This document shows positions 1 through 57,894 of a DNA stretch of 57,894 nucleotides, piece by piece. Positions within the stretch are counted from its first letter, which is position 1; every line of letters starts with the position of its first letter. Below the pieces are notes generated by a model that saw nothing but the letters and a program-made list of their open reading frames with translations, was not told the DNA's origin and made no database searches. The stretch covers positions 1 to 57,894 of the forward strand of contig VGKH01000003.1 in the NCBI GenBank assembly GCA_016867135.1, written 5' to 3'. Position numbers and translations under genes: made by a program. The stretch comes from Candidatus Omnitrophota bacterium (GTDB lineage: Bacteria; Omnitrophota; Gorgyraeia; VGKH01).

Positions 1-859
1 CCTGCATCTTTCCTCCGACGGATGGTTTAGCAGTGGAAAGAATTAAAGATACATCCTCCCAAGGCTCCCCGGTTGTCTGTTTAATTGAACCATAGAAAAC
101 CAATTCCACGTTATTTTTCTCAAAAGATGCCCTGGCATCATAAATCGGACGCCAACTTACTCCTCTTACCAAGTAAGAAATATTTAAATCTAAACTTCCG
201 GCCTTGGATGCTTCTAACTCAACTATGATAGAACGCTGCATCTTTCTTGTGCCGCTTGAAATATCGCGAAGCTGTTCCTCTAATGCCTTTTTTTGCTCAG
301 CCAAGTCCCTGATTTTCACATCTGTTTGTTCTTGCTTATTTTGGTTTTCCTGAAGGCTACCAGCCAGGAATTTCGCAAGATTGTCAAGTTCTCCAACCGA
401 AGGAAATTTCGTGATTAAATCTTTAGGGATCTGCGTTCCGGCTGACAACTTAATTGAATTCAAGAACTCCCTTTCTTCGCGGAGTACCTGCTTTCGGTTA
501 TTTTCACTCTTTATTTGGTCGTCTACCAACCGAATCTTATCCTGCAGGTCTTTTACTTGTTCCGAAGGAGGCTTTTCTAGGAATTCCTTCTTTATCTGCG
601 CTCCGTAAATCTTCACCTGAGCCGTTCCTTTGCCTGAAACAGTCAAAGAATTTTCATCGACATCCGGGATTATATCGGAAAATACAATTTGATGTTCGCC
701 TTCCGATAATTTTAAATTTGCTTGGCGCATTATAAGCGCTGAGTCTGTATAAACAATAACTTGCGCAATCTTTGAATCGGCCTTGATTGTCTCGCCAAAA
801 CATAAAGCGCTGGTAAATACCAAAAATAAAACAATAAGAAGCCTAGATATAATCCTCAT
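1..859 (-). CDS. DUF4140/DUF4139-type (MuiA-like) secreted protein; 3' end lies outside the window
   Basis: Absent from the ORF track because it runs off the window. My translation from ATG 859..857 (GGAGGG 5 nt upstream) gives MRIISRLLIVLFLVFTSALCFGETIKADSKIAQVIVYTDSALIMRQANLKLSEGEHQIVFSDI... It has a signal peptide, then a beta-rich region and a coiled coil, and stays open to position 1. Confidence 0.55.
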   Translation of the reverse strand, partial: MRIISRLLIVLFLVFTSALCFGETIKADSKIAQVIVYTDSALIMRQANLKLSEGEHQIVFSDIIPDVDENSLTVSGKGTAQVKIYGAQIKKEFLEKPPSEQVKDLQDKIRLVDDQIKSENNRKQVLREEREFLNSIKLSAGTQIPKDLITKFPSVGELDNLAKFLAGSLQENQNKQEQTDVKIRDLAEQKKALEEQLRDISSGTRKMQRSIIVELEASKAGSLDLNISYLVRGVSWRPIYDARASFEKNNVELVFYGSIKQTTGEPWEDVSLILSTAKPSVGGKMQ

Positions 860-870
860 TTCGCCCTCCT

Positions 871-1012
871 TTAATGAGCGCTTGACTTATGGAGCGTTAG
901 CGACATAAGTCAATTGCGCGAATTTAACCCCCACACCAATTTTCCTTACCCCAACACCATAAAATTGGTGTGGGGGTAAGTTCGTCCGCCACAGTTTTAT
1001 TGGCGGACTCAC

Positions 1013-1015
<3 letters not shown>
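871..1015. repeat. Intercistronic quasi-palindromic element, copy 1 (H1 882-913, H2 928-976, H3 985-1007)
   Basis: Module order is TTAATGAGCGC, H1, TTGCGCGAATTTAA, a 16-bp perfect H2 stem (CCCCCACACCAATTTT/AAAATTGGTGTGGGGG), TAAGTTCG, H3, CTCACTTA. It runs from the ahcY stop codon to the SD of the next gene. Confidence 0.85.
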
Positions 1016-2287
<1,272 letters not shown>

Positions 2288-2294
2288 TCACCTA

Positions 2295-2445
2295 AAAATT
2301 ACAAATCCCAAAATCAAATATTACCAATACTACCAAATAAATCCCACTTTCCAAATCCCAATATAATTTTGGGCTTGGGATTTTGGATTTATTTTGGATT
2401 TGGTAGTATTTGGATTTTGAAATTGCATTGTGTATTGTAATTTAA
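2295..2445. repeat. About 150-nt AT-rich imperfect palindrome built from GGATTT/AAATCC units
   Basis: The left arm (AAATTACAAATCCCAAAATC..TACTACCAAATAAATCC..CCAAATCCCAA) mirrors the right arm (TTGGGATTTTGGATTTATTTTGGATTTGGTAGTA..TTGTAATTT). The centre is near 2366. It fills the metK-ahcY spacer. Confidence 0.6.
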
Positions 2446-2447
2446 CA

Positions 2448-3605
2448 TTAAATCTGTTTTTTTAAAGCTTCTATTCTATCGGTCTTCTCCCAGGTAAAGT
2501 CCTTTTCGTTTCTGCCGAAATGTCCATAGCAGGCAGTCTGTTTATATATGGGCCTGCGCAAATCCAAAGACTCGATTATTCCTTTAGGAGTAAGAGGGAA
2601 AACCTTTCTTACCGCTTTTTCCAGTTTCTCATCGGAAACCTTACCTGTGCCATATGTCTCAATCATGACGCTTACCGGATCGGGCTGTCCAATAACGTAA
2701 CTAAGCTGAATCCAGCATTTCTTTGCTAGGCCTGCGGCGACGATGTTTTTGGCGACATATCTTGCCATGTAGGTTGCCGAGCGGTCGACCTTGGTCGGGT
2801 CTTTGCCTGAGAATGCTCCGCCGCCATGCGATACGACTCCGCCATAAGTATCAACAACTATTTTTCTTCCGGTCATACCGGTATCCGACTGAGGTCCGCC
2901 GATGACAAATTTTCCCGTTTCATTGACAAAATATTTCGTATCCTTATCCGTAAGATGCCCCAAAACCGGCTTGGCAATCTTGGCAATTAATTCATTGCGG
3001 GCCTCTTTGGTTATTTTGCCTCCTGAAGAATCCAGAATTGACTCTGTATGCTGACAGGCCAAAACTACCGCATCAACCCTTTTAGGTTGCCCATCAATAT
3101 ATTCAATGGTAACCTGGCTTTTTCCGTCAGGCCCTAAATAATCCAGGATATTCTTTCTTCTTACTTCTGACATGCGCCGCACTAATTGATGCGCAAGCAT
3201 TATAGGAAGCGGCATGGATTCTTTCGTTTCATCGCAGGCATAGCCGATCATAACGCCCTGGTCTCCGGCGCCACCTCTATCAACGCCTTGAGCGATATCT
3301 AGCGATTGGCTATTGATTGTATTTATTATTGCGCAGGTCTCAGCGCAAAATCCGTATTTGTGATGAGTGTAGCCGATATCCGCGACTACCTTTCTAACCA
3401 AATTATTAGTATCAACATAGCCGCTGGTGGTAATTTCCCCACCGACGATTAAAAGCCCCATAGTCACATAGGTCTCACAGGCCACTCTACCTTTTTTATC
3501 TTGTCTTAACACATCATCTAAAACCGCATCCGAAACTTGATCGCAGACCTTGTCGGGATGGCCCTCGGCAACCGACTCAGATGTCATAAAATACCTACGC
3601 TTCAT
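2448..3605 (-). CDS. metK: S-adenosylmethionine synthetase
   Basis: Contains [21 protein letters not shown] and DTYGG motifs. I chose the start at 3605 (MKRRYF..): GGAGG lies 7 nt upstream and there is an ATGA overlap with the upstream stop. The ORF track begins at 3632. Confidence 0.95.
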
Positions 3606-4372
3606 GAATTGACCTCCTTTATAAATTGGCAATAATGTTCGTCTAATTTACACAACGAATGGATATTTCCGATATCTTCCCATTTTCCTTTGAAAACAAA
3701 ACCGTAAACCGGTTTTTTCTTACAAAGCCAACTGATATAACCGCCGGTAGTATCGCTTTTACCGGTTTCCTTTATATATTCGCTTATCAGGCCGACTGTC
3801 TCTCTAGGGAAATAATAAAGGCACATTGCGATCAAACTTGATTTGGCAACCTTCGGCTTTTCCTGAAAAGAGATAACTCTTTTTTCTCTGTTAATTCCTA
3901 CGACGCCATATTTCGTAGCGTGCTTTTTATCTTTTATATCAAAAAGCCCTACCGTGACATTGGGCGATTTCTTCCTGGCGAAACTGATAAATTCATTTAA
4001 TTCAGCATCAAACAAATTATCGCCGCCTATAACTACAAGATCTCTTTTCTCTAAGGCGTCATTTTTTATGACAAACTCTATATCGCCTATTGCGCCTAAG
4101 CGGTCATGAGCTGAATTTGTCCCGTCGTTAAAAACTTTTAATTTAATGTTCTTGAAATCTTTCTGGGAATCTTCAGCCCACTTAGTAAGAACATCATAAA
4201 ATTTACTGTTTGTTACTACCGCTGCCTCATCCATTCCCTCTATCGGTTTAAGCTTGTCAACGATATAGCTTAATATGGGCTTATTCTTGATTTCAATCAG
4301 CGGCTTGGGGAAATTCTCGGTTAGAGGATATAGCCTCGTGGCATATCCTGCAGCTAAAATTAATGCTTTCAT
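3602..4372 (-). CDS. Sugar-phosphate nucleotidyltransferase (GlmU/RmlA-fold)
   Basis: The N-terminus [22 protein letters not shown] is the canonical NTP-transferase signature. Confidence 0.75.
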
Positions 4373-4378
4373 TTTGAT

Positions 4379-5161
4379 TTAAGTTTTCGTTACGAATGCG
4401 TCACTAAAATCAAACTCGCTTGGATAGTTCAAGAATCTCAGCTTATCAGGACTATTTATCAACGGATATATCGGCTTATTCTTCTCTAAGCCGAATTTAT
4501 CGATTTTGGCACTTGAAAACATCTCTTTTATGCTTTTCGGCAATTGAGTAAATATTTTATTTGCTTCTACGTTAAGCTTGCCGTTTTCTTCAGAAAAAAA
4601 GTAGGCTGCGCCTTCAGCTTCTTTGTAAAGAGAGTAATCCGAACTAAACTGCGTTCCAACCCAGTTTGAAGTCACCAATGGTTCATTTTTAGACGGATTA
4701 ATCAATATGTGTCCGTATCCGGGAAGACAAACAATTTTATCCCCGGTCTGCGCCTTTACCAGTATTACATCCTCAATAACTTTATAATCTTTTTTAGATG
4801 GTTTCTGCAAAAGACACCAAGCGCTCCCATAGACCACTTCGTAAAGTTCCGGAAAACTTCCGGGATGATAGTGGCCTGCTGTCTTCATTAATTCCTTGCC
4901 TAACTTGTCTGGTTTTATAACCGTTATGTCGTATCTTAAGGCGTGCTTTTTCTCTATCGCCCTGTCTTTATCAAAAGCAACATCTCTGTACATATAATAA
5001 AGTTCTTTGGGCGAATTTATCGTCTTATCTACAAGCACCTCTCTCATTTCATCGATGGTTCTTACCGCCGGAGAAACCCGCGGCAGACCTTCCTCAAAAA
5101 TTAATTTGTAATTTTGATCCAATTTGACAGGTAACCCTATGTTATTCTTTAAATCTTTCAT
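4379..5161 (-). CDS. Cupin-type glucose-6-phosphate isomerase (archaeal-like cPGI)
   Basis: Contains TAGHYHP..PELYEV (GHxH..ExY) and PGYGHILIN (HxxxN), the cupin motifs characteristic of cPGI. Confidence 0.7.
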   Translation of the reverse strand: MKDLKNNIGLPVKLDQNYKLIFEEGLPRVSPAVRTIDEMREVLVDKTINSPKELYYMYRDVAFDKDRAIEKKHALRYDITVIKPDKLGKELMKTAGHYHPGSFPELYEVVYGSAWCLLQKPSKKDYKVIEDVILVKAQTGDKIVCLPGYGHILINPSKNEPLVTSNWVGTQFSSDYSLYKEAEGAAYFFSEENGKLNVEANKIFTQLPKSIKEMFSSAKIDKFGLEKNKPIYPLINSPDKLRFLNYPSEFDFSDAFVTKT

Positions 5162-6927
5162 TTGCTAGCATCATTCTCCCCTAAAAGTTCCGGTACTAAT
5201 TCTTGAAGTCGTTGATTACTGTATTCCTCGACTTCTTTTCCCGTAGATAAAGAAAGAGCGTATTCGGCTATCTTCTTGGCATCTTTGTAACTTACCGAAC
5301 GGACCAATTGTTTTATCAACGGGACCGAAGCCGGCGGCATACTGAATTCATCTAACCCCAGACCTAAAAGCACAAGGACTAGTTCTGGATCGCCTGACAT
5401 TTCACCGCAAATCCCTACCCATATTTCAGATTTATGACCTGCATCGATTATATTCTTAATTAGTTTTAGAACCGCTGGATGCGCAGGTTCGTATAGATAA
5501 GCTATCTTTTCATTGGTTCTATCCACTGCTAAAGAATACTGGATCAAATCATTAGTTCCGATGCTAAAGAAATCGGCTTCTTTTGCGATTATATCAGCGG
5601 TGATCGCCGCAGAAGGAACCTCAATCATAGCCCCGACTTCTAAATTATCATCAAATCTTATATCTTCTTTTCTTAATTCGTTTCTGCATTCCTCCAGCAA
5701 ATTATTTGCCTGGCGCAATTCTTCAATCCCGGAAATCATCGGATACATAAGTTTTAATTGTCCGTGTACCGAAGCGCGTAAAATTGCCCTGAGCTGAATC
5801 TTAAATATATCCGGCCGGGCAAGACAGAAACGGATAGCTCTCCATCCCAAAAACGGATGCATATCCCTAGGCACATGCAGCTGCGACAAAAACTTATCTC
5901 CTCCTAAATCAAGCGTTCTTATTACCACATGATGCGGTGATACAGCCTGGGCAACGTGACGATAAGCTTGATAATGCTCCTCCTCCGAAGGCAAATCAGT
6001 CCTATTCATATAAAAATATTCTGTTCGATAAAGACCTATACCCCTTGCTCCGTGCTCAATAACCGAAGGGATTTCTTCGGGTAATTCTATGTTTGCCGCA
6101 ATCAAGACTTCTCTATTGTCTTTGGTCTCGGCTGGCAATTCTTTTAGATTGACAAACCTCTCTTTTTGAACATTGATTTTCAGTTTTGCCGTCTCGTATC
6201 TATCTAATGTTTCTTTCTCCGGATTGATGATTACCGTACCGGTCTTCCCGTCTACAATAAGGATATCACCGTTAATAATCTTCTGGGTGGCAACTTCTAC
6301 GCCGACAACGGCAGGAATCTCAAGAGATTTAGCCATAATCGCCGTATGAGAAGTGCGGGAGCCGATATCGGTTACGAATGCGACAATATTTTTCTTATAC
6401 ATAGAAGCCGTTTCTGAAGGGGCAAGGTCATTAGCAACTAAGATTAAGTTCTCAGCGTCTACATCGACAACTATATTCTTCTTTTCACCTAATAAATTCC
6501 TGAGTATCCTTTTCCCTACATCATTGATGTCAGAAACCCTCTCGCGCAGATATTCATCTTCTATTCTTGAAAACACGGAGACATATTTCTTCAGCACTTC
6601 CGAGAATATATATTCAACGCAGAATTTTTCCTTCTTTATCCTGACAATAACATCTTCAATAAGGGTCCTATCTTCCAAAACCAGAAGATGGGCATCAAAA
6701 ATCTCCGCATGCTCCGTGCCCATCTCTTCGGCTATACGCTTCTGAATCTCCAATATTTCGTGCCTAGTTTTAATTAGCGCATCTTCGAAACGAGCTATCT
6801 CTAAGGCGATACTCGTCTCGGAAATCTTGTGCGGAGAAATACGGAATTCTTCCTTGCCGAACAAGAAAGCCGGACCGATAGCAACACCAGATGCAGCCCC
6901 TATGCCTTTTAAAATTATCTCATTCAT
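5158..6927 (-). CDS. ptsI: Phosphoenolpyruvate-protein phosphotransferase (PTS Enzyme I)
   Basis: 589 aa. Contains GSRTSHTAIMA (phospho-His region), a PEP-utilising TIM domain (GLYRTEY, IGTNDL) and a CGE motif. Confidence 0.92.
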   Translation of the reverse strand: MNEIILKGIGAASGVAIGPAFLFGKEEFRISPHKISETSIALEIARFEDALIKTRHEILEIQKRIAEEMGTEHAEIFDAHLLVLEDRTLIEDVIVRIKKEKFCVEYIFSEVLKKYVSVFSRIEDEYLRERVSDINDVGKRILRNLLGEKKNIVVDVDAENLILVANDLAPSETASMYKKNIVAFVTDIGSRTSHTAIMAKSLEIPAVVGVEVATQKIINGDILIVDGKTGTVIINPEKETLDRYETAKLKINVQKERFVNLKELPAETKDNREVLIAANIELPEEIPSVIEHGARGIGLYRTEYFYMNRTDLPSEEEHYQAYRHVAQAVSPHHVVIRTLDLGGDKFLSQLHVPRDMHPFLGWRAIRFCLARPDIFKIQLRAILRASVHGQLKLMYPMISGIEELRQANNLLEECRNELRKEDIRFDDNLEVGAMIEVPSAAITADIIAKEADFFSIGTNDLIQYSLAVDRTNEKIAYLYEPAHPAVLKLIKNIIDAGHKSEIWVGICGEMSGDPELVLVLLGLGLDEFSMPPASVPLIKQLVRSVSYKDAKKIAEYALSLSTGKEVEEYSNQRLQELVPELLGENDASK

Positions 6928-7192
6928 CTTCTTTGGATAATAAAGCCTCTAGTTCCGAAATAACCTCTTTGGCGTCAACCCCTGTCGCCTCAATAGTAAT
7001 TTTACTACCCTTATTTGCTGCAAGCATCAATATACCCATTATGGATTTGCCGTTTACTGTTTCCTTCCCTTTTTTAACGGTAATTTCTGAATCGTATTTG
7101 CTGGCGATCTGCACAAATAAGGCCGCTGGCCTAGCATGCAAACCCTGTTTATTCTTTATCGTTATATTCTTTTTTTCCGAGACCATATCCAT
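6920..7192 (-). CDS. ptsH: HPr/NPr phosphocarrier protein
   Basis: 90 aa. GLHARPA is the active-site His motif and GKSIMGI is the regulatory Ser region. Confidence 0.9.
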   Translation of the reverse strand: MDMVSEKKNITIKNKQGLHARPAALFVQIASKYDSEITVKKGKETVNGKSIMGILMLAANKGSKITIEATGVDAKEVISELEALLSKEDE

Positions 7193-7202
7193 AAGAGTTA
7201 AT

Positions 7203-8447
7203 TTACTGTTTTTTATGCCGCTTGCTTAGAATAAGATTAATTATAACTTTGGAAAGTTTTCCAGGGTCATGCCTCAGGAAATCGGTTGCGCTGATTAATT
7301 CCGCCTCCACGACTGAATAGCCCATCTGCTTAATCCTGTGGCTATCGGCGATAACAGGGAAAGACTGTTCTTTTTTATACCTCTCAAGCAATTCTTTCGG
7401 CGCCTCTGTATTAATATTTACGACACAGTGATTCATAATATCTTTTGAGGAATGACTGATCAGGGCTTCGACGTGATCGGACGCTTTGTATCCGTCTGTC
7501 TCTCCCGGCTGAGTCATGACATTGCATATATAAATTTTTAAAACCTTTGAATTGCTAATCGCATCGGTTATACCCTTAGTAAGCAAATTAGGAATAACAC
7601 TGGTATATAAGCTTCCAGGCCCTAAAATAATAACTTCTGCCTCATTAATCGCCCTTACCGCCTCTTCTGTTGCGGGAGAATTACCTGGGACTAAAGAAAC
7701 TTTTCTTATAGGTAGATTTTTCTCCGGGATTTTATGCTCGCCTTGGATAATAGATCCATCCTCATACTCTGCCACTAGCGATACATTTTGCAGAGTTGAT
7801 GGGATAACCTCCCCCCGTATCGCCAAAACTTTACTCGATGCCTTGATTGCTGCCTCGAAATCTCCCGTTACTTTAGTAAGCGCCGTAATAAAAAGATTGC
7901 CGAAATTATGCCCTTTTAGGTCTCCGCCATCTTCAAATCTGAATTGAAAAAGATTTTGCATCAAGGGCTCAGAATCAGCCAAGGCTACCAAACAGTTTCT
8001 GATATCGCCGGGAGGCAAAACATCAAACTGCTCCCTTAAACGGCCGGAACTGCCACCGCTATCGGCAACAGTAACAAGGGCAGTAATATTATTTGTATAC
8101 TCTTTCACGCCATGTAAAAGCATCGCCAAACCATGCCCACCGCCTACGGCTACAATTTTCGGGCCGCGTTCGAGTTGACGCTTAGAGAAGAAAATCGTCG
8201 CTAGGTCACCCCGATCTTTAGGAAGAAATACGCTTATAAAAGAAATCAAAATTTTATACATGCTTATAATAATAAGGATGACACCTAAGGAAATCGTAAC
8301 GGCATCAACTATTTTTCCGAATACAAAAACCTCTGCCAGAAGGTTGGCAGAACCAAAGCCGACCATGACTACGCCTAAAATGGCAAGGCCGATCCATCTT
8401 TTGATTCCCATGCCCGGATAAAACCACTTTAAAAAATTCAGTTTCAT
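7203..8447 (-). CDS. yvcK: YvcK/CofD-like gluconeogenesis factor family protein with N-terminal TM segments
   Basis: Contains VAVGGGHG, DSGGSSGRLR and PPGDIRN, conserved UPF0052/YvcK blocks. Two N-terminal hydrophobic helices are present. Confidence 0.85.
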   Translation of the reverse strand: MKLNFLKWFYPGMGIKRWIGLAILGVVMVGFGSANLLAEVFVFGKIVDAVTISLGVILIIISMYKILISFISVFLPKDRGDLATIFFSKRQLERGPKIVAVGGGHGLAMLLHGVKEYTNNITALVTVADSGGSSGRLREQFDVLPPGDIRNCLVALADSEPLMQNLFQFRFEDGGDLKGHNFGNLFITALTKVTGDFEAAIKASSKVLAIRGEVIPSTLQNVSLVAEYEDGSIIQGEHKIPEKNLPIRKVSLVPGNSPATEEAVRAINEAEVIILGPGSLYTSVIPNLLTKGITDAISNSKVLKIYICNVMTQPGETDGYKASDHVEALISHSSKDIMNHCVVNINTEAPKELLERYKKEQSFPVIADSHRIKQMGYSVVEAELISATDFLRHDPGKLSKVIINLILSKRHKKQ

Positions 8448-8452
8448 ATTTT

Positions 8453-8923
8453 TTATATTTTTCTTTCGTCCTCTTGAACAATAATCTTTATGACTGCTTT
8501 ATCGTCTTTTGACTGCTTTAAACTATCCCTAAAATATTTGTCCTTTAATAATCTTGAAATTCTTGCCAGTGCTTTAAGGTGAGGGCCTGCTGAATCCTGC
8601 GGCGCGACTAAAAGAAAAAATAAATAAACCAATTCTCCGTCTAAAGAATCAAAGTTAACGCCTTTCTGAGAAATACCAAAGGCGGCTACTAGCTTATCTA
8701 CGCAATCGCTCTTGCCATGAGGAATACCTACCCCCTGGCCGATAGCAGTAGAACCTAAGGCCTCGCGGGCCATAAGAATCTCAAACAATCTATTGCTATT
8801 CCGCTTGTCTATTTCTCCCGCTAAAACGAGAAGATCTACGAGCTCTCTTATAACTCCTTCTTTATCGGTAGCCTTGATATCGGTTGAGATAGCCTGTTTG
8901 CATAAAAAATCCATTATCTTCAT
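8453..8923 (-). CDS. ptsN: PTS EIIA-Ntr type regulatory protein
   Basis: 156 aa. It has the EIIA type-2 fold signature GSTAIGQGVGIPHGK. Confidence 0.85.
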   Translation of the reverse strand: MKIMDFLCKQAISTDIKATDKEGVIRELVDLLVLAGEIDKRNSNRLFEILMAREALGSTAIGQGVGIPHGKSDCVDKLVAAFGISQKGVNFDSLDGELVYLFFLLVAPQDSAGPHLKALARISRLLKDKYFRDSLKQSKDDKAVIKIIVQEDERKI

Positions 8924-8971
8924 ACTTCTTTCCTCCTTAGCAATGTTTAACCTAGAATCTTTTAATCTTCA

Positions 8972-9047
8972 TGGAGCGGGAGACGGGGGTCGAACCCGCG
9001 ACATCAACGTTGGCAACGTTGCACTCTACCAACTGAGTTACTCCCGC
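8972..9047 (-). tRNA. tRNA-Gly (GCC), CCA encoded
   Basis: The reverse complement GCGGGAGTAACTCAGTTGGTAGAGTGCAACGTTGCCAACGTTGATGTCGCGGGTTCGACCCCCGTCTCCCGCTCCA folds as a cloverleaf. The anticodon loop is TTGCCAA. Confidence 0.9.
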
Positions 9048-9163
9048 ATAAAATCCGAATAAATCCAAAATGAGTTTTTTATGGGCGGAATCCCGACGAT
9101 ACGCGGGACAAGCCTTTCGGCATCCCGATAAAATTTTGGTTATTTATAAATCCTTTATTTATA

Positions 9164-9247
9164 TGCCGTGGGAGAGACTCGAACTCTCAAGTCCTTGCAG
9201 ACATTAGGTCCTAAGCCTAACGCGTATACCAATTCCGCCACCACGGC
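9164..9247 (-). tRNA. tRNA-Leu (TAG), type II with long variable arm
   Basis: The reverse complement is GCCGTGGTGGCGGAATTGGTATACGCGTTAGGCTTAGGACCTAATGTCTGCAAGGACTTGAGAGTTCGAGTCTCTCCCACGGCA. The anticodon loop is CTTAGGA. Confidence 0.88.
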
Positions 9248-9424
9248 TCTACTTCGCTAAAACGCTTTCGCTTTTAGCTTCGTAGAAACCAACTCTACGA
9301 AAGCTCAGATTTGCAAGTCTCTCTGAAGCCAAAGGCGTAAGCGCTTTGACGAGAGAGGGCCACCACGGAAAAATTTTATCGGGACGCGTATGCCACTCCG
9401 CCATCCGCCCGAATGCGAATTTAA

Positions 9425-9500
9425 TGGTGAGCCACCCGCGACTCGAACGCGGCACAACCGCCTTAAAAGGGCGGTGCTCTACCTGATGAGCTAGTGGCTC
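9425..9500 (-). tRNA. tRNA-Lys (TTT), CCA encoded
   Basis: The reverse complement is GAGCCACTAGCTCATCAGGTAGAGCACCGCCCTTTTAAGGCGGTTGTGCCGCGTTCGAGTCGCGGGTGGCTCACCA. The anticodon loop is CTTTTAA. Confidence 0.9.
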
Positions 9501-9565
9501 ACTCCTAATTGTAAGAGAACATTTTTATATTGATATAAAAGGCGGCTTTGATGAAAATTAGCGCG

Positions 9566-10135
9566 CTAAAATTCTGTCAGTTCTTTGTCTTTGTCTTTTA
9601 GAATCTGATCGATATTCTGGATGTACTTATCTATAAGTTTTTGGATCTCGTCTTGGCCCTTAAAACGCTCATCTTCAGGGATAACTTTATCATCTTCCAA
9701 TTTTTTTATTGATTCATTAGCATCGCGGCGGATTGTCCTAAGGGAAATCCTGCCTTCCTCTGCCATAGTCTTTACTAGTTTGGCGAGCTCATCGCGCCTT
9801 TCCTTAGATAAAGGCGGAATTGAAAGACGTATAACTTTCCCGTCGTTCATAGGAGTAATGCCTAAATTAGATTTTAAGATAGTCTTCTCAATTTCTTTTA
9901 CGGCACTTGGGTCCCACGGCTGGATAACAATTAGTCGCGCATCAGGGATAGAAATAGATGCGATTTGTTTTAACAGAGTCGGCGTCCCATAATAATCGAC
10001 TCTTAAGCCTTCAATCAAAGAGGGATTTGCTCTTCCTGTGCGGATTTCCGCAAATTCTCTTTTCGTAGACTCAATAGTCTTTTTCATCTTCTCTTCTGTA
10101 TCATGCACTATTTGTTTAACTGTCATATCCACCAC
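9566..10135 (-). CDS. frr: Ribosome recycling factor
   Basis: Full-length RRF-like sequence (..FAEIRTGRANPSLIEGLRVDYYG..). The start could instead be the ATG at 10126, which has better spacing to GAGGTGG. Confidence 0.93.
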   Translation of the reverse strand: MVDMTVKQIVHDTEEKMKKTIESTKREFAEIRTGRANPSLIEGLRVDYYGTPTLLKQIASISIPDARLIVIQPWDPSAVKEIEKTILKSNLGITPMNDGKVIRLSIPPLSKERRDELAKLVKTMAEEGRISLRTIRRDANESIKKLEDDKVIPEDERFKGQDEIQKLIDKYIQNIDQILKDKDKELTEF

Positions 10136-10138
10136 CTC

Positions 10139-10363
10139 AAATGTCCGTCATTCGATTTAAGCGAATGACGAGATCTCGCCAATCCGCCAAAAACGGATTG
10201 GGGAAAAGCACATCCCGACGTATCGTCGGGATAAGTGCGAATTTGACCCCCACTGTTTCGTTTTGGTTCGCTTTACTTCACCAAAAGCGAAACAAAACGG
10301 TGGGGGTAAGCTCGACCTTGCAACTTATGTCGCCTACGGCTCCATAAGTTGCGGTCTCACTTA
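10139..10363. repeat. Intercistronic quasi-palindromic element, copy 2 (expanded, extra hairpin modules)
   Basis: Module order is AAATG.., three small hairpins, AAGTGCGAATTTGAC, a long H2 (CCCCCACTGTTTCG../..CAAAACGGTGGGGG), TAAGCTCG, H3 (GCAACTTATGTCGC..GCTCCATAAGTTGC), CTCACTTA. The pyrH TAA stop lies inside the terminal motif. Confidence 0.85.
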
Positions 10364-11077
10364 TCTTACCACAGTCCCTATTTTTTCACCCAATATAACC
10401 CTTTTTATATTTCCGGGTTTGGTAAAATTAAAAATTACGATTGGTAAATTATTATCCATGCAAAGGCTGATCGCAGTAGCATCCATAACCTTCAGTCTTT
10501 TTTGGAGCACATCCAGATATTCTAGCTTGGTAAATCTCTTGGCGTTCTTAACCTTGACTGGATCGGCGGAATAAACTCCGTCTACTTTGGTAGCTTTTAA
10601 AATTATATCGGCGTTGATTTCTTTTGCGCGCAAAGCCGCTGTGGTATCGGTAGTAAAATAAGGGTTACCCGTTCCGGCCACAAAAATAATCACTCTTCCC
10701 TTTTCCAGGTGCCGTATGGCCCTGCGACGGATATATGGTTCGGCGATCGCATGCATCTCTATAGCCGTCAAGACTCGCGTAGGCACGCCTATCTTTTCCA
10801 GCGCATCCTGAAGCGCTAAACCATTTATGACTGTAGCCAACATGCCCATATAATCCGCTACGGAACGGTCAATACCAAAAGCTGTGGATTTGGATTCGCC
10901 GCGAAATATATTTCCTCCGCCGACAACCAAGACAACCTGGACATTCAGGGATCTTACTTCTTTAATTTCTTTAGCAAGAGAATGGCAGAATTTTAAATCG
11001 ATCCCGTGCTTTTGAGCGCCCTGGAGGGCCTCACCGCTTAATTTCAAGACGACTCTTTTATATACCGGTCGGCTCAC
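10361..11077 (-). CDS. pyrH: UMP kinase
   Basis: Contains [18 protein letters not shown] and [15 protein letters not shown], conserved blocks. Confidence 0.95.
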
Positions 11078-11601
11078 TATTCTCCTAATTTATACCTTGC
11101 GAATCTACGGATAACTATATTTTCTCCGATTTTTGCCACTAAAGATGCGAGATAATCTTTTATGGTTAAATTAGAATCCTTGATAAAAACTTGATCCAGA
11201 AGACAATTTTGCTTATAAAAACCTTCTTTATCTTTAACTTCCTTTAAATCATCTTTGGAGACATCTTCTTTTTTTAGGTATTTTGGCTCGGCTGCGGCTA
11301 TCTGCATGGCCACATCTTTTGCGAAACGGCAGAAATCTTCGTTTCTTGCGACGAAATCGGTTTCGCAATTGACTTCCAGCAAAACTCCGATCTTATTGCC
11401 TAAATGAACGTAAGATTCAATTCTCCCCTGGTTGGCTACTCGGTCGGCTTTCTTGGCGGCTATCTCCAAGCCTCTTTTAATCAGTACTTCTTTAGCCTTC
11501 TTAAAGTCGCCCTTAGATTCTATAAGCGCCTTTCGGCAATCCATTACTCCGCAGGAAGTCTCCTGCCTCAACTGCTGTATTAGTTCTTTGGGTATTTCCA
11601 T
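11077..11601 (-). CDS. tsf: Elongation factor Ts (short form)
   Basis: N-terminal UBA-like [16 protein letters not shown] and an EF-Ts core ([24 protein letters not shown]). It lies between rpsB and pyrH, as is usual. Confidence 0.85.
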
Positions 11602-11604
11602 GAT

Positions 11605-12498
11605 TTATTTACCTTTCCTTGTTGTGCGCGGCTTCTTAGATTTGTCACCGATATCTGCCTTTGGCTTAACGGGTTTTTTGTCTTCACCTTCTTGCTCTAT
11701 AACTTCCTCCAAGACCTCTAGGTCTTCGACCTTTATTTTTTCGCCCGTTTGCTCATCTGTTTTTTCTTCTACCTGTTCTTTAGGAACCTCAATGGGTTTC
11801 TTGATTATTTCCAAGAATCTTTTTCTTCCTTCGATAATGCTATCTGCCACATAGCCAGCAATAAAACTTATTGAGCGCATAGCGTCATCATTGCCTGGTA
11901 TAGAAAAATCGATTAAATCCGGGTCGCAGTTAGTGTCTATAAAACCCACTATAGGTATCTGGAGTATCCTAGCTTCGTTAACTGCAGTTTCTTCTTTGTG
12001 AGAATCAATCAAAAACATTACACTCGGCAAATTCTCCATCTCCTTAACGCCAGAAAGATTCTTTTCCAGCTTCTCCATCTCTTTAGTAAGCTTAGAGACT
12101 TCTTTCTTGGATAATTTGTGGAATGTTCCGTCGTCTCTCATCTTCTCAAGCTTCTTAAGATGGGCCACGGATTTCCTCACTGTCTGGAAATTGGTAAGAA
12201 GCCCGCCTAGCCAGCGCCTATCGACGAAAAACATACCGCAGCGCTTTGCCTCATCTTTTATTGCTGCCTGGGCCTGCTTCTTTGTCCCAACAAAAAGAAA
12301 GGTCCCGCCCTTGGAAGCGATATTGACAATAAAATCCCGCGCTTCTTTCAATGCCTTAGCGGTCTTTTCCAAATCAATAATATAGATACCGCTTCTTTCC
12401 CCGAAAATAAACTTGGCCATTTTGGGGTTCCAGCGCTTAGCCTGATGCCCAAAATGCACCCCTGCCTCTAAAAGTTGCCTAACTAAATCATCTACCAT
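11605..12498 (-). CDS. rpsB: 30S ribosomal protein S2 with K/E-rich C-terminal extension
   Basis: [19 protein letters not shown] is the hallmark. I placed the start at ATG 12498. The ORF-track extension to 12582 reads through the structured leader. Confidence 0.92.
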
Positions 12499-12776
12499 AG
12501 TGTTATGTTCACTCCTCCTTAAACCAGATAGGCACTCACTTCGTTCGTGCGCTATCTTCCTTCGGACAGCCCTTGTTATCAAAAGGGCTGGGTCGTATCG
12601 GAATCTACCTATCTGATCCCGCCCTTTAGACCGAAGGTTAAAGGGCGGTCGGAATTTTTCGCCGAAAGCGAATTACATTATTATAAGACTTCTTAAATTC
12701 CGATACGATAAAATACATTTTATGAACCTGTTTTACTCAGAAATGAAACTTCTGAAGGGTTAGAGATTTGAAGCTT

Positions 12777-12804
12777 ATTATAGCCAAAAATATATATATT
12801 TCAA
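12777..12804 (-). promoter_or_regulatory. Sigma70-like promoter for the rpsB operon
   Basis: The minus strand reads TTGAAA, 16 nt, TATAAT, with an AT-rich upstream tract. A structured leader of about 270 nt lies downstream. Confidence 0.5.
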
Positions 12805-12817
12805 CAATTTTTATTAA

Positions 12818-12978
12818 TTTAATGAGCGCACAACTTATGGAGCACAAAGTGCGACATAAGTTGTTTTTTGCGCGAATTAACCCAGCTCTTTCTTTATAGT
12901 TACTATATCCTCCAAAGAAAGGGCTGGATAAAATTCCCCCCGCTTCTTGCTTTCGCAAGAAAGCAGCGGGGGTCATTT
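12818..12978. repeat. Intercistronic quasi-palindromic element, copy 3
   Basis: Module order is TTTAATGAGCGC, H1 (ACAACTTATGGAGC..GCGACATAAGTTGT), TTTTTGCGCGAATTAAC, H2 (CCAGCTCTTTCTTT/AAAGAAAGGGCTGG), ATAAAATT, a GC hairpin, TCATTT. It abuts the msbA-like TGA stop. Confidence 0.8.
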
Positions 12979-14771
12979 CACATATGGAATTGGGTATCGT
13001 AAAGCCGCTTGTATAAACCGCCCTTGGAAAGCAATTCTTCATGCGTGCCGACTTCAACAATCCTGCCCTGCTCTACCACCACGATTCTATTGGCTTTTCT
13101 TACCGTTGATAACCTGTGTGCAATACAGAAAACCGTACGGTTGGTGATTAACTTATTAATCGCCTCCTGGACCAGGCGTTCAGACTCGGAATCAAGCTGC
13201 GAAGTCGCCTCATCCAAGATAAGGATCGGCGGGTTCTTCAAGATTGCCCGGGCGATGGAAAGCCTCTGCTTCTCGCCGCCCGATAACTTAAAACCCCTAT
13301 CTCCGACTATAGTGTTATAACCCTCGGGCATTTTCATTACAAAATCATGCGCAAAAGCCTGCCTGGCGGCATTTTCAATCTGAGACTGAGGAGCTCCCGG
13401 TTTTCCATAAGCGATGTTAGCGGAAACGGTATCGTTAAATAATATCGTCTCTTGCGTTACCAATCCAACCTGCTCCCGTAAAGATTTAATCGTTGCGTCT
13501 CTTATATCAATACCATCTATAGAGACTTTACCTTTTTGAGGATCGTAAAACCGGGGTATCATATTTATTATGGATGTTTTCCCTGCGCCCGTCGGACCAA
13601 CGATAGCAATCATCTCGCCGTATTTTACCTCAAGATTGATATCCTTTAGGACATCTTGAGTATCCGATTCATATCTGAACCAAACGTTTTCAAAACGAAT
13701 ACTGGATTTTAAATTTGGCAGCGTTATAGCTCCTTCTTTATCTTCCAAGGCAGGCTTCAAATCCAGGATTTCTTCTATTCTCGCATTGGCAGCCAATGCC
13801 CGCTGGTTTAATGCATGGACCTGGCTCAATTTTTTAAAAGGCCTGATTAAAGATAACAATGAACCGAGGAACAAACCAAAGACGCCAAAGGAAAGCTTGC
13901 CGGCAATAACATCCTTGCCGCCGAGAAAGAAAACAAAGATTCCGCAAAAGGCCCCCACAAACTCCGTGATAGGATTAAGCAGCAGATTACGCTTTATAGC
14001 TTTCATCTCAAGCTTGTAGTTATCTTGGTTTTGATTGGAAAATTTATTAATTTCATAATTTTCCATGTTGAAAGCCTTGACGATTCTCACGCCCGATATA
14101 GTTTCGGAAAGCAAAGAATTGATATCTGCCATGCGCTCCTGTTGTCTCTTGGTAAGCTTGCGCAGTTTTCTGCCGATATTCACCGTCGGACCGACGACCA
14201 AAGGAAACAATATCAGCGCAAACAAAGCCATCTTCCAATGAATAATAAAAATAAGGGAAGTAAAAAGTATCAACTGAAAAGTCTGGTAGATAAGATCAGT
14301 GAACCCGTAGGAAACTGCGTTCTCAAGCGTTTTTACGTCGTTGGTTATGCGGGAGATTAATTCTCCTACGCGTTTCTGGCTGTAGAAATCTAAAGATAAT
14401 TCCTGCATTTTCTTATATAGAAGCAGGCGCGCATCTCTTATGACTCTTTGGCCTATGTCTGACATAAGATAACCCTGGAAGAAAGCAAAAATGCCCTTTA
14501 ACACAAATAAGGCCAAAACCACCCAAACCATTATGGTCAAAAGCGCAAGCGACGGCATACTATTTATTTTGTTGATGAAATCCATGACAAAACCGGGGAG
14601 TTTCGTGGCAACCACTATCTGTTTATCGGTCAATACCTTGTCTGCCAAAGGCACAATCATAGACAAGGATACCCCATCAAAAATAGCAGAGAAAAACATG
14701 CAAATTCCCGCCCAAACCAATACAGTTTTGTGCGGTTTTAAATATTTTATAAGTCTAAGGTAGTCTTTCAT
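12978..14771 (-). CDS. msbA: ABC transporter permease/ATPase, MsbA-like lipid exporter
   Basis: Six TM helices then an NBD with GPTGAGKT (Walker A), LSGGEKQR (signature) and ILILDEATS (Walker B). I placed the start at M36 (MKDYLRL.., 14771). The upstream ORF extension runs into repeat copy 4. Confidence 0.85.
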   Translation of the reverse strand: MKDYLRLIKYLKPHKTVLVWAGICMFFSAIFDGVSLSMIVPLADKVLTDKQIVVATKLPGFVMDFINKINSMPSLALLTIMVWVVLALFVLKGIFAFFQGYLMSDIGQRVIRDARLLLYKKMQELSLDFYSQKRVGELISRITNDVKTLENAVSYGFTDLIYQTFQLILFTSLIFIIHWKMALFALILFPLVVGPTVNIGRKLRKLTKRQQERMADINSLLSETISGVRIVKAFNMENYEINKFSNQNQDNYKLEMKAIKRNLLLNPITEFVGAFCGIFVFFLGGKDVIAGKLSFGVFGLFLGSLLSLIRPFKKLSQVHALNQRALAANARIEEILDLKPALEDKEGAITLPNLKSSIRFENVWFRYESDTQDVLKDINLEVKYGEMIAIVGPTGAGKTSIINMIPRFYDPQKGKVSIDGIDIRDATIKSLREQVGLVTQETILFNDTVSANIAYGKPGAPQSQIENAARQAFAHDFVMKMPEGYNTIVGDRGFKLSGGEKQRLSIARAILKNPPILILDEATSQLDSESERLVQEAINKLITNRTVFCIAHRLSTVRKANRIVVVEQGRIVEVGTHEELLSKGGLYKRLYDTQFHM

Positions 14772-14796
14772 TTGGGAGTGTATAATAGCATATATG

Positions 14797-14825
14797 TTGA
14801 CATTTGTCGAGGTATTTGTTAAAAT
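14797..14825 (+). promoter_or_regulatory. Candidate sigma70-like promoter reading into repeat copy 4 and the oxidoreductase-lpxB operon
   Basis: The + strand reads TTGACA, 17 nt, TAAAAT. Confidence 0.4.
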
Positions 14826-15011
14826 GAGCGCATCATTTACGGAGCATAAAATGCGACGTAAATGATAAGCGCTCATTTAACCCCGCCCTTTTGGCGGGGA
14901 GTAAAAAGAAATAAACTTCGCCAAAAGGGCGGGATAAGTTCGGACGAATAACTTATGTTCGTCTGAACTCCCTGCCTGACGTCAGGCAGGCATAAGTTAT
15001 GTCCTCACTTA
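14819..15011. repeat. Intercistronic quasi-palindromic element, copy 4 (at a divergent promoter region)
   Basis: Module order is AAAATGAGCGC, H1 (ATCATTTACGGAGC..GCGACGTAAATGAT), AAGCGCTCATTTAAC, H2 (CCCGCCCTTTTGGCG/CGCCAAAAGGGCGGG), ATAAGTTCG, nested H3, CTCACTTA. Confidence 0.8.
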
Positions 15012-15013
15012 CT

Positions 15014-15937
15014 ATGAATAAGATTAATGTAGCGGTAATCGGAGTTGGCCATTTAGGCTCAAAACACGCCAAAATTTATGCCTCTATTGAAAACGTCAAT
15101 TTAAAGGCAGTATGTGACACCGACGAAAACAGGCTTCAGAAAATAGCTTCCGAGCTAAACACCAAGGCCTGCCTAGACTATAAAAAACTGATATCCGAAG
15201 AAAACATAAATGCGGTAAGTATCTGCGTCCCCACTGAATTACATCATCGGATTGCCAAGGATTGCCTCCAAAAGAACATCCATGTTTTGGTCGAGAAACC
15301 CGTTACCAATACGGTAAAACAGGCGGATGAGCTCCTTAATCTGGCAAAAAGGCGAAAACTAATCTTTCAGGTCGGCCATGTGGAGAGATTCAACTCCGCA
15401 TTCCAGGCAGTCCAGGAATTGGTGAAAAAACCCTTGTTTATTGAATGCCACCGCCTAAGCCCTTTCCCCGGCAGATCGCTGGATATCGGGGTAGTCTTAG
15501 ACCTAATGATCCACGATATTGATATCATCTTAGGCCTAGTCCGCTCAAAACCCAAGCATATTGACGCTGTAGGCGTTAATGTCTTAACCCAATACGAAGA
15601 CATCGCTAATGTCAGGATAAATTTCCAAAACGGCTGCGTATGTAATCTGACTGCCAGCAGGATCTCGGATGAAACTATGCGTAAAATCAGGATCTTTGTA
15701 AAAGATACCTATATTTCACTTGACTATGTCAACCAGGAGGCATTCATCTACCGCAAGGAAGCTGATAAAATCAGCTGCCAGCCAATGCAGATAGAAAAAG
15801 AACAGCCTCTGCAAAAAGAACTGGGGGATTTTGTAAACTGCGTCATCACCAACCAAAAACCTATTGTCTCAGGCCTTGAAGGCCGGGACGCGCTTGATCT
15901 GGCACTCAAAATAAAAAATAAGATTTGGCGAAGATGA
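15014..15937 (+). CDS. Gfo/Idh/MocA family NAD(P)-dependent oxidoreductase
   Basis: Rossmann N-terminus MNKINVAVIGVGHLGSKHA and an EKP motif (VLVEKP). I placed the start at 15014 because ATG 14999 lies inside the repeat terminus. Confidence 0.8.
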   Translation: MNKINVAVIGVGHLGSKHAKIYASIENVNLKAVCDTDENRLQKIASELNTKACLDYKKLISEENINAVSICVPTELHHRIAKDCLQKNIHVLVEKPVTNTVKQADELLNLAKRRKLIFQVGHVERFNSAFQAVQELVKKPLFIECHRLSPFPGRSLDIGVVLDLMIHDIDIILGLVRSKPKHIDAVGVNVLTQYEDIANVRINFQNGCVCNLTASRISDETMRKIRIFVKDTYISLDYVNQEAFIYRKEADKISCQPMQIEKEQPLQKELGDFVNCVITNQKPIVSGLEGRDALDLALKIKNKIWRR

Positions 15938-17073
15938 ACCATAAAAAGATATTCATTATTGCGGGCGAAGCTTCGGGAGATATGCACGGGGCGCACCTTG
16001 CGAAAGAAATCAAATCCATGGACGGCAGCATCAAGATGTACGGCCTTGGCGGCGAAGAAATGCAAAAGGCCGGAGTTGAAATCCTCTATAATCTTGTGGA
16101 TTTTGCCGTCGTGGGATTTATCGAAGTCTTGAAGCACTACGGTGAATTCAAGAAAATATTTTATAATCTTTTGGATAGGATTGAAAAAGAACGCCCCGAG
16201 GCTGTAGTACTGATAGATTATCCAGGATTTAACTTAAGGCTGGCCAAAAAACTAAAAGAAAGAAATATCAAAGTCATTTATTATATCAGCCCCCAGGTCT
16301 GGGCGTGGGGAAAAGGAAGAATCAAGCTTATCAAGCGATGCGTCACTAAAATGATTGTTATCTTAAAATTTGAAGAGGAATTTTATAAAAGATACGGAGT
16401 TGATGCTACTTTTATCGGCCATCCTCTCTTAGATGTAGTCAAGCCCGGAATGTCCAAGAGAGATTTCATGAAAACCTGCAATCTCTCCGAGAATTTAAAA
16501 ACCGTTGCCCTTCTTCCCGGAAGCCGGGAAAAAGAGGTAGAAAGAATTTTACCCGTTTCTATAAAAACTGCTGAGGTAATAAACCAAAAACTAAAAGACG
16601 TGCAGTTTATAATCTTAAGGGCGCCGACTGTAAAACAGAAGATTTTTGATGAGTGCCTGAAAGAGACAAGCCTTCATATAAAAATCATCAAAGACAAGAC
16701 CTACGACGGAATCAATGCCTCCGACCTGGTTATCGCCGCATCGGGAACTGCCACATTAGAAACCGCCATTTTAAATCGTCCCTTGATAATACTATACAAG
16801 CTATCCTTCCCCACCTGGCTTATTATCAGATGCCTCTTAAGAATCCGCAATGTGGGGCTAGTAAACATTGTTGCCAGGAAACTGATTATGCCGGAATTCA
16901 TCCAGTTTAAAGCCATTCCTTCCAGAATTGCTCGTCAAGCAATTGATATGCTGACCAACAGGGAACGTATTGCGAAAATGAATAAGGATTTGCTGGAATT
17001 GCGGGAACTGCTTGGTTCGGTAGGCGCCAGCCGGCGTGCGGCAAAGATAGTCTTGGAAACAATCAGAACTTAA
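15934..17073 (+). CDS. lpxB: Lipid-A-disaccharide synthase
   Basis: KIFIIAGEASGDMHGAHL and YISPQVWAWG are hallmark motifs. There is an ATGA overlap with the upstream stop. Confidence 0.9.
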   Translation: MNHKKIFIIAGEASGDMHGAHLAKEIKSMDGSIKMYGLGGEEMQKAGVEILYNLVDFAVVGFIEVLKHYGEFKKIFYNLLDRIEKERPEAVVLIDYPGFNLRLAKKLKERNIKVIYYISPQVWAWGKGRIKLIKRCVTKMIVILKFEEEFYKRYGVDATFIGHPLLDVVKPGMSKRDFMKTCNLSENLKTVALLPGSREKEVERILPVSIKTAEVINQKLKDVQFIILRAPTVKQKIFDECLKETSLHIKIIKDKTYDGINASDLVIAASGTATLETAILNRPLIILYKLSFPTWLIIRCLLRIRNVGLVNIVARKLIMPEFIQFKAIPSRIARQAIDMLTNRERIAKMNKDLLELRELLGSVGASRRAAKIVLETIRT

Positions 17074-17076
17074 ATC

Positions 17077-17850
17077 CTAATAAGGCTCTTTTTCACTCCT
17101 GAAAAAATTAAAAAACCCCGAAAGCTTGCCCCACATCCTTAAAGGATTGGTATCGGCGTTTCCCACCTTGACCCTCTTTAAAGCGTAAATATTCTTATTA
17201 AATCGGCCTTTGCCTCTGTTGGTGGTAAAGGCTGCTTGATAGCCTGCCTCCTTTACCATATCTATTATCTTATCGCTGAATCCTCCAAAGCAATAACAAA
17301 AATATTTCACTTCGGAATTTATTTTCTCCTCAAGCTCTTTTTTGCTGTTGAAAATCTCATCCCTTAATTGTTCGTCTTTTAATTCGGGTAAATACTGATG
17401 GCTTTTACTGTGAGAGCCGAAAAAGATATTATTCTCTTGCATTTGGAGCATCTGTTCGCGGGAAATAAACCCGTCAGAAGCGTCTTTGCCAGTTATAATA
17501 AAGATTGTAGCGGGGAAATTATATTTCTTTAAAACCGGGTAGGCGTAGATGTAATTATTGGCGTACCCGTCATCAAAGGTTATGGCGAGGCTGTTTCTGG
17601 GAAGTCTTTTGCCTGCTCTTATCGCCTCAATAACTTCGTCTAAAGTTAAAACCTTATATCCCCGGCTAGAGATAAACTCCATCTGTCTAGCAAAATTATC
17701 CGTTAAGACCGTGGGCGAGTCGCTATGGATAACCTCATCGACATGGTGATAGGCAAGAATAGGCACGACATAAAGATGCTCGGTGAAAACAAACCAAGCA
17801 CCCCAGGTTAAAACAACAACTAAACTTAATATAACAAGAGGTTTTTTCAT
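17077..17850 (-). CDS. Polysaccharide deacetylase (NodB-fold) family protein, membrane anchored
   Basis: ITFDDGY motif and an N-terminal TM helix. Confidence 0.8.
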   Translation of the reverse strand: MKKPLVILSLVVVLTWGAWFVFTEHLYVVPILAYHHVDEVIHSDSPTVLTDNFARQMEFISSRGYKVLTLDEVIEAIRAGKRLPRNSLAITFDDGYANNYIYAYPVLKKYNFPATIFIITGKDASDGFISREQMLQMQENNIFFGSHSKSHQYLPELKDEQLRDEIFNSKKELEEKINSEVKYFCYCFGGFSDKIIDMVKEAGYQAAFTTNRGKGRFNKNIYALKRVKVGNADTNPLRMWGKLSGFFNFFRSEKEPY

Positions 17851-17852
17851 TT

Positions 17853-18314
17853 TCAGGCTGGAGTAGCTGGCGGGATAAGTTTTTGTTTGACTAATTCGCT
17901 GACAGTCTTATTGTCGGCCTTATCGCCGACTTTGGCTAAGACTTCCTTCATGACCTTACCCATATCCTTAATGCCGGCTGCACCGACCGATACGACAACT
18001 TCAGCGATTACTTTTTTTATCTCATCTTCGGAAAGCTGGGCAGGAAGATAGGATTTTAAGATAGCCAATTCCTTCTCTTCTTTTTCGGCGAGCTCAAGCC
18101 TGCTGCCTTTTTTGAACTGCTCGATGGAATCCTGATGTTTCTTGATTTGGCTCTTTATTACGGCAACGACATCGGCATCTTCCAACTGCTTTTTTCTTTT
18201 GTCGATAGCGTAATTATTAAAATCGGCCCTTAAGAAACTCAAAGTTGAAGCCTTAATCTTATCTTTTGCCAGCATCGCGGCTTTGTAGTCCTCTAAAATT
18301 CTTTCTTCTAACAT
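17853..18314 (-). CDS. GatB/YqeY domain protein
   Basis: Typical YqeY sequence (..YKAAMLAKDK..LSFLRA.. ..ELAILKSYLP..). Confidence 0.85.
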   Translation of the reverse strand: MLEERILEDYKAAMLAKDKIKASTLSFLRADFNNYAIDKRKKQLEDADVVAVIKSQIKKHQDSIEQFKKGSRLELAEKEEKELAILKSYLPAQLSEDEIKKVIAEVVVSVGAAGIKDMGKVMKEVLAKVGDKADNKTVSELVKQKLIPPATPA

Positions 18315-18360
18315 ATTTGCCCTCGTTTTTATCCTTTATTCTATTCAATTATTTAGATAT

Positions 18361-18388
18361 ATTATATTGTTTTGGCGAGGATTGTAAA
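18361..18388 (-). promoter_or_regulatory. Candidate promoter (TTTACA, 16 nt, TATAAT) with A/T-rich upstream tract
   Basis: The minus strand reads CCTTTACAATCCTCGCCAAAACAATATAAT. The same template recurs at 35271-35298. Confidence 0.45.
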
Positions 18389-18405
18389 GGTAAAAAATAA
18401 ATATA

Positions 18406-18440
18406 AAAGGGCGGTCCGACGTAACGTCGGACCGCCCTTT
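18406..18440 (-). terminator. Intrinsic terminator
   Basis: 13-bp GC-rich stem GGGCGGTCCGACG/CGTCGGACCGCCC, followed on the minus strand by TTTTATATTT. Confidence 0.65.
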
Positions 18441-18469
18441 GCCGCAAGCTGATATTTTATCCTAAAAAC

Positions 18470-18670
18470 TTAAGCGCTTGCCTGCCTCATCTTGAACCAA
18501 GGACAGTCAAAACAATACTCAAAACCCCTCTGCGCCTGCGGCCGATAATCGTCAAAGACGTTGAAGCACTGGCTACCCATATCCAAACCATAAACCGTGC
18601 AAGATTCTTTTTTATGCTTCGGGCATTGCCAATAATCCCAACAATTACGGGCCTCTTTATTGTTTGGCAT
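18470..18670 (-). CDS. Small Cys-rich protein (7 Cys; NCWDYWQCP and YCFDCPWF motifs)
   Basis: 66-aa ORF followed by a terminator. The motif layout resembles two-CW type small metal-binding proteins. This rests on recollection only. Confidence 0.45.
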   Translation of the reverse strand: MPNNKEARNCWDYWQCPKHKKESCTVYGLDMGSQCFNVFDDYRPQAQRGFEYCFDCPWFKMRQASA

Positions 18671-18681
18671 GCTTTGTTTTT

Positions 18682-18861
18682 TTATTTACTGCGTATCGCC
18701 GCGATTACCCCGCCGATCAAAACTGTATTGGCCAAGACCAAGATACTGCTTGACTTAAACTGATGCATTGCTACTGAAGGCTCTCCGTAGAAGCGCGAAA
18801 AGAAGGCGTAAAAAACAAGCAGGCCCCCAAAAACAAATAGCCCGGATTCCATCCATTTCAT
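18682..18861 (-). CDS. 59-aa two-helix membrane microprotein
   Basis: Below the ORF-track cutoff. It starts at an ATG preceded by GGGAGGAG and translates to MKWMESGLFVFGGLLVFYAFFSRFYGEPSVAMHQFKSSSILVLANTVLIGGVIAAIRSK. It lies directly upstream of the Cys-rich ORF. Confidence 0.4.
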   Translation of the reverse strand: MKWMESGLFVFGGLLVFYAFFSRFYGEPSVAMHQFKSSSILVLANTVLIGGVIAAIRSK

Positions 18862-18995
18862 ATTCTACTCCTCCCTTAGTCTATTGTGTAACTCAGTTGT
18901 GTACCCTAAATATATAATAAATCCGCGCGAATTTATGTCAAGTTTAATTTTACGGGGCTGTGGGATTGTGGTATTATTACAAAAAAGGAGGAAAC

Positions 18996-19337
18996 ATGCT
19001 TTCCAGGCAACAGATTCTTCTATTGAACTGGCAGGTGGATTACGCTAGATTCTTATCTGATAGTTATGATGTCAGTTTTTCAGAGGCTGTAAGAATCCTA
19101 AACAGTATAGCAATAATAGTAATCATCAATGGCTTGTATCCGAATCAGTATAAGCCGACAATAACATTGAAGAAGATCATAAACCACATATCCGCAATGC
19201 AGCAAGGCAAGATGCGCCTGGAAGATTTTCACAAGATGACCTCTGATCTCTATTTTGAGGCTAGAAAAGCAGTAGAGTTCCGCTTTGAGAACAAAAAAGG
19301 ATTAAAAAAAAGAAAAAAAACGAGGGAATATGCTTAA
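18996..19337 (+). CDS. Ribbon-helix-helix-like small protein, paralog A
   Basis: The start has AAGGAGG 5 nt upstream. QQILLLNWQVDYARFLSDSYDVSFSEAVRIL fits a strand-helix-helix (CopG/Arc-like) pattern. Confidence 0.45.
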   Translation: MLSRQQILLLNWQVDYARFLSDSYDVSFSEAVRILNSIAIIVIINGLYPNQYKPTITLKKIINHISAMQQGKMRLEDFHKMTSDLYFEARKAVEFRFENKKGLKKRKKTREYA

Positions 19338-19635
19338 AAGAAACCAGATATTATTGCAGGATTGGCAGGAAGAATACATTAAATTTGTCAGTAAGACTTA
19401 CGATGTAAGTATCTCAGAAGCGGTTAGGACGATAATTAACATCACGGCTGTTGTCTTGCTCAAAGAGTTTTTCCCAAAACACAAAACCAAGATCTCTCTT
19501 AAAGACATAGCTAATGCATTCAAAAGGCTGCAAAACGGAGATATTTGCGAAGAAAAATTCTACGCAATGATGTCAGATCTCTACTATGAGGCCAGGAAAA
19601 TCATAGAATACCGCATGGCCCAGAAGAAAAGATAA
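19330..19635 (+). CDS. Ribbon-helix-helix-like small protein, paralog B
   Basis: Clear paralog of 18996..19337 (NQILLQDWQEEYIKFVSKTYDVSISEAVRTI.. and ..MSDLYYEARK..). The two overlap by 8 nt. Confidence 0.45.
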   Translation: MLKRNQILLQDWQEEYIKFVSKTYDVSISEAVRTIINITAVVLLKEFFPKHKTKISLKDIANAFKRLQNGDICEEKFYAMMSDLYYEARKIIEYRMAQKKR

Positions 19636-19643
19636 TAAACAAA

Positions 19644-19671
19644 GGGGCTCCGACTGAAACGTCGGAGCCCC
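19644..19671. terminator. Bidirectional terminator between convergent operons
   Basis: Stem GGGGCTCCGAC/GTCGGAGCCCC with T-rich tracts on both strands. Confidence 0.6.
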
Positions 19672-19721
19672 TCTCTTTCCCAATCCTCTAATCCCTTATC
19701 CAGAAACGGTCTTGATGTCTA

Positions 19722-20156
19722 CTAATCTACCTGTTGCGCTGTTAAGAATATGGCTTTTTCTAATGCAGTAAAAAAATCTTGATAAGTGGCGGGATCTTCT
19801 ACGGAGTTAACTCCGTATTGAGCGTTCGCTCTTACTAATAATTGATTCTCTCCTCTAGGCCTAACGATCACTGTCATTGTAACTACCGCATATCCTAGAA
19901 ACTTGGTGCCAGTGACGGAACCAAGCATTAAATCAGCTTTATCAATAACAAAGTCTAAGTCTTGCATCGTGCTTATCACCGTCTGCATCATTTTCTTTTT
20001 GTCGGTTGTGTCAAAGGCCCTTGTCTGAATACTTCTTAATTTAACCTGGCTTTCGTTACTCCCAAGAGCACTTACAGCAGAAGTTGCGCATCCACATAAT
20101 GCCATTACTGAAAATAAAAGCAAGATAATGCCGCAATAATTCTTTAACTTTCTCAT
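19722..20156 (-). CDS. Lipoprotein of unknown function
   Basis: Signal peptide plus lipobox (LCGC). Paralogous to the next gene (..FDTTDKKKMMQTVISTMQDLDF..). Confidence 0.6.
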   Translation of the reverse strand: MRKLKNYCGIILLLFSVMALCGCATSAVSALGSNESQVKLRSIQTRAFDTTDKKKMMQTVISTMQDLDFVIDKADLMLGSVTGTKFLGYAVVTMTVIVRPRGENQLLVRANAQYGVNSVEDPATYQDFFTALEKAIFLTAQQVD

Positions 20157-20689
20157 ATTTCCTGCGCCTCCAAAAATATAGCTTTAGATAGACTGTCATA
20201 AAACTTCTGATACAATGCCGGGTCTTTAAGAGTTTCTAATCTATTGATTTGACCTCTCATGTTCCAAACAACCCGTTGAAATGTAACGCGCACAACTGTC
20301 TTCTTGCTATCAAGACTTGGCTTAATTATCACTGAGGCCTTAATAACTTGGGACGAATCGCAATTTCCAACAGCATTAGCCCCTCCTAAAAGAGCTACAA
20401 TAAAAACTTGGCCAACGTTCGTTGCATCGGCTTTTTTTGAAGCTGCCACAAAACCTACTTGTGTTTCGCTTGCATCCAAAGTAAAGCCCAAGTCTTGCAA
20501 AACCCCGGCAACGGAAGTTATAATTTTTTCCTGATCAGTTGTATCATATTGCCTCATCTGCAACTGTCTTTTTTCTAAATAATCCTTGCTTGGAACCAAG
20601 AATCCTTTAGGAACAGAGGCACAACTAGATATACCTAAGCAAAGAAATATGGCAAAAAATAATTTTAGAAAACGATTATATATTGTCAT
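20153..20689 (-). CDS. Lipoprotein of unknown function, paralog
   Basis: Lipobox (ISSC). Shares ..YDTTDQEKIITSVAGVLQDLGF.. and a C-terminal ..AIFLEAQ with 19722..20156. Confidence 0.6.
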   Translation of the reverse strand: MTIYNRFLKLFFAIFLCLGISSCASVPKGFLVPSKDYLEKRQLQMRQYDTTDQEKIITSVAGVLQDLGFTLDASETQVGFVAASKKADATNVGQVFIVALLGGANAVGNCDSSQVIKASVIIKPSLDSKKTVVRVTFQRVVWNMRGQINRLETLKDPALYQKFYDSLSKAIFLEAQEI

Positions 20690-20700
20690 GCTATTTCTTA

Positions 20701-21096
20701 TTAAAAACTAGAGGCGTGATATCCAAAGTCGCGCACTTTACCGTCTTTATCAAATTTAATAACAACTGTTAGCGTTCTCTGGGAAGTTGAAGCCGCGCCT
20801 GAAGCACCAGAAGTCAGGAATTTTAGACCAGCCCCACTGGCAGAATACACAATCTCCGAGGCTACTTTATCATATACCCATACTTCGCGCCGTTCTTCAT
20901 CTGTCGTCACAACATTAGGAGAACCCAAAATTTGAACAACGTCAGCCGACGACATTCCAACGCGTATTTCTTTTTGAACTTTGCCCACAGTCAATCTATC
21001 GCCAGTATCGTCCCTTACCTGTTGCCTTTGATAACTCGCCGAAGCACAACCAAACAGAAATAAAACACCTAATAATAAAACATATACTTTTTTCAA
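20701..21096 (-). CDS. BamE/SmpA-OmlA-like lipoprotein
   Basis: LTVGKVQKEIRVGMSSADVVQILGSP is a BamE-like motif. The likely start is TTG at 21096 (AGGAGGG 5 nt upstream), giving (M)KKVYVLLLGVLFLFGC. The ORF track starts at 21126. Confidence 0.5.
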   Translation of the reverse strand: MKKVYVLLLGVLFLFGCASASYQRQQVRDDTGDRLTVGKVQKEIRVGMSSADVVQILGSPNVVTTDEERREVWVYDKVASEIVYSASGAGLKFLTSGASGAASTSQRTLTVVIKFDKDGKVRDFGYHASSF

Positions 21097-21257
21097 TTTT
21101 TCCCTCCTGTTAAATTTCTTTTCCACTATTTCCCTCGATTTCTCTTAGGATAAACTTTATGGTATGTATCTAAGTTACACAATAGGAAGTGAATATATTA
21201 TAGTCTCGCGATATAGCTCTTGGCAAGAAAAATCTTGCTGCCGCGTTTCTATGTAGA

Positions 21258-22049
21258 CTATTCTGAAGGAATCTTGGTATTTATACTTTGCGTGCCTTGC
21301 TTGATATGATAACTAATTTTATTTTTCTTACAAAATTTAATAACCGAAACTGCAAGGCTATTATAGAATTCTTTAGTGTATTTAAACTCGGAGGATTTAA
21401 CACTATAGTTTAATCTTCCAAAAATAATCTTATCGACAAAGGACACGGCTTCCAGTATTTTTATCAAATCCTGCTGAATCAAATTAGGCGTAGGATACGG
21501 CTCCATACTGACCCAGGTTTTAAATCCTTTATCGTGTAAATATCTTAGTGATTTTATTCTATCTTGGAAGCCGGCAGAATTTGGCTCAAATTGTTGCTTA
21601 AATTTCTCATCCAGAGACACTAAGGTAATACCGTATTCATTGTTAAGACTAGCGCCATTCCTACTGGCAAGCTCTCTCGGAAATAATCCTTTCGTTAAAA
21701 CAGTGCAGCGGATACCATTGGCGTTAAGCTTATCAATGATCCTTAGACTCAAATCGCACACTTCATTCTGTCTGTACATAAATGGATCTGTAGAAAAACA
21801 AAGATGAACATATTTTATCTTATCCTTATATCGCGAGATTTCCTTATCTAAAAGTTCCAACGCATTAGAAACAATTTTTGGTTTACACCACTCTTCATAT
21901 GTTTTGACAATGCCGCATCTTTTTTTCATCATATATGCATAGCAAGGATACTTGCAACCATGCGAACATCCTTCTACATGATTTAGACAAAAATCGGCGT
22001 ATTCTACTTCGCTTTTATACAATAGTGTTTTGCGTACAATATTTTTCAT
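21258..22049 (-). CDS. SplB/COG1533-like radical-SAM-type protein with atypical three-Cys spacing
   Basis: Contains NHVEGCSHGCKYPCYAY (CX3CX3C rather than CX3CX2C), STDPF, VLTKG and FEPNS..RI..L..L..KG..W block order, as in DNA-photolyase-like rSAM enzymes. Confidence 0.6.
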   Translation of the reverse strand: MKNIVRKTLLYKSEVEYADFCLNHVEGCSHGCKYPCYAYMMKKRCGIVKTYEEWCKPKIVSNALELLDKEISRYKDKIKYVHLCFSTDPFMYRQNEVCDLSLRIIDKLNANGIRCTVLTKGLFPRELASRNGASLNNEYGITLVSLDEKFKQQFEPNSAGFQDRIKSLRYLHDKGFKTWVSMEPYPTPNLIQQDLIKILEAVSFVDKIIFGRLNYSVKSSEFKYTKEFYNSLAVSVIKFCKKNKISYHIKQGTQSINTKIPSE

Positions 22050-22101
22050 GGCTATATCATCATTTTAATGTATTTAAAATCTATTACAACTCTTATTTTT
22101 G

Positions 22102-22902
22102 TCAAAACAACTCGGGTTGCCCGGAAAGGTCTTTAACGGTAGTCTTTTTCCAAAAATCTAATCCTCTTGGATTTTTGGATGCAAACAGCAGAAAATACAT
22201 TGGCGTATTCATGGTATTTTTAATAGTTATATCTTTAAATTCTACGGTCTTAAAACCAAGCCTTCCTATAACTTCTTTATATAACTTAATAGCATCAATT
22301 GGTAGATTTACCTTACTCCAATTAACTTCACCGCCCAAAAACAATCCAAGCTTGGAACTATCACCCTGTTTTTTGTATAACTTAAAATTCCTCTTAATAT
22401 CGGTCCCAAATTGAATATTCAATAATAAATCAACTTTTCTTTGAAGAGTGATTTGTTCAATGGTACTAAAATGCAAATCTAACCCTGTTGGATCAGCAAA
22501 AATTAAACTCAAGCTTGACGAATCAATTTTTCTTATAGTTTCTTCAACTATACCGTTACAGTCTCCTTGTAAAAATACAATTTTACTAAATTCGGGTGAC
22601 TTTCTGCACCTTTCTTCCAAGACTTTTATTAGCTCTTTTTGCTCTTCAATAAAAATATACTGCCTAAATCCATATTGCAACGATATTAATGATGAACCTT
22701 CAATGTCCTCGTTAGTCTTTTCTATAAGGCAACGCCCCGGACCTGCAAATAAATCGACAAAAGTTAAGTTTCCTGCCCATTTATTCTTCATTCCTTTTGT
22801 AAGAATATCTAAATATCTTTTAAAATAGAAATACTTCTGCTTAATCCATGGGCCGCTTGGACGAACTATTAAACCATCAATTTTCGAGTTTATTATCTTC
22901 AT
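22102..22902 (-). CDS. TcmP-like (three-Cys-motif partner) protein, methyltransferase-fold
   Basis: Contains SGPWIKQKY..YL, VDLFAGPG and IFADPTG motifs. Adjacent to the three-Cys protein. Confidence 0.5.
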   Translation of the reverse strand: MKIINSKIDGLIVRPSGPWIKQKYFYFKRYLDILTKGMKNKWAGNLTFVDLFAGPGRCLIEKTNEDIEGSSLISLQYGFRQYIFIEEQKELIKVLEERCRKSPEFSKIVFLQGDCNGIVEETIRKIDSSSLSLIFADPTGLDLHFSTIEQITLQRKVDLLLNIQFGTDIKRNFKLYKKQGDSSKLGLFLGGEVNWSKVNLPIDAIKLYKEVIGRLGFKTVEFKDITIKNTMNTPMYFLLFASKNPRGLDFWKKTTVKDLSGQPELF

Positions 22903-22945
22903 ATTTAAACCTTCTCAAAACCCGTGCCCGCTTCTAAATATCTTA

Positions 22946-22966
22946 GGGGGGAACGTCCCTATCTAG
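22946..22966. repeat. Solo copy of the RAYT-flanking REP box
   Basis: GGGGGGAACGTCCCTATCTA matches GGGGAACGTCCCTATCTA at 24489-24506. Confidence 0.55.
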
Positions 22967-23050
22967 CTATCTAGTTGTCAACCCTTTTTTCCTATTGCAT
23001 ATTAAGAAAAACGACACGATTCATCGACTTATTCGCTGTAGTGGAGATAT

Positions 23051-23362
23051 TTATTTTACAAGAGGTTCGATAGACGTAAGAATACCATCTTTACTAAAAG
23101 CTAAATCTACTCCCCATGCTGCCCACCAGGTCTTGCGAGGATATCGCCATATTTCCCAACGGTCGTAAGTTCCTAATTGTATTCCTTGAACGTAGGCCTC
23201 CCCTAAAATATCTTTTAGTTCCGGTTCTCCCCAAATCGCAAGCACTTCTGCTTTTGTCATGCCAACTTTAATAGTGCCTTCTCTCGAAGTCATATACGAT
23301 GGCGTAGCGCAGCCTTGCATGATAAATAATAAAATTACTAAATAAAAGATGTAATTTTTCAT
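23051..23362 (-). CDS. Small lipoprotein (SmpA/OmlA-like), candidate immunity partner of the orphan toxin fragment
   Basis: Lipobox (MQGC) and GTIKVGMTKAEVLAIWGEP. There is a 4-nt overlap with the upstream ORF. Confidence 0.4.
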   Translation of the reverse strand: MKNYIFYLVILLFIMQGCATPSYMTSREGTIKVGMTKAEVLAIWGEPELKDILGEAYVQGIQLGTYDRWEIWRYPRKTWWAAWGVDLAFSKDGILTSIEPLVK

Positions 23363-23895
23363 CGTTCTCTAACTCCATATGTATTGTAAAATTGAATTCC
23401 TTGAATATTGTAATATTGTGAGGCCGGACTAAATCCAGGAGTGGATAGGCCCGTTTCACTTGCTACGCGTCCTATAAAGGTTGAACATATTTCTCTCTTA
23501 GGTCCTAACCAGTATTTAAAAGCATTGTCTTTACCATACTGGACAGCAAGCGCAACAAATTTTTGATTTCCCGAACCGGACCATTTAACAAGACGGCCTT
23601 GACGATTAAAATCTATGTTACGAATTCTTGTCCCATTTCCCTTTACATGCGAATCTGCCTGTTGTGTAGAGCTAATTGCAATCGCATTATGCGAAATTGG
23701 CGCCCCTTGCAGATAAGACAAAAACAACCCTACAGGATCGGTTAAGCCACCGCCCTTGTTAAATATTAAATCTCCTCCTTCTGGCGTGCCTTGTTCTCCA
23801 ATTGTAGGTTCTGGTAACATAAGACCCACAGTAGTGGCAACGGATGCATCAATAAATCCTCCTAAAGCAGCTCTGCCTAAATCTTCCTCCATCAC
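23359..23895 (-). CDS. Orphan C-terminal toxin cassette homologous to the C-terminus of the giant RHS protein
   Basis: FKYWLGPKREICSTFIGRVASETGLSTPGFSPASQYYNI aligns with FRYLEKSP..VYCSQFTSQVYRNSGNTGVYGAGPNSQYWY of the RHS protein. There is no SD, and the frame stays open upstream to the RAYT stop codon. Confidence 0.5.
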   Translation of the reverse strand: MMEEDLGRAALGGFIDASVATTVGLMLPEPTIGEQGTPEGGDLIFNKGGGLTDPVGLFLSYLQGAPISHNAIAISSTQQADSHVKGNGTRIRNIDFNRQGRLVKWSGSGNQKFVALAVQYGKDNAFKYWLGPKREICSTFIGRVASETGLSTPGFSPASQYYNIQGIQFYNTYGVRER

Positions 23896-23909
23896 AGCGG
23901 CAGATATAT

Positions 23910-24502
23910 TAGGGACGTTCCCCGATTTGTTCGTAAGGGTGTCCCCTTAAAGTTTTGGTGTATCTAAAAGAGCACTCTGTGTTCCAATTGTCCTGGTTTT
24001 ATAACTACTCCATTGATAATCTAACGGATTATCTATTATTTTAGCGCGGATAGGATTAAGTTCAATATATTTGACGCAATTAAGAAGGTATTCGTCTTTA
24101 TAAATAACCATACTCTTAAACCTGCCCTGCCAAAGATGGCCTGATTTCTTGTATCGGAAGTTGAAGTATCTTGTGTAGGACTGGTTTATTCCTTGCATAA
24201 CCTTAGCAAGATCAGCCTTATCATCCAGGCCTATCAAAAGATGCGCATGATTTGGCATAAGGCAATAACCATAAACAGCAAAATGATATTTTTTCTTGTA
24301 TTTGGTTAGAATCCCGAGATACTTCTCGAAATCCTCTTCTTTAAAGAAAACCTGCTGTCTTTGGTTGCCTCTGGTGATGACGTGATAACAAACGTTGTCG
24401 AGGACTAATCTAGCGCTGCGAGACATGGAAATTAACCTACCTTATGTCAGCCAATCTATATTAAAGGGGACACCCTTGTGCATGGATTGGGGAACGTCCC
24501 TA
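23910..24502 (-). mobile_element. RAYT/IS200-like unit: Y1 transposase gene bracketed by 37-nt inverted REP-like repeats
   Basis: The left repeat is TAGGGACGTTCCCC-N11-AAGGGTGTCCCC (23910-23946). The right repeat, at 24466-24502, is its reverse complement with a different 11-nt core. Confidence 0.7.
23947..24426 (-). CDS. IS200/IS605-family Y1 (HUH) transposase, REP-associated tyrosine transposase-like
   Basis: CYHVITRGN.., YCLMPNHAHLL (HUH motif) and YIELNPIRAKI (catalytic Tyr region). 159 aa. Confidence 0.85.
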   Translation of the reverse strand: MSRSARLVLDNVCYHVITRGNQRQQVFFKEEDFEKYLGILTKYKKKYHFAVYGYCLMPNHAHLLIGLDDKADLAKVMQGINQSYTRYFNFRYKKSGHLWQGRFKSMVIYKDEYLLNCVKYIELNPIRAKIIDNPLDYQWSSYKTRTIGTQSALLDTPKL

Positions 24503-24538
24503 TCTACTGTAGGTGAGAGGTCTTTATGAATTATGCCA

Positions 24539-24874
24539 TTACCATTTAGTTCTTCCCCTATCCTTCGCCTCGCCTGTCAACTTATTCACTGTAATAATTC
24601 TGTTACCATTTATCGTATGGCGTGCCCTAAAATAGATAACCCATAAATCTTTTTCTTCGCCCCAATCTCGTTCTTCAATCCGAATAATTTTTGAGACGTA
24701 GTAATCTTTATCCAAGACCTCTTTAACAATGTAATCTTTTGCAATTTTAATAGCCTCTTCTTTAGTCATAATGTTCATTATCTTTTCCTTTTGTTCATGC
24801 TGCACTATTTGTTCTCCCCTTAAAGATGCACAGCCTGTTAGTAATATTATAATAAAAATAAATATTTTCCACAT
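24539..24874 (-). CDS. Small lipoprotein, candidate immunity protein for the RHS toxin
   Basis: Lipobox (LTGC). It lies immediately downstream of the toxin gene, the usual position of immunity genes. Confidence 0.5.
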   Translation of the reverse strand: MWKIFIFIIILLTGCASLRGEQIVQHEQKEKIMNIMTKEEAIKIAKDYIVKEVLDKDYYVSKIIRIEERDWGEEKDLWVIYFRARHTINGNRIITVNKLTGEAKDRGRTKW

Positions 24875-24900
24875 ATTAATTTACCTCTCTTAAAAATCGG

Positions 24901-27900
24901 CTATTTTTTTAGATACCAATATTGCGAATTAGGGCCTGCACCATATACACCAGTATTGCCCGAATTCCTATAAACTTGACTAGTAAATTGAGAACAATAA
25001 ACTGTATTACCTGAATTAGAAAAAATAGCCGGGCTTTTTTCTAAATACCTGAATGTTACTCCCTTAGTTTTCATATCTGTCACCAAGCTATTAGCAGCTT
25101 TTGCAATAGCCTGATTACCTCGTATGCTAACAAATTTTTCTTTGCTGTATGCCGGAAAAGATTTCATGTCTCTAATATCAGGACCATCATTTGAAACGCC
25201 CATTCCAGGATGTGACCCAGCTACTTTACCGCCACCTAATCCAATATCAGTATGATTGAAGGGTCCTGGGTCTAGCACAGCCATTCCGATACTAAAAAGC
25301 GAGAATCTGCCACCAATTTTCTCTCCGGAATAAAAAACGGGATCACCTTCTCCAACACTACCCGAATCTGTTGCTACGCTTGACATAGGAGCAAATGTGC
25401 TTCCAATGGTAAAACCAATATTATACGCTAAACCCCCTAAAGCGCCTTCTGCAAAATCTCCTCCCGCAACTTCTGAAGCAACTCCTCCACCAATTATTGT
25501 ACCCAAACCAGCAAATTTTGTCAATGCGCCCACACCATAACCAGTTATACCGCCAGCAAAGCCAGATAAGGCAGCCAAACCAATATCGCCACCCCCTATG
25601 GCAGCGCCACTGGCGCCTCCCAAAACACCAGCTCCAATTGTACCCCAAAAGTTGCCAAAGGCATTGCCTATAATGCCTCCTCCAAAATACCCAACAACAG
25701 CTCCAGCTAATGCCGCACCTATGTTACCGCCATTCATTGCAGCCATAAAGGCATTATAAGCCGAAAATCCTAACCACGGTTGACCACTTAAAACTCCTAC
25801 AACCGCTCCGATAATCCCTCCAACTAGGCTTTTCCAGAAACTCTTCCACGAATGTCCTGAAGGGTCTACATTATTTATAGGGTTGTTTCCTGCGTAAGAG
25901 TAACGATTCAGTGTCTGAGGATTCCCTGGTGATTGGACAATCGTATCGGGAGATATGAAGCGTCCGATTGTGGGATTATAATACCTCGCTCCGTAAAAGT
26001 AAAGTCCTGTTTCGTCATCAAGCTTCTTGCCGGTGAAGAAATATTCGGTGGGATCAGCACTTGCCTCCTCTTTTCTTGAAAACTCGCCATAGGGTTTATA
26101 CTCATACAGCGCGATTTGGCTGCCGGCTTCATTGGTAATCACATTTGTTGAGCCCAAGTGGTCGGTGTGATAATAATTTATCTGGCTATTTGTAATCGAG
26201 GCAATCCTCTGCGAGCCTAGGAAGATATGCTTTGTGGGCGAGCCAGAGGTTTTTTCATATAGCGAGCCCACAAAAATTGTAGGAATTTCAGTGACCGTGG
26301 CTGCCTCTGCCACCGGCGGATCAAGAAGCGAGCTTAAGAATTCAAAAACATAGCGCAACTTCTCTGTATTTTTATCTTTTAACAGGCTATAATCCCCGCC
26401 TCCCGGATTCTGCTCAACCGGCATAACAGGCTGTCTTTTATTGTGGACTAAAAATCCTCCGGCAAAATATGTATGATAGGGGTTTACTTCTAGGTTATAG
26501 ACAAGAACATTGTGAGAGGGTATCTGGTCATCCAGCGATCCGGAACTAGGGGATTTGGTAATCTGGAGATCTGGAACATTATCCCTGATATCCTGATTTC
26601 CGGATACCCTAGTCCCTGATACCCCGATATCCGGATGTGCTAATAATCCGCGACTATCTGCGTTCAAACTAACTTTCTCAATTGAAGTAATCTCAATAGG
26701 GCTTCCCTGGCTGCCCCGAAGGCTGTCTCCGACCTTCAAATCCTTTACCTTAATCCACTCGCCTGCCGAATAGAATGGGTGTTCTCCTGTAACCCGAAGT
26801 GTACCATTTAAGATAAAATATTCACTTGTTTTATGGATAAAAGCCTGCTTTACAGTATCTGCGACAAGCAGATTTTTCTCCTCATCAAAACTCAAAACCT
26901 CATCTCCGACTTTGACTTTTTCTATAGGCTTAGTCGAACCATCAGACATTAAAATCGGCGTGCCTGCCAAAAAACATCCACCTCCTCCAGAATATTTGTA
27001 GAGAGTCTTTTTGGTCCTTCCGCCGTCTCCGTCATAAACAAATGAAGCTTTGGTCTGATTGTTAATCTTAACGCTTTTTAATCGATTCTCTGCGTCATAG
27101 ATGTAATTTGTAGTTTTTAACTGGCTATCCGTCATTGAAGCCATATTGCCATTTGCATCGTAAGTAAACACCGAACCATCAGAACCGGATGTGAGCGCGT
27201 GCGGCCCGGCGCTGCCTGCGCCATAAGAATAGATCACGCCGTCTTTTAGCGTCATATTTCCGATTTCATCGTAATCAAAATATTTGGTGCCATAGCCGCC
27301 GGAGGCAACCACCAAACGGCTAAGCTCATCGTATTGGAAAGTCTGCGAGCCAGTGTTAACGTTATCGATAATCCTAAGGATATTTCCTACTGAATCATAT
27401 TGATAACTTAAATCCTGGATAGTTCCTGCGGTCGGGCTGTTAGTAACTAAATGCGTCAACCTTAAATTTAAAGGATTATAGGTATATTCTGTTACATTGC
27501 CATTGCCATATTCAATTCTTGTGATTTGGCCTGAGGCATTATAATCGACATTTTCAACATAATAATTTCCTTCACCCCCGGATTCAATCGCATAAGGCGC
27601 GCTAGGCACAGTAAAATTGGAAGTCCACCGTGCAATGCCTTTGGAGATTCTAATCTCATCCATCCAGCCATTAAAGAAAAAGTTATTATCTCCTCTTTTT
27701 CCTATGACTAATGCTCCATTAACATCAGGAATATTTATATCATTTTCGATGGTGCTTCCTATTTGAGTTCCGTTTACAAAAAATTTCCAGTAATTTCCAT
27801 TACGCACTACTGCCAAATGATGCCATGTATTAATATCAATGGCTGTTTCTATATCAGATTCAATATGGGTTGGAACTTGATTGACATAAATGTTAAAATA

Positions 27901-30900
27901 CATTTTATATTTTCCTGTTATTTCATTGTAGTCAATACCAAAAGTTCTATAATCCCAACCGCCCTCAAATGTATTTACCAAAGCGTAGCAATAACCAGGA
28001 CCCTGCGGAGGCGTGCTTATCATCTTTATCCATAAATCTATGGTAAAATCACTACTGCCGAAATTCCAGTCAGGAGAATCCGGAATTGTCAAATATGAAT
28101 TGCTATTGCCATATTCTATTTCAGGCGGAGTAAAGTTGGATGTCCATCTGGCGATGCCTTTTGAAATTCTTATCTCATCCATCCAACCGTTATGAATAAA
28201 GTCATTATCATCCTCAAAACCGATGGTTAACGGTCCGCTGCAATCTGGGAAACTAAAAGGATTTCCGGCATCTATGCCTCTTCCCTGATGGCTCAATGTC
28301 TGCTCAACTCCATTTATGAAGAAATGATAATTTTCACTGCCGACTTCGGCATCTCTTACGACTGCAATATGATACCATGCATCAATTGAAGGCGAAAAGG
28401 CGCATCTATAATCTACCCAGTTATTACCGCCGCTATTGGCATATAAGGTTAACCCGACTCCTGGAGTCCATGTTAGATTCCAGAAAACATATCCACTTGT
28501 AATCTGGCCTATTAAACCTTTTTGAGAGGAAATGTCGTTAAACTTTACCCAAAAATCTATTGAGAAATCATCTGTGCCAAAACGCCAATCATCGCTATCT
28601 GCAACCGAAAGATAATCTCCGTTTCCATCAAACAATCCAGAAGAAGCGCCGAATTTCTTTTGGGCAGTATCCAATTGAGCATTTCCATGAACAATTACTG
28701 CCTTTCCTTTTTCGTCAATAAAGTTAGTAGAGCCGTCATTACCGTTCATATGCAAAAGAAGTTTTGTATAATCATCATCTCCGGTAAGCATAAAAAATAG
28801 ACCAGAAGCATTACCGAATTTATACTCAGATGTATCAATCTGACTGGCTCCCAGGCTGCTAACCATATGGCTTGAGCTGGAGCTATCGACAAAGCTAGTT
28901 GATCCATCATTGCCGTCGGCATGCAAAAGTAGTTTTGTCTGATAATCCGTGGCGATCGGAGAACCAGACACACTCTCAATCTGCCCACCTCTATTGTAGG
29001 AATAAAAGACTTCATCGCCATCTGGATATTGCACAGATAAAAGCCTTCCTGCGGCATCATATGTGCGCTGGACTTCGTAATTAGCGTTTTCTATCTTTTT
29101 AGTAGATTTAACTTCTCTTCCTAAATCGTCATATTCAAAATTGGTATTCGCATTAAGCTGATAATTCGCCTTGGTAAGACGGCCTTTGGAATTAGGGACT
29201 GCGACATCATCATAAGTATAATTTACCGGCAATGAACCATCGGAAAAAGATTTCTGCAGTAAACGGTTGATATTATCATAGACAAAATTAGTTACTTTAC
29301 CCTTAGCGTCAGTTTGGCTGATGAGATTTCCTGCTGCGTCATACTGATAACTCCATACCCCCATATCAGGGTCATCCATTGCGATTTTTCTGCCCAAGCT
29401 GTCATAGTCAATTGTGACGATATTGTTATGGGCATCTTTAGTCTGAACGAGATTTCCCAAAGTATCATACGAATAAAGGGTGGTAGCGTATAGCGCATAG
29501 GGACTAGCCGGATAATTCGGGCTCCTGCCATCTGCGCCGGTATATTCCTCTTTCCTGACTAATCTGCCATAAGCATCAAAATAAGATTTTTGCTTATGTC
29601 CGTTTTCGTCAATGGTAGTGGTTACCCAATCATCATATTGAACCGAAGAATATGTTCCGTCTGGACTAGTAGATTGAATAACCCTGCCCATTGCATCATA
29701 AGTAACTGTTGAATGCGGGTCTGTTGGGTCGATTGCGTCTATTGAGTCTATCGGGTTGGTAGAGAATTTAGGAAGATATTTTTTGTAAGGCAGGCCGCGG
29801 GAATCATATTCTGTCTGGCCGGAGACAATGAATTTATTTGGCTCTTCGGATTCGGTTTTCGTTTGGACTAATCTTCCTAAGCCGTCATAAAAAGACACAG
29901 AATCCAAGGTCCCCTCTTGATCCGAAATTTCTCTTTGATGTGAAATTATCTTAATGGGAACTGAATCAAGATGATATTCTGCCTGTGAAGTAGGATATTC
30001 AACAGAATCTTCCGGAGAAATCTGTTTCTCTACCCTCCCAAAAGTATCATATATAGTAAATCCTGCATGGTTATTCGGATCAGTTGTGGATTTAAGCTGC
30101 CCCCAAAGGCCGCGATATGCTCCATCGTCTAAAGCTACACCATTTACGCCGTAATATTCATTTATTACCTGATGGCCGAGAGCATTGGTAGCTGTCAGCG
30201 AGAAAATATGATAATCCATATCATAAATAACGCTAGATGAACGGCCCAGCGCGTCAGTAGTAGTAAGTAAATGCCCATAAACATCATAGGTAAATGTTGC
30301 AAATGGATTTGTCCCGCCATTAAACCAATCTTCCTGCTTGGTTAGAAGTCCCTTGGTTGGCGGCTCAGTTAACCCGGAATGACCATCATAATAAAACCAA
30401 GTCTGCTTGAGAATATTGCTATCCGAAGAATCTTTAAGATAGGTATTTTTCGGTAAACCAACTAACCAATCTATGTCATTATAGACATATTCAGTATAGC
30501 CATAGCGCTCATCTCCTGTCTGACTGACATCGCCTAATTCAGAAACTTTGGTGGGATTGCCATAAGCATCGTATTGATATTCTGTAGCTGTATGTTTATA
30601 AGAAGGATCGCCGTTATAGAGATAACTATCAGCTCGGTTTAAATAAACAAACTTTGAGCCGTTGCCTAAATCCTGAGATTGCCAGTCGCTGGTGGATTTA
30701 GTATAAAGATTGCCTGAAGCATCAAAACTACGGCCTTCCTTGACTCTTCCTTTATAAATATCGTCCTGCAAAAATTCTGTTTCGGAGTAATTGCCTTGCG
30801 CATCAGATACCTTAACGAACCCAAATCCGCGAAATTCACGGTCTTCAAAATCAAATAGGCCATCTCTGTATTCGTAATTGGTGGTATAGCTTTGGCCAGA

Positions 30901-33138
30901 AACCTGGTCTGTGGCGGTAACTGAAGATACAGTTTGGATAGGAAACGGCAAATCTGAAATATTATCGCTACCTGTATTATCGTATTGAGTAGAAGGCAAG
31001 TAATTAATTTCCGTGGTTGCGCCGATGCCGTTGTCGATTGAAGACAGAATATCGGGATAAGGACCTTTGTTTAGATAAACCCGTAATTCATTATCATTTG
31101 CCCAATATTTTATAATATCTATCAGCCCATCTGCATTGGCATCGCCCATTCGAGTGCCATAATTCTTGAAATTCCCATCCGGCATATCCCAAGAGCTATC
31201 TCTCTGCCATCCATTGCCAGTGTTAATATATGTTTTTGTTGAGCTATCGCTTGCAATAAGCAAATCCGGCAACCCATCGCTATTGATATCGGCAAATTGA
31301 GTGTCACCGTCCCTGGCATTCCCTTCAGGAGGATAGTAGGTGGGATAATCTATCCAACCTGGTCCCCGATTTAACCATGCCTTGTAATTGCCCGAGCCTT
31401 TTGATACCACAATATCATCAACGCCATCGCCATTTAGATCTACCAAATTTGCCCCATCGGTCAGATCGGCTCCGCTGGGCAAATCCCAATTAGAGTTTCT
31501 GGTCCAACCTGTGCCGCCATTGACTCCATTATTTAAATAAGTTCGGCGGTCAGAACCTTGGGATTTTACTATATCCTGAAAACCATCGCCGTTGATATCA
31601 TTAAAAACAACGCCTCGATATTCTGCATATTCATAAACTGGATATCCGCGTTGAGATACAAACTGTGTATTATCAGGCATAAGCCAACTGTCATTTTGAT
31701 ACCAGCCATTAGTTTTGTTATTCAGGAAAGTTTGTTTTATAAAACCTCCGCCATTATAAGGATCACGTTCCCAATTTCTAATTAAATCTACCCAGCCATC
31801 TCCATTGACATCGCCAAATCGCAGGCCTCTATCACGATTGATCTCTGGTGCATGCCAGACAAAAGCAGAAGTGCTAGGGAAATTCCAATCGCCTTGTGAC
31901 CAATTTTCATTTTTGTTATTAATGTAAATTTTATTTACCCAACCATCCCATTCAACTTTCTTGGGGATATCTACAAAACCATCATTGTTGACATCGGCTA
32001 AACGCACTCCTCTATCGGCATTAATATTACCATTCCAGAAACCGAAGGATGCTTCGTTAGTATAAGATTCGCTCGCTCCATAACCTGTATCTCGTTGCCA
32101 GCCTTTTTGAGTTTCTTGATAACTAAAAGTTGTAGCTGGCAATGATGTCACTCCATCTGCACCGTATTGAGTAATGGAAGTCAATAGTGAGCGGCTTGTT
32201 GAAGACGAATAAGTATAATTCAATTTATAACTTCTCTGAAGCTGACCAGCTATTTTTACATCTATCTGGTTACAACGCCAAGCTGTAGTAATAGCAAACC
32301 CTGAACGGTAGGAAATTGCTATATCGCCCCTCTCATCCCAGGAAAATCCAATATCTGCAAAACTAGATTCTCCAGTGATAGAATTACCTGTGTAGTAAAT
32401 ATGATATGGGTAAAGCTGGCGTTGATTATGGCTGTAAATTATAGTCATATAATTTCCATTCAGGTCCTCAACTCTATCCAAGCACCATTTGAAGATTTTA
32501 CCGTTGCTATCGGATTGCTGCGAATTAGTAGGCTGCCCAAAATAATATTTGATTCCTTTTTTATCTGTAACAATCCAGCCGTTTGATGGACCAAGATATT
32601 CAAACTTCATATATGCGCCTTCGATTTTTGCGCGGTATTGATTTCCTCCAATAGGAACTAATTCCTGGCTTGATCCGGACTGGGTTAAAACAAAAGTATC
32701 TTGGGAATCATTATAGGTAGGCACTCCTCTTTTTGTGGAGCGTTGTATTGAACCAAGTTCTAAATTCCATCCCACGCCTAAAATTCCGTTTGGCGAACTG
32801 GAGTTATACATCAAGGAAATATTTGGCTGAATGCCTCGTCTACCTGCAGGAACCTCTATAGGAATATTTACTGAGGCTGTTCCGGTTGATGGCTCAACCT
32901 GAAATTTCTCCGTGGATTGATATGGCTGGCCGCCACTTGTGGTTGTGGTTGCCATTAAGGTGGCTTCTGGTTCGGCATCGCCTGAAGGAAGCGATTCTTG
33001 GGCTGATCCAGAATCGATAGCAATATCTTCTAGTTGTTTTTGATTCTTAACCTCTATTTCCTCTTTAGCAAAAATATTCGCAGAAAAGACAAAAATCACA
33101 GCAATAAAAAATAGCATTGAAAGGATTATCTTTTTCAT
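24901..33138 (-). CDS. Giant secreted fused TcB/TcC-like RHS polymorphic toxin
   Basis: 2745 aa with a signal peptide. Domain order:
- SpvB/TcB N-terminal block (VNIPIEVPAGRRGIQPNISLMYNS..GVGW).
- At least six FG-GAP/VCBS repeats (DVNNDGFVDI, DVNGDGWVDL, DINGDGFQDI, DLNGDGVDDI, DINSDGLPDL, DANADGLIDI).
- Many YD repeats.
- Two LamG-like modules.
- A Hint domain.
- RHS core (YYHTDHLGS..ARYYNPTIGRFISPD..DPSGH).
- A Gly-zipper region.
- A C-terminal toxin domain. Confidence 0.9.
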   Translation of the reverse strand: MKKIILSMLFFIAVIFVFSANIFAKEEIEVKNQKQLEDIAIDSGSAQESLPSGDAEPEATLMATTTTSGGQPYQSTEKFQVEPSTGTASVNIPIEVPAGRRGIQPNISLMYNSSSPNGILGVGWNLELGSIQRSTKRGVPTYNDSQDTFVLTQSGSSQELVPIGGNQYRAKIEGAYMKFEYLGPSNGWIVTDKKGIKYYFGQPTNSQQSDSNGKIFKWCLDRVEDLNGNYMTIIYSHNQRQLYPYHIYYTGNSITGESSFADIGFSWDERGDIAISYRSGFAITTAWRCNQIDVKIAGQLQRSYKLNYTYSSSTSRSLLTSITQYGADGVTSLPATTFSYQETQKGWQRDTGYGASESYTNEASFGFWNGNINADRGVRLADVNNDGFVDIPKKVEWDGWVNKIYINNKNENWSQGDWNFPSTSAFVWHAPEINRDRGLRFGDVNGDGWVDLIRNWERDPYNGGGFIKQTFLNNKTNGWYQNDSWLMPDNTQFVSQRGYPVYEYAEYRGVVFNDINGDGFQDIVKSQGSDRRTYLNNGVNGGTGWTRNSNWDLPSGADLTDGANLVDLNGDGVDDIVVSKGSGNYKAWLNRGPGWIDYPTYYPPEGNARDGDTQFADINSDGLPDLLIASDSSTKTYINTGNGWQRDSSWDMPDGNFKNYGTRMGDANADGLIDIIKYWANDNELRVYLNKGPYPDILSSIDNGIGATTEINYLPSTQYDNTGSDNISDLPFPIQTVSSVTATDQVSGQSYTTNYEYRDGLFDFEDREFRGFGFVKVSDAQGNYSETEFLQDDIYKGRVKEGRSFDASGNLYTKSTSDWQSQDLGNGSKFVYLNRADSYLYNGDPSYKHTATEYQYDAYGNPTKVSELGDVSQTGDERYGYTEYVYNDIDWLVGLPKNTYLKDSSDSNILKQTWFYYDGHSGLTEPPTKGLLTKQEDWFNGGTNPFATFTYDVYGHLLTTTDALGRSSSVIYDMDYHIFSLTATNALGHQVINEYYGVNGVALDDGAYRGLWGQLKSTTDPNNHAGFTIYDTFGRVEKQISPEDSVEYPTSQAEYHLDSVPIKIISHQREISDQEGTLDSVSFYDGLGRLVQTKTESEEPNKFIVSGQTEYDSRGLPYKKYLPKFSTNPIDSIDAIDPTDPHSTVTYDAMGRVIQSTSPDGTYSSVQYDDWVTTTIDENGHKQKSYFDAYGRLVRKEEYTGADGRSPNYPASPYALYATTLYSYDTLGNLVQTKDAHNNIVTIDYDSLGRKIAMDDPDMGVWSYQYDAAGNLISQTDAKGKVTNFVYDNINRLLQKSFSDGSLPVNYTYDDVAVPNSKGRLTKANYQLNANTNFEYDDLGREVKSTKKIENANYEVQRTYDAAGRLLSVQYPDGDEVFYSYNRGGQIESVSGSPIATDYQTKLLLHADGNDGSTSFVDSSSSSHMVSSLGASQIDTSEYKFGNASGLFFMLTGDDDYTKLLLHMNGNDGSTNFIDEKGKAVIVHGNAQLDTAQKKFGASSGLFDGNGDYLSVADSDDWRFGTDDFSIDFWVKFNDISSQKGLIGQITSGYVFWNLTWTPGVGLTLYANSGGNNWVDYRCAFSPSIDAWYHIAVVRDAEVGSENYHFFINGVEQTLSHQGRGIDAGNPFSFPDCSGPLTIGFEDDNDFIHNGWMDEIRISKGIARWTSNFTPPEIEYGNSNSYLTIPDSPDWNFGSSDFTIDLWIKMISTPPQGPGYCYALVNTFEGGWDYRTFGIDYNEITGKYKMYFNIYVNQVPTHIESDIETAIDINTWHHLAVVRNGNYWKFFVNGTQIGSTIENDINIPDVNGALVIGKRGDNNFFFNGWMDEIRISKGIARWTSNFTVPSAPYAIESGGEGNYYVENVDYNASGQITRIEYGNGNVTEYTYNPLNLRLTHLVTNSPTAGTIQDLSYQYDSVGNILRIIDNVNTGSQTFQYDELSRLVVASGGYGTKYFDYDEIGNMTLKDGVIYSYGAGSAGPHALTSGSDGSVFTYDANGNMASMTDSQLKTTNYIYDAENRLKSVKINNQTKASFVYDGDGGRTKKTLYKYSGGGGCFLAGTPILMSDGSTKPIEKVKVGDEVLSFDEEKNLLVADTVKQAFIHKTSEYFILNGTLRVTGEHPFYSAGEWIKVKDLKVGDSLRGSQGSPIEITSIEKVSLNADSRGLLAHPDIGVSGTRVSGNQDIRDNVPDLQITKSPSSGSLDDQIPSHNVLVYNLEVNPYHTYFAGGFLVHNKRQPVMPVEQNPGGGDYSLLKDKNTEKLRYVFEFLSSLLDPPVAEAATVTEIPTIFVGSLYEKTSGSPTKHIFLGSQRIASITNSQINYYHTDHLGSTNVITNEAGSQIALYEYKPYGEFSRKEEASADPTEYFFTGKKLDDETGLYFYGARYYNPTIGRFISPDTIVQSPGNPQTLNRYSYAGNNPINNVDPSGHSWKSFWKSLVGGIIGAVVGVLSGQPWLGFSAYNAFMAAMNGGNIGAALAGAVVGYFGGGIIGNAFGNFWGTIGAGVLGGASGAAIGGGDIGLAALSGFAGGITGYGVGALTKFAGLGTIIGGGVASEVAGGDFAEGALGGLAYNIGFTIGSTFAPMSSVATDSGSVGEGDPVFYSGEKIGGRFSLFSIGMAVLDPGPFNHTDIGLGGGKVAGSHPGMGVSNDGPDIRDMKSFPAYSKEKFVSIRGNQAIAKAANSLVTDMKTKGVTFRYLEKSPAIFSNSGNTVYCSQFTSQVYRNSGNTGVYGAGPNSQYWYLKK

Positions 33139-33155
33139 ACCAGACTCCTTCTGAC

Positions 33156-33779
33156 AATGACAGAGCTTTGGTTATCGAGATTCACACAGATTCTCTCATT
33201 GTTGCTTAGTAACGGTTTTAGGCTACGGTTACGATGCCCGTATCGTCTTAGGGTTACGTCTAGCGTCTTTTAAAATTATTCCAACTCTCGCCTAATTTAT
33301 ACAGTTGTCTGCCTGTTTTGTCGTATAAATCAATTAATTCGTCGCAGCGTTTTATATTTACAAAGCTCGGATAAATATCCCGTGCCTCGCTTAAACTAAC
33401 TACCATCTCATTAGACTCGCTCATAGCATCGTCAATGTATTTCTGAAAGCCTGATTTTTGATGGCGTTTAGCGTAACCTTCTGCTATCAATCTAGGTATT
33501 GCTTTACAGGCTCGACTTAGCTGATCTGTCAAATCATATTTTTCTCGCTCAGGTAATCTCGGGACAATTTCTTCCATAACAATAAGCATAGCTTTGTAGC
33601 CATTCAGATATACTTCTAAATCTTTAAAACTTGTTATCCTCTTTTTTTCTTCCATTACGTTACCGTTACCTTAACCGATACGGGCTTCGTTACCCTGACC
33701 TTAGCCGTATTCTTTCCAGCTGTCTTAAGATTGTGAGAGTCTGTGTGTATCTGAGTATAATGACAGAGCTTTTGGTTAT
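33156..33779 (-). mobile_element. Four-helix-bundle gene cassette with about 85-100-nt inverted arms and a 20-21-nt direct repeat
   Basis: The direct repeat is AATGACAGAGCTTTGGTTAT (33156-33175) versus AATGACAGAGCTTTTGGTTAT (33759-33779). The arms at 33176-33259 and 33656-33757 are mutually complementary (e.g. GCCCGTATCG/CGATACGGGC, CACACAGATTCTCTCA/TGAGAGTCTGTGTG). Confidence 0.5.
33260..33655 (-). CDS. Four-helix-bundle protein (23S rRNA intervening-sequence / Avd-like family)
   Basis: FKDLEVY.., ..YDLTDQLSRACKAIPRLIAEGY and ..F..YIDDAMSESNE are typical family blocks. Confidence 0.85.
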   Translation of the reverse strand: MEEKKRITSFKDLEVYLNGYKAMLIVMEEIVPRLPEREKYDLTDQLSRACKAIPRLIAEGYAKRHQKSGFQKYIDDAMSESNEMVVSLSEARDIYPSFVNIKRCDELIDLYDKTGRQLYKLGESWNNFKRR

Positions 33780-33897
33780 GATTGGTTTTTGGATTTGAGA
33801 GTATTGAAAATTAAGATAGGATTTTTGAAGAAGTTTTCGGTACATATCTTTTGCCTATTTAGGCGATTAATTGTCATCGAAGGGAATTTATGAGAGA

Positions 33898-33926
33898 AGT
33901 ATAACATATATTTGATGATTTGTCAA
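33898..33926 (-). promoter_or_regulatory. Candidate sigma70 promoter for the cassette and RHS transcript
   Basis: The minus strand reads TTGACA, 17 nt, TATACT. Confidence 0.5.
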
Positions 33927-33984
33927 GTATGATTTGACTATTCGGCAAGAAAACATGCCTCTCACCGGGTAAGAATATTAACAA

Positions 33985-34017
33985 AAAGGCGGCGGGACAA
34001 TTCGTCCCGCCGCCTTT
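33985..34017 (-). terminator. Intrinsic terminator after the rSAM/SPASM gene
   Basis: Stem GGCGGCGGGAC/GTCCCGCCGCC, then TTTTTGTT on the minus strand. Confidence 0.65.
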
Positions 34018-34053
34018 AATCCATATACTACTTTTTAAAATTAATCCGCGTTT

Positions 34054-35214
34054 TTAATTTCTTAATTTCCGGATTCCGTTAATCGTGCAACACTTAGAGC
34101 AAATAGGCAACAACTTGCGAGTTCTTAGTTTTCTCCTGAATTCCCTGAACTTCTGAGAATTCCATATTTTGCTCAAAGGCTCATCCTTGATATTGCCTAA
34201 AGAAAAACCCACCATAGCCAGATTAATGCAGGGAAAAACCTCGCCATATGGCGAAATAACTACTCTCGCCCAAGGATAAAAACAACGGTCTGCTTCGTTA
34301 AAAGATGGGTCATCATATTTATCAATTGCTTTGTCGGAAGGAAAATAAATATCAATTTTATAATTCTTGTTTAAATCTATGATCTCTCTTTTCTGTTTAC
34401 TCAAAGTCCCTTTGTCGATAAAAATCATGCTATCGGATAAATGTTCCAGACTTCCCTCTCGGATATTACTTTTTAACCCCAATATATTTCGTGTGGAATT
34501 TGCCAGCTTTTCTGAATTATAGGTAACTAACCCTGCACCCCAACTTTTAATACCATATTGATGAAGAATCTGTACAATTTCACTTAAATAAGATTGATTT
34601 ATGGCCGATATATAAGTTGAAACAGACAAATTCGGGATAGCATGTCCTTGTTCTTTCAGAGAACATATGTTGCGAATACCGGATAGCATTCTTTGGAATG
34701 TCCCAGGCACGTTTCTAACTGCATCATGAACACTCTGCGGTCCGTCAATTGAGAAAGTAATTTGATTTATTTTTGCTTCTACAATCTTCTTGGCAAAATC
34801 TTCCGTAATCAAAGTGCCATTGGTGATAAAGTTAACAAGCAAGCCCTTATCTTGAGCATATTGTGCTATTTTAAAGAAATCTTTATACAGCAAAGGCTCT
34901 CCTCCATGAATTGTAAAGACTCTGACTTTCATCAGGGAAAGCTCATCTATCAGTTTGTACACTTGTTCGACAGCAAGTTCTTCGGGCCCACGTTCTTTTA
35001 TCGTTTTTAGCGTGTTTGCCTCTTCGCTCTCATTATAATAAAAGCACATCTTGCACCTTAGATTACACCTATAGGTAGTTAAGAAGACTACTGAAAGTGG
35101 ATTCAATGCCCTGCCACTAGAGAAATAATACGGAATCCTACAATATGAATCCTCGAGAAAGCGCGCTATAATATGATTTTTTTGTAAAAGTTTAACAAAA
35201 TTATTAAATATCAT
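34054..35214 (-). CDS. Radical SAM protein with C-terminal SPASM-like Cys cluster
   Basis: Contains YRCNLRCKMCFY (CX3CX2C), GGEPLL and C-terminal CFYPW..GEVFPC..C..CC cysteines. Confidence 0.8.
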   Translation of the reverse strand: MIFNNFVKLLQKNHIIARFLEDSYCRIPYYFSSGRALNPLSVVFLTTYRCNLRCKMCFYYNESEEANTLKTIKERGPEELAVEQVYKLIDELSLMKVRVFTIHGGEPLLYKDFFKIAQYAQDKGLLVNFITNGTLITEDFAKKIVEAKINQITFSIDGPQSVHDAVRNVPGTFQRMLSGIRNICSLKEQGHAIPNLSVSTYISAINQSYLSEIVQILHQYGIKSWGAGLVTYNSEKLANSTRNILGLKSNIREGSLEHLSDSMIFIDKGTLSKQKREIIDLNKNYKIDIYFPSDKAIDKYDDPSFNEADRCFYPWARVVISPYGEVFPCINLAMVGFSLGNIKDEPLSKIWNSQKFREFRRKLRTRKLLPICSKCCTINGIRKLRN

Positions 35215-35270
35215 TTTATTAATTAAGGAGGCTGCCGTAATTATTCGTAACTATTATTAATTCTAAAATT

Positions 35271-35298
35271 ATTATACTGCTTTGCGACACATTGTAAA
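35271..35298 (-). promoter_or_regulatory. Candidate promoter (TTTACA, 16 nt, TATAAT)
   Basis: The minus strand reads CCTTTACAATGTGTCGCAAAGCAGTATAAT. The template is shared with 18361-18388. Confidence 0.45.
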
Positions 35299-35322
35299 GG
35301 CAAAAAAATAAATTAAAACTAA

Positions 35323-35357
35323 GGGGGGCCGAGTTATCTTTTGATAACTCGGCCCCC
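35323..35357 (-). terminator. Intrinsic terminator after the TonB-dependent receptor gene
   Basis: Stem GGGGGCCGAGTTATC/GATAACTCGGCCCCC with a T-rich 3' flank. Confidence 0.55.
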
Positions 35358-35403
35358 AGAAAATACTCTACAAAAAGCCTAAACTATTGCCAAATTACTG
35401 ATT

Positions 35404-37242
35404 CTAAAAAGTCAGTTTTATCCCTCCCAACAAACCAAAGCCCGGGGTGGAAAAATCAAACTGCTCTTGGTATCTGCGGTTAAAAATATTGGTAACTCTC
35501 AGCAGGATATCCAGGTTTTGGGAGAAATGAAAAGTAGCATCTCCGTCCATCACAAAATACGGGGCAAGCGCGATGGTGTTATCGACATTGGCATAGCGCT
35601 TAGTTTTGTAGCGGCCGTATAAACCAAAATCCCATTTTTTATTCGGTGAGAATGCAAGCTTGCATTTATAAAGGCCTTTTGGCCGGTAAGTTAAGCGCAA
35701 ATCTGTATCTTCATTTCTTGCATCTAAAAATGTATAATTGAAATTCAGTTTTAGATTATCCTTTAGGACCCATTCGGCTTCCAGTTCAACTCCTTTAGTC
35801 AAGGCTTTGCCGACATTGTCCGGCCTCCACCAAAAAGAATTATCCATGGTCCATTCGATTAAATCATTGTATTTGGTGATAAAATAAGTCAAATCGGTCT
35901 TAACGGATTGAAAAACATATGTCCCCATGCCCAGTTCGTAAGATATGGCCTTCTCGGGAGTAAGTGTGGGATTGCCCTCCACCCCTCCCCAAATGCCCCA
36001 GTCTTCCCTGGGCCAATAAAGGTCATTAAATGTCGGGGTCCTGAATGACTGGGCAATCATCCCGTGAAACTTAAAGGTATCAAAAAGCCATGTGGCTGCG
36101 CTTACGCTCGGGCTAAACTCATCACCGAAAGTAGAATAATCATCCCAGCGGCCTCCGAACTTAATAATCAGATTATCATCGAGAAAAGCGGTTTCGCTTT
36201 CCAGATACAACGCCTTTAAGTTGTAATCATGCTTGGCGCTAGTTGAACTATTCAATTTATGTATCTGATAATTCGCACCGAATGTGGTGCGCCAGATATC
36301 AAACCATAGCTGGGAAAACTGGGCGTCGGCTCCATAGACTTTGGTGGCATGGTCGTCTTGGTCGCGCGGGTCAAAGGCCTCGATAAATTTCAGCTTATCG
36401 ACATTGTGGTATAACTTTAAGAGAATATCCTGGTCAGCCAGGAATTTGCCGTCCCATGTCAGGTCTATAAACCTTTTATCGCTCACGGTGCGGTCGTCCA
36501 AATCCGGATTAGAAACCCTGTCGGGACTACCCACGTTAGCCAAATGAAAACCGCTTGATAAAGAAATGTAATTATTATTATCGATTTGATAACCAACTTT
36601 GGCATTGGCATTATGGTCTCGATAATAGGCGTTATCCCGGTGCCCTTGAGAATTTAAATAATTGTATGATGCTAGGTAATCAAGATTTTTGATTTTATAG
36701 CTATTAACAAAAGACTCAGAATTCGTCCCAAAAGAGCCGCCTTTTGAGGTTAGCTCGGTTTTCATTTTGTCTTGTCCTTTTTTGGTAATGATATTGATAA
36801 CTCCTCCCACGGCATTAGCTCCGTACATGTTTGCAGCCGGGCCGCGCATAACTTCTATTCGCTCAATATTGGAAAGCGATATCTGATTAAAATCGGTCAG
36901 GCCGTCGCGCGGGGTGTTTACGGGCCTGCCGTCAATAAGGGTAAGGACCTGATTATTAGATGCCCCCCTTGTGTGCACGGATTTGACCGACCCCAAAGAA
37001 CCCTGCTCCAGCATATCCACTGAAGGCAACATATCCAAAAGCTCGGAAACCTCAAGCGCGTTAGAAGACTCAATCTCATCAGAAGAAATAATGCTGATAT
37101 TGGCAGGGACATTGCGGTAGGTCTGCTCTATTTTGGAGGCGCTAACAACAATTTTATCTAAGTCTAATTCGTAAGCAGATGCTGAATCAAGCAGGACGAA
37201 ACAAAAAATTACAAAGACCAAGGCAAAAACTAATCTTTTCAT
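35404..37242 (-). CDS. btuB: TonB-dependent outer-membrane receptor, BtuB-like
   Basis: Signal peptide, TonB box-like DKIVVSAS, a plug domain, a beta-barrel and a terminal aromatic residue (..GGIKLTF). It is preceded by a cobalamin riboswitch. I placed the start at 37242 (AAGGAGG upstream). Confidence 0.85.
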   Translation of the reverse strand: MKRLVFALVFVIFCFVLLDSASAYELDLDKIVVSASKIEQTYRNVPANISIISSDEIESSNALEVSELLDMLPSVDMLEQGSLGSVKSVHTRGASNNQVLTLIDGRPVNTPRDGLTDFNQISLSNIERIEVMRGPAANMYGANAVGGVINIITKKGQDKMKTELTSKGGSFGTNSESFVNSYKIKNLDYLASYNYLNSQGHRDNAYYRDHNANAKVGYQIDNNNYISLSSGFHLANVGSPDRVSNPDLDDRTVSDKRFIDLTWDGKFLADQDILLKLYHNVDKLKFIEAFDPRDQDDHATKVYGADAQFSQLWFDIWRTTFGANYQIHKLNSSTSAKHDYNLKALYLESETAFLDDNLIIKFGGRWDDYSTFGDEFSPSVSAATWLFDTFKFHGMIAQSFRTPTFNDLYWPREDWGIWGGVEGNPTLTPEKAISYELGMGTYVFQSVKTDLTYFITKYNDLIEWTMDNSFWWRPDNVGKALTKGVELEAEWVLKDNLKLNFNYTFLDARNEDTDLRLTYRPKGLYKCKLAFSPNKKWDFGLYGRYKTKRYANVDNTIALAPYFVMDGDATFHFSQNLDILLRVTNIFNRRYQEQFDFSTPGFGLLGGIKLTF

Positions 37243-37263
37243 AATTATCCTCCTTAAAAACAA

Positions 37264-37292
37264 AGCCCCTCCGACGTTACGTCGGAGGGGCT
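37264..37292 (-). terminator. Riboswitch expression-platform terminator
   Basis: Stem AGCCCCTCCGACG/CGTCGGAGGGGCT, followed on the minus strand by TTGTTTTT just before the SD. Confidence 0.6.
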
Positions 37293-37371
37293 GCACCCTA
37301 ATTTTCTTAATCCCCTAATTTATGCGCTCTGATACTGTATCCTTACGCAGTATTCAAAACTCTAATATATA

Positions 37372-37560
37372 GGCAGGTCTTCTGGCTTCCTTTGCCCTTT
37401 TAACGCCTTCCCACCCCATTAAATCAGGGCAGTGGCATAATGTTAAAAGGGTTCCCTTTCTCAAAAAACAAAAAAGGGCGGGGTTACAGCGGCGGGACCG
37501 CGTCTGCTTTGCTACTTCGCTTCGCTCAGTATCCTTCGCAACATTCTGAGCAAAATCGAA
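37372..37560 (-). promoter_or_regulatory. Cobalamin (B12) riboswitch aptamer
   Basis: The minus strand contains GCCACTGCCC..GGGTGGGAAGG and the B12 box AGCCAGAAGACCTGCC, plus an upstream CCGCCGCTGTAACCCCG element. The order matches the btuB leader class. Confidence 0.75.
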
Positions 37561-37602
37561 GGACAGACTTCCCTGTTTGGCTTATCGCGCACCTATATAA
37601 GA

Positions 37603-38109
37603 CTAATTAGTTAAAAGAGCAGTTGCAAAACGAGTATTCTTTACCCTTCTTGCAATTAATTCGTATGCACCGAACATCACAGCCGAATAAACAACTGTGG
37701 ATAATAGCGTGGCTCTGAAAAACGGTATCCCCATAATAAAACAATCTGCCAGGCCTTTTGAAGTATACGGATACCAACCGGAAATCCAAACACCGAAATT
37801 AGTAACCACGAAGAATAAAACTGCGGAAACTAAAGAAGAACCGGCTATATTCAAAACAGATTTATTTTTCTTCTGGGTTATCCCAAGAATGGAAATCAAG
37901 ACTACGCTTCCCCAGGTAAAAAGCATGGTATTGTGCAGGCCTAAGAATATATCGCTTAAAACCATCAACAATAAAGGCACTAAAACCGCGTATTTTCTAC
38001 TCAGATAATAACCGCCGAATAACGCGATAGCGATGACCGGGTTGAAATTCGGCGCATGCGGTATGAATCTAGTTAATATTCCTAAAACTATCAATGCTAT
38101 AGCTAACAT
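37603..38109 (-). CDS. Polytopic membrane protein (DUF6580-like; possible vitamin/corrinoid uptake component)
   Basis: N-terminal R.IPHAPNFNPV.AIALFGG motif and 5-6 TM helices. It lies between cobO and the riboswitch-btuB unit. Confidence 0.5.
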   Translation of the reverse strand: MLAIALIVLGILTRFIPHAPNFNPVIAIALFGGYYLSRKYAVLVPLLLMVLSDIFLGLHNTMLFTWGSVVLISILGITQKKNKSVLNIAGSSLVSAVLFFVVTNFGVWISGWYPYTSKGLADCFIMGIPFFRATLLSTVVYSAVMFGAYELIARRVKNTRFATALLTN

Positions 38110-38121
38110 ATAAATCCTCCC

Positions 38122-38279
38122 TTAAATGAGCACATAACTTACGGAGCGATAGCGAACGTAAGTTATCAGTGCGAATTTACCCCCACACCAATTTTCTTGC
38201 CCCCCCCCGCACCATAGAATTGGTGTGGGGGTCAGTTCCGATAAACCCTTGACAAGCTTGTCAAGGGTATCGTCACTGA
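38122..38279. repeat. Intercistronic quasi-palindromic element, copy 5
   Basis: H1 is identical to copy 6 (ATAACTTACGGAGCGATAGCGAACGTAAGTTAT) and the H2 stem is identical to copy 1. H3 is the perfect palindrome CCCTTGACAAGCTTGTCAAGGG. Confidence 0.85.
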
Positions 38280-38308
38280 TTTTATTAGAATTGCAGCCTA
38301 TTGTCAAG

Positions 38309-38812
38309 TTAAAACTCTATTCCGCGTCGGCCGGTTATTTTTTTCTTGAAAGGATGCTTGACCTCTTTCATCTCGGTGACATAATCCGCGCATTCTTTCA
38401 ATTCTTTGGGCGCATATCTTCCGGTCAATACTAGCTCAATACAATCCGGGCACATCTTAACAACATCCAAGACCTCTCTAAGCCCTAGGACATTCAATTT
38501 GATTGCGATGTTTGCTTCATCCAAAATAACCACTTGGAATCTTCCGGATTGAATTACCCCCTTGATCCTGGCCAATCCTTTTTTTGCCAGCATAATATCT
38601 TTTGGGCTCGGGGATTTTTTGACAAAACACCTTGTACCTAGTTGTTCAACTTTTATATTCTTTATTTTCTTTAACGACTTTAATTCACTGTAATCTTTGC
38701 CCTTAAGAAACTGCCCGATAAAGACACTGAAGCCTGCGCCTGCGGCTCTTAGGGCCAAACCCAAGCTAGCTGTAGTCTTTCCTTTTCCTTCTCCGGTATA
38801 GATATGAATCAT
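38309..38812 (-). CDS. cobO: Cob(I)yrinic acid a,c-diamide / cob(I)alamin adenosyltransferase
   Basis: Contains IYTGEGKGKTTASLGLALRA and ILDE..A motifs. 167 aa. Confidence 0.88.
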   Translation of the reverse strand: MIHIYTGEGKGKTTASLGLALRAAGAGFSVFIGQFLKGKDYSELKSLKKIKNIKVEQLGTRCFVKKSPSPKDIMLAKKGLARIKGVIQSGRFQVVILDEANIAIKLNVLGLREVLDVVKMCPDCIELVLTGRYAPKELKECADYVTEMKEVKHPFKKKITGRRGIEF

Positions 38813-39294
38813 TTCATTAAATTACTGATAAAAATTGGGGCGTTGATTACGCCTAAACAAACCAAGCTAACTATTATCCCGGCTAAAATCATGCCCGCGG
38901 TTATAGCAAAAACCGCGAAGCGGAATTTTATCTTAAATAATATCGCGGCTACTGCCCCGGTCCAAATTCCCGTCGCCGGTAGCGGTATGGCAACAAACAA
39001 GGCCAAACCCAATGCTTCGTATTTCTGGATAAGAGAAGCTTTTTTTCTTGTCCTCTCAAAAAACCAATCAAAGAACCTCCTCCAGATAAAAAACTTCCTT
39101 AATTTCTCCGAAACCGGGCTTAACAATAAAAGTATGGGGATTATCGGCAAGAAATTTCCGAAAATAGACAAAAGAAAGACTTTAATGATCTCTTCTTTGC
39201 CGAAGAGATAAATCCCGAAAGGTATGGCTGCCCTTAATTCCACAACCGGAGCGGCGGCAACTAAAATTACATAAGCTTCATTGGTTATAGCCAT
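38809..39294 (-). CDS. Small membrane protein, COG2426 / small multidrug-export-like family
   Basis: Contains VELRAAIP.G and [10 protein letters not shown] motifs. Four TM helices. Confidence 0.65.
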
Positions 39295-39919
39295 ATTTAC
39301 CTATCAGTGGGACAAAAACGCACCCGCAAATTTCTTTGGTTTCTACTTTTCCTTTATCTTTTTTAACCAAAACTAACATCTGTCCGAATTTACCTCCTAC
39401 AGGCAGAACCAATCTGCCATGTTCGGCTAGCTGCTTAACCAAGGATTGTGGTATTTCCGGAGAGGCGGCAGTGACTATAATCGCATCAAAAGGAGAAGAT
39501 TCATACCAGCCTAAAGTACCGTCATCAACCTTGATCTCGATATTCTTATATCCCAATTCATTTAAAAGTTTTTCTGCCTTCTCTGCCAAAGAAGGGATTC
39601 TCTCTATCGAATAAACAGTTTTAGATAGCTCAGCCAAAATCGCAGCCTGATATCCTGAGCCGGTGCCGATTTCTAGGACTTTCTCCGTACCTTTTAATTC
39701 CAGAAGCTGGCTCATGAGTGCGACTATATAAGGCTGGGAAATAGTCTGGTTTTCTCCGATAGGTAAAGGATAGTCGGCGTAGGCGCTGGATTGCGATTCC
39801 TCCGAAACAAATTTGTGGCGCGGAATTTTCAAGAAAGCATCCAAGACGCGCTTATCTTTTATGTCGCGGCCTGCCAGCTGTTCTTTTACCATCTCTTCTC
39901 TTAATTCTTTAAAATTCAT
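39278..39919 (-). CDS. pcm: Protein-L-isoaspartate O-methyltransferase
   Basis: Contains [22 protein letters not shown] and PVG motifs. Confidence 0.92.
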
Positions 39920-40572
39920 CTTTTACGAAAAATAAATCTGAAGAACCTGAAGGTATCCAGAAAAGGATTAATCCGGCTTTTGTGGTCCTGATAGATTGTA
40001 TTAACCGGAACATGATAGATTCTGAAGCCTTTTTTTCTTGCCTCAATCAAGACCTCTGTCTCTATCTCAAAATTAGAGGTAGAAAGCTCTATCGCCTTTA
40101 AAACCTCTTTACTTATATACCTATATCCGCATTGGCTGTCGGGTATATATTGCTTGCAGATTGCCGAGATAAACCACGACATAGTCTTGTTTGTTAGCCA
40201 CCTTAAAAGAGGCATATTCTTAGCACTCAACATTCTATTGCCATTTATGATCTTGGCGTTTGATTTTTGAATCAGGCCTAGAAAAACTGGAATGTTCTCC
40301 GGATCGTGCTGCCCGTCGCCATCCATAATCAAGAAACCATCATAATCTTTGTTGATTACAAAATCAAAGCATTTTCTTAGAGAAGCGCCTTTACCGACAT
40401 TTTTCTCATTGGTGATGACGGTCGCGCCCTTTTCTTTTGCGATCCTGGCCGTTTGATCCTTGGAGCCATCGTCGATGACTAAAACATCAAAATTTCTTTT
40501 CTTTATCTCTTCAACGAGATAGCCGATCGTCTTGGCTTCATTATAGGCGGGGATGATCGTGCAGATCTTCAT
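39916..40572 (-). CDS. Family 2 glycosyltransferase (polyprenol-phosphate sugar transferase-like)
   Basis: Contains [15 protein letters not shown] and MDGDGQHDP motifs. Confidence 0.85.
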
Positions 40573-40578
40573 AGTCTC

Positions 40579-41427
40579 CTATAACCAGAACTTTCTAAAC
40601 ATCAACCACTGGCCGGGGTATTGGCGAATATAGTTTTCTATTACGTTTAGGAATTTTCTTGTCAGATTAAAGATATCTTTTTCTCTATCGCCGGTTAGCT
40701 TTGGCTCTGCGAGCTTCTCGAAAATTAAGGAGAAATTATCTTCTTTTTCTCTTATTACAAACCCCATGATTATTGGCGCGCCGGTCAAAATAGATAGCGT
40801 TGCCGGCCCTTTAGGAATAAGGCTCTCTTTGCCAAAAAAATCAATGATAATACCGCTTTGCGTAAACTCTCTATCGCCCACAAGGGCGATAAGCTTGTTA
40901 GCCTTCAAATTTTCTATGCATTTTCTAGCAGCCTTCCCCACCGGGATTACTTCAACCCCCCTTGATTCTCGCTGATAATTAAAATAATCATTGATTCTTT
41001 TATCTCTGTGCGGAAAGGCGACAACCGAAACAGGATATCCGGCAAGCGCCATAGCGAAGCTGGCCAATTCCCAGTTGCCCATATGCGCTGAAACAATAAT
41101 GATGCCTTTGCCTTTTTTCAAGGCTTCATCTATACATTCTAAATTGATAATTTTTACCTTCTTCGCGACGGTTTCCTTGTTTAATCGTTGCGTGCGGAAG
41201 AAATCCACAAGATAAATTCCGAAATTCCTAAAAACCTCTAGCGCAGGTCTACGGATCTTTTTCTTATCAGGCAGGATCACTCTTAAGTTATTTAAAACCG
41301 CCACCCTATCAGCATGGGAATAAATAAAATGCAAATCCGAGATAAACCTAGCAAAGGCATAAGCGCCTTTCAAGGAAAAACGGTTAGCTATATAAATTCC
41401 TAACTTATAATAGGTATAATTAAACAT
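40579..41427 (-). CDS. Lipid A biosynthesis (LpxL/HtrB-like) lysophospholipid acyltransferase
   Basis: Family-typical length and an HMGNWE motif (SAHMGNWEL). Confidence 0.75.
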   Translation of the reverse strand: MFNYTYYKLGIYIANRFSLKGAYAFARFISDLHFIYSHADRVAVLNNLRVILPDKKKIRRPALEVFRNFGIYLVDFFRTQRLNKETVAKKVKIINLECIDEALKKGKGIIIVSAHMGNWELASFAMALAGYPVSVVAFPHRDKRINDYFNYQRESRGVEVIPVGKAARKCIENLKANKLIALVGDREFTQSGIIIDFFGKESLIPKGPATLSILTGAPIIMGFVIREKEDNFSLIFEKLAEPKLTGDREKDIFNLTRKFLNVIENYIRQYPGQWLMFRKFWL

Positions 41428-42559
41428 TTTCTCCTAGGACCAACCTGGCGATATTCAATGAGGATTCGGAAAAACCGATTGACCTGGCGCAACGCCTCAT
41501 ATTTTCTAAAGCTTCTTTATTATTCAAAAGCTCATTGATTTTCTTATCGAGTTGCTCCACCGAATCTGCCTTAACAGCTACTTCCTGCCTTAAAAGATAC
41601 GCCGTATTATTCGCTTCCTGGCCGGGGATCGGGTTCATTATAATCATCGGCAAGCCCTTGGATAAAGCCTCTGCCGAGGTTATGCCTCCCGGCTTGGTTA
41701 TCAATAGAGTGGCTATAGACATCAGCTCGTCGATATTGTTGACATAGCCCAAGGCAACCAGTGTCTTTTCTTTAGGATTATGCCTTTCCAGCCAATTAAG
41801 AAGCCGTTTATTTGTCCCGGCCACAACTATAACTTGAAAATCTGTTTTAATTTTATTGAATGATTTGATGACTTTCTTAATCGGGCCTATGCCCTGGCCT
41901 CCGCCCATAATTAAAATAATCGGCTTAGACAAATTCAGGCCTAATCCAGATGCCACCTCTTCTTTATTAACAGGCTGGGAGAATTGCTGGTCGATAGGAA
42001 TTCCCAGTATCTTAATCCTATCCTCTATTATTCCTTCACGGATCAATCTCTGGCGCGAATCCTGGTTAGGAACTACAAAATAATCAATTTCATCATAGAG
42101 CCAATAGGCATGCGGGGCATAATCAGTCAGAACTCCCATTAAAGGGACATTGAGGCCAAAAGTTTTCTTAAAATCGGCGACCATGCCGCAGGGAAATGCC
42201 TGAGTGCAGATAATAAAATCCGGGGAGAACTCATCGAGCAAAAGCTGCAATTTCTTATGATTTGATCTGTGTATCGCTTCCTTTACATATCTTGTACTTT
42301 TTACAATCTTGGGATTATCATATAGATATTCCCACACTTCTGGCCTTCTTTTTATCACACTAAGATAGGCTCTGTTTATTATCTTTTCTAAAATGGGATT
42401 TGTATAGTTAAAACCGTTGATGTTCCTGGTGATAATCTCGGGTCTTAAAATCTTCAGCGCCTTTTCGATAGACAAAGTTGCGCTATGATGGCCAGAAACC
42501 TCTGAAATGTACATTAAAAGAACTCTTTTTGCAGACATATTATCTCTATTGTTCCTCAA
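41420..42559 (-). CDS. GT28-type glycolipid synthase (MGDG synthase / UgtP-like)
   Basis: N-terminal SGHHSA-type motif and a C-terminal KPGG.T..EAL block. Confidence 0.7.
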   Translation of the reverse strand: MRNNRDNMSAKRVLLMYISEVSGHHSATLSIEKALKILRPEIITRNINGFNYTNPILEKIINRAYLSVIKRRPEVWEYLYDNPKIVKSTRYVKEAIHRSNHKKLQLLLDEFSPDFIICTQAFPCGMVADFKKTFGLNVPLMGVLTDYAPHAYWLYDEIDYFVVPNQDSRQRLIREGIIEDRIKILGIPIDQQFSQPVNKEEVASGLGLNLSKPIILIMGGGQGIGPIKKVIKSFNKIKTDFQVIVVAGTNKRLLNWLERHNPKEKTLVALGYVNNIDELMSIATLLITKPGGITSAEALSKGLPMIIMNPIPGQEANNTAYLLRQEVAVKADSVEQLDKKINELLNNKEALENMRRCARSIGFSESSLNIARLVLGENV

Positions 42560-42782
42560 TCATCGCCAAGGTATCTCCAACGTGGACTTCATCGCCTTCT
42601 TCTTTTAATTTTTCTTTTAAAATCCCTGAAGCCGGAGAGGGCATATTAAATGTCGCCTTATCCGTTGCAAGCTCTACCAGGTCCTCTCCTTCTTTTACTT
42701 CGTCTCCTACTTCAAAATTCCAGTATGTGACTGACGCCTTGACAATTCCTTCTCCTAACTCCGGCAAGACAACCTTTGTCAT
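42546..42782 (-). CDS. Stand-alone lipoyl/biotinyl attachment domain protein
   Basis: 78 aa. LPELGEGI.. ..VELATDKATFNMPSPASG is a lipoyl-lysine motif. Confidence 0.75.
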   Translation of the reverse strand: MTKVVLPELGEGIVKASVTYWNFEVGDEVKEGEDLVELATDKATFNMPSPASGILKEKLKEEGDEVHVGDTLAMIEEQ

Positions 42783-42793
42783 TATAGACCTCC

Positions 42794-43015
42794 TTTAATG
42801 AGCACATAACTTACGGAGCGATAGCGAACGTAAGTTATAAGTGCGAAGTAAATCCAGCACTAATTTTACTACAAGACTCGAGAAAACAATAGCAGTTTTA
42901 TTCAAATAAATCCGTAGTATTCACAACCCAACGTTGTCAGTAAAATTAGTGCTGGGTCAAATTCAGACACTCAACTTAGCTTCACTATCGTTCGCTAAGT
43001 TGTGTATTCATTTGA
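42794..43015. repeat. Intercistronic quasi-palindromic element, copy 6
   Basis: 17-bp H2 stem CCAGCACTAATTTTACT/AGTAAAATTAGTGCTGG with a loop of about 72 nt. The right arm overlaps the last 10 codons and the stop of lipB. Confidence 0.85.
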
Positions 43016-43737
43016 CCTTCTACTATTTCTAAAGCAAAAACTTTCTTAAATTCTTCCACCAATCTTTCTTTTAATCGATTATCTATAACAATCTCTCTGC
43101 CCATAATCTGAGAAAGCGAAGTCATCCGAACGTCTAACCCGCATGGTTTGATCAAAGAAAAATATTCTAAATCGGTATTTAGGTTTATGGCTAAGCCGTG
43201 AAAAGTAATCCATTTCTTCACGGCGATACCGATAGAAGCGATTTTTCTATCTTCTATCCAGACACCAGTATATCCAGGTTTTCTTTCTGCTTCAAGATTA
43301 AAATTATTTAAGAAATTAATTATTACTTCTTCCAAAGACCAAAGAAAAAACTTTAGGTCTTTTTTGAGTTTATTTAAATCAAAAACCGGATAGGCGACTA
43401 ACTGTCCCGGGCCGTGATAGGTAATCCTTCCGCCTCTTTCGACCGAATAATTTGAAACGCCCAACTGCTTAAGCTTTAGCGGCGAGATAAGCAAATCGCT
43501 TTCCTTGGTCATTCTTCCTTGGGTAATTGTGTGCGGATGCTCGCAGAGAATTAAGGCGTGAGGCTCGTTCCCATATCTAATTTTGTCCAAAACTTGCTTT
43601 TGAAACTCGTAAGCATAAGAATAATCAACCAAGCCCAGATCGACTATCCGACATAAATTATTCTCCTTCGCCTTTCCACTTGTATCCAATGGTATAGGCT
43701 TCGGAGAATATTCTACGAAGCATTTACCATTATTCAT
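42985..43737 (-). CDS. lipB: Octanoyltransferase (lipoate-protein ligase B)
   Basis: Contains RGG..TYHGPGQLV and K..S.G motifs. I placed the start at ATG 43737 (ATGAATAA overlap with the lpdA stop). The ORF track begins at 43821. Confidence 0.85.
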   Translation of the reverse strand: MNNGKCFVEYSPKPIPLDTSGKAKENNLCRIVDLGLVDYSYAYEFQKQVLDKIRYGNEPHALILCEHPHTITQGRMTKESDLLISPLKLKQLGVSNYSVERGGRITYHGPGQLVAYPVFDLNKLKKDLKFFLWSLEEVIINFLNNFNLEAERKPGYTGVWIEDRKIASIGIAVKKWITFHGLAINLNTDLEYFSLIKPCGLDVRMTSLSQIMGREIVIDNRLKERLVEEFKKVFALEIVEGQMNTQLSER

Positions 43738-45052
43738 ATTCCTTGTGCGAAGTAGAATAGATACTTTTTGTCGCCTCTCTAATAGCTTCGGATAAGGTAG
43801 GGTGTGCAAAGATTGTGTCATTAATTTGAGAAATTTTTAACTTTGATTTTATGGCTAAAGAAAAAACTGCGATAAGCTCTGTTGCCTTCGGACCGACTAT
43901 CGCCGCTCCCAGAATTTCTTTAGAATTACCGTCAAATAGGACCTTTATAAATCCGTCTGTTTCATCCAAAATATGCGCCATTCCTGAAGCCAAGAAATCA
44001 AACTTACCAATCTGGTATTGGATACCTTTGGCGCCTGCCGCCTCTTCCGTCAATCCTACGCTTGAAATCTCCGGATCGGTAAAAATACAATTTGGGACTG
44101 CGGAATAATCTACCGGGATTTTCTTTCCGGAGATATTCTCGACCGCTAATTCTCCCTCGTAAGCTGCGACATGTGCCAACTGATGGCCGCCGATACAATC
44201 GCCTACCGCATAGAGATTGTCAATGTTAGTCTGCATGAATTCATTTACCAGAATTCCCTTTTTATCTGTCTTTACTCCGATCTTTTCCAATCCTTCAATT
44301 TCCTTGTTGGCAACTCTTCCCACGCAAACCAAGACCTTTTCAAACTTATCCAGAGCGACTGTCTTGACATCGGTCTTGGTTAAAATCTTTACACTCTTTC
44401 TCTTTAATGCCACTTCCAATTTCTTTGCAATATCCTTATCTTCGTTAGGTAAAATATGTTCCAGTATCTCAACTATTGTTACCTTGGCGCTAAGAGAAGC
44501 AAAAATATTGGCGAATTCGCAACCGATGACACCGCCTCCGACTATGAGAAGGCTTTCAGGAATAAATTTTAGATCTAAAATATCATCGCTAGAAATAATA
44601 TTCTTTTGATTGAATTTCAAAAACGGCAGCTCAATTGGCCTTGAACCGATAGCGATAATAACATTCTTTGCTTTTATGCTTCGCGAATCGACCAGAATCT
44701 CATCGGCATTAACGAATTTAGCCTCGCCCTTAATCAATTCAACGCCTTTGGTGGATAACTGGAATTCCATGCCTTTGGCCATCTTATCGACTATCGCCGA
44801 TTTGCGCTGCTGGATTTTATCGAAATTTACTTCGGCGCCTTTTACTTCTACCCCAAAAACAGAATTATCTTTGATATGCGAAAAAATGCGGGAAGATTGT
44901 ACTAATACCTTGGTGGGTATACATCCTTGATTAAGGCAAGTGCCGCCTATTTTTTTCTGTTCCACCAAACAGACAGAAAGCCCAAGCTGCTTAGCCTTGA
45001 TTGCCGCGCTGAAACCTGCCCATCCAGCTCCGATTATACAGATATCGTGCAT
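43730..45052 (-). CDS. lpdA: Dihydrolipoyl dehydrogenase
   Basis: Contains GAGWAG, the redox-active GGTCLNQGCIPTK, and a C-terminal HPTLSE. Confidence 0.92.
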   Translation of the reverse strand: MHDICIIGAGWAGFSAAIKAKQLGLSVCLVEQKKIGGTCLNQGCIPTKVLVQSSRIFSHIKDNSVFGVEVKGAEVNFDKIQQRKSAIVDKMAKGMEFQLSTKGVELIKGEAKFVNADEILVDSRSIKAKNVIIAIGSRPIELPFLKFNQKNIISSDDILDLKFIPESLLIVGGGVIGCEFANIFASLSAKVTIVEILEHILPNEDKDIAKKLEVALKRKSVKILTKTDVKTVALDKFEKVLVCVGRVANKEIEGLEKIGVKTDKKGILVNEFMQTNIDNLYAVGDCIGGHQLAHVAAYEGELAVENISGKKIPVDYSAVPNCIFTDPEISSVGLTEEAAGAKGIQYQIGKFDFLASGMAHILDETDGFIKVLFDGNSKEILGAAIVGPKATELIAVFSLAIKSKLKISQINDTIFAHPTLSEAIREATKSIYSTSHKEYE

Positions 45053-45951
45053 TTTTTTAATTCTCCGGCGGCCTTGAGCAATAAGTCTTTTTCCTGCGGA
45101 TTAAGTTTTAACTCAATGATATTTTTTATGCCGGATTTTCCTAGTCTTACCGGCACACCAATAAAAACATCCTTTAGGCCATATTCTCCGTTTAGATATA
45201 CTGAGGCGACAGTCTCTCCATTCTCATCTTTGACTATAGATTCTACCATCTCGGATATAGCTGCCGAGGGAGCAAAATAGGCACTGCCCGAACCTAAATG
45301 CGCAACTATTGTTGCGCCGCGCTGGACAGTAGCCTCGGTCAAATCATTGATTTTCTTTTCATCAAGTAAATTCGAAAGAGCTTTTCCCTTGACCTTGGTA
45401 AAACGCGCCAAAGGAAGCATACCTTTACCGTGGACTCCAATCACTATAGCCTCAACTTCAGATACGCCAACCTTAAGCTCTTGAGAAACAAGATTGGCAA
45501 AGCGGGCCGAATCCAGGCTTACTCCTAAGCCTATGATTCTTTTGGTATCAAAATTGGTAATCTTATGGAAAACCTGCGCCATCAGATCAACCGGATTGGT
45601 CAAAATGATTACCACTGCCTTAGAATTTAACGATTTTATTTTTAGGGCAACGTCTTTGATTATCTCGACGTTTTTATTAAGCAGGTCTTCCCTGGTCATC
45701 CCGGGCTTGCGGGGAAAACCGGCGGTGATAACAATCACGTCGGCATCTTTGACTTGCGAAAAATCTTCGGTAGATTTTATTGTGGAGTCAACTTTAAATA
45801 CGGAAAGGGAATCTTCTAAATCCAGGGATTTGCCTCTAGCAATATCTTTAGCTATATCTATGATGATGACGTCGGCTATAGCTTTTTCTACGATTCGCAT
45901 GGCTGTAAGGCTGCCGACATTACCGGCTCCGATTATCGCAACTTTCGGCAT
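45034..45951 (-). CDS. mdh: Malate dehydrogenase (LDH-like family)
   Basis: Contains KVAIIGAGNVG and GFPRKPGMTREDLL (Arg at the substrate-specificity position). Confidence 0.85.
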   Translation of the reverse strand: MPKVAIIGAGNVGSLTAMRIVEKAIADVIIIDIAKDIARGKSLDLEDSLSVFKVDSTIKSTEDFSQVKDADVIVITAGFPRKPGMTREDLLNKNVEIIKDVALKIKSLNSKAVVIILTNPVDLMAQVFHKITNFDTKRIIGLGVSLDSARFANLVSQELKVGVSEVEAIVIGVHGKGMLPLARFTKVKGKALSNLLDEKKINDLTEATVQRGATIVAHLGSGSAYFAPSAAISEMVESIVKDENGETVASVYLNGEYGLKDVFIGVPVRLGKSGIKNIIELKLNPQEKDLLLKAAGELKKCTISV

Positions 45952-47012
45952 ATTGCCTCCGCCATTTGTTTTGTGCCTACTGCGGTGGGATCGTTCCTGT
46001 CTTGCTTCAAATCGTAAGTAACCGATTTTCCTTCTTTTAAAACTTCCTTTACCGCGTTTTCTAATCTATCTGCAGCTTTGGTTTCGCCGATGTGTCTTAG
46101 CATTAATACGGCAGATAAGATCATCGCTGTGGGATTGACTTTATTTTGGCCGGTATATTTCGGGGCTGAACCATGCACGGCTTCAAAAAGCGCGATTTGG
46201 TCTCCGATATTAGCTCCGGGTGCGATGCCTAAACCACCGACTAAGCCAGCGCAGAGATCCGAGATTATATCGCCGTAAAGATTAGGCAGGACCAATACAT
46301 CAAAATTCTTTGGCTTCTGGACTAACTGCATAGCCATATTATCCACTATCGCTTCTTCAAACTGAATGTCGCTATATTTCTTGGCAACTTCCCTTGCGGT
46401 TCTTAAGAATAAACCGTCAGAAAACTTCATAATGTTCGCTTTATGGATTGCGGTGACTTTTTTGCGGTTATTCTTCCTGGCATACTCAAAGGCGAATCTG
46501 ACAATACGTTCTGAGGCAAAACTTGAAATGGGTTTTATGGAAATCGCCGAGTCTTCTCTTATTTCTCTTTTTGAGAGAGCCTCAATCTTTTTAATCAACT
46601 CTTTAGTTTCGGGCTTTTTGTCTTCAAATTCTATTCCGGCGTATAAATCCTCTGTGTTCTCCCTGACGACAACAAGATCCAAACCTTTAAATAAGGATTT
46701 GGTGCCCTCGTATGATTTAGCCGGCCTTAAGCAGGCATACAAATCCAAGGCCTGCCTCATTTGCACGTTAACCGAACGAAATCCTCCGGCAATAGGAGTT
46801 ACGATCGGCCCCTTGATTGCGACTTTATTCTTCTTGATTAAAGCTAATGTCTCATCGGGAAGCGGCTTGCCGAACTTCTTTATCGCGTCCTCGCCAGCGA
46901 TAGCCTCTTGCCAATCAATTTTTACTCCCGTCGCATCAACACAAACCTTAGCTGCTTCGGAAACCTCATAACCTATGCCATCCCCGGGAATGAAAGTAAT
47001 CTTATAGCTCAT
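45933..47012 (-). CDS. Isocitrate / homoisocitrate (beta-decarboxylating) dehydrogenase
   Basis: Contains PGDGIG, GFRSVNV.MRQALDLYACLRP and NLYGDI.SD motifs. Confidence 0.8.
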   Translation of the reverse strand: MSYKITFIPGDGIGYEVSEAAKVCVDATGVKIDWQEAIAGEDAIKKFGKPLPDETLALIKKNKVAIKGPIVTPIAGGFRSVNVQMRQALDLYACLRPAKSYEGTKSLFKGLDLVVVRENTEDLYAGIEFEDKKPETKELIKKIEALSKREIREDSAISIKPISSFASERIVRFAFEYARKNNRKKVTAIHKANIMKFSDGLFLRTAREVAKKYSDIQFEEAIVDNMAMQLVQKPKNFDVLVLPNLYGDIISDLCAGLVGGLGIAPGANIGDQIALFEAVHGSAPKYTGQNKVNPTAMILSAVLMLRHIGETKAADRLENAVKEVLKEGKSVTYDLKQDRNDPTAVGTKQMAEAICRKLR

Positions 47013-47509
47013 ATCTTTAACCCACCATATTTTTTGACATGCGCTACGACTCCTCCGTCGGCAAGCAGATTCATCATAATCTTAGAAAGCGCAGCTGTTT
47101 TTAATATCTTCTTTCTGGTTAAATTAGTTATTTGGCCCTTAGCCAAGTCTATTTCAAGATTGTCCTGTTCTTTTATACTGTCTGTATTAGTCTCAATCAA
47201 AGGCAGCCCGATATTAAAGCTGTTTCGATAAAATATGCGGGCAAAGCTTTTGGCTACCACCGCAATAATTCCAGCCTGTTTTATTACCAAAGGCGCCTGT
47301 TCTCGGGATGAACCCATGCCAAAGTTTTCACCCGCTACAAGAATGGACTTACCCGGCTTTAATCTTTTGTAGAAATTTGGCTCAATATCTTCCATTAAAT
47401 GTTTGGCCAATTCATTCATGTTGGTGACGGCAAATTTATACCTACCAGATATAATCCAATCCGTATTTATATTATCAGGGAACTTGTAGGCAAAACCTTG
47501 AAGCTTCAT
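47009..47509 (-). CDS. Aconitase-family dehydratase small subunit (LeuD/HacB-like)
   Basis: 166 aa. It has a swivel-domain [11 protein letters not shown] motif. Confidence 0.8.
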
Positions 47510-47510
47510 T

Positions 47511-48557
47511 TTATAAGTGCTTAAATTCTTCCGGGTTCTTTAACTTGCTTTTTGCCGCTTCAAAGCTGATGATTCCGGCTTGATACAATTCTTTCAAAGA
47601 TTTATCCATTGTCTTCATGCCGTATTGACTGCCAGTTTGAATCATGGTAGGAATCTGTTCAATCTCTTGCTCACGGATTAAATTTCTTATTCCAGGCGTA
47701 GCGATAAGCACTTCGGTCGACAAAACTCTTCCCTGTCCGCTCATTCGGGGCAAAAGAAGCTGCGAAACTATACCTTGCAAGCAGTCGGAAAGCTGTAATT
47801 TTACCTGCTGTTGCTGGTATGGCGGGAATACATCGATGATTCTTTCTATTGTCTGAGGAGCATCCGGAGTATGTAATGTCGCTAAAACCAAATGACCAGT
47901 CTCGGCAGCAGTCAAAGTCGTGGAAATAGTCTCCAAATCACGCATTTCTCCTACGACGATTACATCGGGATCCTGCCTTAAGCAATGCCTGAGCGCTTCT
48001 GCAAAAGAATTGGTATCAGCGTGCACTTCCCTCTGCTTGATAATACTTTTTTTGTTTACGTGCACAAACTCAATAGGATCCTCAATACAGATAATTAAAT
48101 CTTCGCGTTCATTATTAATAAGCTCAAGCATCGCTGCCAAAGTAGTGGTCTTGCCCACTCCTGTAGGACCGGTAACTAAAACTAATCCGTTGGGTTTGCG
48201 CGCCAAATCAACGCAAACTTTTGGCAAGCCCAATTCTTCAACGGTAGGAACAAAATTCGGTATTCTTCTAAACGCTGCCTCTATTGAACCTCTTTGAATA
48301 TGCACGTTTACCCTGAATCTATCCATACCGGGAAGTGCCAAAGACATATCAAGCTCTTTATCCCTCTCAAACATTTCTTTCTGGATATCCGTCATCATGC
48401 TATATATAAGACGCTTTGTATCCTCTCTTTGGAGAGGCGAAAACTTTGTCAACATTAATTTCCCATCTACTCTTAATATCGGAGGGGTATTCTCGGTTAA
48501 ATGCAAGTCTGAAGCCTTCTTCTCGATAGTCAACATAAGCAGATCTTTTAATTCCAT
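47511..48557 (-). CDS. pilT: Type IV pilus retraction ATPase PilT
   Basis: Contains ASDLHL, GPTGVGKTT, IEDPIEF and AHLVLATLHT-like blocks. I placed the start at 48557 (AAAGGAGG upstream). Confidence 0.9.
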   Translation of the reverse strand: MELKDLLMLTIEKKASDLHLTENTPPILRVDGKLMLTKFSPLQREDTKRLIYSMMTDIQKEMFERDKELDMSLALPGMDRFRVNVHIQRGSIEAAFRRIPNFVPTVEELGLPKVCVDLARKPNGLVLVTGPTGVGKTTTLAAMLELINNEREDLIICIEDPIEFVHVNKKSIIKQREVHADTNSFAEALRHCLRQDPDVIVVGEMRDLETISTTLTAAETGHLVLATLHTPDAPQTIERIIDVFPPYQQQQVKLQLSDCLQGIVSQLLLPRMSGQGRVLSTEVLIATPGIRNLIREQEIEQIPTMIQTGSQYGMKTMDKSLKELYQAGIISFEAAKSKLKNPEEFKHL

Positions 48558-48567
48558 TAAAACCTCC

Positions 48568-48750
48568 TTTAATGAGCACATAACTTACGAACATGAAATG
48601 TGAGTAAGTTATAAGTGCGAATTAAATCCTTGACAATTTTTGAAATAACAGTCGCTTTCGCAAATAACCCTTGACCAAAAATTGTCAAGGATCAAATTCA
48701 GCCATCAAACTTACGTTCACTAACGTTCCGTAAGTTTGGGCTTCATTTGA
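48568..48750. repeat. Intercistronic quasi-palindromic element, copy 7
   Basis: Module order is TTTAATGAGCAC, H1, AAGTGCGAATTAAAT, H2 (CCTTGACAATTTTT/AAAAATTGTCAAGG), TCAAATTCAG, H3 (CAAACTTACG..CGTAAGTTTG). The right arm overlaps the 3' end of the leuC-like gene. Confidence 0.85.
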
Positions 48751-49997
48751 TATTTTCTAGGATCAGTTATCTTACCCTCTATTGCAGAGGCGGCTACAGT
48801 AGCTGGTGATGCCAAATAAATAAATGCCGATGGATTTCCCATCCTACCTTTAAAATTCCTGTTTGCCGTAGAAATAACTACTTCTCCGTCGGCAGGTACT
48901 CCATGATGCGTGCCCACGCAGGGACCGCAACCCGGATTGACCACTACCGCGCCTGCCTGAACAAAATCCTGAATATAGCCTTTTTTCATCGCTTCAAGAA
49001 AAATCCTGGAAGAGGCTGGCGCAACAACCAGCTTGGTTCCTTTATTGACAGTTTTGCCTTTCAATATGCCAGAGGCAATTTTTAAATCTTCTAATCTGCC
49101 ATTGGTGCAGGTTCCGACATATGCCTGATCAATAGATTTCCCCTTTACTTCATTTATAGAAGCAACATTATCTACCGAATGAGGCTTGGCAACCTGAGGA
49201 GTCAATTTTGAGATATCAAAAGCCAGTGTCTTTTGATAAACCGCGGAATTATCCGCATTTACCGGAGAATATTTTCTAGTAACATTATGGTCCTTTAGCC
49301 ATTTATTGGTTTTGGAATCAACACTAAAAAAAGCGCATTTCGCGCCCATCTCAATAACCATGTTACTTATGGTAAAACGTCCGTCCATGCTTAAATTATC
49401 AATTGCCTGGCCATAAAACTCAATTGACTTATAGGTGCAGCCGTTGGCGCCTAATTTCCCAATAATAAATAGAATTATATCTTTTGCAAAAACGCCTTTA
49501 GGGGCTTTGCCCGTTACTTTAATCTTAAAAGTCTGAGGGACTCTAAACCAGTTTTTTCCCGTAGATAAACTTATGGCCAAATCCGTGGAACCCATACCCG
49601 TGGCAAAGGCATTTAAAGCTCCGTAAGTACAGGTATGCGAATCCGCACCTACGATTAAATCTCCCGGCAGCACTCTTCCCGACTCCGGGATTACCTGATG
49701 ACATACCCCGCAACCTATGTCAAAAAGATCCACATTTCTTTCTTGGGCGAATTTACGCATCTTATCGTGGACCTTTGAGACTCCCATTGATGGGCTGGGC
49801 GCGCTATGGTCGATGACCATACAAAAATTCCTATTTTTTATTTTCTTTGCTCCTAATTCTTTGATTCTATCTATTATGATGCTGCTTGTCCCGTCCTGTC
49901 CGAAACAGAAATCTATATCGCATATCGCATAATCTCCGGCGCTAACGTCTTTGCCGGAATGCTTACTTAATATCTTCTCAACTATTGTTTTAGCCAT
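48720..49997 (-). CDS. Aconitase-family dehydratase large subunit (LeuC/HacA-like)
   Basis: 425 aa. Fe-S ligand regions ..ADSHTC.., ..GTCTNGR.. and ..PGCGPC.. are present. Confidence 0.85.
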   Translation of the reverse strand: MAKTIVEKILSKHSGKDVSAGDYAICDIDFCFGQDGTSSIIIDRIKELGAKKIKNRNFCMVIDHSAPSPSMGVSKVHDKMRKFAQERNVDLFDIGCGVCHQVIPESGRVLPGDLIVGADSHTCTYGALNAFATGMGSTDLAISLSTGKNWFRVPQTFKIKVTGKAPKGVFAKDIILFIIGKLGANGCTYKSIEFYGQAIDNLSMDGRFTISNMVIEMGAKCAFFSVDSKTNKWLKDHNVTRKYSPVNADNSAVYQKTLAFDISKLTPQVAKPHSVDNVASINEVKGKSIDQAYVGTCTNGRLEDLKIASGILKGKTVNKGTKLVVAPASSRIFLEAMKKGYIQDFVQAGAVVVNPGCGPCVGTHHGVPADGEVVISTANRNFKGRMGNPSAFIYLASPATVAASAIEGKITDPRKYQMKPKLTER

Positions 49998-51142
49998 TGA
50001 GTGATTCTATCCATGCCTTTTTTGATGCTTTCAAGATCTGTGGCGAAGCTTATACGCACAAAATCATCTCTGCCGAAATCCTTGCCCGGGATAAGCGCAA
50101 CCTTAGTATCTTCAAGAAGCTTCTTGGCAAATTCGTGTGAACCCATCTTAGTCTGGGAAATATTGCAGAACAAATAAAACGCCCCTTGCGGCTTGACATA
50201 ACTTAATTTCTTAATCTTATCGATTCTTTCAATCAGATAATTGCGCCTCTTCTGGAATTCTTCGCGCATCTTTATGACTTCGTTTTCCGGCATCTTTAAC
50301 GCCGCCAAAGCAGCTACCTGGCTAATTGATGTGGGATTTGACGTCGAGTGGTCTTGTATCCTTTTTATGGCATTGGCTATTTCCTGCGGCGCTCCCAAAT
50401 ATCCAATACGCCATCCGGTCATGGAAAATGCCTTGGACATGCCGTTAACCGTAATAGTCAAATCGCAGATATCTTTTCCGAATGAAGCAATGGAGACATG
50501 TTTTTGATTATCGTATATCAGCTTTTCATAAATCTCATCGCTAATCACGAAAATTTTATTAGCGACGCAAATTCTGGCGATCTTTTCTAGCTCTTGGCGG
50601 CTATATACCGAACCGGTAGGATTAGACGGAGAATTCAAAACAAATGCTTTGGTTTTCTTGCTAACAGCCTTCTCTAATTTATTGAAATCTATCTTGAAAT
50701 TGTTCTGGGGTTCTGTTTCTAAAAATACAGTCTTGGCCTCAGCTAACTTCACCATCTCGGGATAGCTTACCCAGAAAGGCGAAGGCATTATTACCTCATC
50801 ATCCCTCTCGATTAATGCTTCCACAATATTAAACAGGGAATGCTTCGCCCCGCAAGAGACAATAATCTGGTCAGGAGAATAATCTAGGGAATTATCTTTC
50901 TTGAATTTCTCGCAAATCGCTTCTTTTAATTCCTGAGTACCTGTAGAAGGGGTGTATTTAGTGAAGCCTTTGTTGATGGAATCAATTGCGGCTTGTTTTA
51001 TCTCTTTGGGCGTATCAAAATCTGGTTCGCCGGCGGTAAAGTTTATGACGTCAAAGCCTTCTTTCTTTAGCTGCTTGACCTTTGAAGTCAAGGCTAAAGT
51101 AGGAGAATCCAAGACATCTTTAACTCTTCGGGCAAGATTCAT
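49982..51142 (-). CDS. Class I PLP-dependent (aspartate) aminotransferase
   Basis: Contains GEPDF, NSPSNPTG and the SKAFSMTGWRIGY PLP-lysine block. Confidence 0.88.
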   Translation of the reverse strand: MNLARRVKDVLDSPTLALTSKVKQLKKEGFDVINFTAGEPDFDTPKEIKQAAIDSINKGFTKYTPSTGTQELKEAICEKFKKDNSLDYSPDQIIVSCGAKHSLFNIVEALIERDDEVIMPSPFWVSYPEMVKLAEAKTVFLETEPQNNFKIDFNKLEKAVSKKTKAFVLNSPSNPTGSVYSRQELEKIARICVANKIFVISDEIYEKLIYDNQKHVSIASFGKDICDLTITVNGMSKAFSMTGWRIGYLGAPQEIANAIKRIQDHSTSNPTSISQVAALAALKMPENEVIKMREEFQKRRNYLIERIDKIKKLSYVKPQGAFYLFCNISQTKMGSHEFAKKLLEDTKVALIPGKDFGRDDFVRISFATDLESIKKGMDRITQWLKQ

Positions 51143-51154
51143 TTTGAATTGGGA

Positions 51155-51730
51155 TTATAATGAATCTCTTTCTTTTTTGAAAAATTTCCCAAAACCGCCG
51201 ATAAATTTCTTTGGTGGCTTGGCTTCCCTGATTTGCTTCTTCTCGCCAACAGGCTTTGGTTGGATATCGGTCTTTTCTTTTGCCTCAGGAACTTTTTCTT
51301 TGACAGGCGGATGCTTTTCCTTCTTCTCTTGCGGTTCTTCTTTAGCCTTCGCCTTCTTCGCTTTTTCTTTTATCTTTAATTCAGTAAGCTCCAAGATTGC
51401 TTCCTGCGCATTATCGCCTCTTCGGGCAATCCATTTTATAACTCGCGTGTATCCACCGTTTCTATCCTTAAAACGAGGAGCGATATCGTTGAACAATAAA
51501 CTTACCAGATTATGGTCGCAAAGAACAGAATAAGCCAGACGCTTCGCACTTAAATCGCCTCTTTTGCCCCAAGTGATGAGACGATCTACTAATTTCCTGG
51601 CTTCTTTTGCCTTTCTCTCGGTTGTTTTTATCGACTGGTATAAAAGCACGGACTTTGCCAGATCGCGAATCGTGGCTCGTCTTAATGAACTGTTTCTTCC
51701 TAATCTCTTATATGCAATTCTATGGCGCAT
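51155..51730 (-). CDS. rplQ: 50S ribosomal protein L17 with long K/E-rich C-terminal tail
   Basis: MRHR...KLGR..S.R and ..GGYTR core, plus a tail of about 70 aa (KEKAKKAKAKEEPQEKKEK..). Confidence 0.9.
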   Translation of the reverse strand: MRHRIAYKRLGRNSSLRRATIRDLAKSVLLYQSIKTTERKAKEARKLVDRLITWGKRGDLSAKRLAYSVLCDHNLVSLLFNDIAPRFKDRNGGYTRVIKWIARRGDNAQEAILELTELKIKEKAKKAKAKEEPQEKKEKHPPVKEKVPEAKEKTDIQPKPVGEKKQIREAKPPKKFIGGFGKFFKKERDSL

Positions 51731-51731
51731 A

Positions 51732-52724
51732 TTATTCTGACTTTCTTAGCTTCTTTAGATCTACCTTCATTCCTAGGGATAGACCCATACTTTTAAGAAG
51801 CGCTGATATTTCACTTAAAGATTTCTTACCGAAATTACGGACCTGCAATAGTTCCGATTCCGATTTCCTTACTAAATCTCCCAGGGACTTAATCTTTTCC
51901 TCTCTCAGACAATTGGAGCTTCTTACCGATAATTCCAATTCCGAGATGGGAAGCCTTAACTTTTCATACAGCGCTTTCTCTTCGGCTGAAATCTCTTCGA
52001 CTTCCTCTTCTTCTTCGGGAAGTTGCCCAAAATTTACAAAGACATCAAGATGCCTTTGTTCTATGTTTGCCGCGTATAAAAGCGCGTCTTTAGGGCTTAC
52101 CCCGCCGTTTGTCCAGATTTCCAGTATTAATTTGTCGTAATCTGTCCTTTGGCCCACGCGGGTATTTTCCACGTAAAAATTTACTTTCTTAACCGGAGTG
52201 AATATCGAATCTATCGCGATCGCTCCCAGCGTCTGCTCTTCTTTTTTATTCATCTCTGCCGGAACGTAACCCCTGCCTCTGCTGACCTGTAATTCCACAT
52301 TAAATTTAGTGTCTTTGGTAAGAGTGGCAATATGTAAATTGGGGCTTAAGACCTCGATAGTCTCGTCAGAAATGATATCTTTGGCGGTTATTGCTCCTTT
52401 TTTATCAGCTTTGATGTAGATTGATTTCGGCGCCTTAGAATGAGATCTCAAAACCAAATTCTTAATATTTAAGACTATGTCTGTCACGTCTTCCAAGACT
52501 CCCGGAATTGAAGAGAATTCATGAGATACGCCATCAAATTTTACAGATGTAACCGCGCTTCCTTCTATGGAAGACAAAAGTACGCGCCTTAAAGAATTAC
52601 CCAAAGTTACTCCGTAACCTCTCTCGAAAGGCTCAGCTAAAAACTTTCCGTAGGTATTGGTATACGAGGCCTCGTCACATTCCAGTCTTTTGGGCATCTG
52701 GAAATCTCTCCATTTAATCCCCAT
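51732..52724 (-). CDS. rpoA: DNA-directed RNA polymerase alpha subunit
   Basis: Contains FERGYG.TLGN.LRR.LLS and a C-terminal ..LELSVRS.NCL block. I placed the start at ATG 52724 (GAGGAGG upstream). The ORF-track extension to 52829 reads into repeat copy 8. Confidence 0.93.
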   Translation of the reverse strand: MGIKWRDFQMPKRLECDEASYTNTYGKFLAEPFERGYGVTLGNSLRRVLLSSIEGSAVTSVKFDGVSHEFSSIPGVLEDVTDIVLNIKNLVLRSHSKAPKSIYIKADKKGAITAKDIISDETIEVLSPNLHIATLTKDTKFNVELQVSRGRGYVPAEMNKKEEQTLGAIAIDSIFTPVKKVNFYVENTRVGQRTDYDKLILEIWTNGGVSPKDALLYAANIEQRHLDVFVNFGQLPEEEEEVEEISAEEKALYEKLRLPISELELSVRSSNCLREEKIKSLGDLVRKSESELLQVRNFGKKSLSEISALLKSMGLSLGMKVDLKKLRKSE

Positions 52725-52736
52725 TCTTTTCCTCCT

Positions 52737-52980
52737 CAAATGAGCAGACAATTTACGGGATGAAATGACGTAAATTGTAGTCCGCCATTGTTTCATTGGC
52801 GGGCGTCTGCGAATTTGACCCCCCACCACTTTTAGTAATGGGGCGTCTTTTTACATAAAATGTTTATCTTTCTTCCAATCCCACATCTTTAATTCCACCG
52901 CTGTTTCTAAAAGTGGTGGGGGGTAAGTTCGGACAAATAACTTATGTCGCTTTCGCTTCCATAAGTTATGTCCTCACTTA
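52737..52980. repeat. Intercistronic quasi-palindromic element, copy 8 (between rpsD and rpoA)
   Basis: Module order is CAAATGAGCAG, H1, an extra TCCGCCA..TGGCGG hairpin, CTGCGAATTTGAC, H2 (CCCCCCACCACTTTT/AAAAGTGGTGGGGGG, loop about 78 nt), TAAGTTCG, H3, CTCACTTA. The terminal motif contains the rpsD TAA stop. Confidence 0.85.
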
Positions 52981-53604
52981 TTTAGAATATAACTCTACGA
53001 TCAATTGCTCTTTAATTGGCAATTTGATATCTTCTCTTTCAGGCAATCTCAATACTTTTGCTTTAAGGTTACTCGCATCTAATTCCAGCCAAGCAGGCAT
53101 TCCGCGTTCCTTGGAGACTTCCAGGTTATTCTCCAATTTCTTGCGTAATTTCTCCTTGGCTTTGACTTCTATGACATCGTCTTTCTTTACCAAAAAAGAA
53201 GAAATGTTAACTTTATGATTATTTACGTATACATGATTATGTCCGACAATCTGCCTTGCTTCCGAACGCGAAGTAGCTAAATGAAGGTGAAAAACTACGT
53301 TGTCTAAGCGGCGCTCCAAATATTGCAGCAATGTTTCGCCGGTAACGCCCTTAGTCTCAGCTGCCTTTTCGAAATAATTACGAAATTGCTTCTCTAAAAC
53401 ACCGTATATCCTTTTTACTTTTTGTTTTTCCCTTAGCTGCTGTGCATAGTTTGATAGTTTCACCCTTGCCTGTCCATGCTGGCCAGGAGCGTATTGCCTT
53501 CTTGCAAAGGCACACTTCTCAGTAGTGCACCTTGTGCCTTTTAAGAATAATTTCATTGCTTCCCTACGACAAAGCCTACAACTTGGTCCTGTATATCTTG
53601 CCAT
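52978..53604 (-). CDS. rpsD: 30S ribosomal protein S4
   Basis: [16 protein letters not shown]-like N-terminus and an S4 domain. I placed the start at 53604. Confidence 0.93.
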
Positions 53605-53615
53605 AAAACCTCTTT

Positions 53616-53996
53616 CTAAACCCTTCTTCTCTTTCTTGAGCGGCAACCATTATGAGGTTGCGGTGTTATATCCCTAACGTTTGTGATTTTTAATCCCGAT
53701 GCCTTAAGGGCTCTAACCGCTGCTTCTCTTCCCGAGCCGGGGCCTCTTACGATGATTTCAACTTCCTCCATACCCATATCCTTGGCTTTCTTTGCTGCGT
53801 CGGCTGCGGCAACCTGGGCGGCAAAAGGAGTAGATTTCTTGGAACCGCTAAAACCTACCATGCCAGGAGAAGACCAAACCAGAGAATTACCTTTTTTATC
53901 AGTAATAGTTACAATAGTATTATTAAATGTGGCGCTTACATGAACTACGCCGCTGGTTACTTTTTGCTGAATTGTTTTTTTCTTTTTTTCTTCCAT
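53616..53996 (-). CDS. rpsK: 30S ribosomal protein S11
   Basis: Contains [17 protein letters not shown] and ..PHNGCR..KRRR. Confidence 0.93.
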
Positions 53997-54014
53997 AAAA
54001 TATCTTACCTTTCG

Positions 54015-54407
54015 CTAAGCCGCCGCTGGTTTTTCTACCGCAGCTTTCATGATACCGACATTCTTTTTCTTGCCTTTGCGTGTGCGGGCATTGGTTTTAG
54101 TGCGCTGGCCTCTTACAGGAAGCCCTCTTCTATGCCTGCTTCCTCTATAGGAACCGATATCAATCAGTCTTTTTACATTCTGAGCTATTTCTCTTTTTAG
54201 ATCGCCCTCTATTCTGTAATTTTTTTGGACCATGGAAGCAATTCTAGAAATCTCCTCTTCTGATAAATCTTTGGCGCGCTTATTGGGATCGACATTTACA
54301 TCTTTGAGTATCTTGTTAGCAAGAGTGCGTCCTATCCCGTAAAAATAAGTCAAAGATATCTCAATTCGCTTTTCTTTTGGTAAGTCTAAACCTAATATTC
54401 TGGGCAT
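54015..54407 (-). CDS. rpsM: 30S ribosomal protein S13
   Basis: Contains MPRILG.DLP..KR and ..[19 protein letters not shown]. Confidence 0.93.
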
Positions 54408-54434
54408 AACCTCTTCACCTTTTAATCTTAAGGA

Positions 54435-54548
54435 TTAACCTTGTTTTTGTTTGTGTTTGGGATTAAAACAGATTACCCTGATAACACCTTTGCGCCTTAT
54501 AATCTTGCATCTATCACAAATTTTCTTAACCGATGATTTTACCTTCAT
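54435..54548 (-). CDS. rpmJ: 50S ribosomal protein L36
   Basis: Below the ORF-track cutoff. My translation is [37 protein letters not shown]. Confidence 0.88.
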
Positions 54549-54549
54549 T

Positions 54550-54768
54550 TTATTTACACCTAAAAGTTATCCTTCCCCTGCTTAAGTCGTAAGGGGACAA
54601 TTCCATCTTGACCCTATCGCCCGGTAAAATCCTTATAAAATGCATCCTTATTTTTCCCGAAACGTGAGCCAATACCTTATGGCCATTATCCAGCTCTACG
54701 CGAAACATCGCATTCGGCAAAGACTCTAAAATTGTTCCTTCGACCTCTATCGCTTCTTCTTTAGGCAT
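54550..54768 (-). CDS. infA: Translation initiation factor IF-1
   Basis: 72 aa, S1-like, with ..[24 protein letters not shown]... Confidence 0.93.
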
Positions 54769-54770
54769 AT

Positions 54771-55514
54771 TTATTGCGTTAGAATCTGTGGACCTTTTTC
54801 CGTAATCGCAACAGTGTGCTCAAAGTGCGCTGATGGTTTCCTGTCTTTGGTCACTGCTGTCCAGCCGTTATCTAATATATCAACTTCCCAGGTGCCCATG
54901 TTAACCATAGGTTCTATGGCTATTACCATGCCAGCCTGCAATCTTGGCCCGGTATTGGCCTTGCCGAAATTCGGCACTTCGGGATCCTCATGCATTCTCT
55001 TGCCTATACCGTGGCCCACAAAATCGCGTACGACCGAAAAACCATTTGCCTCAACAAAATTCTGTATGCTATAAGAAATATCAAATAGGCAATTATTGAC
55101 TTTTGCCTTATTAATTCCTAGGTATAGGGCTTTTTTTGTTACATCAATCAGCTTTTTAATCTTACTATTGACTTTACCTAAAGCCATTGTAAAAGCTGTA
55201 TCCGCGAAATATCCGTCGTATTTCAACCCTAGGTCTATGCTTACAATATCTTTGTCCTCTAGGATTCTATCTCCGGGGATACCGTGGACTATCTCCTCGT
55301 TAACCGAAACACACGCATGCGAGGGAAAACCCCTGTATCCTTTGAACGCCGGATATCCGCCCGTCTTTTCAATTAGATCTTTTGCCAGATCATCTATCTC
55401 AGCCGTGGTAATTCCAGGCTTTATTTCTTTTTCCACGCTGTTTACAACTTTTGCTAATTTCTTGCCGGCAACTCTCATCAATTCAATTTCTTCTTTAGTC
55501 TTTAAAATGATCAT
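54771..55514 (-). CDS. map: Type I methionine aminopeptidase
   Basis: Metal-ligand blocks are present (..D.V..D.., ..GHGIG.., ..EP..). Confidence 0.93.
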
Positions 55515-56170
55515 AACAACTGTTCGTCCTTAAAAAGCTTCGTCAGGACTTCATAAACTTCCTTAGCCGAGAAATCAGCGTTAATTTTTCTGATTTTTTT
55601 CTGCTTTTCGTAATACTCAACCAAAGGAGAAATTGACTCTTCGTAAACCTTAATGCGATTTTTTATCGTGTCTTCTTTATCGTCTTGCCTTTGATAAAGC
55701 TCTCCGCCACAATGATCGCAAAACATTTCTTTCTTAGGCGGAACATTTTTAATATGAAAATTTTCCCCGCAATTACGGCAAACCAATCTTCCGCTTAGCC
55801 TATCGATGATAACCTTTAAGGTCGAATCAAAATAAAGCACTAAATCGATATCACCGGCCGGGTGATTTTTTAGTATCTCGTCTAGCTTTACCGCCTGAGC
55901 CTTTGTCCTAGGAAATCCGTCAAGGATAAAGCCTTTGTTTGTATCCGGCTTGCTTAATCTTTCTTCTATAATCTTGTTAATTAAATCATCAGGGACAAGC
56001 GCTCCGGATTCCATAATCTTCTTTACTTCAAGCCCGAACTTAGACTCGCTCTTGACTGAATCCCTCAATATATCGCCCGTCGATATATGGGGGAGTTTCA
56101 AACCTTCATTCAACACTTTGGCCTGAGTTCCTTTTCCGGCTCCCGGAGGACCTAAAAGGACTAAGTTCAT
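55511..56170 (-). CDS. adk: Adenylate kinase (zinc-lid type)
   Basis: Contains GPPGAGKGTQ and a lid with C..CG...C..CG. Confidence 0.93.
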   Translation of the reverse strand: MNLVLLGPPGAGKGTQAKVLNEGLKLPHISTGDILRDSVKSESKFGLEVKKIMESGALVPDDLINKIIEERLSKPDTNKGFILDGFPRTKAQAVKLDEILKNHPAGDIDLVLYFDSTLKVIIDRLSGRLVCRNCGENFHIKNVPPKKEMFCDHCGGELYQRQDDKEDTIKNRIKVYEESISPLVEYYEKQKKIRKINADFSAKEVYEVLTKLFKDEQLL

Positions 56171-57513
56171 CGTCTTCCTCGAATTTTACCAGATTTAAGA
56201 AAACCTTCATAATGCCTCATGATAAGATGGGATTCTATCTGTTTCACTGTATCGAGGACAACGCCGACGATGATAAATATGCCTGTTCCGCCAAAGAACG
56301 AAGCAACTAAATACGGGACTTTAAGCCACGCCATAATAAAATCTGGAGATACAGCAATAACGCAAACGAATAATGCCCCGGCTAAAGTTATGCGCGTCAA
56401 TACAAAATCAAGAAAGGTTGCCGTGGGGTTTCCCGGTCTTATACCAGGAATGAAACCGCCATACTTCTTCATATTTTCCGCAACATCTATAGGATTAAAA
56501 ACAATCGCCGTATAAAAATAACAGAAGAAAACGATTAAGACGCCATAAAGAATATAATAAACTGGGCTGCCATGGGTCAATGCCTGGGCAAACCGCTGAA
56601 ATGCAGGATTAGGAATAAAAGAAGCCATGGTCGCCGGAAAAAGGATAATCGACTGCGCAAAGATTATGGCGATGACTCCCGAAGTATCCACCCTTAAAGG
56701 TATATATGTGCTCTGGCCTCCGTAAACTCTCCTGCCGACAACTCTTCTTGCATATTGAACAGGAATCTTGCGTTGCCCTTGAGTAATCATTGTGACCGAT
56801 AAAACTACGCCAAATAATAAAACCAACATAACTAAAAGCGTAAGCGGCTGAATTTGTCTTAAGCCAGGATTATTGGGAGAAAGCAAGACAAAAAGCTCGT
56901 ATAAAGCTGTGGGGATACGCGAGATAATACCAGCGGTAATAATCAAAGAAATTCCCTGCCCTATACCTCTTTCTTGTATCTGTTCTCCCAACCACATAAG
57001 GAATACTGCGCCGCAGGTAAGAGTAACCATGGTCACAAATCTAAAACCTAATCCAGGAAAAGTTACAATGCTTAAACCTTGAAAGACAACCGGATTCTCC
57101 AGCCAAACTGCAATAAAATAAGACTGAATTAAACAAAGCACAACCGTGCCATATCTGGTATATTGATTAATCTTATGATAACCGGCTTTGCCTTCTTTGG
57201 CTAACTTTTCTAACGCAGGTATTACCGCGGTAAGAAGCTGCATTATAATTGAAGCTGATATATATGGCATGATACCTAATGCCATTAGGGTTGCTCTCTC
57301 CATGGCGCCACCGGAGAACATATTCATTATGCCAAAGATCGTTCCGCCTCGCCCAGAAGTTAGACGGGCAAAAAATTCTGCCAGCGCATGAGTATTTATT
57401 CCGGGAATGGGGATAAAACATCCCAATCTGTAAACTACAATCAGCGATAAAGTAATCAGGATACGCTTTTTTAGATCCGGGATTCTAAACGAATTTGCTA
57501 ATGCACTAAGCAT
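56167..57513 (-). CDS. secY: Preprotein translocase subunit SecY
   Basis: 448 aa, 10 TM helices, with conserved ..GIMPYI.ASII.QLL.. and following blocks. Confidence 0.95.
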   Translation of the reverse strand: MLSALANSFRIPDLKKRILITLSLIVVYRLGCFIPIPGINTHALAEFFARLTSGRGGTIFGIMNMFSGGAMERATLMALGIMPYISASIIMQLLTAVIPALEKLAKEGKAGYHKINQYTRYGTVVLCLIQSYFIAVWLENPVVFQGLSIVTFPGLGFRFVTMVTLTCGAVFLMWLGEQIQERGIGQGISLIITAGIISRIPTALYELFVLLSPNNPGLRQIQPLTLLVMLVLLFGVVLSVTMITQGQRKIPVQYARRVVGRRVYGGQSTYIPLRVDTSGVIAIIFAQSIILFPATMASFIPNPAFQRFAQALTHGSPVYYILYGVLIVFFCYFYTAIVFNPIDVAENMKKYGGFIPGIRPGNPTATFLDFVLTRITLAGALFVCVIAVSPDFIMAWLKVPYLVASFFGGTGIFIIVGVVLDTVKQIESHLIMRHYEGFLKSGKIRGRR

Positions 57514-57894
57514 TGATCAACTCTATTTTGCCACCACTGGTTTTGATTTTTCCCTCTGCGCTCTTAGAAAAACTATGTGCCTTGATGTGTAATGGCTTGT
57601 TTATTTCTCCGTCCCCCAAAACCTTAACTAAGCCGCTGGCATTGCGAATCAAGCCTTTTTCTTTAAGTATTTCTGGGGTGATGGGCGTATCTTCTTTAAA
57701 TTTCGATAGGCTCTTTAGATTTACAAGCTGAAACGTCTTTTTGTTAGGAGAAGTAAAGCCTCTTTTGGGAATGCTTTTAATCAGAGGAGACTGCCCGCCT
57801 TCAAAACCCGGGCGCGTCCCGCGTCCGGAACGTGCATTCTGCCCCTTATGGCCTCGGCCTGAAGTCTTGCCGTGTCCTGAGCCAGTGCCTCTTC
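57506..57894 (-). CDS. rplO: 50S ribosomal protein L15; 5' end lies outside the window
   Basis: My minus-strand translation gives ..RGTGSGHGKTSGRGHKGQNARSGRGTRPGFEGGQSPL.. ending ..GGKIELINA. Its stop overlaps the secY start (ATGCTTAG). Confidence 0.85.
   Translation of the reverse strand, partial: RGTGSGHGKTSGRGHKGQNARSGRGTRPGFEGGQSPLIKSIPKRGFTSPNKKTFQLVNLKSLSKFKEDTPITPEILKEKGLIRNASGLVKVLGDGEINKPLHIKAHSFSKSAEGKIKTSGGKIELINA

Follow-up and report, generated by a model that had tools for sequence, protein, structure and literature searches.

Composite palindromic repeats at operon junctions

We analysed a window of 57,894 nucleotides from an Omnitrophota contig, the window being the whole of this stretch. 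At positions 48569..48749 (minus strand), between leuC and a pilT-like gene, lies a palindromic repeat whose arms were matched by a covariance model at 48688-48749(-) and 48569-48630(+). Read in gene orientation, this copy begins with (T)CAAATGAAG.., continues through an arm hairpin, a central hairpin and a second arm hairpin, and closes with ..GTGCTCAT-TAA, after which come the AGGAGG-N5-ATG of the pilT-like gene. Its predicted RNA fold has an energy of -70.2 kcal/mol (z -8.9). Another copy of the same subfamily separates lipB from gcvH (42795..43014, minus strand; arm matches at 42795-42856(+) and 42953-43014(-)), with both arms typed as downstream (T3) arms (t3/t3). Covariance-model matches defined eight such composite copies in the 57.9-kb window, all in one shared orientation. 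A 19-mer and an 18-mer motif were each observed 3-4 times when 0.01-0.04 matches were expected, which is far beyond chance.

Three further minus-strand copies, each recognized by covariance-model arm matches, have a terminal TAA that is also the stop codon of the gene upstream. At the rpsD|rpoA junction (52746..52980), the rpsD stop (52978-52980) is the terminal TAA, the RpsD protein is unaltered (..YSK*) and the downstream (T3) end, CTCATTTGA, adjoins GGAGG. This copy is predicted to fold into a series of three hairpins (-93.2 kcal/mol, z -7.7), and the UAA forms part of the basal pairing of the upstream arm. At pyrH|frr (10138..10363), the pyrH stop (10361-10363) is the terminal TAA and additional hairpins are found on the downstream side. 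An earlier model-made, sequence-only reading of the window had placed both the pyrH and rpsD stops at the TAA of TAAGTGAG, and this placement is correct. The third of these copies (871..1015) lies between ahcY and a DUF4139-like gene; the ahcY stop (1013-1015) is its terminal TAA, and its upstream arm has a different hairpin module (GTCCGCC..GGCGGAC).

The three other copies are again on the minus strand. One of them, between an ABC-transporter gene and the promoter region of rpsB (12819..12980), has a truncated upstream arm, and the stop TGA (12978-12980) combines a native T with the GA of ..GAAATGA. Another occupies a divergent intergenic region (14821..15011) in the same absolute orientation as the other copies, with its upstream terminus next to the ATG (14999 or 15014) that opens an oxidoreductase-like gene on the plus strand. 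The last one (38123..38279; covariance-model arm matches) did not donate a stop, since the upstream gene ends at 38309-38311, about 20-30 nt ahead of the element; its downstream end adjoins the GGGAGG-N7-ATG of the next gene.

Anatomy and abundance of the element

The layout in gene orientation is an arm hairpin, a GC-clamped central hairpin and a second arm hairpin. The upstream half is composed of TAA, GTGAG, the arm hairpin and GAACTTA, where the arm hairpin is formed by P1 (GGAC/GTCC) and P2 (ATAACTTAT/ATAAGTTAT) with the loop GGAGC..GCGAC. The centre is a CCCCC-clamped hairpin of variable loop, and the downstream half reads TYAAATTCG, the inverted second arm, GCTCAT(T) and TAA. The outer ends of the element are TAAGTGAG... 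and ...CTCATTTAA. A single covariance model covering both arm types matches every copy at its two ends, once on each strand, and 115 of 120 paired elements combine one upstream-type with one downstream-type arm. The arms, about 75% alike by visual inspection of their alignment, form long terminal inverted repeats; this pair of arm hairpins, inverted around a central hairpin, has the organization of a REPIN-type unit. We found no coding capacity: the canonical terminus TAAGTGA closes two frames and the third is shut within about 20 codons, such that no sense frame stays open for more than about 20 codons from the upstream terminus.

Equivalent architecture was found in at least seven Omnitrophota MAGs, and more than 100 metagenome contigs carry the element. 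From metagenomes and MAGs we assembled a census set of 79 non-redundant copies, which range in size from 133 to 284 bp. We also scanned a genome collection with the 16-mer TGCGAATTTRACCCCC; this query is too short, and its 119 matches were mostly chance occurrences in unrelated phyla, with about 10 in Omnitrophota. No Rfam family matched the element in searches of the whole window at the gathering score and of one copy at E<=1: the window matches were three tRNAs and a cobalamin riboswitch, and the single copy returned a noise-level miRNA match (E 0.18). Readings as integron attC sites, CRISPR or tRNA-like sequences were dropped given the core operon flanks, the lack of arrays and the finding by ARAGORN of the three real tRNAs only. 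These results define a previously undescribed element family that is very abundant in Omnitrophota. The phylum itself is little studied and its genomes are compact.

Protein ends read from the element

The sequence-only reading had reported that the LeuC-like protein and LipB end in the related tails QMKPKLTER* and QMNTQLSER* and that the repeat supplies them. Both the sequence and the covariance model support this. In the LeuC-like large subunit, the nine element-encoded codons and the TAG occupy 48720-48749 on the minus strand (CAA ATG AAG CCC AAA CTT ACG GAA CGT TAG, giving ..Y-QMKPKLTER*), and the CAA at 48747-48749 fills the position of the canonical terminal TAA. The LipB tail is encoded by the element arm at 42985-43014 on the minus strand (CAA ATG AAT ACA CAA CTT AGC GAA CGA TAG, giving ..G-QMNTQLSER*). 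Both tails are the outermost 30 nt of homologous arm hairpins (E ~1e-13 and ~1e-11 with the covariance model) and map base for base to arm-model positions 1-30. The TAG is located in the apical loop of the arm hairpin in the predicted fold, which agrees with the loop position that had been proposed for both genes. Their resemblance reflects homologous arm DNA translated in one and the same frame; the shared tail is no functional module.

Comparison with relatives indicates what was replaced. The 60 LeuC orthologues that we inspected end in ..DPRKY[LF] or at most about five residues later and none has the tail; P0001, a 97%-identical LeuC, has 417 aa against 425 aa here. LeuC of the sister genome described below ends ..KYL*, 18 nt ahead of pilT, and the window gene has lost the last Leu and TAG (CTT TAG) and gained QMKPKLTER. 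The LipB tail is absent from three relatives including the sister genome, whose native ends are ..KGGL* or ..IMEV*. In L001, LipB ends ..FALEIIKGGL* and overlaps the gcvH ATG; in the window, ..IIKGGL* has become ..IVEGQMNTQLSER* and the native CTA TAA is lost. The comparison with orthologues that the sequence-only reading had suggested as a check identifies both tails as new. In tail-bearing copies the arm that faces upstream belongs to the other arm type and has a terminus of the TCAAATGA type, with CAA in place of TAA, and since the native stop is lost as well, translation runs through nine codons to the loop TAG; the predicted peptide of the extended protein is ..DPRKYQMKPKLTER. We regard these tails as incidental by-products of the CAA-variant terminus and not as a transferred functional peptide.

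AhcY had been grouped with these two proteins. Its end WQMGT* was read accurately and its stop does coincide with the element, the TAA at 1013-1015 lying inside ATAAGTGAG, but the tail is ancestral: all 120 listed orthologues end in SW[EQDNH][MILAVS]GT, which makes the 'QM' of AhcY native and its likeness to the LeuC and LipB tails coincidental. The element coincides with the stop codon only. Similarly, RpsD, PyrH and the ABC protein of the window have ends unaltered by the element. It is extremely improbable that the shared tails are in general ancestral or coincidental, with the element merely lying downstream of native stops. This holds for AhcY (SWxxGT* in 120/120 orthologues) and is compatible with the native lengths of RpsD, PyrH and the ABC protein, but it is refuted for LeuC and LipB by the orthologue ends (sister LeuC ..KYL*, sister LipB ..KGGL*, no tail in the inspected LeuC orthologues), by the empty sites and by the base-for-base match to arm-model positions 1-30. 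Replacement of native C termini and stops, one of two explanations that had been offered, applies to LeuC, LipB and a minority of cases elsewhere, whereas most copies leave the protein unaltered.

Placement relative to stop and start codons

The second explanation, preferential integration at or over stop codons, proved to be the general rule, and the target is the TAA stop. Of the 79 copies, 73 have TAA as their upstream flank and two have TTA; oriented insertion 3' of a TAA without duplication is here formally indistinguishable from a duplication of TAA. The downstream flank is TAA in 49/79 copies, and 15 more are shifted by one base. A genome-wide count of copies overlapping stop codons had also been suggested; our count covers 72 upstream ORFs from metagenomes and MAGs. 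The stop falls on the terminal TAA in 49 of them (about two thirds), at the TGA four bases further in for six, deeper in the element for six and ahead of the element for 11; the seven other copies have no long same-strand ORF upstream. With random frames, about one third of the element-terminated ORFs would be expected to stop on the terminal TAA.

The other end is placed with similar precision. The Shine-Dalgarno (SD) motif or ATG of the next gene directly follows the downstream TAA in 69/79 copies: 50 show a direct start (mostly an ATG 0-1 nt from the TAA), 19 an SD and 10 neither. In 36/50 direct-start copies, an SD-like motif is also absent from the sequence immediately preceding the element. 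According to the gene tables of these genomes, native junctions are often of the TAAnATG or TAATG type. Relative to genes, 45 copies are in sense and three in antisense orientation, and nearly all surviving copies are located between two tightly packed, co-directional operon genes, including genes of ribosomal-protein operons. Some copies are found in antisense contexts, away from genes or in a divergent promoter region. Copies elsewhere were probably purged by selection, and insertions would rarely harm the upstream protein because the reading frames of the element close quickly.

Filled and empty sites

We compared the window with a syntenic sister genome (L001, L126 and L127) of about 93% DNA identity. 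The sister genome is empty at rpsD|rpoA, leuC|pilT, lipB|gcvH, ahcY|next and ABC|rpsB, and the outgroups L122, L124 and L129 are likewise empty at these sites, which implies that the window insertions are derived. Individually, the rpsD|rpoA and leuC|pilT sites are empty in L001, L122 and L124, the lipB|gcvH site in L001, L122 and L123, and the ahcY site in L126, L127 and L128. The pyrH|frr site is empty in L129 (..AAGTAGGTGGTGG..), and the empty ABC|rpsB sites of L126 and L129 read CATATGTAATTTTAATAAAA. The sister genome has copies of its own at ilvN|ilvC and pyrH|frr; the latter (L126) is very different from the window copy at this junction and unrelated to it in detail, and the stop there is TGA. 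The element has been recently active in the lineage of the window. Presence or absence between 93%-identical genomes also makes it a useful strain marker.

Three pairs of alleles could be compared cleanly (ilvN|ilvC, pyrH|frr and ABC|rpsB): the empty allele has one stop-like trinucleotide and the filled allele has two. Several copies are flanked by TAA upstream and TGA downstream, indicating that the duplication is not always perfect and that the flanking trinucleotides may be element-borne. No longer target duplication was found, as a table of 74 copies revealed no direct repeats outside the TAAs. At the lipB junction, there is an extra AGG, an SD-like duplication, and not a TAA target. The native spacer of 5-16 nt between stop and SD is missing from the filled allele in 3/7 comparisons (rpsD|rpoA, leuC|pilT and ahcY|next); such a loss is not expected from plain insertion accompanied by a 3-bp duplication. 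Import from a distant strain was considered as an explanation of the lost spacers and is unlikely, because the rpsD|rpoA flanks are 94-96% identical to L001, which is similar to the background.

Taken together, our preferred interpretation, to which we assign a probability of roughly 0.72, is that the repeat is a non-coding, palindromic, MITE/REPIN-like mobile element of about 145-235 bp that is seated at stop codons and whose protein tails are incidental.

Level of constraint and possible function in RNA

The 17 arm pairs are 98.1% paired. Double changes affect 12 pairs, with 148 double-change cells against 42 in shuffles. Among cells that are not Watson-Crick, G·T and A·C counts are 16 and 16 in upstream arms and 10 and 6 in downstream arms. 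Because the stems co-vary yet show no G·U excess, these alignments point to constraint at the DNA level. No terminator-like site was found inside any copy and promoter-like sites are not enriched in the copies; the copy at 38123..38279 is immediately preceded by one strong promoter-like site, which is outside it.

This pattern bears on the idea that the element functions between cistrons as an RNA module whose placement between stop and start is selected rather than tolerated, with a fold that would join stop and start and maintain translational coupling, or with an excision that would leave a nearly leaderless cistron. We consider it quite unlikely, although several observations are those that such a module would produce: stops on the terminal TAA (49/72), starts mostly 0-1 nt past the downstream TAA with 36/50 direct-start copies lacking an SD-like motif ahead of the element, 45 to 3 co-orientation with genes, very stable predicted folds (z -8.9 and -7.7) with the UAA paired at the arm foot, the absence of terminator-like sites and the presence of copies in ribosomal-protein operons. 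In addition, REP hairpins of E. coli located within 15 nt of a stop codon reportedly affect translation (PMC12306157, citing Liang et al. 2015). Selection on sense-strand RNA would nevertheless predict an excess of G·U over A·C mismatches, which neither arm shows. The element is present or absent between 93%-identical genomes, nothing indicates that the junctions require it, sister genomes have quite different copies at one junction, and further copies are antisense, lie away from genes or occupy the divergent promoter region. Moreover, tight TAAnATG junctions are native to these genomes, so that TAA targeting alone yields the exact placement between stop and start.

A combined scenario, in which strand-polar machinery (possibly acting on ssDNA hairpins) targets the sense TAA and the fold joins stop and start, would turn the copies into stop-codon-homing, translationally transparent inserts with a bypass function at the RNA level. 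We judge it unlikely; if true, termination-reinitiation coupling or near-leaderless processing would still work across an insert of 150-250 nt.

Mobilizing machinery

Under our preferred reading of a mobile element, the repeat is probably mobilized in trans by a transposase. In about 1 Mb of related loci, a sample centred on short copies, no transposase was found between pairs of termini 0.45-4 kb apart; the ORFs enclosed by such pairs are ordinary genes (ribosomal proteins, NusG-like and others), and unpaired arms yielded no autonomous candidate. Since no transposase-bearing partner was found, the transposase family is a guess, and we slightly favour a DDE enzyme of the IS5/PIF-Harbinger type that duplicates TAA over an HUH-type enzyme that acts on ssDNA in a strand-specific manner. 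Tourist-like MITEs of the IS5/PIF-Harbinger group are short, non-autonomous, high-copy derivatives with terminal inverted repeats, a 3-bp target duplication of the TAA/TTA type and a preference for AT-rich targets. The Omnitrophota element differs in that equal numbers of TTA and TAA would be expected from a symmetric TWA target (here 73 TAA against 2 TTA), and no IS5-family transposase with matching ends was found for it in the 1 Mb of loci. A symmetric DDE mechanism leaves the orientation bias (45 against 3; TAA 73 against TTA 2) unexplained unless selection is added.

Mobilization by an HUH-type enzyme, similar to REPIN/RAYT or to the TnpA of IS200/IS605, is in our view less likely than not. 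The element would insert 3' of TAA without target duplication and be recognized through its arm hairpins. Such a mechanism would accommodate the conservation of the arm hairpins by compensatory changes that are Watson-Crick only, the REPIN layout, in which a spacer hairpin is flanked by two hairpin units in inverted orientation, and the strict polarity of the upstream end (TAA 73, TTA 2). A downstream TAA or TGA that may differ from the upstream flank would fit a target motif combined with an element-borne end. All 8/8 window copies, including the divergent intergenic one, share one absolute orientation, although orientation relative to replication is inseparable from orientation relative to genes in the data at hand. 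Against it, whole arms form the inverted repeats here, whereas palindrome-associated elements derived from IS200/IS605 have subterminal hairpins without terminal inverted repeats. There is no conserved GTAG-like 5' tetranucleotide, and the loci sampled, which were not chosen for this purpose, revealed neither a Y1 transposase nor a RAYT gene between arms.

Relation to known small mobile elements

Insertion of Chunjie, a MITE of Geobacter uraniireducens, reportedly leaves operon structure undisturbed, according to the title of its original description. At 178-235 bp, Chunjie resembles the Omnitrophota element in its location within an operon, its very stable RNA fold and the overlap of several copies with protein genes; it differs by its 9-bp direct repeats, 21-bp terminal inverted repeats and unrelated sequence, and no stop-codon specificity is reported in the passages of these papers that deal with it (PMC3184786, PMC10969869). 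QMITE1 and QMITE2 of Coxiella burnetii are likewise small, non-coding and palindromic, with terminal inverted and direct repeats and very stable RNA folds; many of their copies extend 1-50 bp into the 3' ends of functional genes, and the last 33 residues of EnhC are encoded by a copy, the stop codon following shortly after the element (PMC5896051). Unlike the Omnitrophota family, they have variable direct repeats of 7-9 bp that are not TAA, come from another phylum, are unrelated in sequence and were not reported to show a strong preference for stop codons or gene orientation (PMC5896051). Fusion of MITE reading frames to genes has been reviewed (PMC2229807).

The Correia/NEMIS elements of Neisseria and the enterobacterial ERIC and YPAL are co-transcribed MITEs of 100-200 bp that form long hairpins and have a short TA-containing duplication, some ORF fusions and filled and empty sites among relatives (PMC2229807, PMC3184786). 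These consist of a single long stem-loop with a TA target, whereas the Omnitrophota family has three hairpins with TAA on both sides, and about two thirds of its copies end the upstream gene with their terminal TAA. Correia elements also carry IHF and promoter motifs and are cut by RNase III. REP, BIME and REPIN sequences share with our element the extragenic inverted hairpin pairs after stops within operons and the compensatory changes (PMC2817692, PMC3184786, PMC12306157). REP units are GC-rich, about 20-40 nt long, RAYT-linked and marked by a conserved 5' tetranucleotide; the Omnitrophota arms are in contrast AT-rich and about 60 nt long, with a GGAGC..GCGAC loop and clear outer termini flanked by TAA.

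The family offers a natural system to study how a selfish element colonises essential operons, including those of ribosomal proteins, without breaking them, and how downstream genes stay translated when 150-250 nt of hairpins lie between them and a once-coupled stop. For annotation, the QM..ER tails of LeuC and LipB should be treated as insertion by-products and not as conserved motifs. The same applies to Lpd, which has a nine-residue additional tail derived from another, different small palindrome.

Architecture of the repeat element

Copies of the non-coding repeat element were located by repeat finding and with a covariance model trained on 48 arms. The window holds exactly eight composite copies, all in one absolute orientation, and minus-strand genes predominate in it (46 of 51 long ORFs). 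In gene orientation, the element opens with TAA and GTGAG and continues into an arm hairpin (outer helix GGAC/GTCC, inner helix ATAACTTAT/ATAAGTTAT, loop GGAGC..GCGAC), GAACTTA, a central hairpin with a CCCCC...GGGGG clamp and a variable, at times long, loop, TYAAATTCG, a second arm in inverted orientation, and finally GCTCAT(T) and TAA. The predicted folds are a four-way junction or three hairpins side by side (-70 and -93 kcal/mol, z-scores -8.9 and -7.7). The element matches no Rfam family, and no terminator-like sites were found inside any copy in the window.

The GC-clamped stem of the central hairpin falls into a few discrete sequence types (CCCCCACACCAATT.., CCCCCCACCACTTTT.., CCCCGCCC..) that recur across unrelated samples, and its loop varies from ~10 to ~100 nt among copies (e.g., 925-980, 38178-38235 and 52810-52925 in the window, and metagenome loci L051, L054, L061 and L067). 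Hairpin modules such as GTCCGCC..GGCGGAC or ATCCCGACG..CGTCGGGAT are exchanged between arms, and the element looks modular. Element copy 5 is preceded, between its upstream end and the stop of the upstream gene (38309), by a sigma-70-like near-consensus site (TTGACA-17-TAAAAT, 11/12; 38279-38307, minus strand).

C-terminal tails of LeuC and LipB

The sequence-only reading proposed that the repeat donates a stop codon and a shared tail, QM-x3-L[S/T]ER, to LeuC and LipB. Both tails and their TAG stops were confirmed. On the minus strand, 48749..48720 reads CAA ATG AAG CCC AAA CTT ACG GAA CGT TAG, so that the aconitase-family LeuC (425 aa) ends in ..DPRKY-QMKPKLTER; 43014..42985 (minus strand) reads CAA ATG AAT ACA CAA CTT AGC GAA CGA TAG and LipB ends in ..EG-QMNTQLSER. 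LeuC was compared with its best 120 homologues (Omnitrophota-type LeuC, ~415-424 aa). The 60 of these inspected for their C-terminus end in ..DPRKY[LF] or at most ~5 residues further, and the QM... tail is absent from all of them (0/60). P0001, the closest LeuC among the matches listed (97% identical, 417 aa), ends in ..DPRKYL. LipB of the sister genome ends in ..FALEIIKGGL, overlapping the gcvH ATG, and that of a more distant relative in ..FSIEIMEV. Comparison with orthologues thus identifies both tails as lineage-specific, the relatives having native ends.

At leuC and lipB, the upstream-facing arm is of the downstream (T3) type with the terminus TCAAATGA, the variant that the rpsD and pyrH copies carry as their normal downstream end; the lipB copy was typed as t3/t3. 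CAA occupies the usual TAA position at these two termini in the register of the covariance model, and the frame normally closed at position 0 therefore runs on to the loop TAG, which for LeuC is predicted to fall within the arm hairpin's apical loop. Relative to the empty sites, ..TAT CTT TAG.. has become ..TAT CAA ATG.. at leuC and ..GGT CTA TAA.. has become ..GGT CAA ATG.. at lipB: the final Leu codon and the stop are gone in both, and the dinucleotide TC is common to the terminus and both junctions. The tails are alike because the same frame of homologous DNA is translated, and their differences (KPK versus NTQ, T versus S) are substitutions in the stem. They are incidental by-products, and the interest lies mainly in the element family and less in the tails.

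The other genes noted from the sequence retain native ends. The pyrH (10361-10363) and rpsD (52978-52980) stops are indeed the TAA within ..ATAAGTGAG.., and the AhcY stop (TAA, 1013-1015), following the C-terminus WQMGT, lies in the same motif. The suggestion that the AhcY "QM" was also donated by the element did not hold: all 120 orthologues listed end in SW[EQDNH]xGT (SWEMGT in 70, SWQMGT in 12), such that this end is native and the resemblance is due to chance. The C-termini of RpsD (..YSK), PyrH (..GTVVR) and the 632-aa ABC protein (..QFHM) are identical to those of relatives. The rpsD UAA is predicted to be paired at the foot of the arm.

Empty and filled insertion sites

A sister genome (contigs L001/L002 and L126/L127), obtained by protein look-up, is syntenic with the window at ~93% DNA identity. 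It lacks the element at the rpsD/rpoA, leuC/pilT, lipB/gcvH, ahcY/next gene and ABC/rpsB junctions, which are also element-free in the more distant relatives L122, L124 and L129. The copies in the window are therefore derived insertions, and the element is mobile. The sister genome carries copies of its own at ilvN/ilvC and pyrH/frr. At pyrH/frr, the sister and window copies differ throughout and the stop is TGA in the former, TAA in the latter and TAG in the empty site, which implies that the element entered this hot spot independently or was replaced there.

Nucleotides separating stop and SD in relatives are missing from the filled alleles of rpsD/rpoA (16 nt), leuC/pilT (6 nt) and ahcY/next gene (5-6 nt). 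In all these filled alleles the SD directly follows the downstream TAA or TGA, and each empty site has a TAA or TAG immediately before the SD purines. We conjecture that the element may have inserted at this TAA/TAG and that the sequence back to the stop was then deleted. Flank identity gives no support to import from a distant strain, which was considered as a cause of the spacer loss. At the lipB junction there is an additional AGG.

In element-free L001 (7244-7262) and L122 (1289-1310), the 16-nt rpsD/rpoA spacers resemble tandem duplications of stop-proximal sequence (AAATAATTTAG with AAATAATGTTTAG and AAATAATTTTTCG with ATAATTTTTAG); the L124 spacer has one short version, AAATAATCTTTAG. 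The duplications might be footprints left by earlier insertions. Another distant relative, L123 (LeuC 76% identical), carries AT-rich inserts of 240-270 bp at rpsD/rpoA and leuC/pilT (L123:7018-7256 and L123:11258-11524) with no match to the arm model. It seems that both sites are permissive or act as hot spots for inserts of several kinds.

Distribution and coincidence with stop codons

A 16-mer scan of species-representative genomes detected the same architecture in at least seven Omnitrophota MAGs, amid many chance matches. Metagenome contigs scanned with a two-part pattern yielded at least 118 loci, with ~100 true copies among the matches listed. A profile-HMM census (nhmmer) of these loci identified 120 paired elements; 115 of them combine one upstream-type (T5) and one downstream-type (T3) arm and the element is therefore polar.

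Stops and starts were tabulated for 79 non-redundant, well-delimited copies. The upstream flank is TAA in 73, TGA in 4 and TTA in 2; the downstream flank is TAA in 49, with 15 more as GCTCAT-TAA-A. A long same-strand upstream ORF is present at 72 copies and stops on the terminal TAA in 49 cases, on a TGA four bases in in 6, deeper in the element (+1..+56) in 6 and upstream of it in 11. For the 61 ORFs terminated by the element, a random frame would give ~20/20/20 rather than 49/6/6 (chi-square ~61, our own arithmetic). The downstream gene has its ATG 0-4 nt past the TAA in 50/79 copies (d = +1 in 33, -1 in 10), an SD between TAA and ATG, mostly directly after the TAA, in 19, and neither in 10.

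Two explanations had been put forward: integration at or over stop codons, or replacement of native C-termini. The tabulation supports integration at TAA stops as the rule, and replacement holds for LeuC and LipB and, elsewhere, for a minority of copies. TAAnATG and TAATG junctions are common natively in the gene tables of related genomes; insertion at a TAA stop with TAA left on each side thus reproduces the observed layout exactly. TAA accounts for only 22 of the 51 stops in the window. In an earlier pattern-derived set, 48 of 74 copies lie between co-directional genes (45 sense, 3 antisense), 5 between convergent and 1 between divergent genes. This sense bias and the strict polarity of TAA rather than TTA call for either selection or an asymmetric mechanism. 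A search of ~1 Mb of related loci revealed no transposase partner. On metagenome contig L245 (minus strand of the locus, ~170-3400), the consecutive ribosomal-protein genes L5, S8, L6, L18 and S5 are separated by several element termini; one highly expressed operon can therefore hold multiple copies.

Constraint on the arms

The 17 pairs of the arm helix are 98.1% paired, and in 12 pairs both sides have changed, with 148 double-change cells versus 42 in shuffles. The observed paired percentage, double-change counts and covariation score were not attained in any of 500 shuffles; the helix is strongly maintained. Selection on the sense-strand RNA should tolerate G·U and not A·C. We observed no wobble excess in 109 upstream and 109 downstream arms: non-Watson-Crick cells are G·T versus A·C in 16 versus 16 cases upstream and 10 versus 6 downstream. 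A palindrome constrained at the DNA level fits instead. It might reflect recognition of single-stranded DNA hairpins, an inverted-repeat-binding protein or quasi-palindrome correction by template switching.

Relation to known repeats and other features of the window

MITE overlap with gene 3' ends and a MITE-encoded C-terminal extension are known from Coxiella QMITE1/2 and EnhC (PMC5896051), overlaps or in-frame fusions with genes are documented for ERIC, YPAL, Correia and RPE (PMC2229807), and such cases have been reviewed (PMC3184786, PMC10969869). A passage of PMC12306157 citing Liang et al. 2015 states that REP hairpins near stop codons affect translation. We found no description of repeats like this element in Omnitrophota in the literature and classify it as a new family within a known kind, notable for its stop-codon coincidence, polarity and three-hairpin build.

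A 97-bp palindromic insertion unrelated to this family lies between lpd and lipB (43660-43758, minus strand), with terminal inverted repeats TATTCTACTTCGC / GCGAAGGAGAATA, TA flanks and a fold of -33.7 kcal/mol. It occupies the TAA stop of lpd (dihydrolipoyl dehydrogenase), lengthens Lpd by 9 residues (..KSI-YSTSHKEYE) and introduces a GAAGGAG before the lipB region; L001 lacks this insertion, and no second copy was found in ~1 Mb of related loci. A PilT/T2SSE-type ATPase gene (47511-48557, minus strand) is wedged between leuC (48720-49997) and leuD (47009-47509), and the order leuC, pilT-like, leuD, leuB is kept in all relatives examined. A cobalamin riboswitch (37355-37611, minus strand, 72.7 bits) lies upstream of a 630-aa ORF (35404-37296). 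Finally, a giant ORF of 2745 aa (24901-33138, minus strand) contains internal repeats ~519 nt apart, such as 27604-27690 and 28123-28209, which are 79% identical.

Follow-up and report, generated by a model that had tools for sequence, protein, structure and literature searches.

Eight palindromic elements at gene boundaries in an Omnitrophota contig

The window, by which the whole 57.9-kb stretch of DNA analysed here is meant, comes from a Lake Tanganyika Candidatus Omnitrophota metagenome-assembled genome (MAG) and contains eight copies of a long palindromic element. All eight were found within 3 nt of the coordinates given to them by a first-pass annotation, and the layout which that annotation had described was borne out as well: each copy is composed of a left hairpin domain, a long central hairpin of the form CCC…GGG (H2) and, on the right, a hairpin domain that mirrors the left one in inverted form, with H2 stems that vary in sequence from copy to copy and are self-complementary in each. 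The flanking domain is referred to below as the X module, with X_A at the left end and X_B at the right. A ninth copy from the same strain lies just beyond the window, at the rpsS/rplV junction (L002:650-880). Strands are given in brackets for the end modules; whole elements and H2 carry no strand assignment (SD, Shine-Dalgarno sequence).

Copy 1, 870..1016: X_A 870-927 (+), H2 928-975 (arms CCCCCACACCAATTTT), right module 976-1016 (-); between the stop of an AdoHcy hydrolase gene and the SD of a DUF4140/4139 gene
Copy 2, 10139..10364: left half 10139-10246, H2 10247-10305, X_B 10306-10364 (-); between the pyrH stop and the frr SD
Copy 3, 12818..12980: X_A 12818-12881 (+), H2 12882-12928, non-canonical right module 12929-12980 (-); after the stop of an ABC-transporter gene, upstream of the rpsB region
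Copy 4, 14820..15012: X_A 14820-14880 (+), H2 14881-14933, X_B 14934-15012 (-); between divergent genes, whose start codons adjoin both ends
Copy 5, 38122..38280: X_A 38122-38180 (+), H2 38181-38230, right module 38231-38280 (-); between cobO and a DUF6580 gene
Copy 6, 42794..43015: X_A 42794-42852 (+), H2 42853-42956, X_B 42957-43015 (-); between lplA and a lipoyl-domain gene
Copy 7, 48568..48750: X_A 48568-48626 (+), H2 48627-48691 (arms CCTTGACAATTTTT), X_B 48692-48750 (-); between an aconitase-family gene and a T2SSE ATPase gene
Copy 8, left module, 52736..52817 (+): X_A type, assigned from the fold; adjoins the rpoA SD
Copy 8, central hairpin, 52818..52922: H2 with 18-bp arms CCCCCCACCACTTTTAG / CTAAAAGTGGTGGGGGG and a ~70-nt loop without an ORF
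Copy 8, right module, 52923..52981 (-): X_B type, covariance-model match of 65.8 bits

Six copies had been said to fit exactly between the stop codon of one gene and the GGAGG of the next. On the SD side this holds for copies 1, 2, 5, 6, 7 and 8, and the stop side proved variable. The first three bases of the element are the stop codon TAA in copies 1, 2 and 8, the upstream ORF overlaps copies 6 and 7 by ~30 nt each, and in copy 5 the stop and the element lie 29 nt apart. The spacer between them contains a promoter-like site (38307-38279), which is just upstream of copy 5 and outside the element. Copy 3 is placed at a gene end before a non-coding stretch.

The end modules also vary. The left half of copy 2 is atypical and consists of three small hairpins, X_A of copy 4 has perfect pairing in place of the G·A loop described below, X_B of the same copy holds an extra nested hairpin, and the right module of copy 5 has the inner hairpin ACCCTTGACAAGCTTGTCAAGGGT. 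Shuffling of small hairpins between copies, another claim of the first-pass annotation, is evident from a TCCGCCA…TGGCGGA hairpin that is present both on the right in copy 1, as a non-canonical inner hairpin within the conserved outer stem and G·A frame, and as a left insert in copy 8. There, X_A (covariance-model match 52736-52791, 32 bits, + strand) has a tandem G·A internal loop inside the outer stem CAAAT/ATTTG, followed by the canonical hairpin AATTTACGG…CGTAAATT and then by the nested extra hairpin (TCCGCCA…TGGCGG, ~52780-52803). X_B of copy 8 reads TAAGTGAGGAC-ATAACTTATGG…CATAAGTTAT-TTGTCC-GAACTTA on the coding strand, and opens with TAA, which serves as the stop codon of rpsD (52978-52980). 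As a whole, copy 8 folds far better than shuffled sequence (z = -8.3 as RNA, z = -9.1 as DNA), with none of 200 shuffles as good.

A covarying hairpin module frames the elements

A covariance model was built from the flanking module and run over the 57.9-kb window, where matches were obtained only inside the eight elements, with E-values of 1e-18 to 1e-11. The model is strand-specific, scoring 60-75 bits on one strand and 15-32 bits on the other, and all eight copies therefore share one orientation, in agreement with the earlier annotation. X is found on opposite strands at the two ends of five of the eight window copies at strong scores (E <= 1e-10), and weaker right- or left-end matches occur in copies 1, 2, 3 and 5. 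Elements in other loci are bounded by 37 inverted X pairs. The ends are thus inverted, each running from outside to inside on its own strand.

The module is ~58 nt long, starts with (T/A)AA(A/G)TGAG and contains two conserved tandem G·A mismatches and almost no G·U pairs. Stem covariation, which had been claimed for the elements, is supported by frequent compensatory changes: among X modules that had not been picked via a 23-nt core of X, 16 of 20 base pairs were altered on both sides. Paired cells amounted to 95.8%, as compared to 76% in shuffles and 22-36% in slid controls, and no shuffle out of 500 matched the observed value on any measure. Watson-Crick pairs make up ~97% of the stems. Wobble-pair asymmetry, examined as a guide to a functional RNA strand, was not found, as the few G·U pairs show no preference for either strand, sense or antisense.

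Exact matches to the 23-nt core were found in more than 116 stretches from ~57 assemblies, nearly all labelled Omnitrophota. Sequence conservation of X is very high throughout the phylum, which is unusual for a purely selfish repeat. The view that the elements belong to no Rfam family was confirmed, as none of the elements, whether from the window or from five related loci, gave a match at the gathering threshold, and permissive searches returned only chance-level matches. Likeness to K-turns, C/D boxes and attC sites was rejected because there is no 3-nt bulge beside the G·A pairs and there are no consistent RYYYAAC/GTTRRRY cores.

The central hairpin shares its arms with GIY-YIG nuclease cassettes

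In full-length copies elsewhere, the arms of H2 are the inverted repeats that bracket an ORF for a stand-alone GIY-YIG nuclease of ~80 aa. Read in the sense of the host genes, such an element consists of the host stop codon, X_B, an arm ACCC…TTTT, the nuclease ORF, an arm AAAA…GGGT and X_A, with the SD or ATG of the following host gene beyond it. In elements that lack the ORF, the arms pair with each other to form H2, as they do in all eight window copies. Nineteen ORF-bearing elements were identified, four in genome loci (one of them truncated) and 15 in metagenome loci, the latter from a protein-based scan; in these 15, X has the orientation expected and is 12-25 nt away from the ORF ends. 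Full elements at L100:1645-2024, L100:6128-6510 and L028:651-1035 each hold a Pfam PF01541 ORF within H2, and a truncated GIY-YIG cassette lies inside the L115 element; E-values for the cassette ORFs range from 1.6e-10 to 6.5e-19. A full ORF-bearing element in another locus (L134) occupies the rpsD/rpoA junction, the same junction as copy 8.

The nuclease is 76-91 aa long and comprises the catalytic domain only, with no DNA-binding domain; the nearest solved structure by sequence is 1zg2, an uncharacterised stand-alone UPF0213 protein. The internal ORF, always in the same orientation, has the sense of the host genes. It lacks an SD or promoter-like motif of its own, its ATG directly follows the 5' arm, and its stop codon is in or beside the 3' arm. 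Inverted arms bracket at least 57 of 79 GIY-YIG ORFs of this family, and framing by X was seen for 13 of the 18 closest relatives as compared to two of 62 more distant ones.

Five of the nine copies in the strain (copies 1, 4, 6, 8 and 9) share their H2 arms with ORF-bearing cassettes, and in copies 4, 6, 8 and 9 the arms are identical to cassette arms over 13-21 nt. The arms of copy 4 (CCCCGCCCTTTTGGCG) are those of the truncated L115 cassette, and the arms of copy 6 (CCAGCACTAATTTTACT) are those of ORF-bearing cassettes in four loci (L028, L100, L129 and L131). Copy 8 matches the arms around a 91-aa GIY-YIG ORF in L193 (21 nt at 95%, 14-15 nt at 100%), and copy 1 matches those of L132 (88% over 26 nt). 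The differences in H2 between copies are differences between cassette lineages, as opposed to drift within one RNA family. Because none of the eight window copies contains an ORF, their link to the cassette rests on these shared arms and on the architecture seen elsewhere. Remnants of the nuclease ORF were sought in the H2 loops of the window and rejected, as the arms alone match and loop matches are at chance level.

The same cassette also occurs without X, inside a 16S rRNA gene (L143), next to tRNAs (L086, L082 and L022) and between other hairpins (L127, L133, L137 and L139), so X and the cassette may be two independent layers. Among the copies, the same arms are combined with differing X variants and identical X_A with differing arms (copies 5/6, 1/5 and 4/9), and half elements made of one X plus H2 occur in both orientations. 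None of 37 pairs was a bare X_B|X_A junction lacking H2, as the empty target is supposed to be, and H2 follows every X observed. The ORFs found between widely spaced X pairs were discarded as ordinary host genes (ribH, an SRPBCC-like gene and pyrR, in L113, L100 and L094).

Elements end where host genes stop and start

Next to the outer ends of X, a start on the opposite strand was found 92 times and a stop on the same strand 40 times, counts that are biased by the choice of genome loci via X itself and an X_A-type motif. The stop codon falls within the first 8 nt of X in 30 of the 40 stop-adjoining cases, and downstream of X either an SD begins after 0-2 nt or an ATG follows after 1-6 nt. Elements were also found between divergent genes and after tRNAs or terminators. 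A role of X as an SD substitute was considered, as 40 of the 83 genes next to X have no SD and a start codon 1-6 nt from the module, and was dropped because about half of the non-adjacent genes also lack an SD-like motif.

In a relative that is 93% identical (L001), the element is absent at all three comparable junctions, rpsD/rpoA, aconitase/T2SSE and rpsS/rplV, which hold copies 8, 7 and 9. Comparison of the empty and filled junctions showed that the stop codon and SD are retained and that the short spacer is replaced. These empty sites could also be losses rather than the ancestral state. No direct repeat indicative of a target-site duplication was present at 37 full elements or in the three empty/filled comparisons, and models of TA and TAA duplication were rejected on the same material; the three bases after CTCATT belong to the element, since they pair with the inner strand and covary. 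Outside the 37 full elements there is no conserved target tetranucleotide. A second series of empty sites, sought via the lipoyl-protein gene, yielded only contigs of the same strain and one assembly chimera, joined at the X_A sequence that copies 5 and 6 have in common.

The statement that the elements are not simple terminators stood up: no terminator-like site, in which a U-tract would follow a G+C-rich hairpin, lies within copies 5-8. Counts of promoters and terminators in the elements equal background, and the elements sit inside operons with essential downstream genes. Searches for a Y1/HUH transposase with jackhmmer, seeded with IS200 and IS608 TnpA, returned none in six-frame translations of 1.19 Mb, a sample that could miss one copy per genome. 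The partners that have the same ends encode a GIY-YIG nuclease, not a known transposase.

Resemblance to known repeats and mobile genes

REP sequences are imperfect palindromes of ~20-40 nt with a conserved 5' GTAG-type tetranucleotide. Like the REP, BIME and REPIN repeats of proteobacteria, which go with RAYT transposases, the elements described here are abundant intergenic palindromes in transcribed DNA, located after stops or between cistrons; they form inverted pairs of two slightly different repeat types with a linker, and their hairpins are maintained without target duplication. They differ in the length of X (~58 nt), in its two tandem G·A loops, in lacking a GTAG-type 5' tetranucleotide and in a linker that is a long hairpin able to hold a GIY-YIG ORF. 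In addition, X is conserved over a whole phylum instead of being species-specific, and no RAYT was found in the 1.19-Mb sample, which is a weak test. Effects on mRNA stability are established for REPs (Nunvar et al. 2010, PMC2817692; Bertels & Rainey 2011, PMC3116915).

Free-standing GIY-YIG homing genes (phage T4 Seg, I-TevI-type, rRNA-gene insertions) have the same catalytic domain and likewise lie between conserved genes in the same transcriptional sense, vary in presence among close relatives and leave no target duplication; the related cassettes in a 16S rRNA gene and at tRNA genes extend this likeness. In contrast to such genes, the protein here is only 76-91 aa long and lacks a DNA-binding domain, multiple copies of the element in one genome occupy many non-homologous junctions, and conserved hairpins and inverted arms frame an element of which most copies are without an ORF.

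MITEs of the Correia/NEMIS, ERIC, RUP and BOX types are flanked by duplications of TA or another target, and those of known origin are derivatives of DDE insertion sequences. As is the case for MITEs with structured inverted repeats (Correia/NEMIS, ERIC/IRU, RUP and BOX), the present elements are small, ORF-less and multicopy, have inverted ends and reside in intergenic, co-transcribed DNA, and they share modularity with BOX. They are set apart by the lack of duplication, by ends that are covarying hairpins and by an autonomous relative that encodes a nuclease. In IS200/IS605 elements, both end hairpins are on one strand and not inverted, and insertion takes place 3' of a fixed tetra- or pentanucleotide. 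The PATEs of this family also have hairpin ends, leave no target duplication and include small non-autonomous derivatives; the ends here are inverted, with no fixed flanking target and no TnpA found. MITEs with structured inverted repeats fold into long RNA hairpins and can affect the expression of neighbouring genes (PMC10969869).

Origin and spread of the elements

The eight elements are probably ORF-less, MITE-like derivatives of a composite selfish GIY-YIG element that is widespread in Omnitrophota and has probably spread by homing or gene conversion, a reading to which we assign a probability of roughly 60%. The nuclease ORF would be expressed by read-through from the host operon, and the cassette would spread in the manner of homing-endonuclease genes, with the nuclease cutting unoccupied, hairpin-flanked junctions and recombinational repair then copying the cassette in with variable flank lengths. 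Copying of this type would account for junctions that show no target duplication and have their spacers replaced, and for the mosaic way in which X and H2 variants are combined. Between cistrons the element would be tolerated because the upstream gene is given, or keeps, a stop codon at one outer end (TAA or TGA within the first 8 nt) and because the other end lies exactly where the initiation region downstream starts. By analogy with REP and ERIC, the stable hairpins may alter mRNA stability or processing. An 80-aa GIY-YIG domain without a DNA-binding domain speaks against homing, for which cleavage and copying are steps that we infer, and we know of no GIY-YIG protein that mobilises a multicopy element.

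An arrangement in two layers, in which the inverted X pairs are a REP/BIME- or REPIN-like repeat with a trans-acting enzyme (RAYT-like or other) encoded elsewhere and the GIY-YIG cassette is a separate parasite that homes into their palindromic centre and leaves H2 as its footprint, appears unlikely to us. Cassettes and arms at the 16S rRNA gene, tRNAs and other hairpins away from X, the independent combination of arms with X variants, half elements in both orientations and a BIME-like layout of inverted, slightly different repeats and linker in transcribed intergenic DNA would all be accommodated, as would the conservation of X, which is far stronger than that of the arms. However, H2 accompanies every X observed and no bare X pair was found, the framing of 13 of the 18 closest GIY-YIG relatives points to a tight rather than occasional association, and X has neither the 20-40 nt length nor the 5' tetranucleotide of REPs; the lack of Y1/HUH in 1.19 Mb adds weak evidence against such an enzyme. 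The first-pass annotation had instead offered a MITE- or PATE-like element moved by an HUH/Y1 transposase. The MITE-like mobile part of that proposal stands, given multiple copies, inverted ends, absence at three L001 junctions and ORF-carrying versions with the same ends, and the proposed mover does not. A classical MITE or PATE moved by a DDE or HUH/Y1 enzyme, with the GIY-YIG ORF as a passenger, would suit small, numerous elements with inverted ends whose presence varies between relatives, and single-strand transposition of the HUH type would fit the missing duplication. It is nevertheless very improbable: no transposase ORF was found inside any element or elsewhere in the sampled DNA (weak evidence as regards Y1), the end hairpins are on opposite strands, unlike those of IS200/IS605, no target tetranucleotide is conserved outside the element, the copies are mosaics of modules rather than copies of whole elements, and the nuclease is the sole internal ORF, found 19 times in one orientation.

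The same annotation had also raised a selected RNA structure that punctuates operons. Were the hairpins maintained by the host to insulate, stabilise or process cistrons and to set downstream translation, with mobility incidental, one would understand the strict placement and orientation of full elements at gene boundaries, their very stable folds, their frequent compensatory changes, their conservation across the phylum and their presence in essential operons (rpsD/rpoA, pyrH/frr and rpsS/rplV). As the primary explanation this is improbable, since three of the same junctions are empty in the 93%-identical relative and the two DNA strands are symmetric: inverted ends carry the same module on both strands, so that one end module is always transcribed as the complement, with U·C in place of G·A. 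The reading is weakened further by the near absence of G·U without sense/antisense bias, by SD usage beside the element at background level, by elements between divergent genes and after tRNAs or terminators, and by the existence of ORF-bearing versions.

Within the preferred reading of a composite GIY-YIG element, a more specific proposal can be put forward tentatively: the ~80-aa nuclease might recognise folded DNA as opposed to a sequence-specific duplex, either the X hairpins with their G·A mismatches or a cruciform of the whole palindrome, and might copy itself and its ORF-less derivatives into stop/start operon junctions throughout the phylum, as an undescribed class of mobile element. 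If this were true, such structure-guided, nuclease-driven intragenomic spread would be distinct from DDE, HUH, serine and tyrosine transposition and also from classical single-site homing.

A search of the literature on Omnitrophota/Omnitrophica, GIY-YIG, MITEs, palindromic repeats and UPF0213 found no description of such elements. Stand-alone GIY-YIG proteins of the UPF0213 type are common in bacterial genomes and, to our knowledge, have no established role; tying one clade of them to a defined multicopy DNA architecture provides a testable hypothesis of function. Omnitrophota are uncultured organisms with small, gene-dense genomes, and the element persists in these compact genomes by fitting the gaps between stop and initiation, even in ribosomal-protein and RNA-polymerase operons. 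The X module could be used as a marker for the phylum. The repeats also interrupt metagenome assembly, give rise to chimeric joins in these MAGs and lead to miscalled start and stop codons, as in the ORFs that run into copies 4, 6 and 7.

Architecture of the eight intergenic elements

The eight element copies proposed in the first-pass annotation were all located in the window, with the module order it had described:

871-1015: copy 1
10139-10363: copy 2, between pyrH and frr
12818-12978: copy 3
14819-15011: copy 4, with divergent genes on either side
38122-38279: copy 5
42794-43015: copy 6
48568-48750: copy 7
52737-52980: copy 8, between rpsD and rpoA

Folding of each copy on the gene-sense (minus) strand gives three hairpins abutting one another. 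In the 5' domain, X_B, a 5-bp stem on the outside is followed inwards by a GA/GA internal loop (2×2), then a short stem, and then a hairpin of AACTTAYGG-loop-CCRTAAGTT type; the central H2 is a long hairpin that starts with CCC and finishes with GGG; and the 3' domain, X_A', is the inverted counterpart of X_B. The RNA fold of copy 8 reached -90.6 kcal/mol as compared to -52.9 ± 4.6 for shuffles (z = -8.3), and as single-stranded DNA it folded equally well relative to shuffles (z = -9.1). A covariance model was built from an alignment of X, the ~58-nt flanking module of which X_A and X_B are the two types. Its matches in the window were confined to the eight elements and strongly strand-specific, indicating that the single orientation previously claimed for all copies is real. 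An Rfam search of the elements gave no match, and no terminator-like site was found within copies 5-8, in line with the earlier remarks that the consensus was not recognised as an Rfam family and that the elements are not simple terminators.

The copies are mosaics of modules. Copies 5 and 6 have an identical X_A and different H2, copies 1 and 5 have H2 arms in common and different X, and small hairpins reappear at differing positions among copies. Short-read assemblies covering the surroundings of the lipoyl-protein gene (window 42546-42782; L207-L213) break exactly within X_A; in L213 the left-hand part of copy 5 continues, through the identical 59-nt X_A, into the sequence that flanks copy 6 on the right, a join that looks like a repeat-caused assembly chimera.

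Empty sites and phylum-wide occurrence

Exact S11 protein matches led to contigs from Lake Tanganyika metagenomes. One of them, 99.96% identical to the window (L002), reaches past the window's end and has a further, ninth copy at the rpsS/rplV junction. In a ~93% identical relative (L001, an ENA contig from a Lake Tanganyika metagenome), the element is missing from all three comparable junctions (rpsD/rpoA, aconitase/T2SSE, and rpsS/rplV), with both the stop codon and the SD-ATG region kept; the 4-17 nt spacer of L001 is absent beside the element in the window strain. This comparison of orthologous junctions, as proposed in the first-pass annotation, revealed no direct repeat flanking the insert at any of the three, and hence no target duplication. 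Because L001 is empty at all three, these junctions can do without the element, whose gain or loss takes place over short evolutionary distances. Another insertion relative to L001, of 97 nt (43661-43757, between an lpdA-like ORF and lplA), is not an X/H2 element; it adds 9 codons to the upstream ORF and supplies its own AAGGAG SD.

The 23-nt X core AATGAGCRCAYAACTTAYGGAGC was searched exactly in a 596-Gb genome collection, where less than one match is expected by chance, and more than 116 matching stretches were found. The 80 matches listed derive from ~57 assemblies, nearly all labelled Candidatus Omnitrophota/Omnitrophica, with sources spanning groundwater, lakes, the Black Sea, deep mines, and sediments. 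Among them are one complete chromosome of 1.82 Mb and VGKK01, a Tanganyika MAG; the labels of a few others read Planctomycetes, Neomarinimicrobiota, or just "bacterium" (as deposited). The element family is therefore phylum-wide.

A GIY-YIG nuclease cassette in the central hairpin

In otherwise typical full elements of other Omnitrophota, an ORF of ~80 aa fills the H2 "loop":

L100:1645-2024, full element with ORF
L100:6128-6510, full element with ORF
L028:651-1035, full element with ORF
L115, element with a truncated ORF (47 aa)

These ORFs hit PF01541, the catalytic domain of GIY-YIG nucleases, with E-values as low as 6.5e-19, and the nearest solved relative is an uncharacterised, stand-alone UPF0213 protein. 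The 5' arm of the cassette (e.g. CCCAGCACTAATTTT) stops 0-6 nt ahead of the ATG, with no SD, and the ORF stop codon lies within or beside the 3' arm. No GIY-YIG ORF is present anywhere in the window, so all eight copies are ORF-less derivatives. Their arms recur in ORF-bearing cassettes, those of copy 6 in L028, L100, L129, and L131, of copy 8 in L193, and of copy 1 in L132, while copy 4 and the ninth copy share arms with the truncated-ORF cassette of L115. Judged from these sequences, H2 corresponds to the paired arms of a nuclease cassette.

Scanning metagenome contigs at the protein level yielded 80 more GIY-YIG loci. X modules oriented as expected, 12-25 nt away from the ends of the ORF, are present in 13 of the 18 closest relatives (≥51% identity) but in only 2 of the 62 more distant ones. 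In the X-framed cases whose flanks were read (three genome and seven metagenome loci), the ORF is preceded by an X_B-type module and followed by an X_A-type one, and it runs in host-gene sense wherever host genes can be seen. One full ORF-bearing element (L134) sits exactly at the rpsD/rpoA junction. Another element variant occupies the same junction in L122 (1150-1500), from another Omnitrophota genome, where a ~50-nt unit, CCCGAACTTATCGGAAAGCTCGGTATGCCGCTTTCTGCGGCAACA, is repeated in tandem about four times in the X_A hairpin loop. Of 79 ORFs of this GIY-YIG family, at least 57 have inverted arms of the style ACCC…TTTT / AAAA…GGGT on either side. They include cassettes lodged in a 16S rRNA gene, towards its 3' end (L143:1400-1860), and beside tRNA genes with duplicated tRNA 5' segments (L086:5780-6400, L082:6900-7450, and L022:1650-2250), which is classical homing-endonuclease behaviour.

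A second class of central hairpin occurs next to X_A (L029, L123, L102, L014, L124, L018, L019, L011, L110, and L113), often in half elements that follow tRNA genes. It reads CCC-N5-6-TACG-[stem]-loop-[stem]-GAAGTGnTT-N5-6-GGG, has a conserved asymmetric purine-rich internal loop, and may be a distinct structured motif.

Structural constraint on the X module

Covariation was assessed in 53 X modules not chosen via the 23-mer (bystander copies and copies found through the nuclease). Paired cells amounted to 95.8%, as compared to 76% in shuffles and 22-36% when the partner column was slid; changes on both sides were seen in 16 of 20 pairs, and none of 500 shuffles attained the observed value by any measure. 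Both GA/GA internal loops are nearly invariant. X is thus under structural selection. Its pairing is almost wholly Watson-Crick (966 cells versus 10 G·T and 6 A·C), and G·U use in H2 does not differ between sense and antisense (84 versus 73). Functional RNAs usually tolerate G·U solely on the transcribed strand. The scarcity of G·U and its lack of strand bias, taken with the arrangement of X as inverted ends that read inwards on opposite strands, indicate that the constraint acts on DNA, through a hairpin/cruciform or symmetric recognition of both ends, rather than on one RNA strand.

Placement relative to genes

Ordinary core genes flank the window copies, further examples being AdoHcy hydrolase, cobO, lplA / lipoyl-domain protein, and aconitase-family / T2SSE ATPase. 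Six copies had been described as fitting exactly between a stop codon and the next GGAGG. The SD side of this description holds, as six copies end directly at a GGAGG-type SD; the stop side varies, in that the stop codon itself opens copies 1, 2, and 8, the upstream reading frame runs into copies 6 and 7, and the stop codon lies 29 nt from copy 5. Immediately upstream of copy 5 is a near-consensus promoter-like site (TTGACA-17-TAAAAT; 38279-38307, minus strand), and copy 5 may therefore sit in a 5' UTR and not within an operon transcript. Downstream of its flanking cobO / DUF6580 lies a cobalamin riboswitch (37355-37611, minus strand; 72.7 bits), upstream of a TonB-dependent receptor gene (35404-37296).

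In a census of 195 X modules, based on crude gene calls made in this analysis, the outer X end abuts an opposite-strand gene start in 92 and a same-strand gene stop in 40; in 30 of these 40 the stop codon falls within the first 8 nt of X, as the outer-stem TAA or the TGA of AATGAG. Close convergent pairs, that is full elements, account for 66 modules. Downstream of the element, an SD follows 0-2 nt away in 43 cases, and an ATG 1-6 nt away without an SD in 40. This split is not special, because ~50% of genes away from elements carry an SD-like motif by the same test. The element thus occupies the entire gap from stop codon to the following initiation region, of whatever kind. Half elements, consisting of one X with an H2, are found in either orientation, some of them immediately behind tRNA genes and terminator-like T-runs.

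Origin and mechanism of spread

We propose that the window copies are decayed, non-autonomous derivatives of the cassette. The cassette would be expressed via read-through, with the arm helix occluding the ORF start and holding expression low, and would spread via repair of nuclease-induced breaks, by homing or gene conversion in which flanks are variably co-converted, without transposase chemistry. The X hairpins would be the structure recognised. It is also conceivable that X is a REP/BIME-like repeat which the cassette parasitised as a second, independent layer. That the cassette also occurs without X fits such layering, but H2 is present with every X, and X is present at most close nuclease relatives, as expected of a single unit.

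The first-pass annotation had offered two explanations, a MITE- or PATE-like element moved by an HUH/Y1 transposase and a selected RNA structure that punctuates mRNAs. An HUH/Y1 mover is unsupported: the end hairpins lie on opposite strands and, as weaker evidence, TnpA is absent from the 1.19 Mb sampled. A purely RNA-functional origin is unlikely given the empty L001 junctions, the DNA-like pairing of X with no G·U strand bias, and the placement data, including SD use that matches background, although effects of the element on mRNA stability or processing are plausible.

In layout and location the element resembles BIME/REPIN and the structured MITEs (ERIC, Correia, BOX), but it lacks the features that define them, having no GTAG-type REP, no target duplication, and no known transposase partner. 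Free-standing GIY-YIG homing-endonuclease genes are alike in gene content and presence/absence behaviour, whereas here a DNA-binding domain is missing from the protein, and copies of the element occupy multiple non-homologous sites. We regard it as a palindromic repeat of intergenic DNA that is non-autonomous and whose autonomous relative, unusually, encodes a nuclease. No description of such an element was found in the searchable literature, and "GIY-YIG" is absent from the text of a 2024 review on prokaryotic MITEs; a categorically new mechanism, though less likely than not, is a real possibility.

Other features of the window and loci

A gene of the PF05635 23S-rRNA-intervening-sequence protein family lies outside any rRNA gene (33260-33655, minus strand; L205 gene table). 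A single 2745-aa ORF (24901-33138, minus strand) has ~520-nt-spaced internal repeats at 27604-27690 and 28123-28209. In L123, a group II intron (Rfam RF02001 and RF00029; 106-278 and 1784-1857) lies ~300 nt from a full X-H2-X element. A 49-nt AT-rich intergenic repeat (73% identity; TATTATAYTG…TTGTAAAGG…AAATAAAT) at 18360-18408 and 35270-35318 may represent a shared regulatory region.
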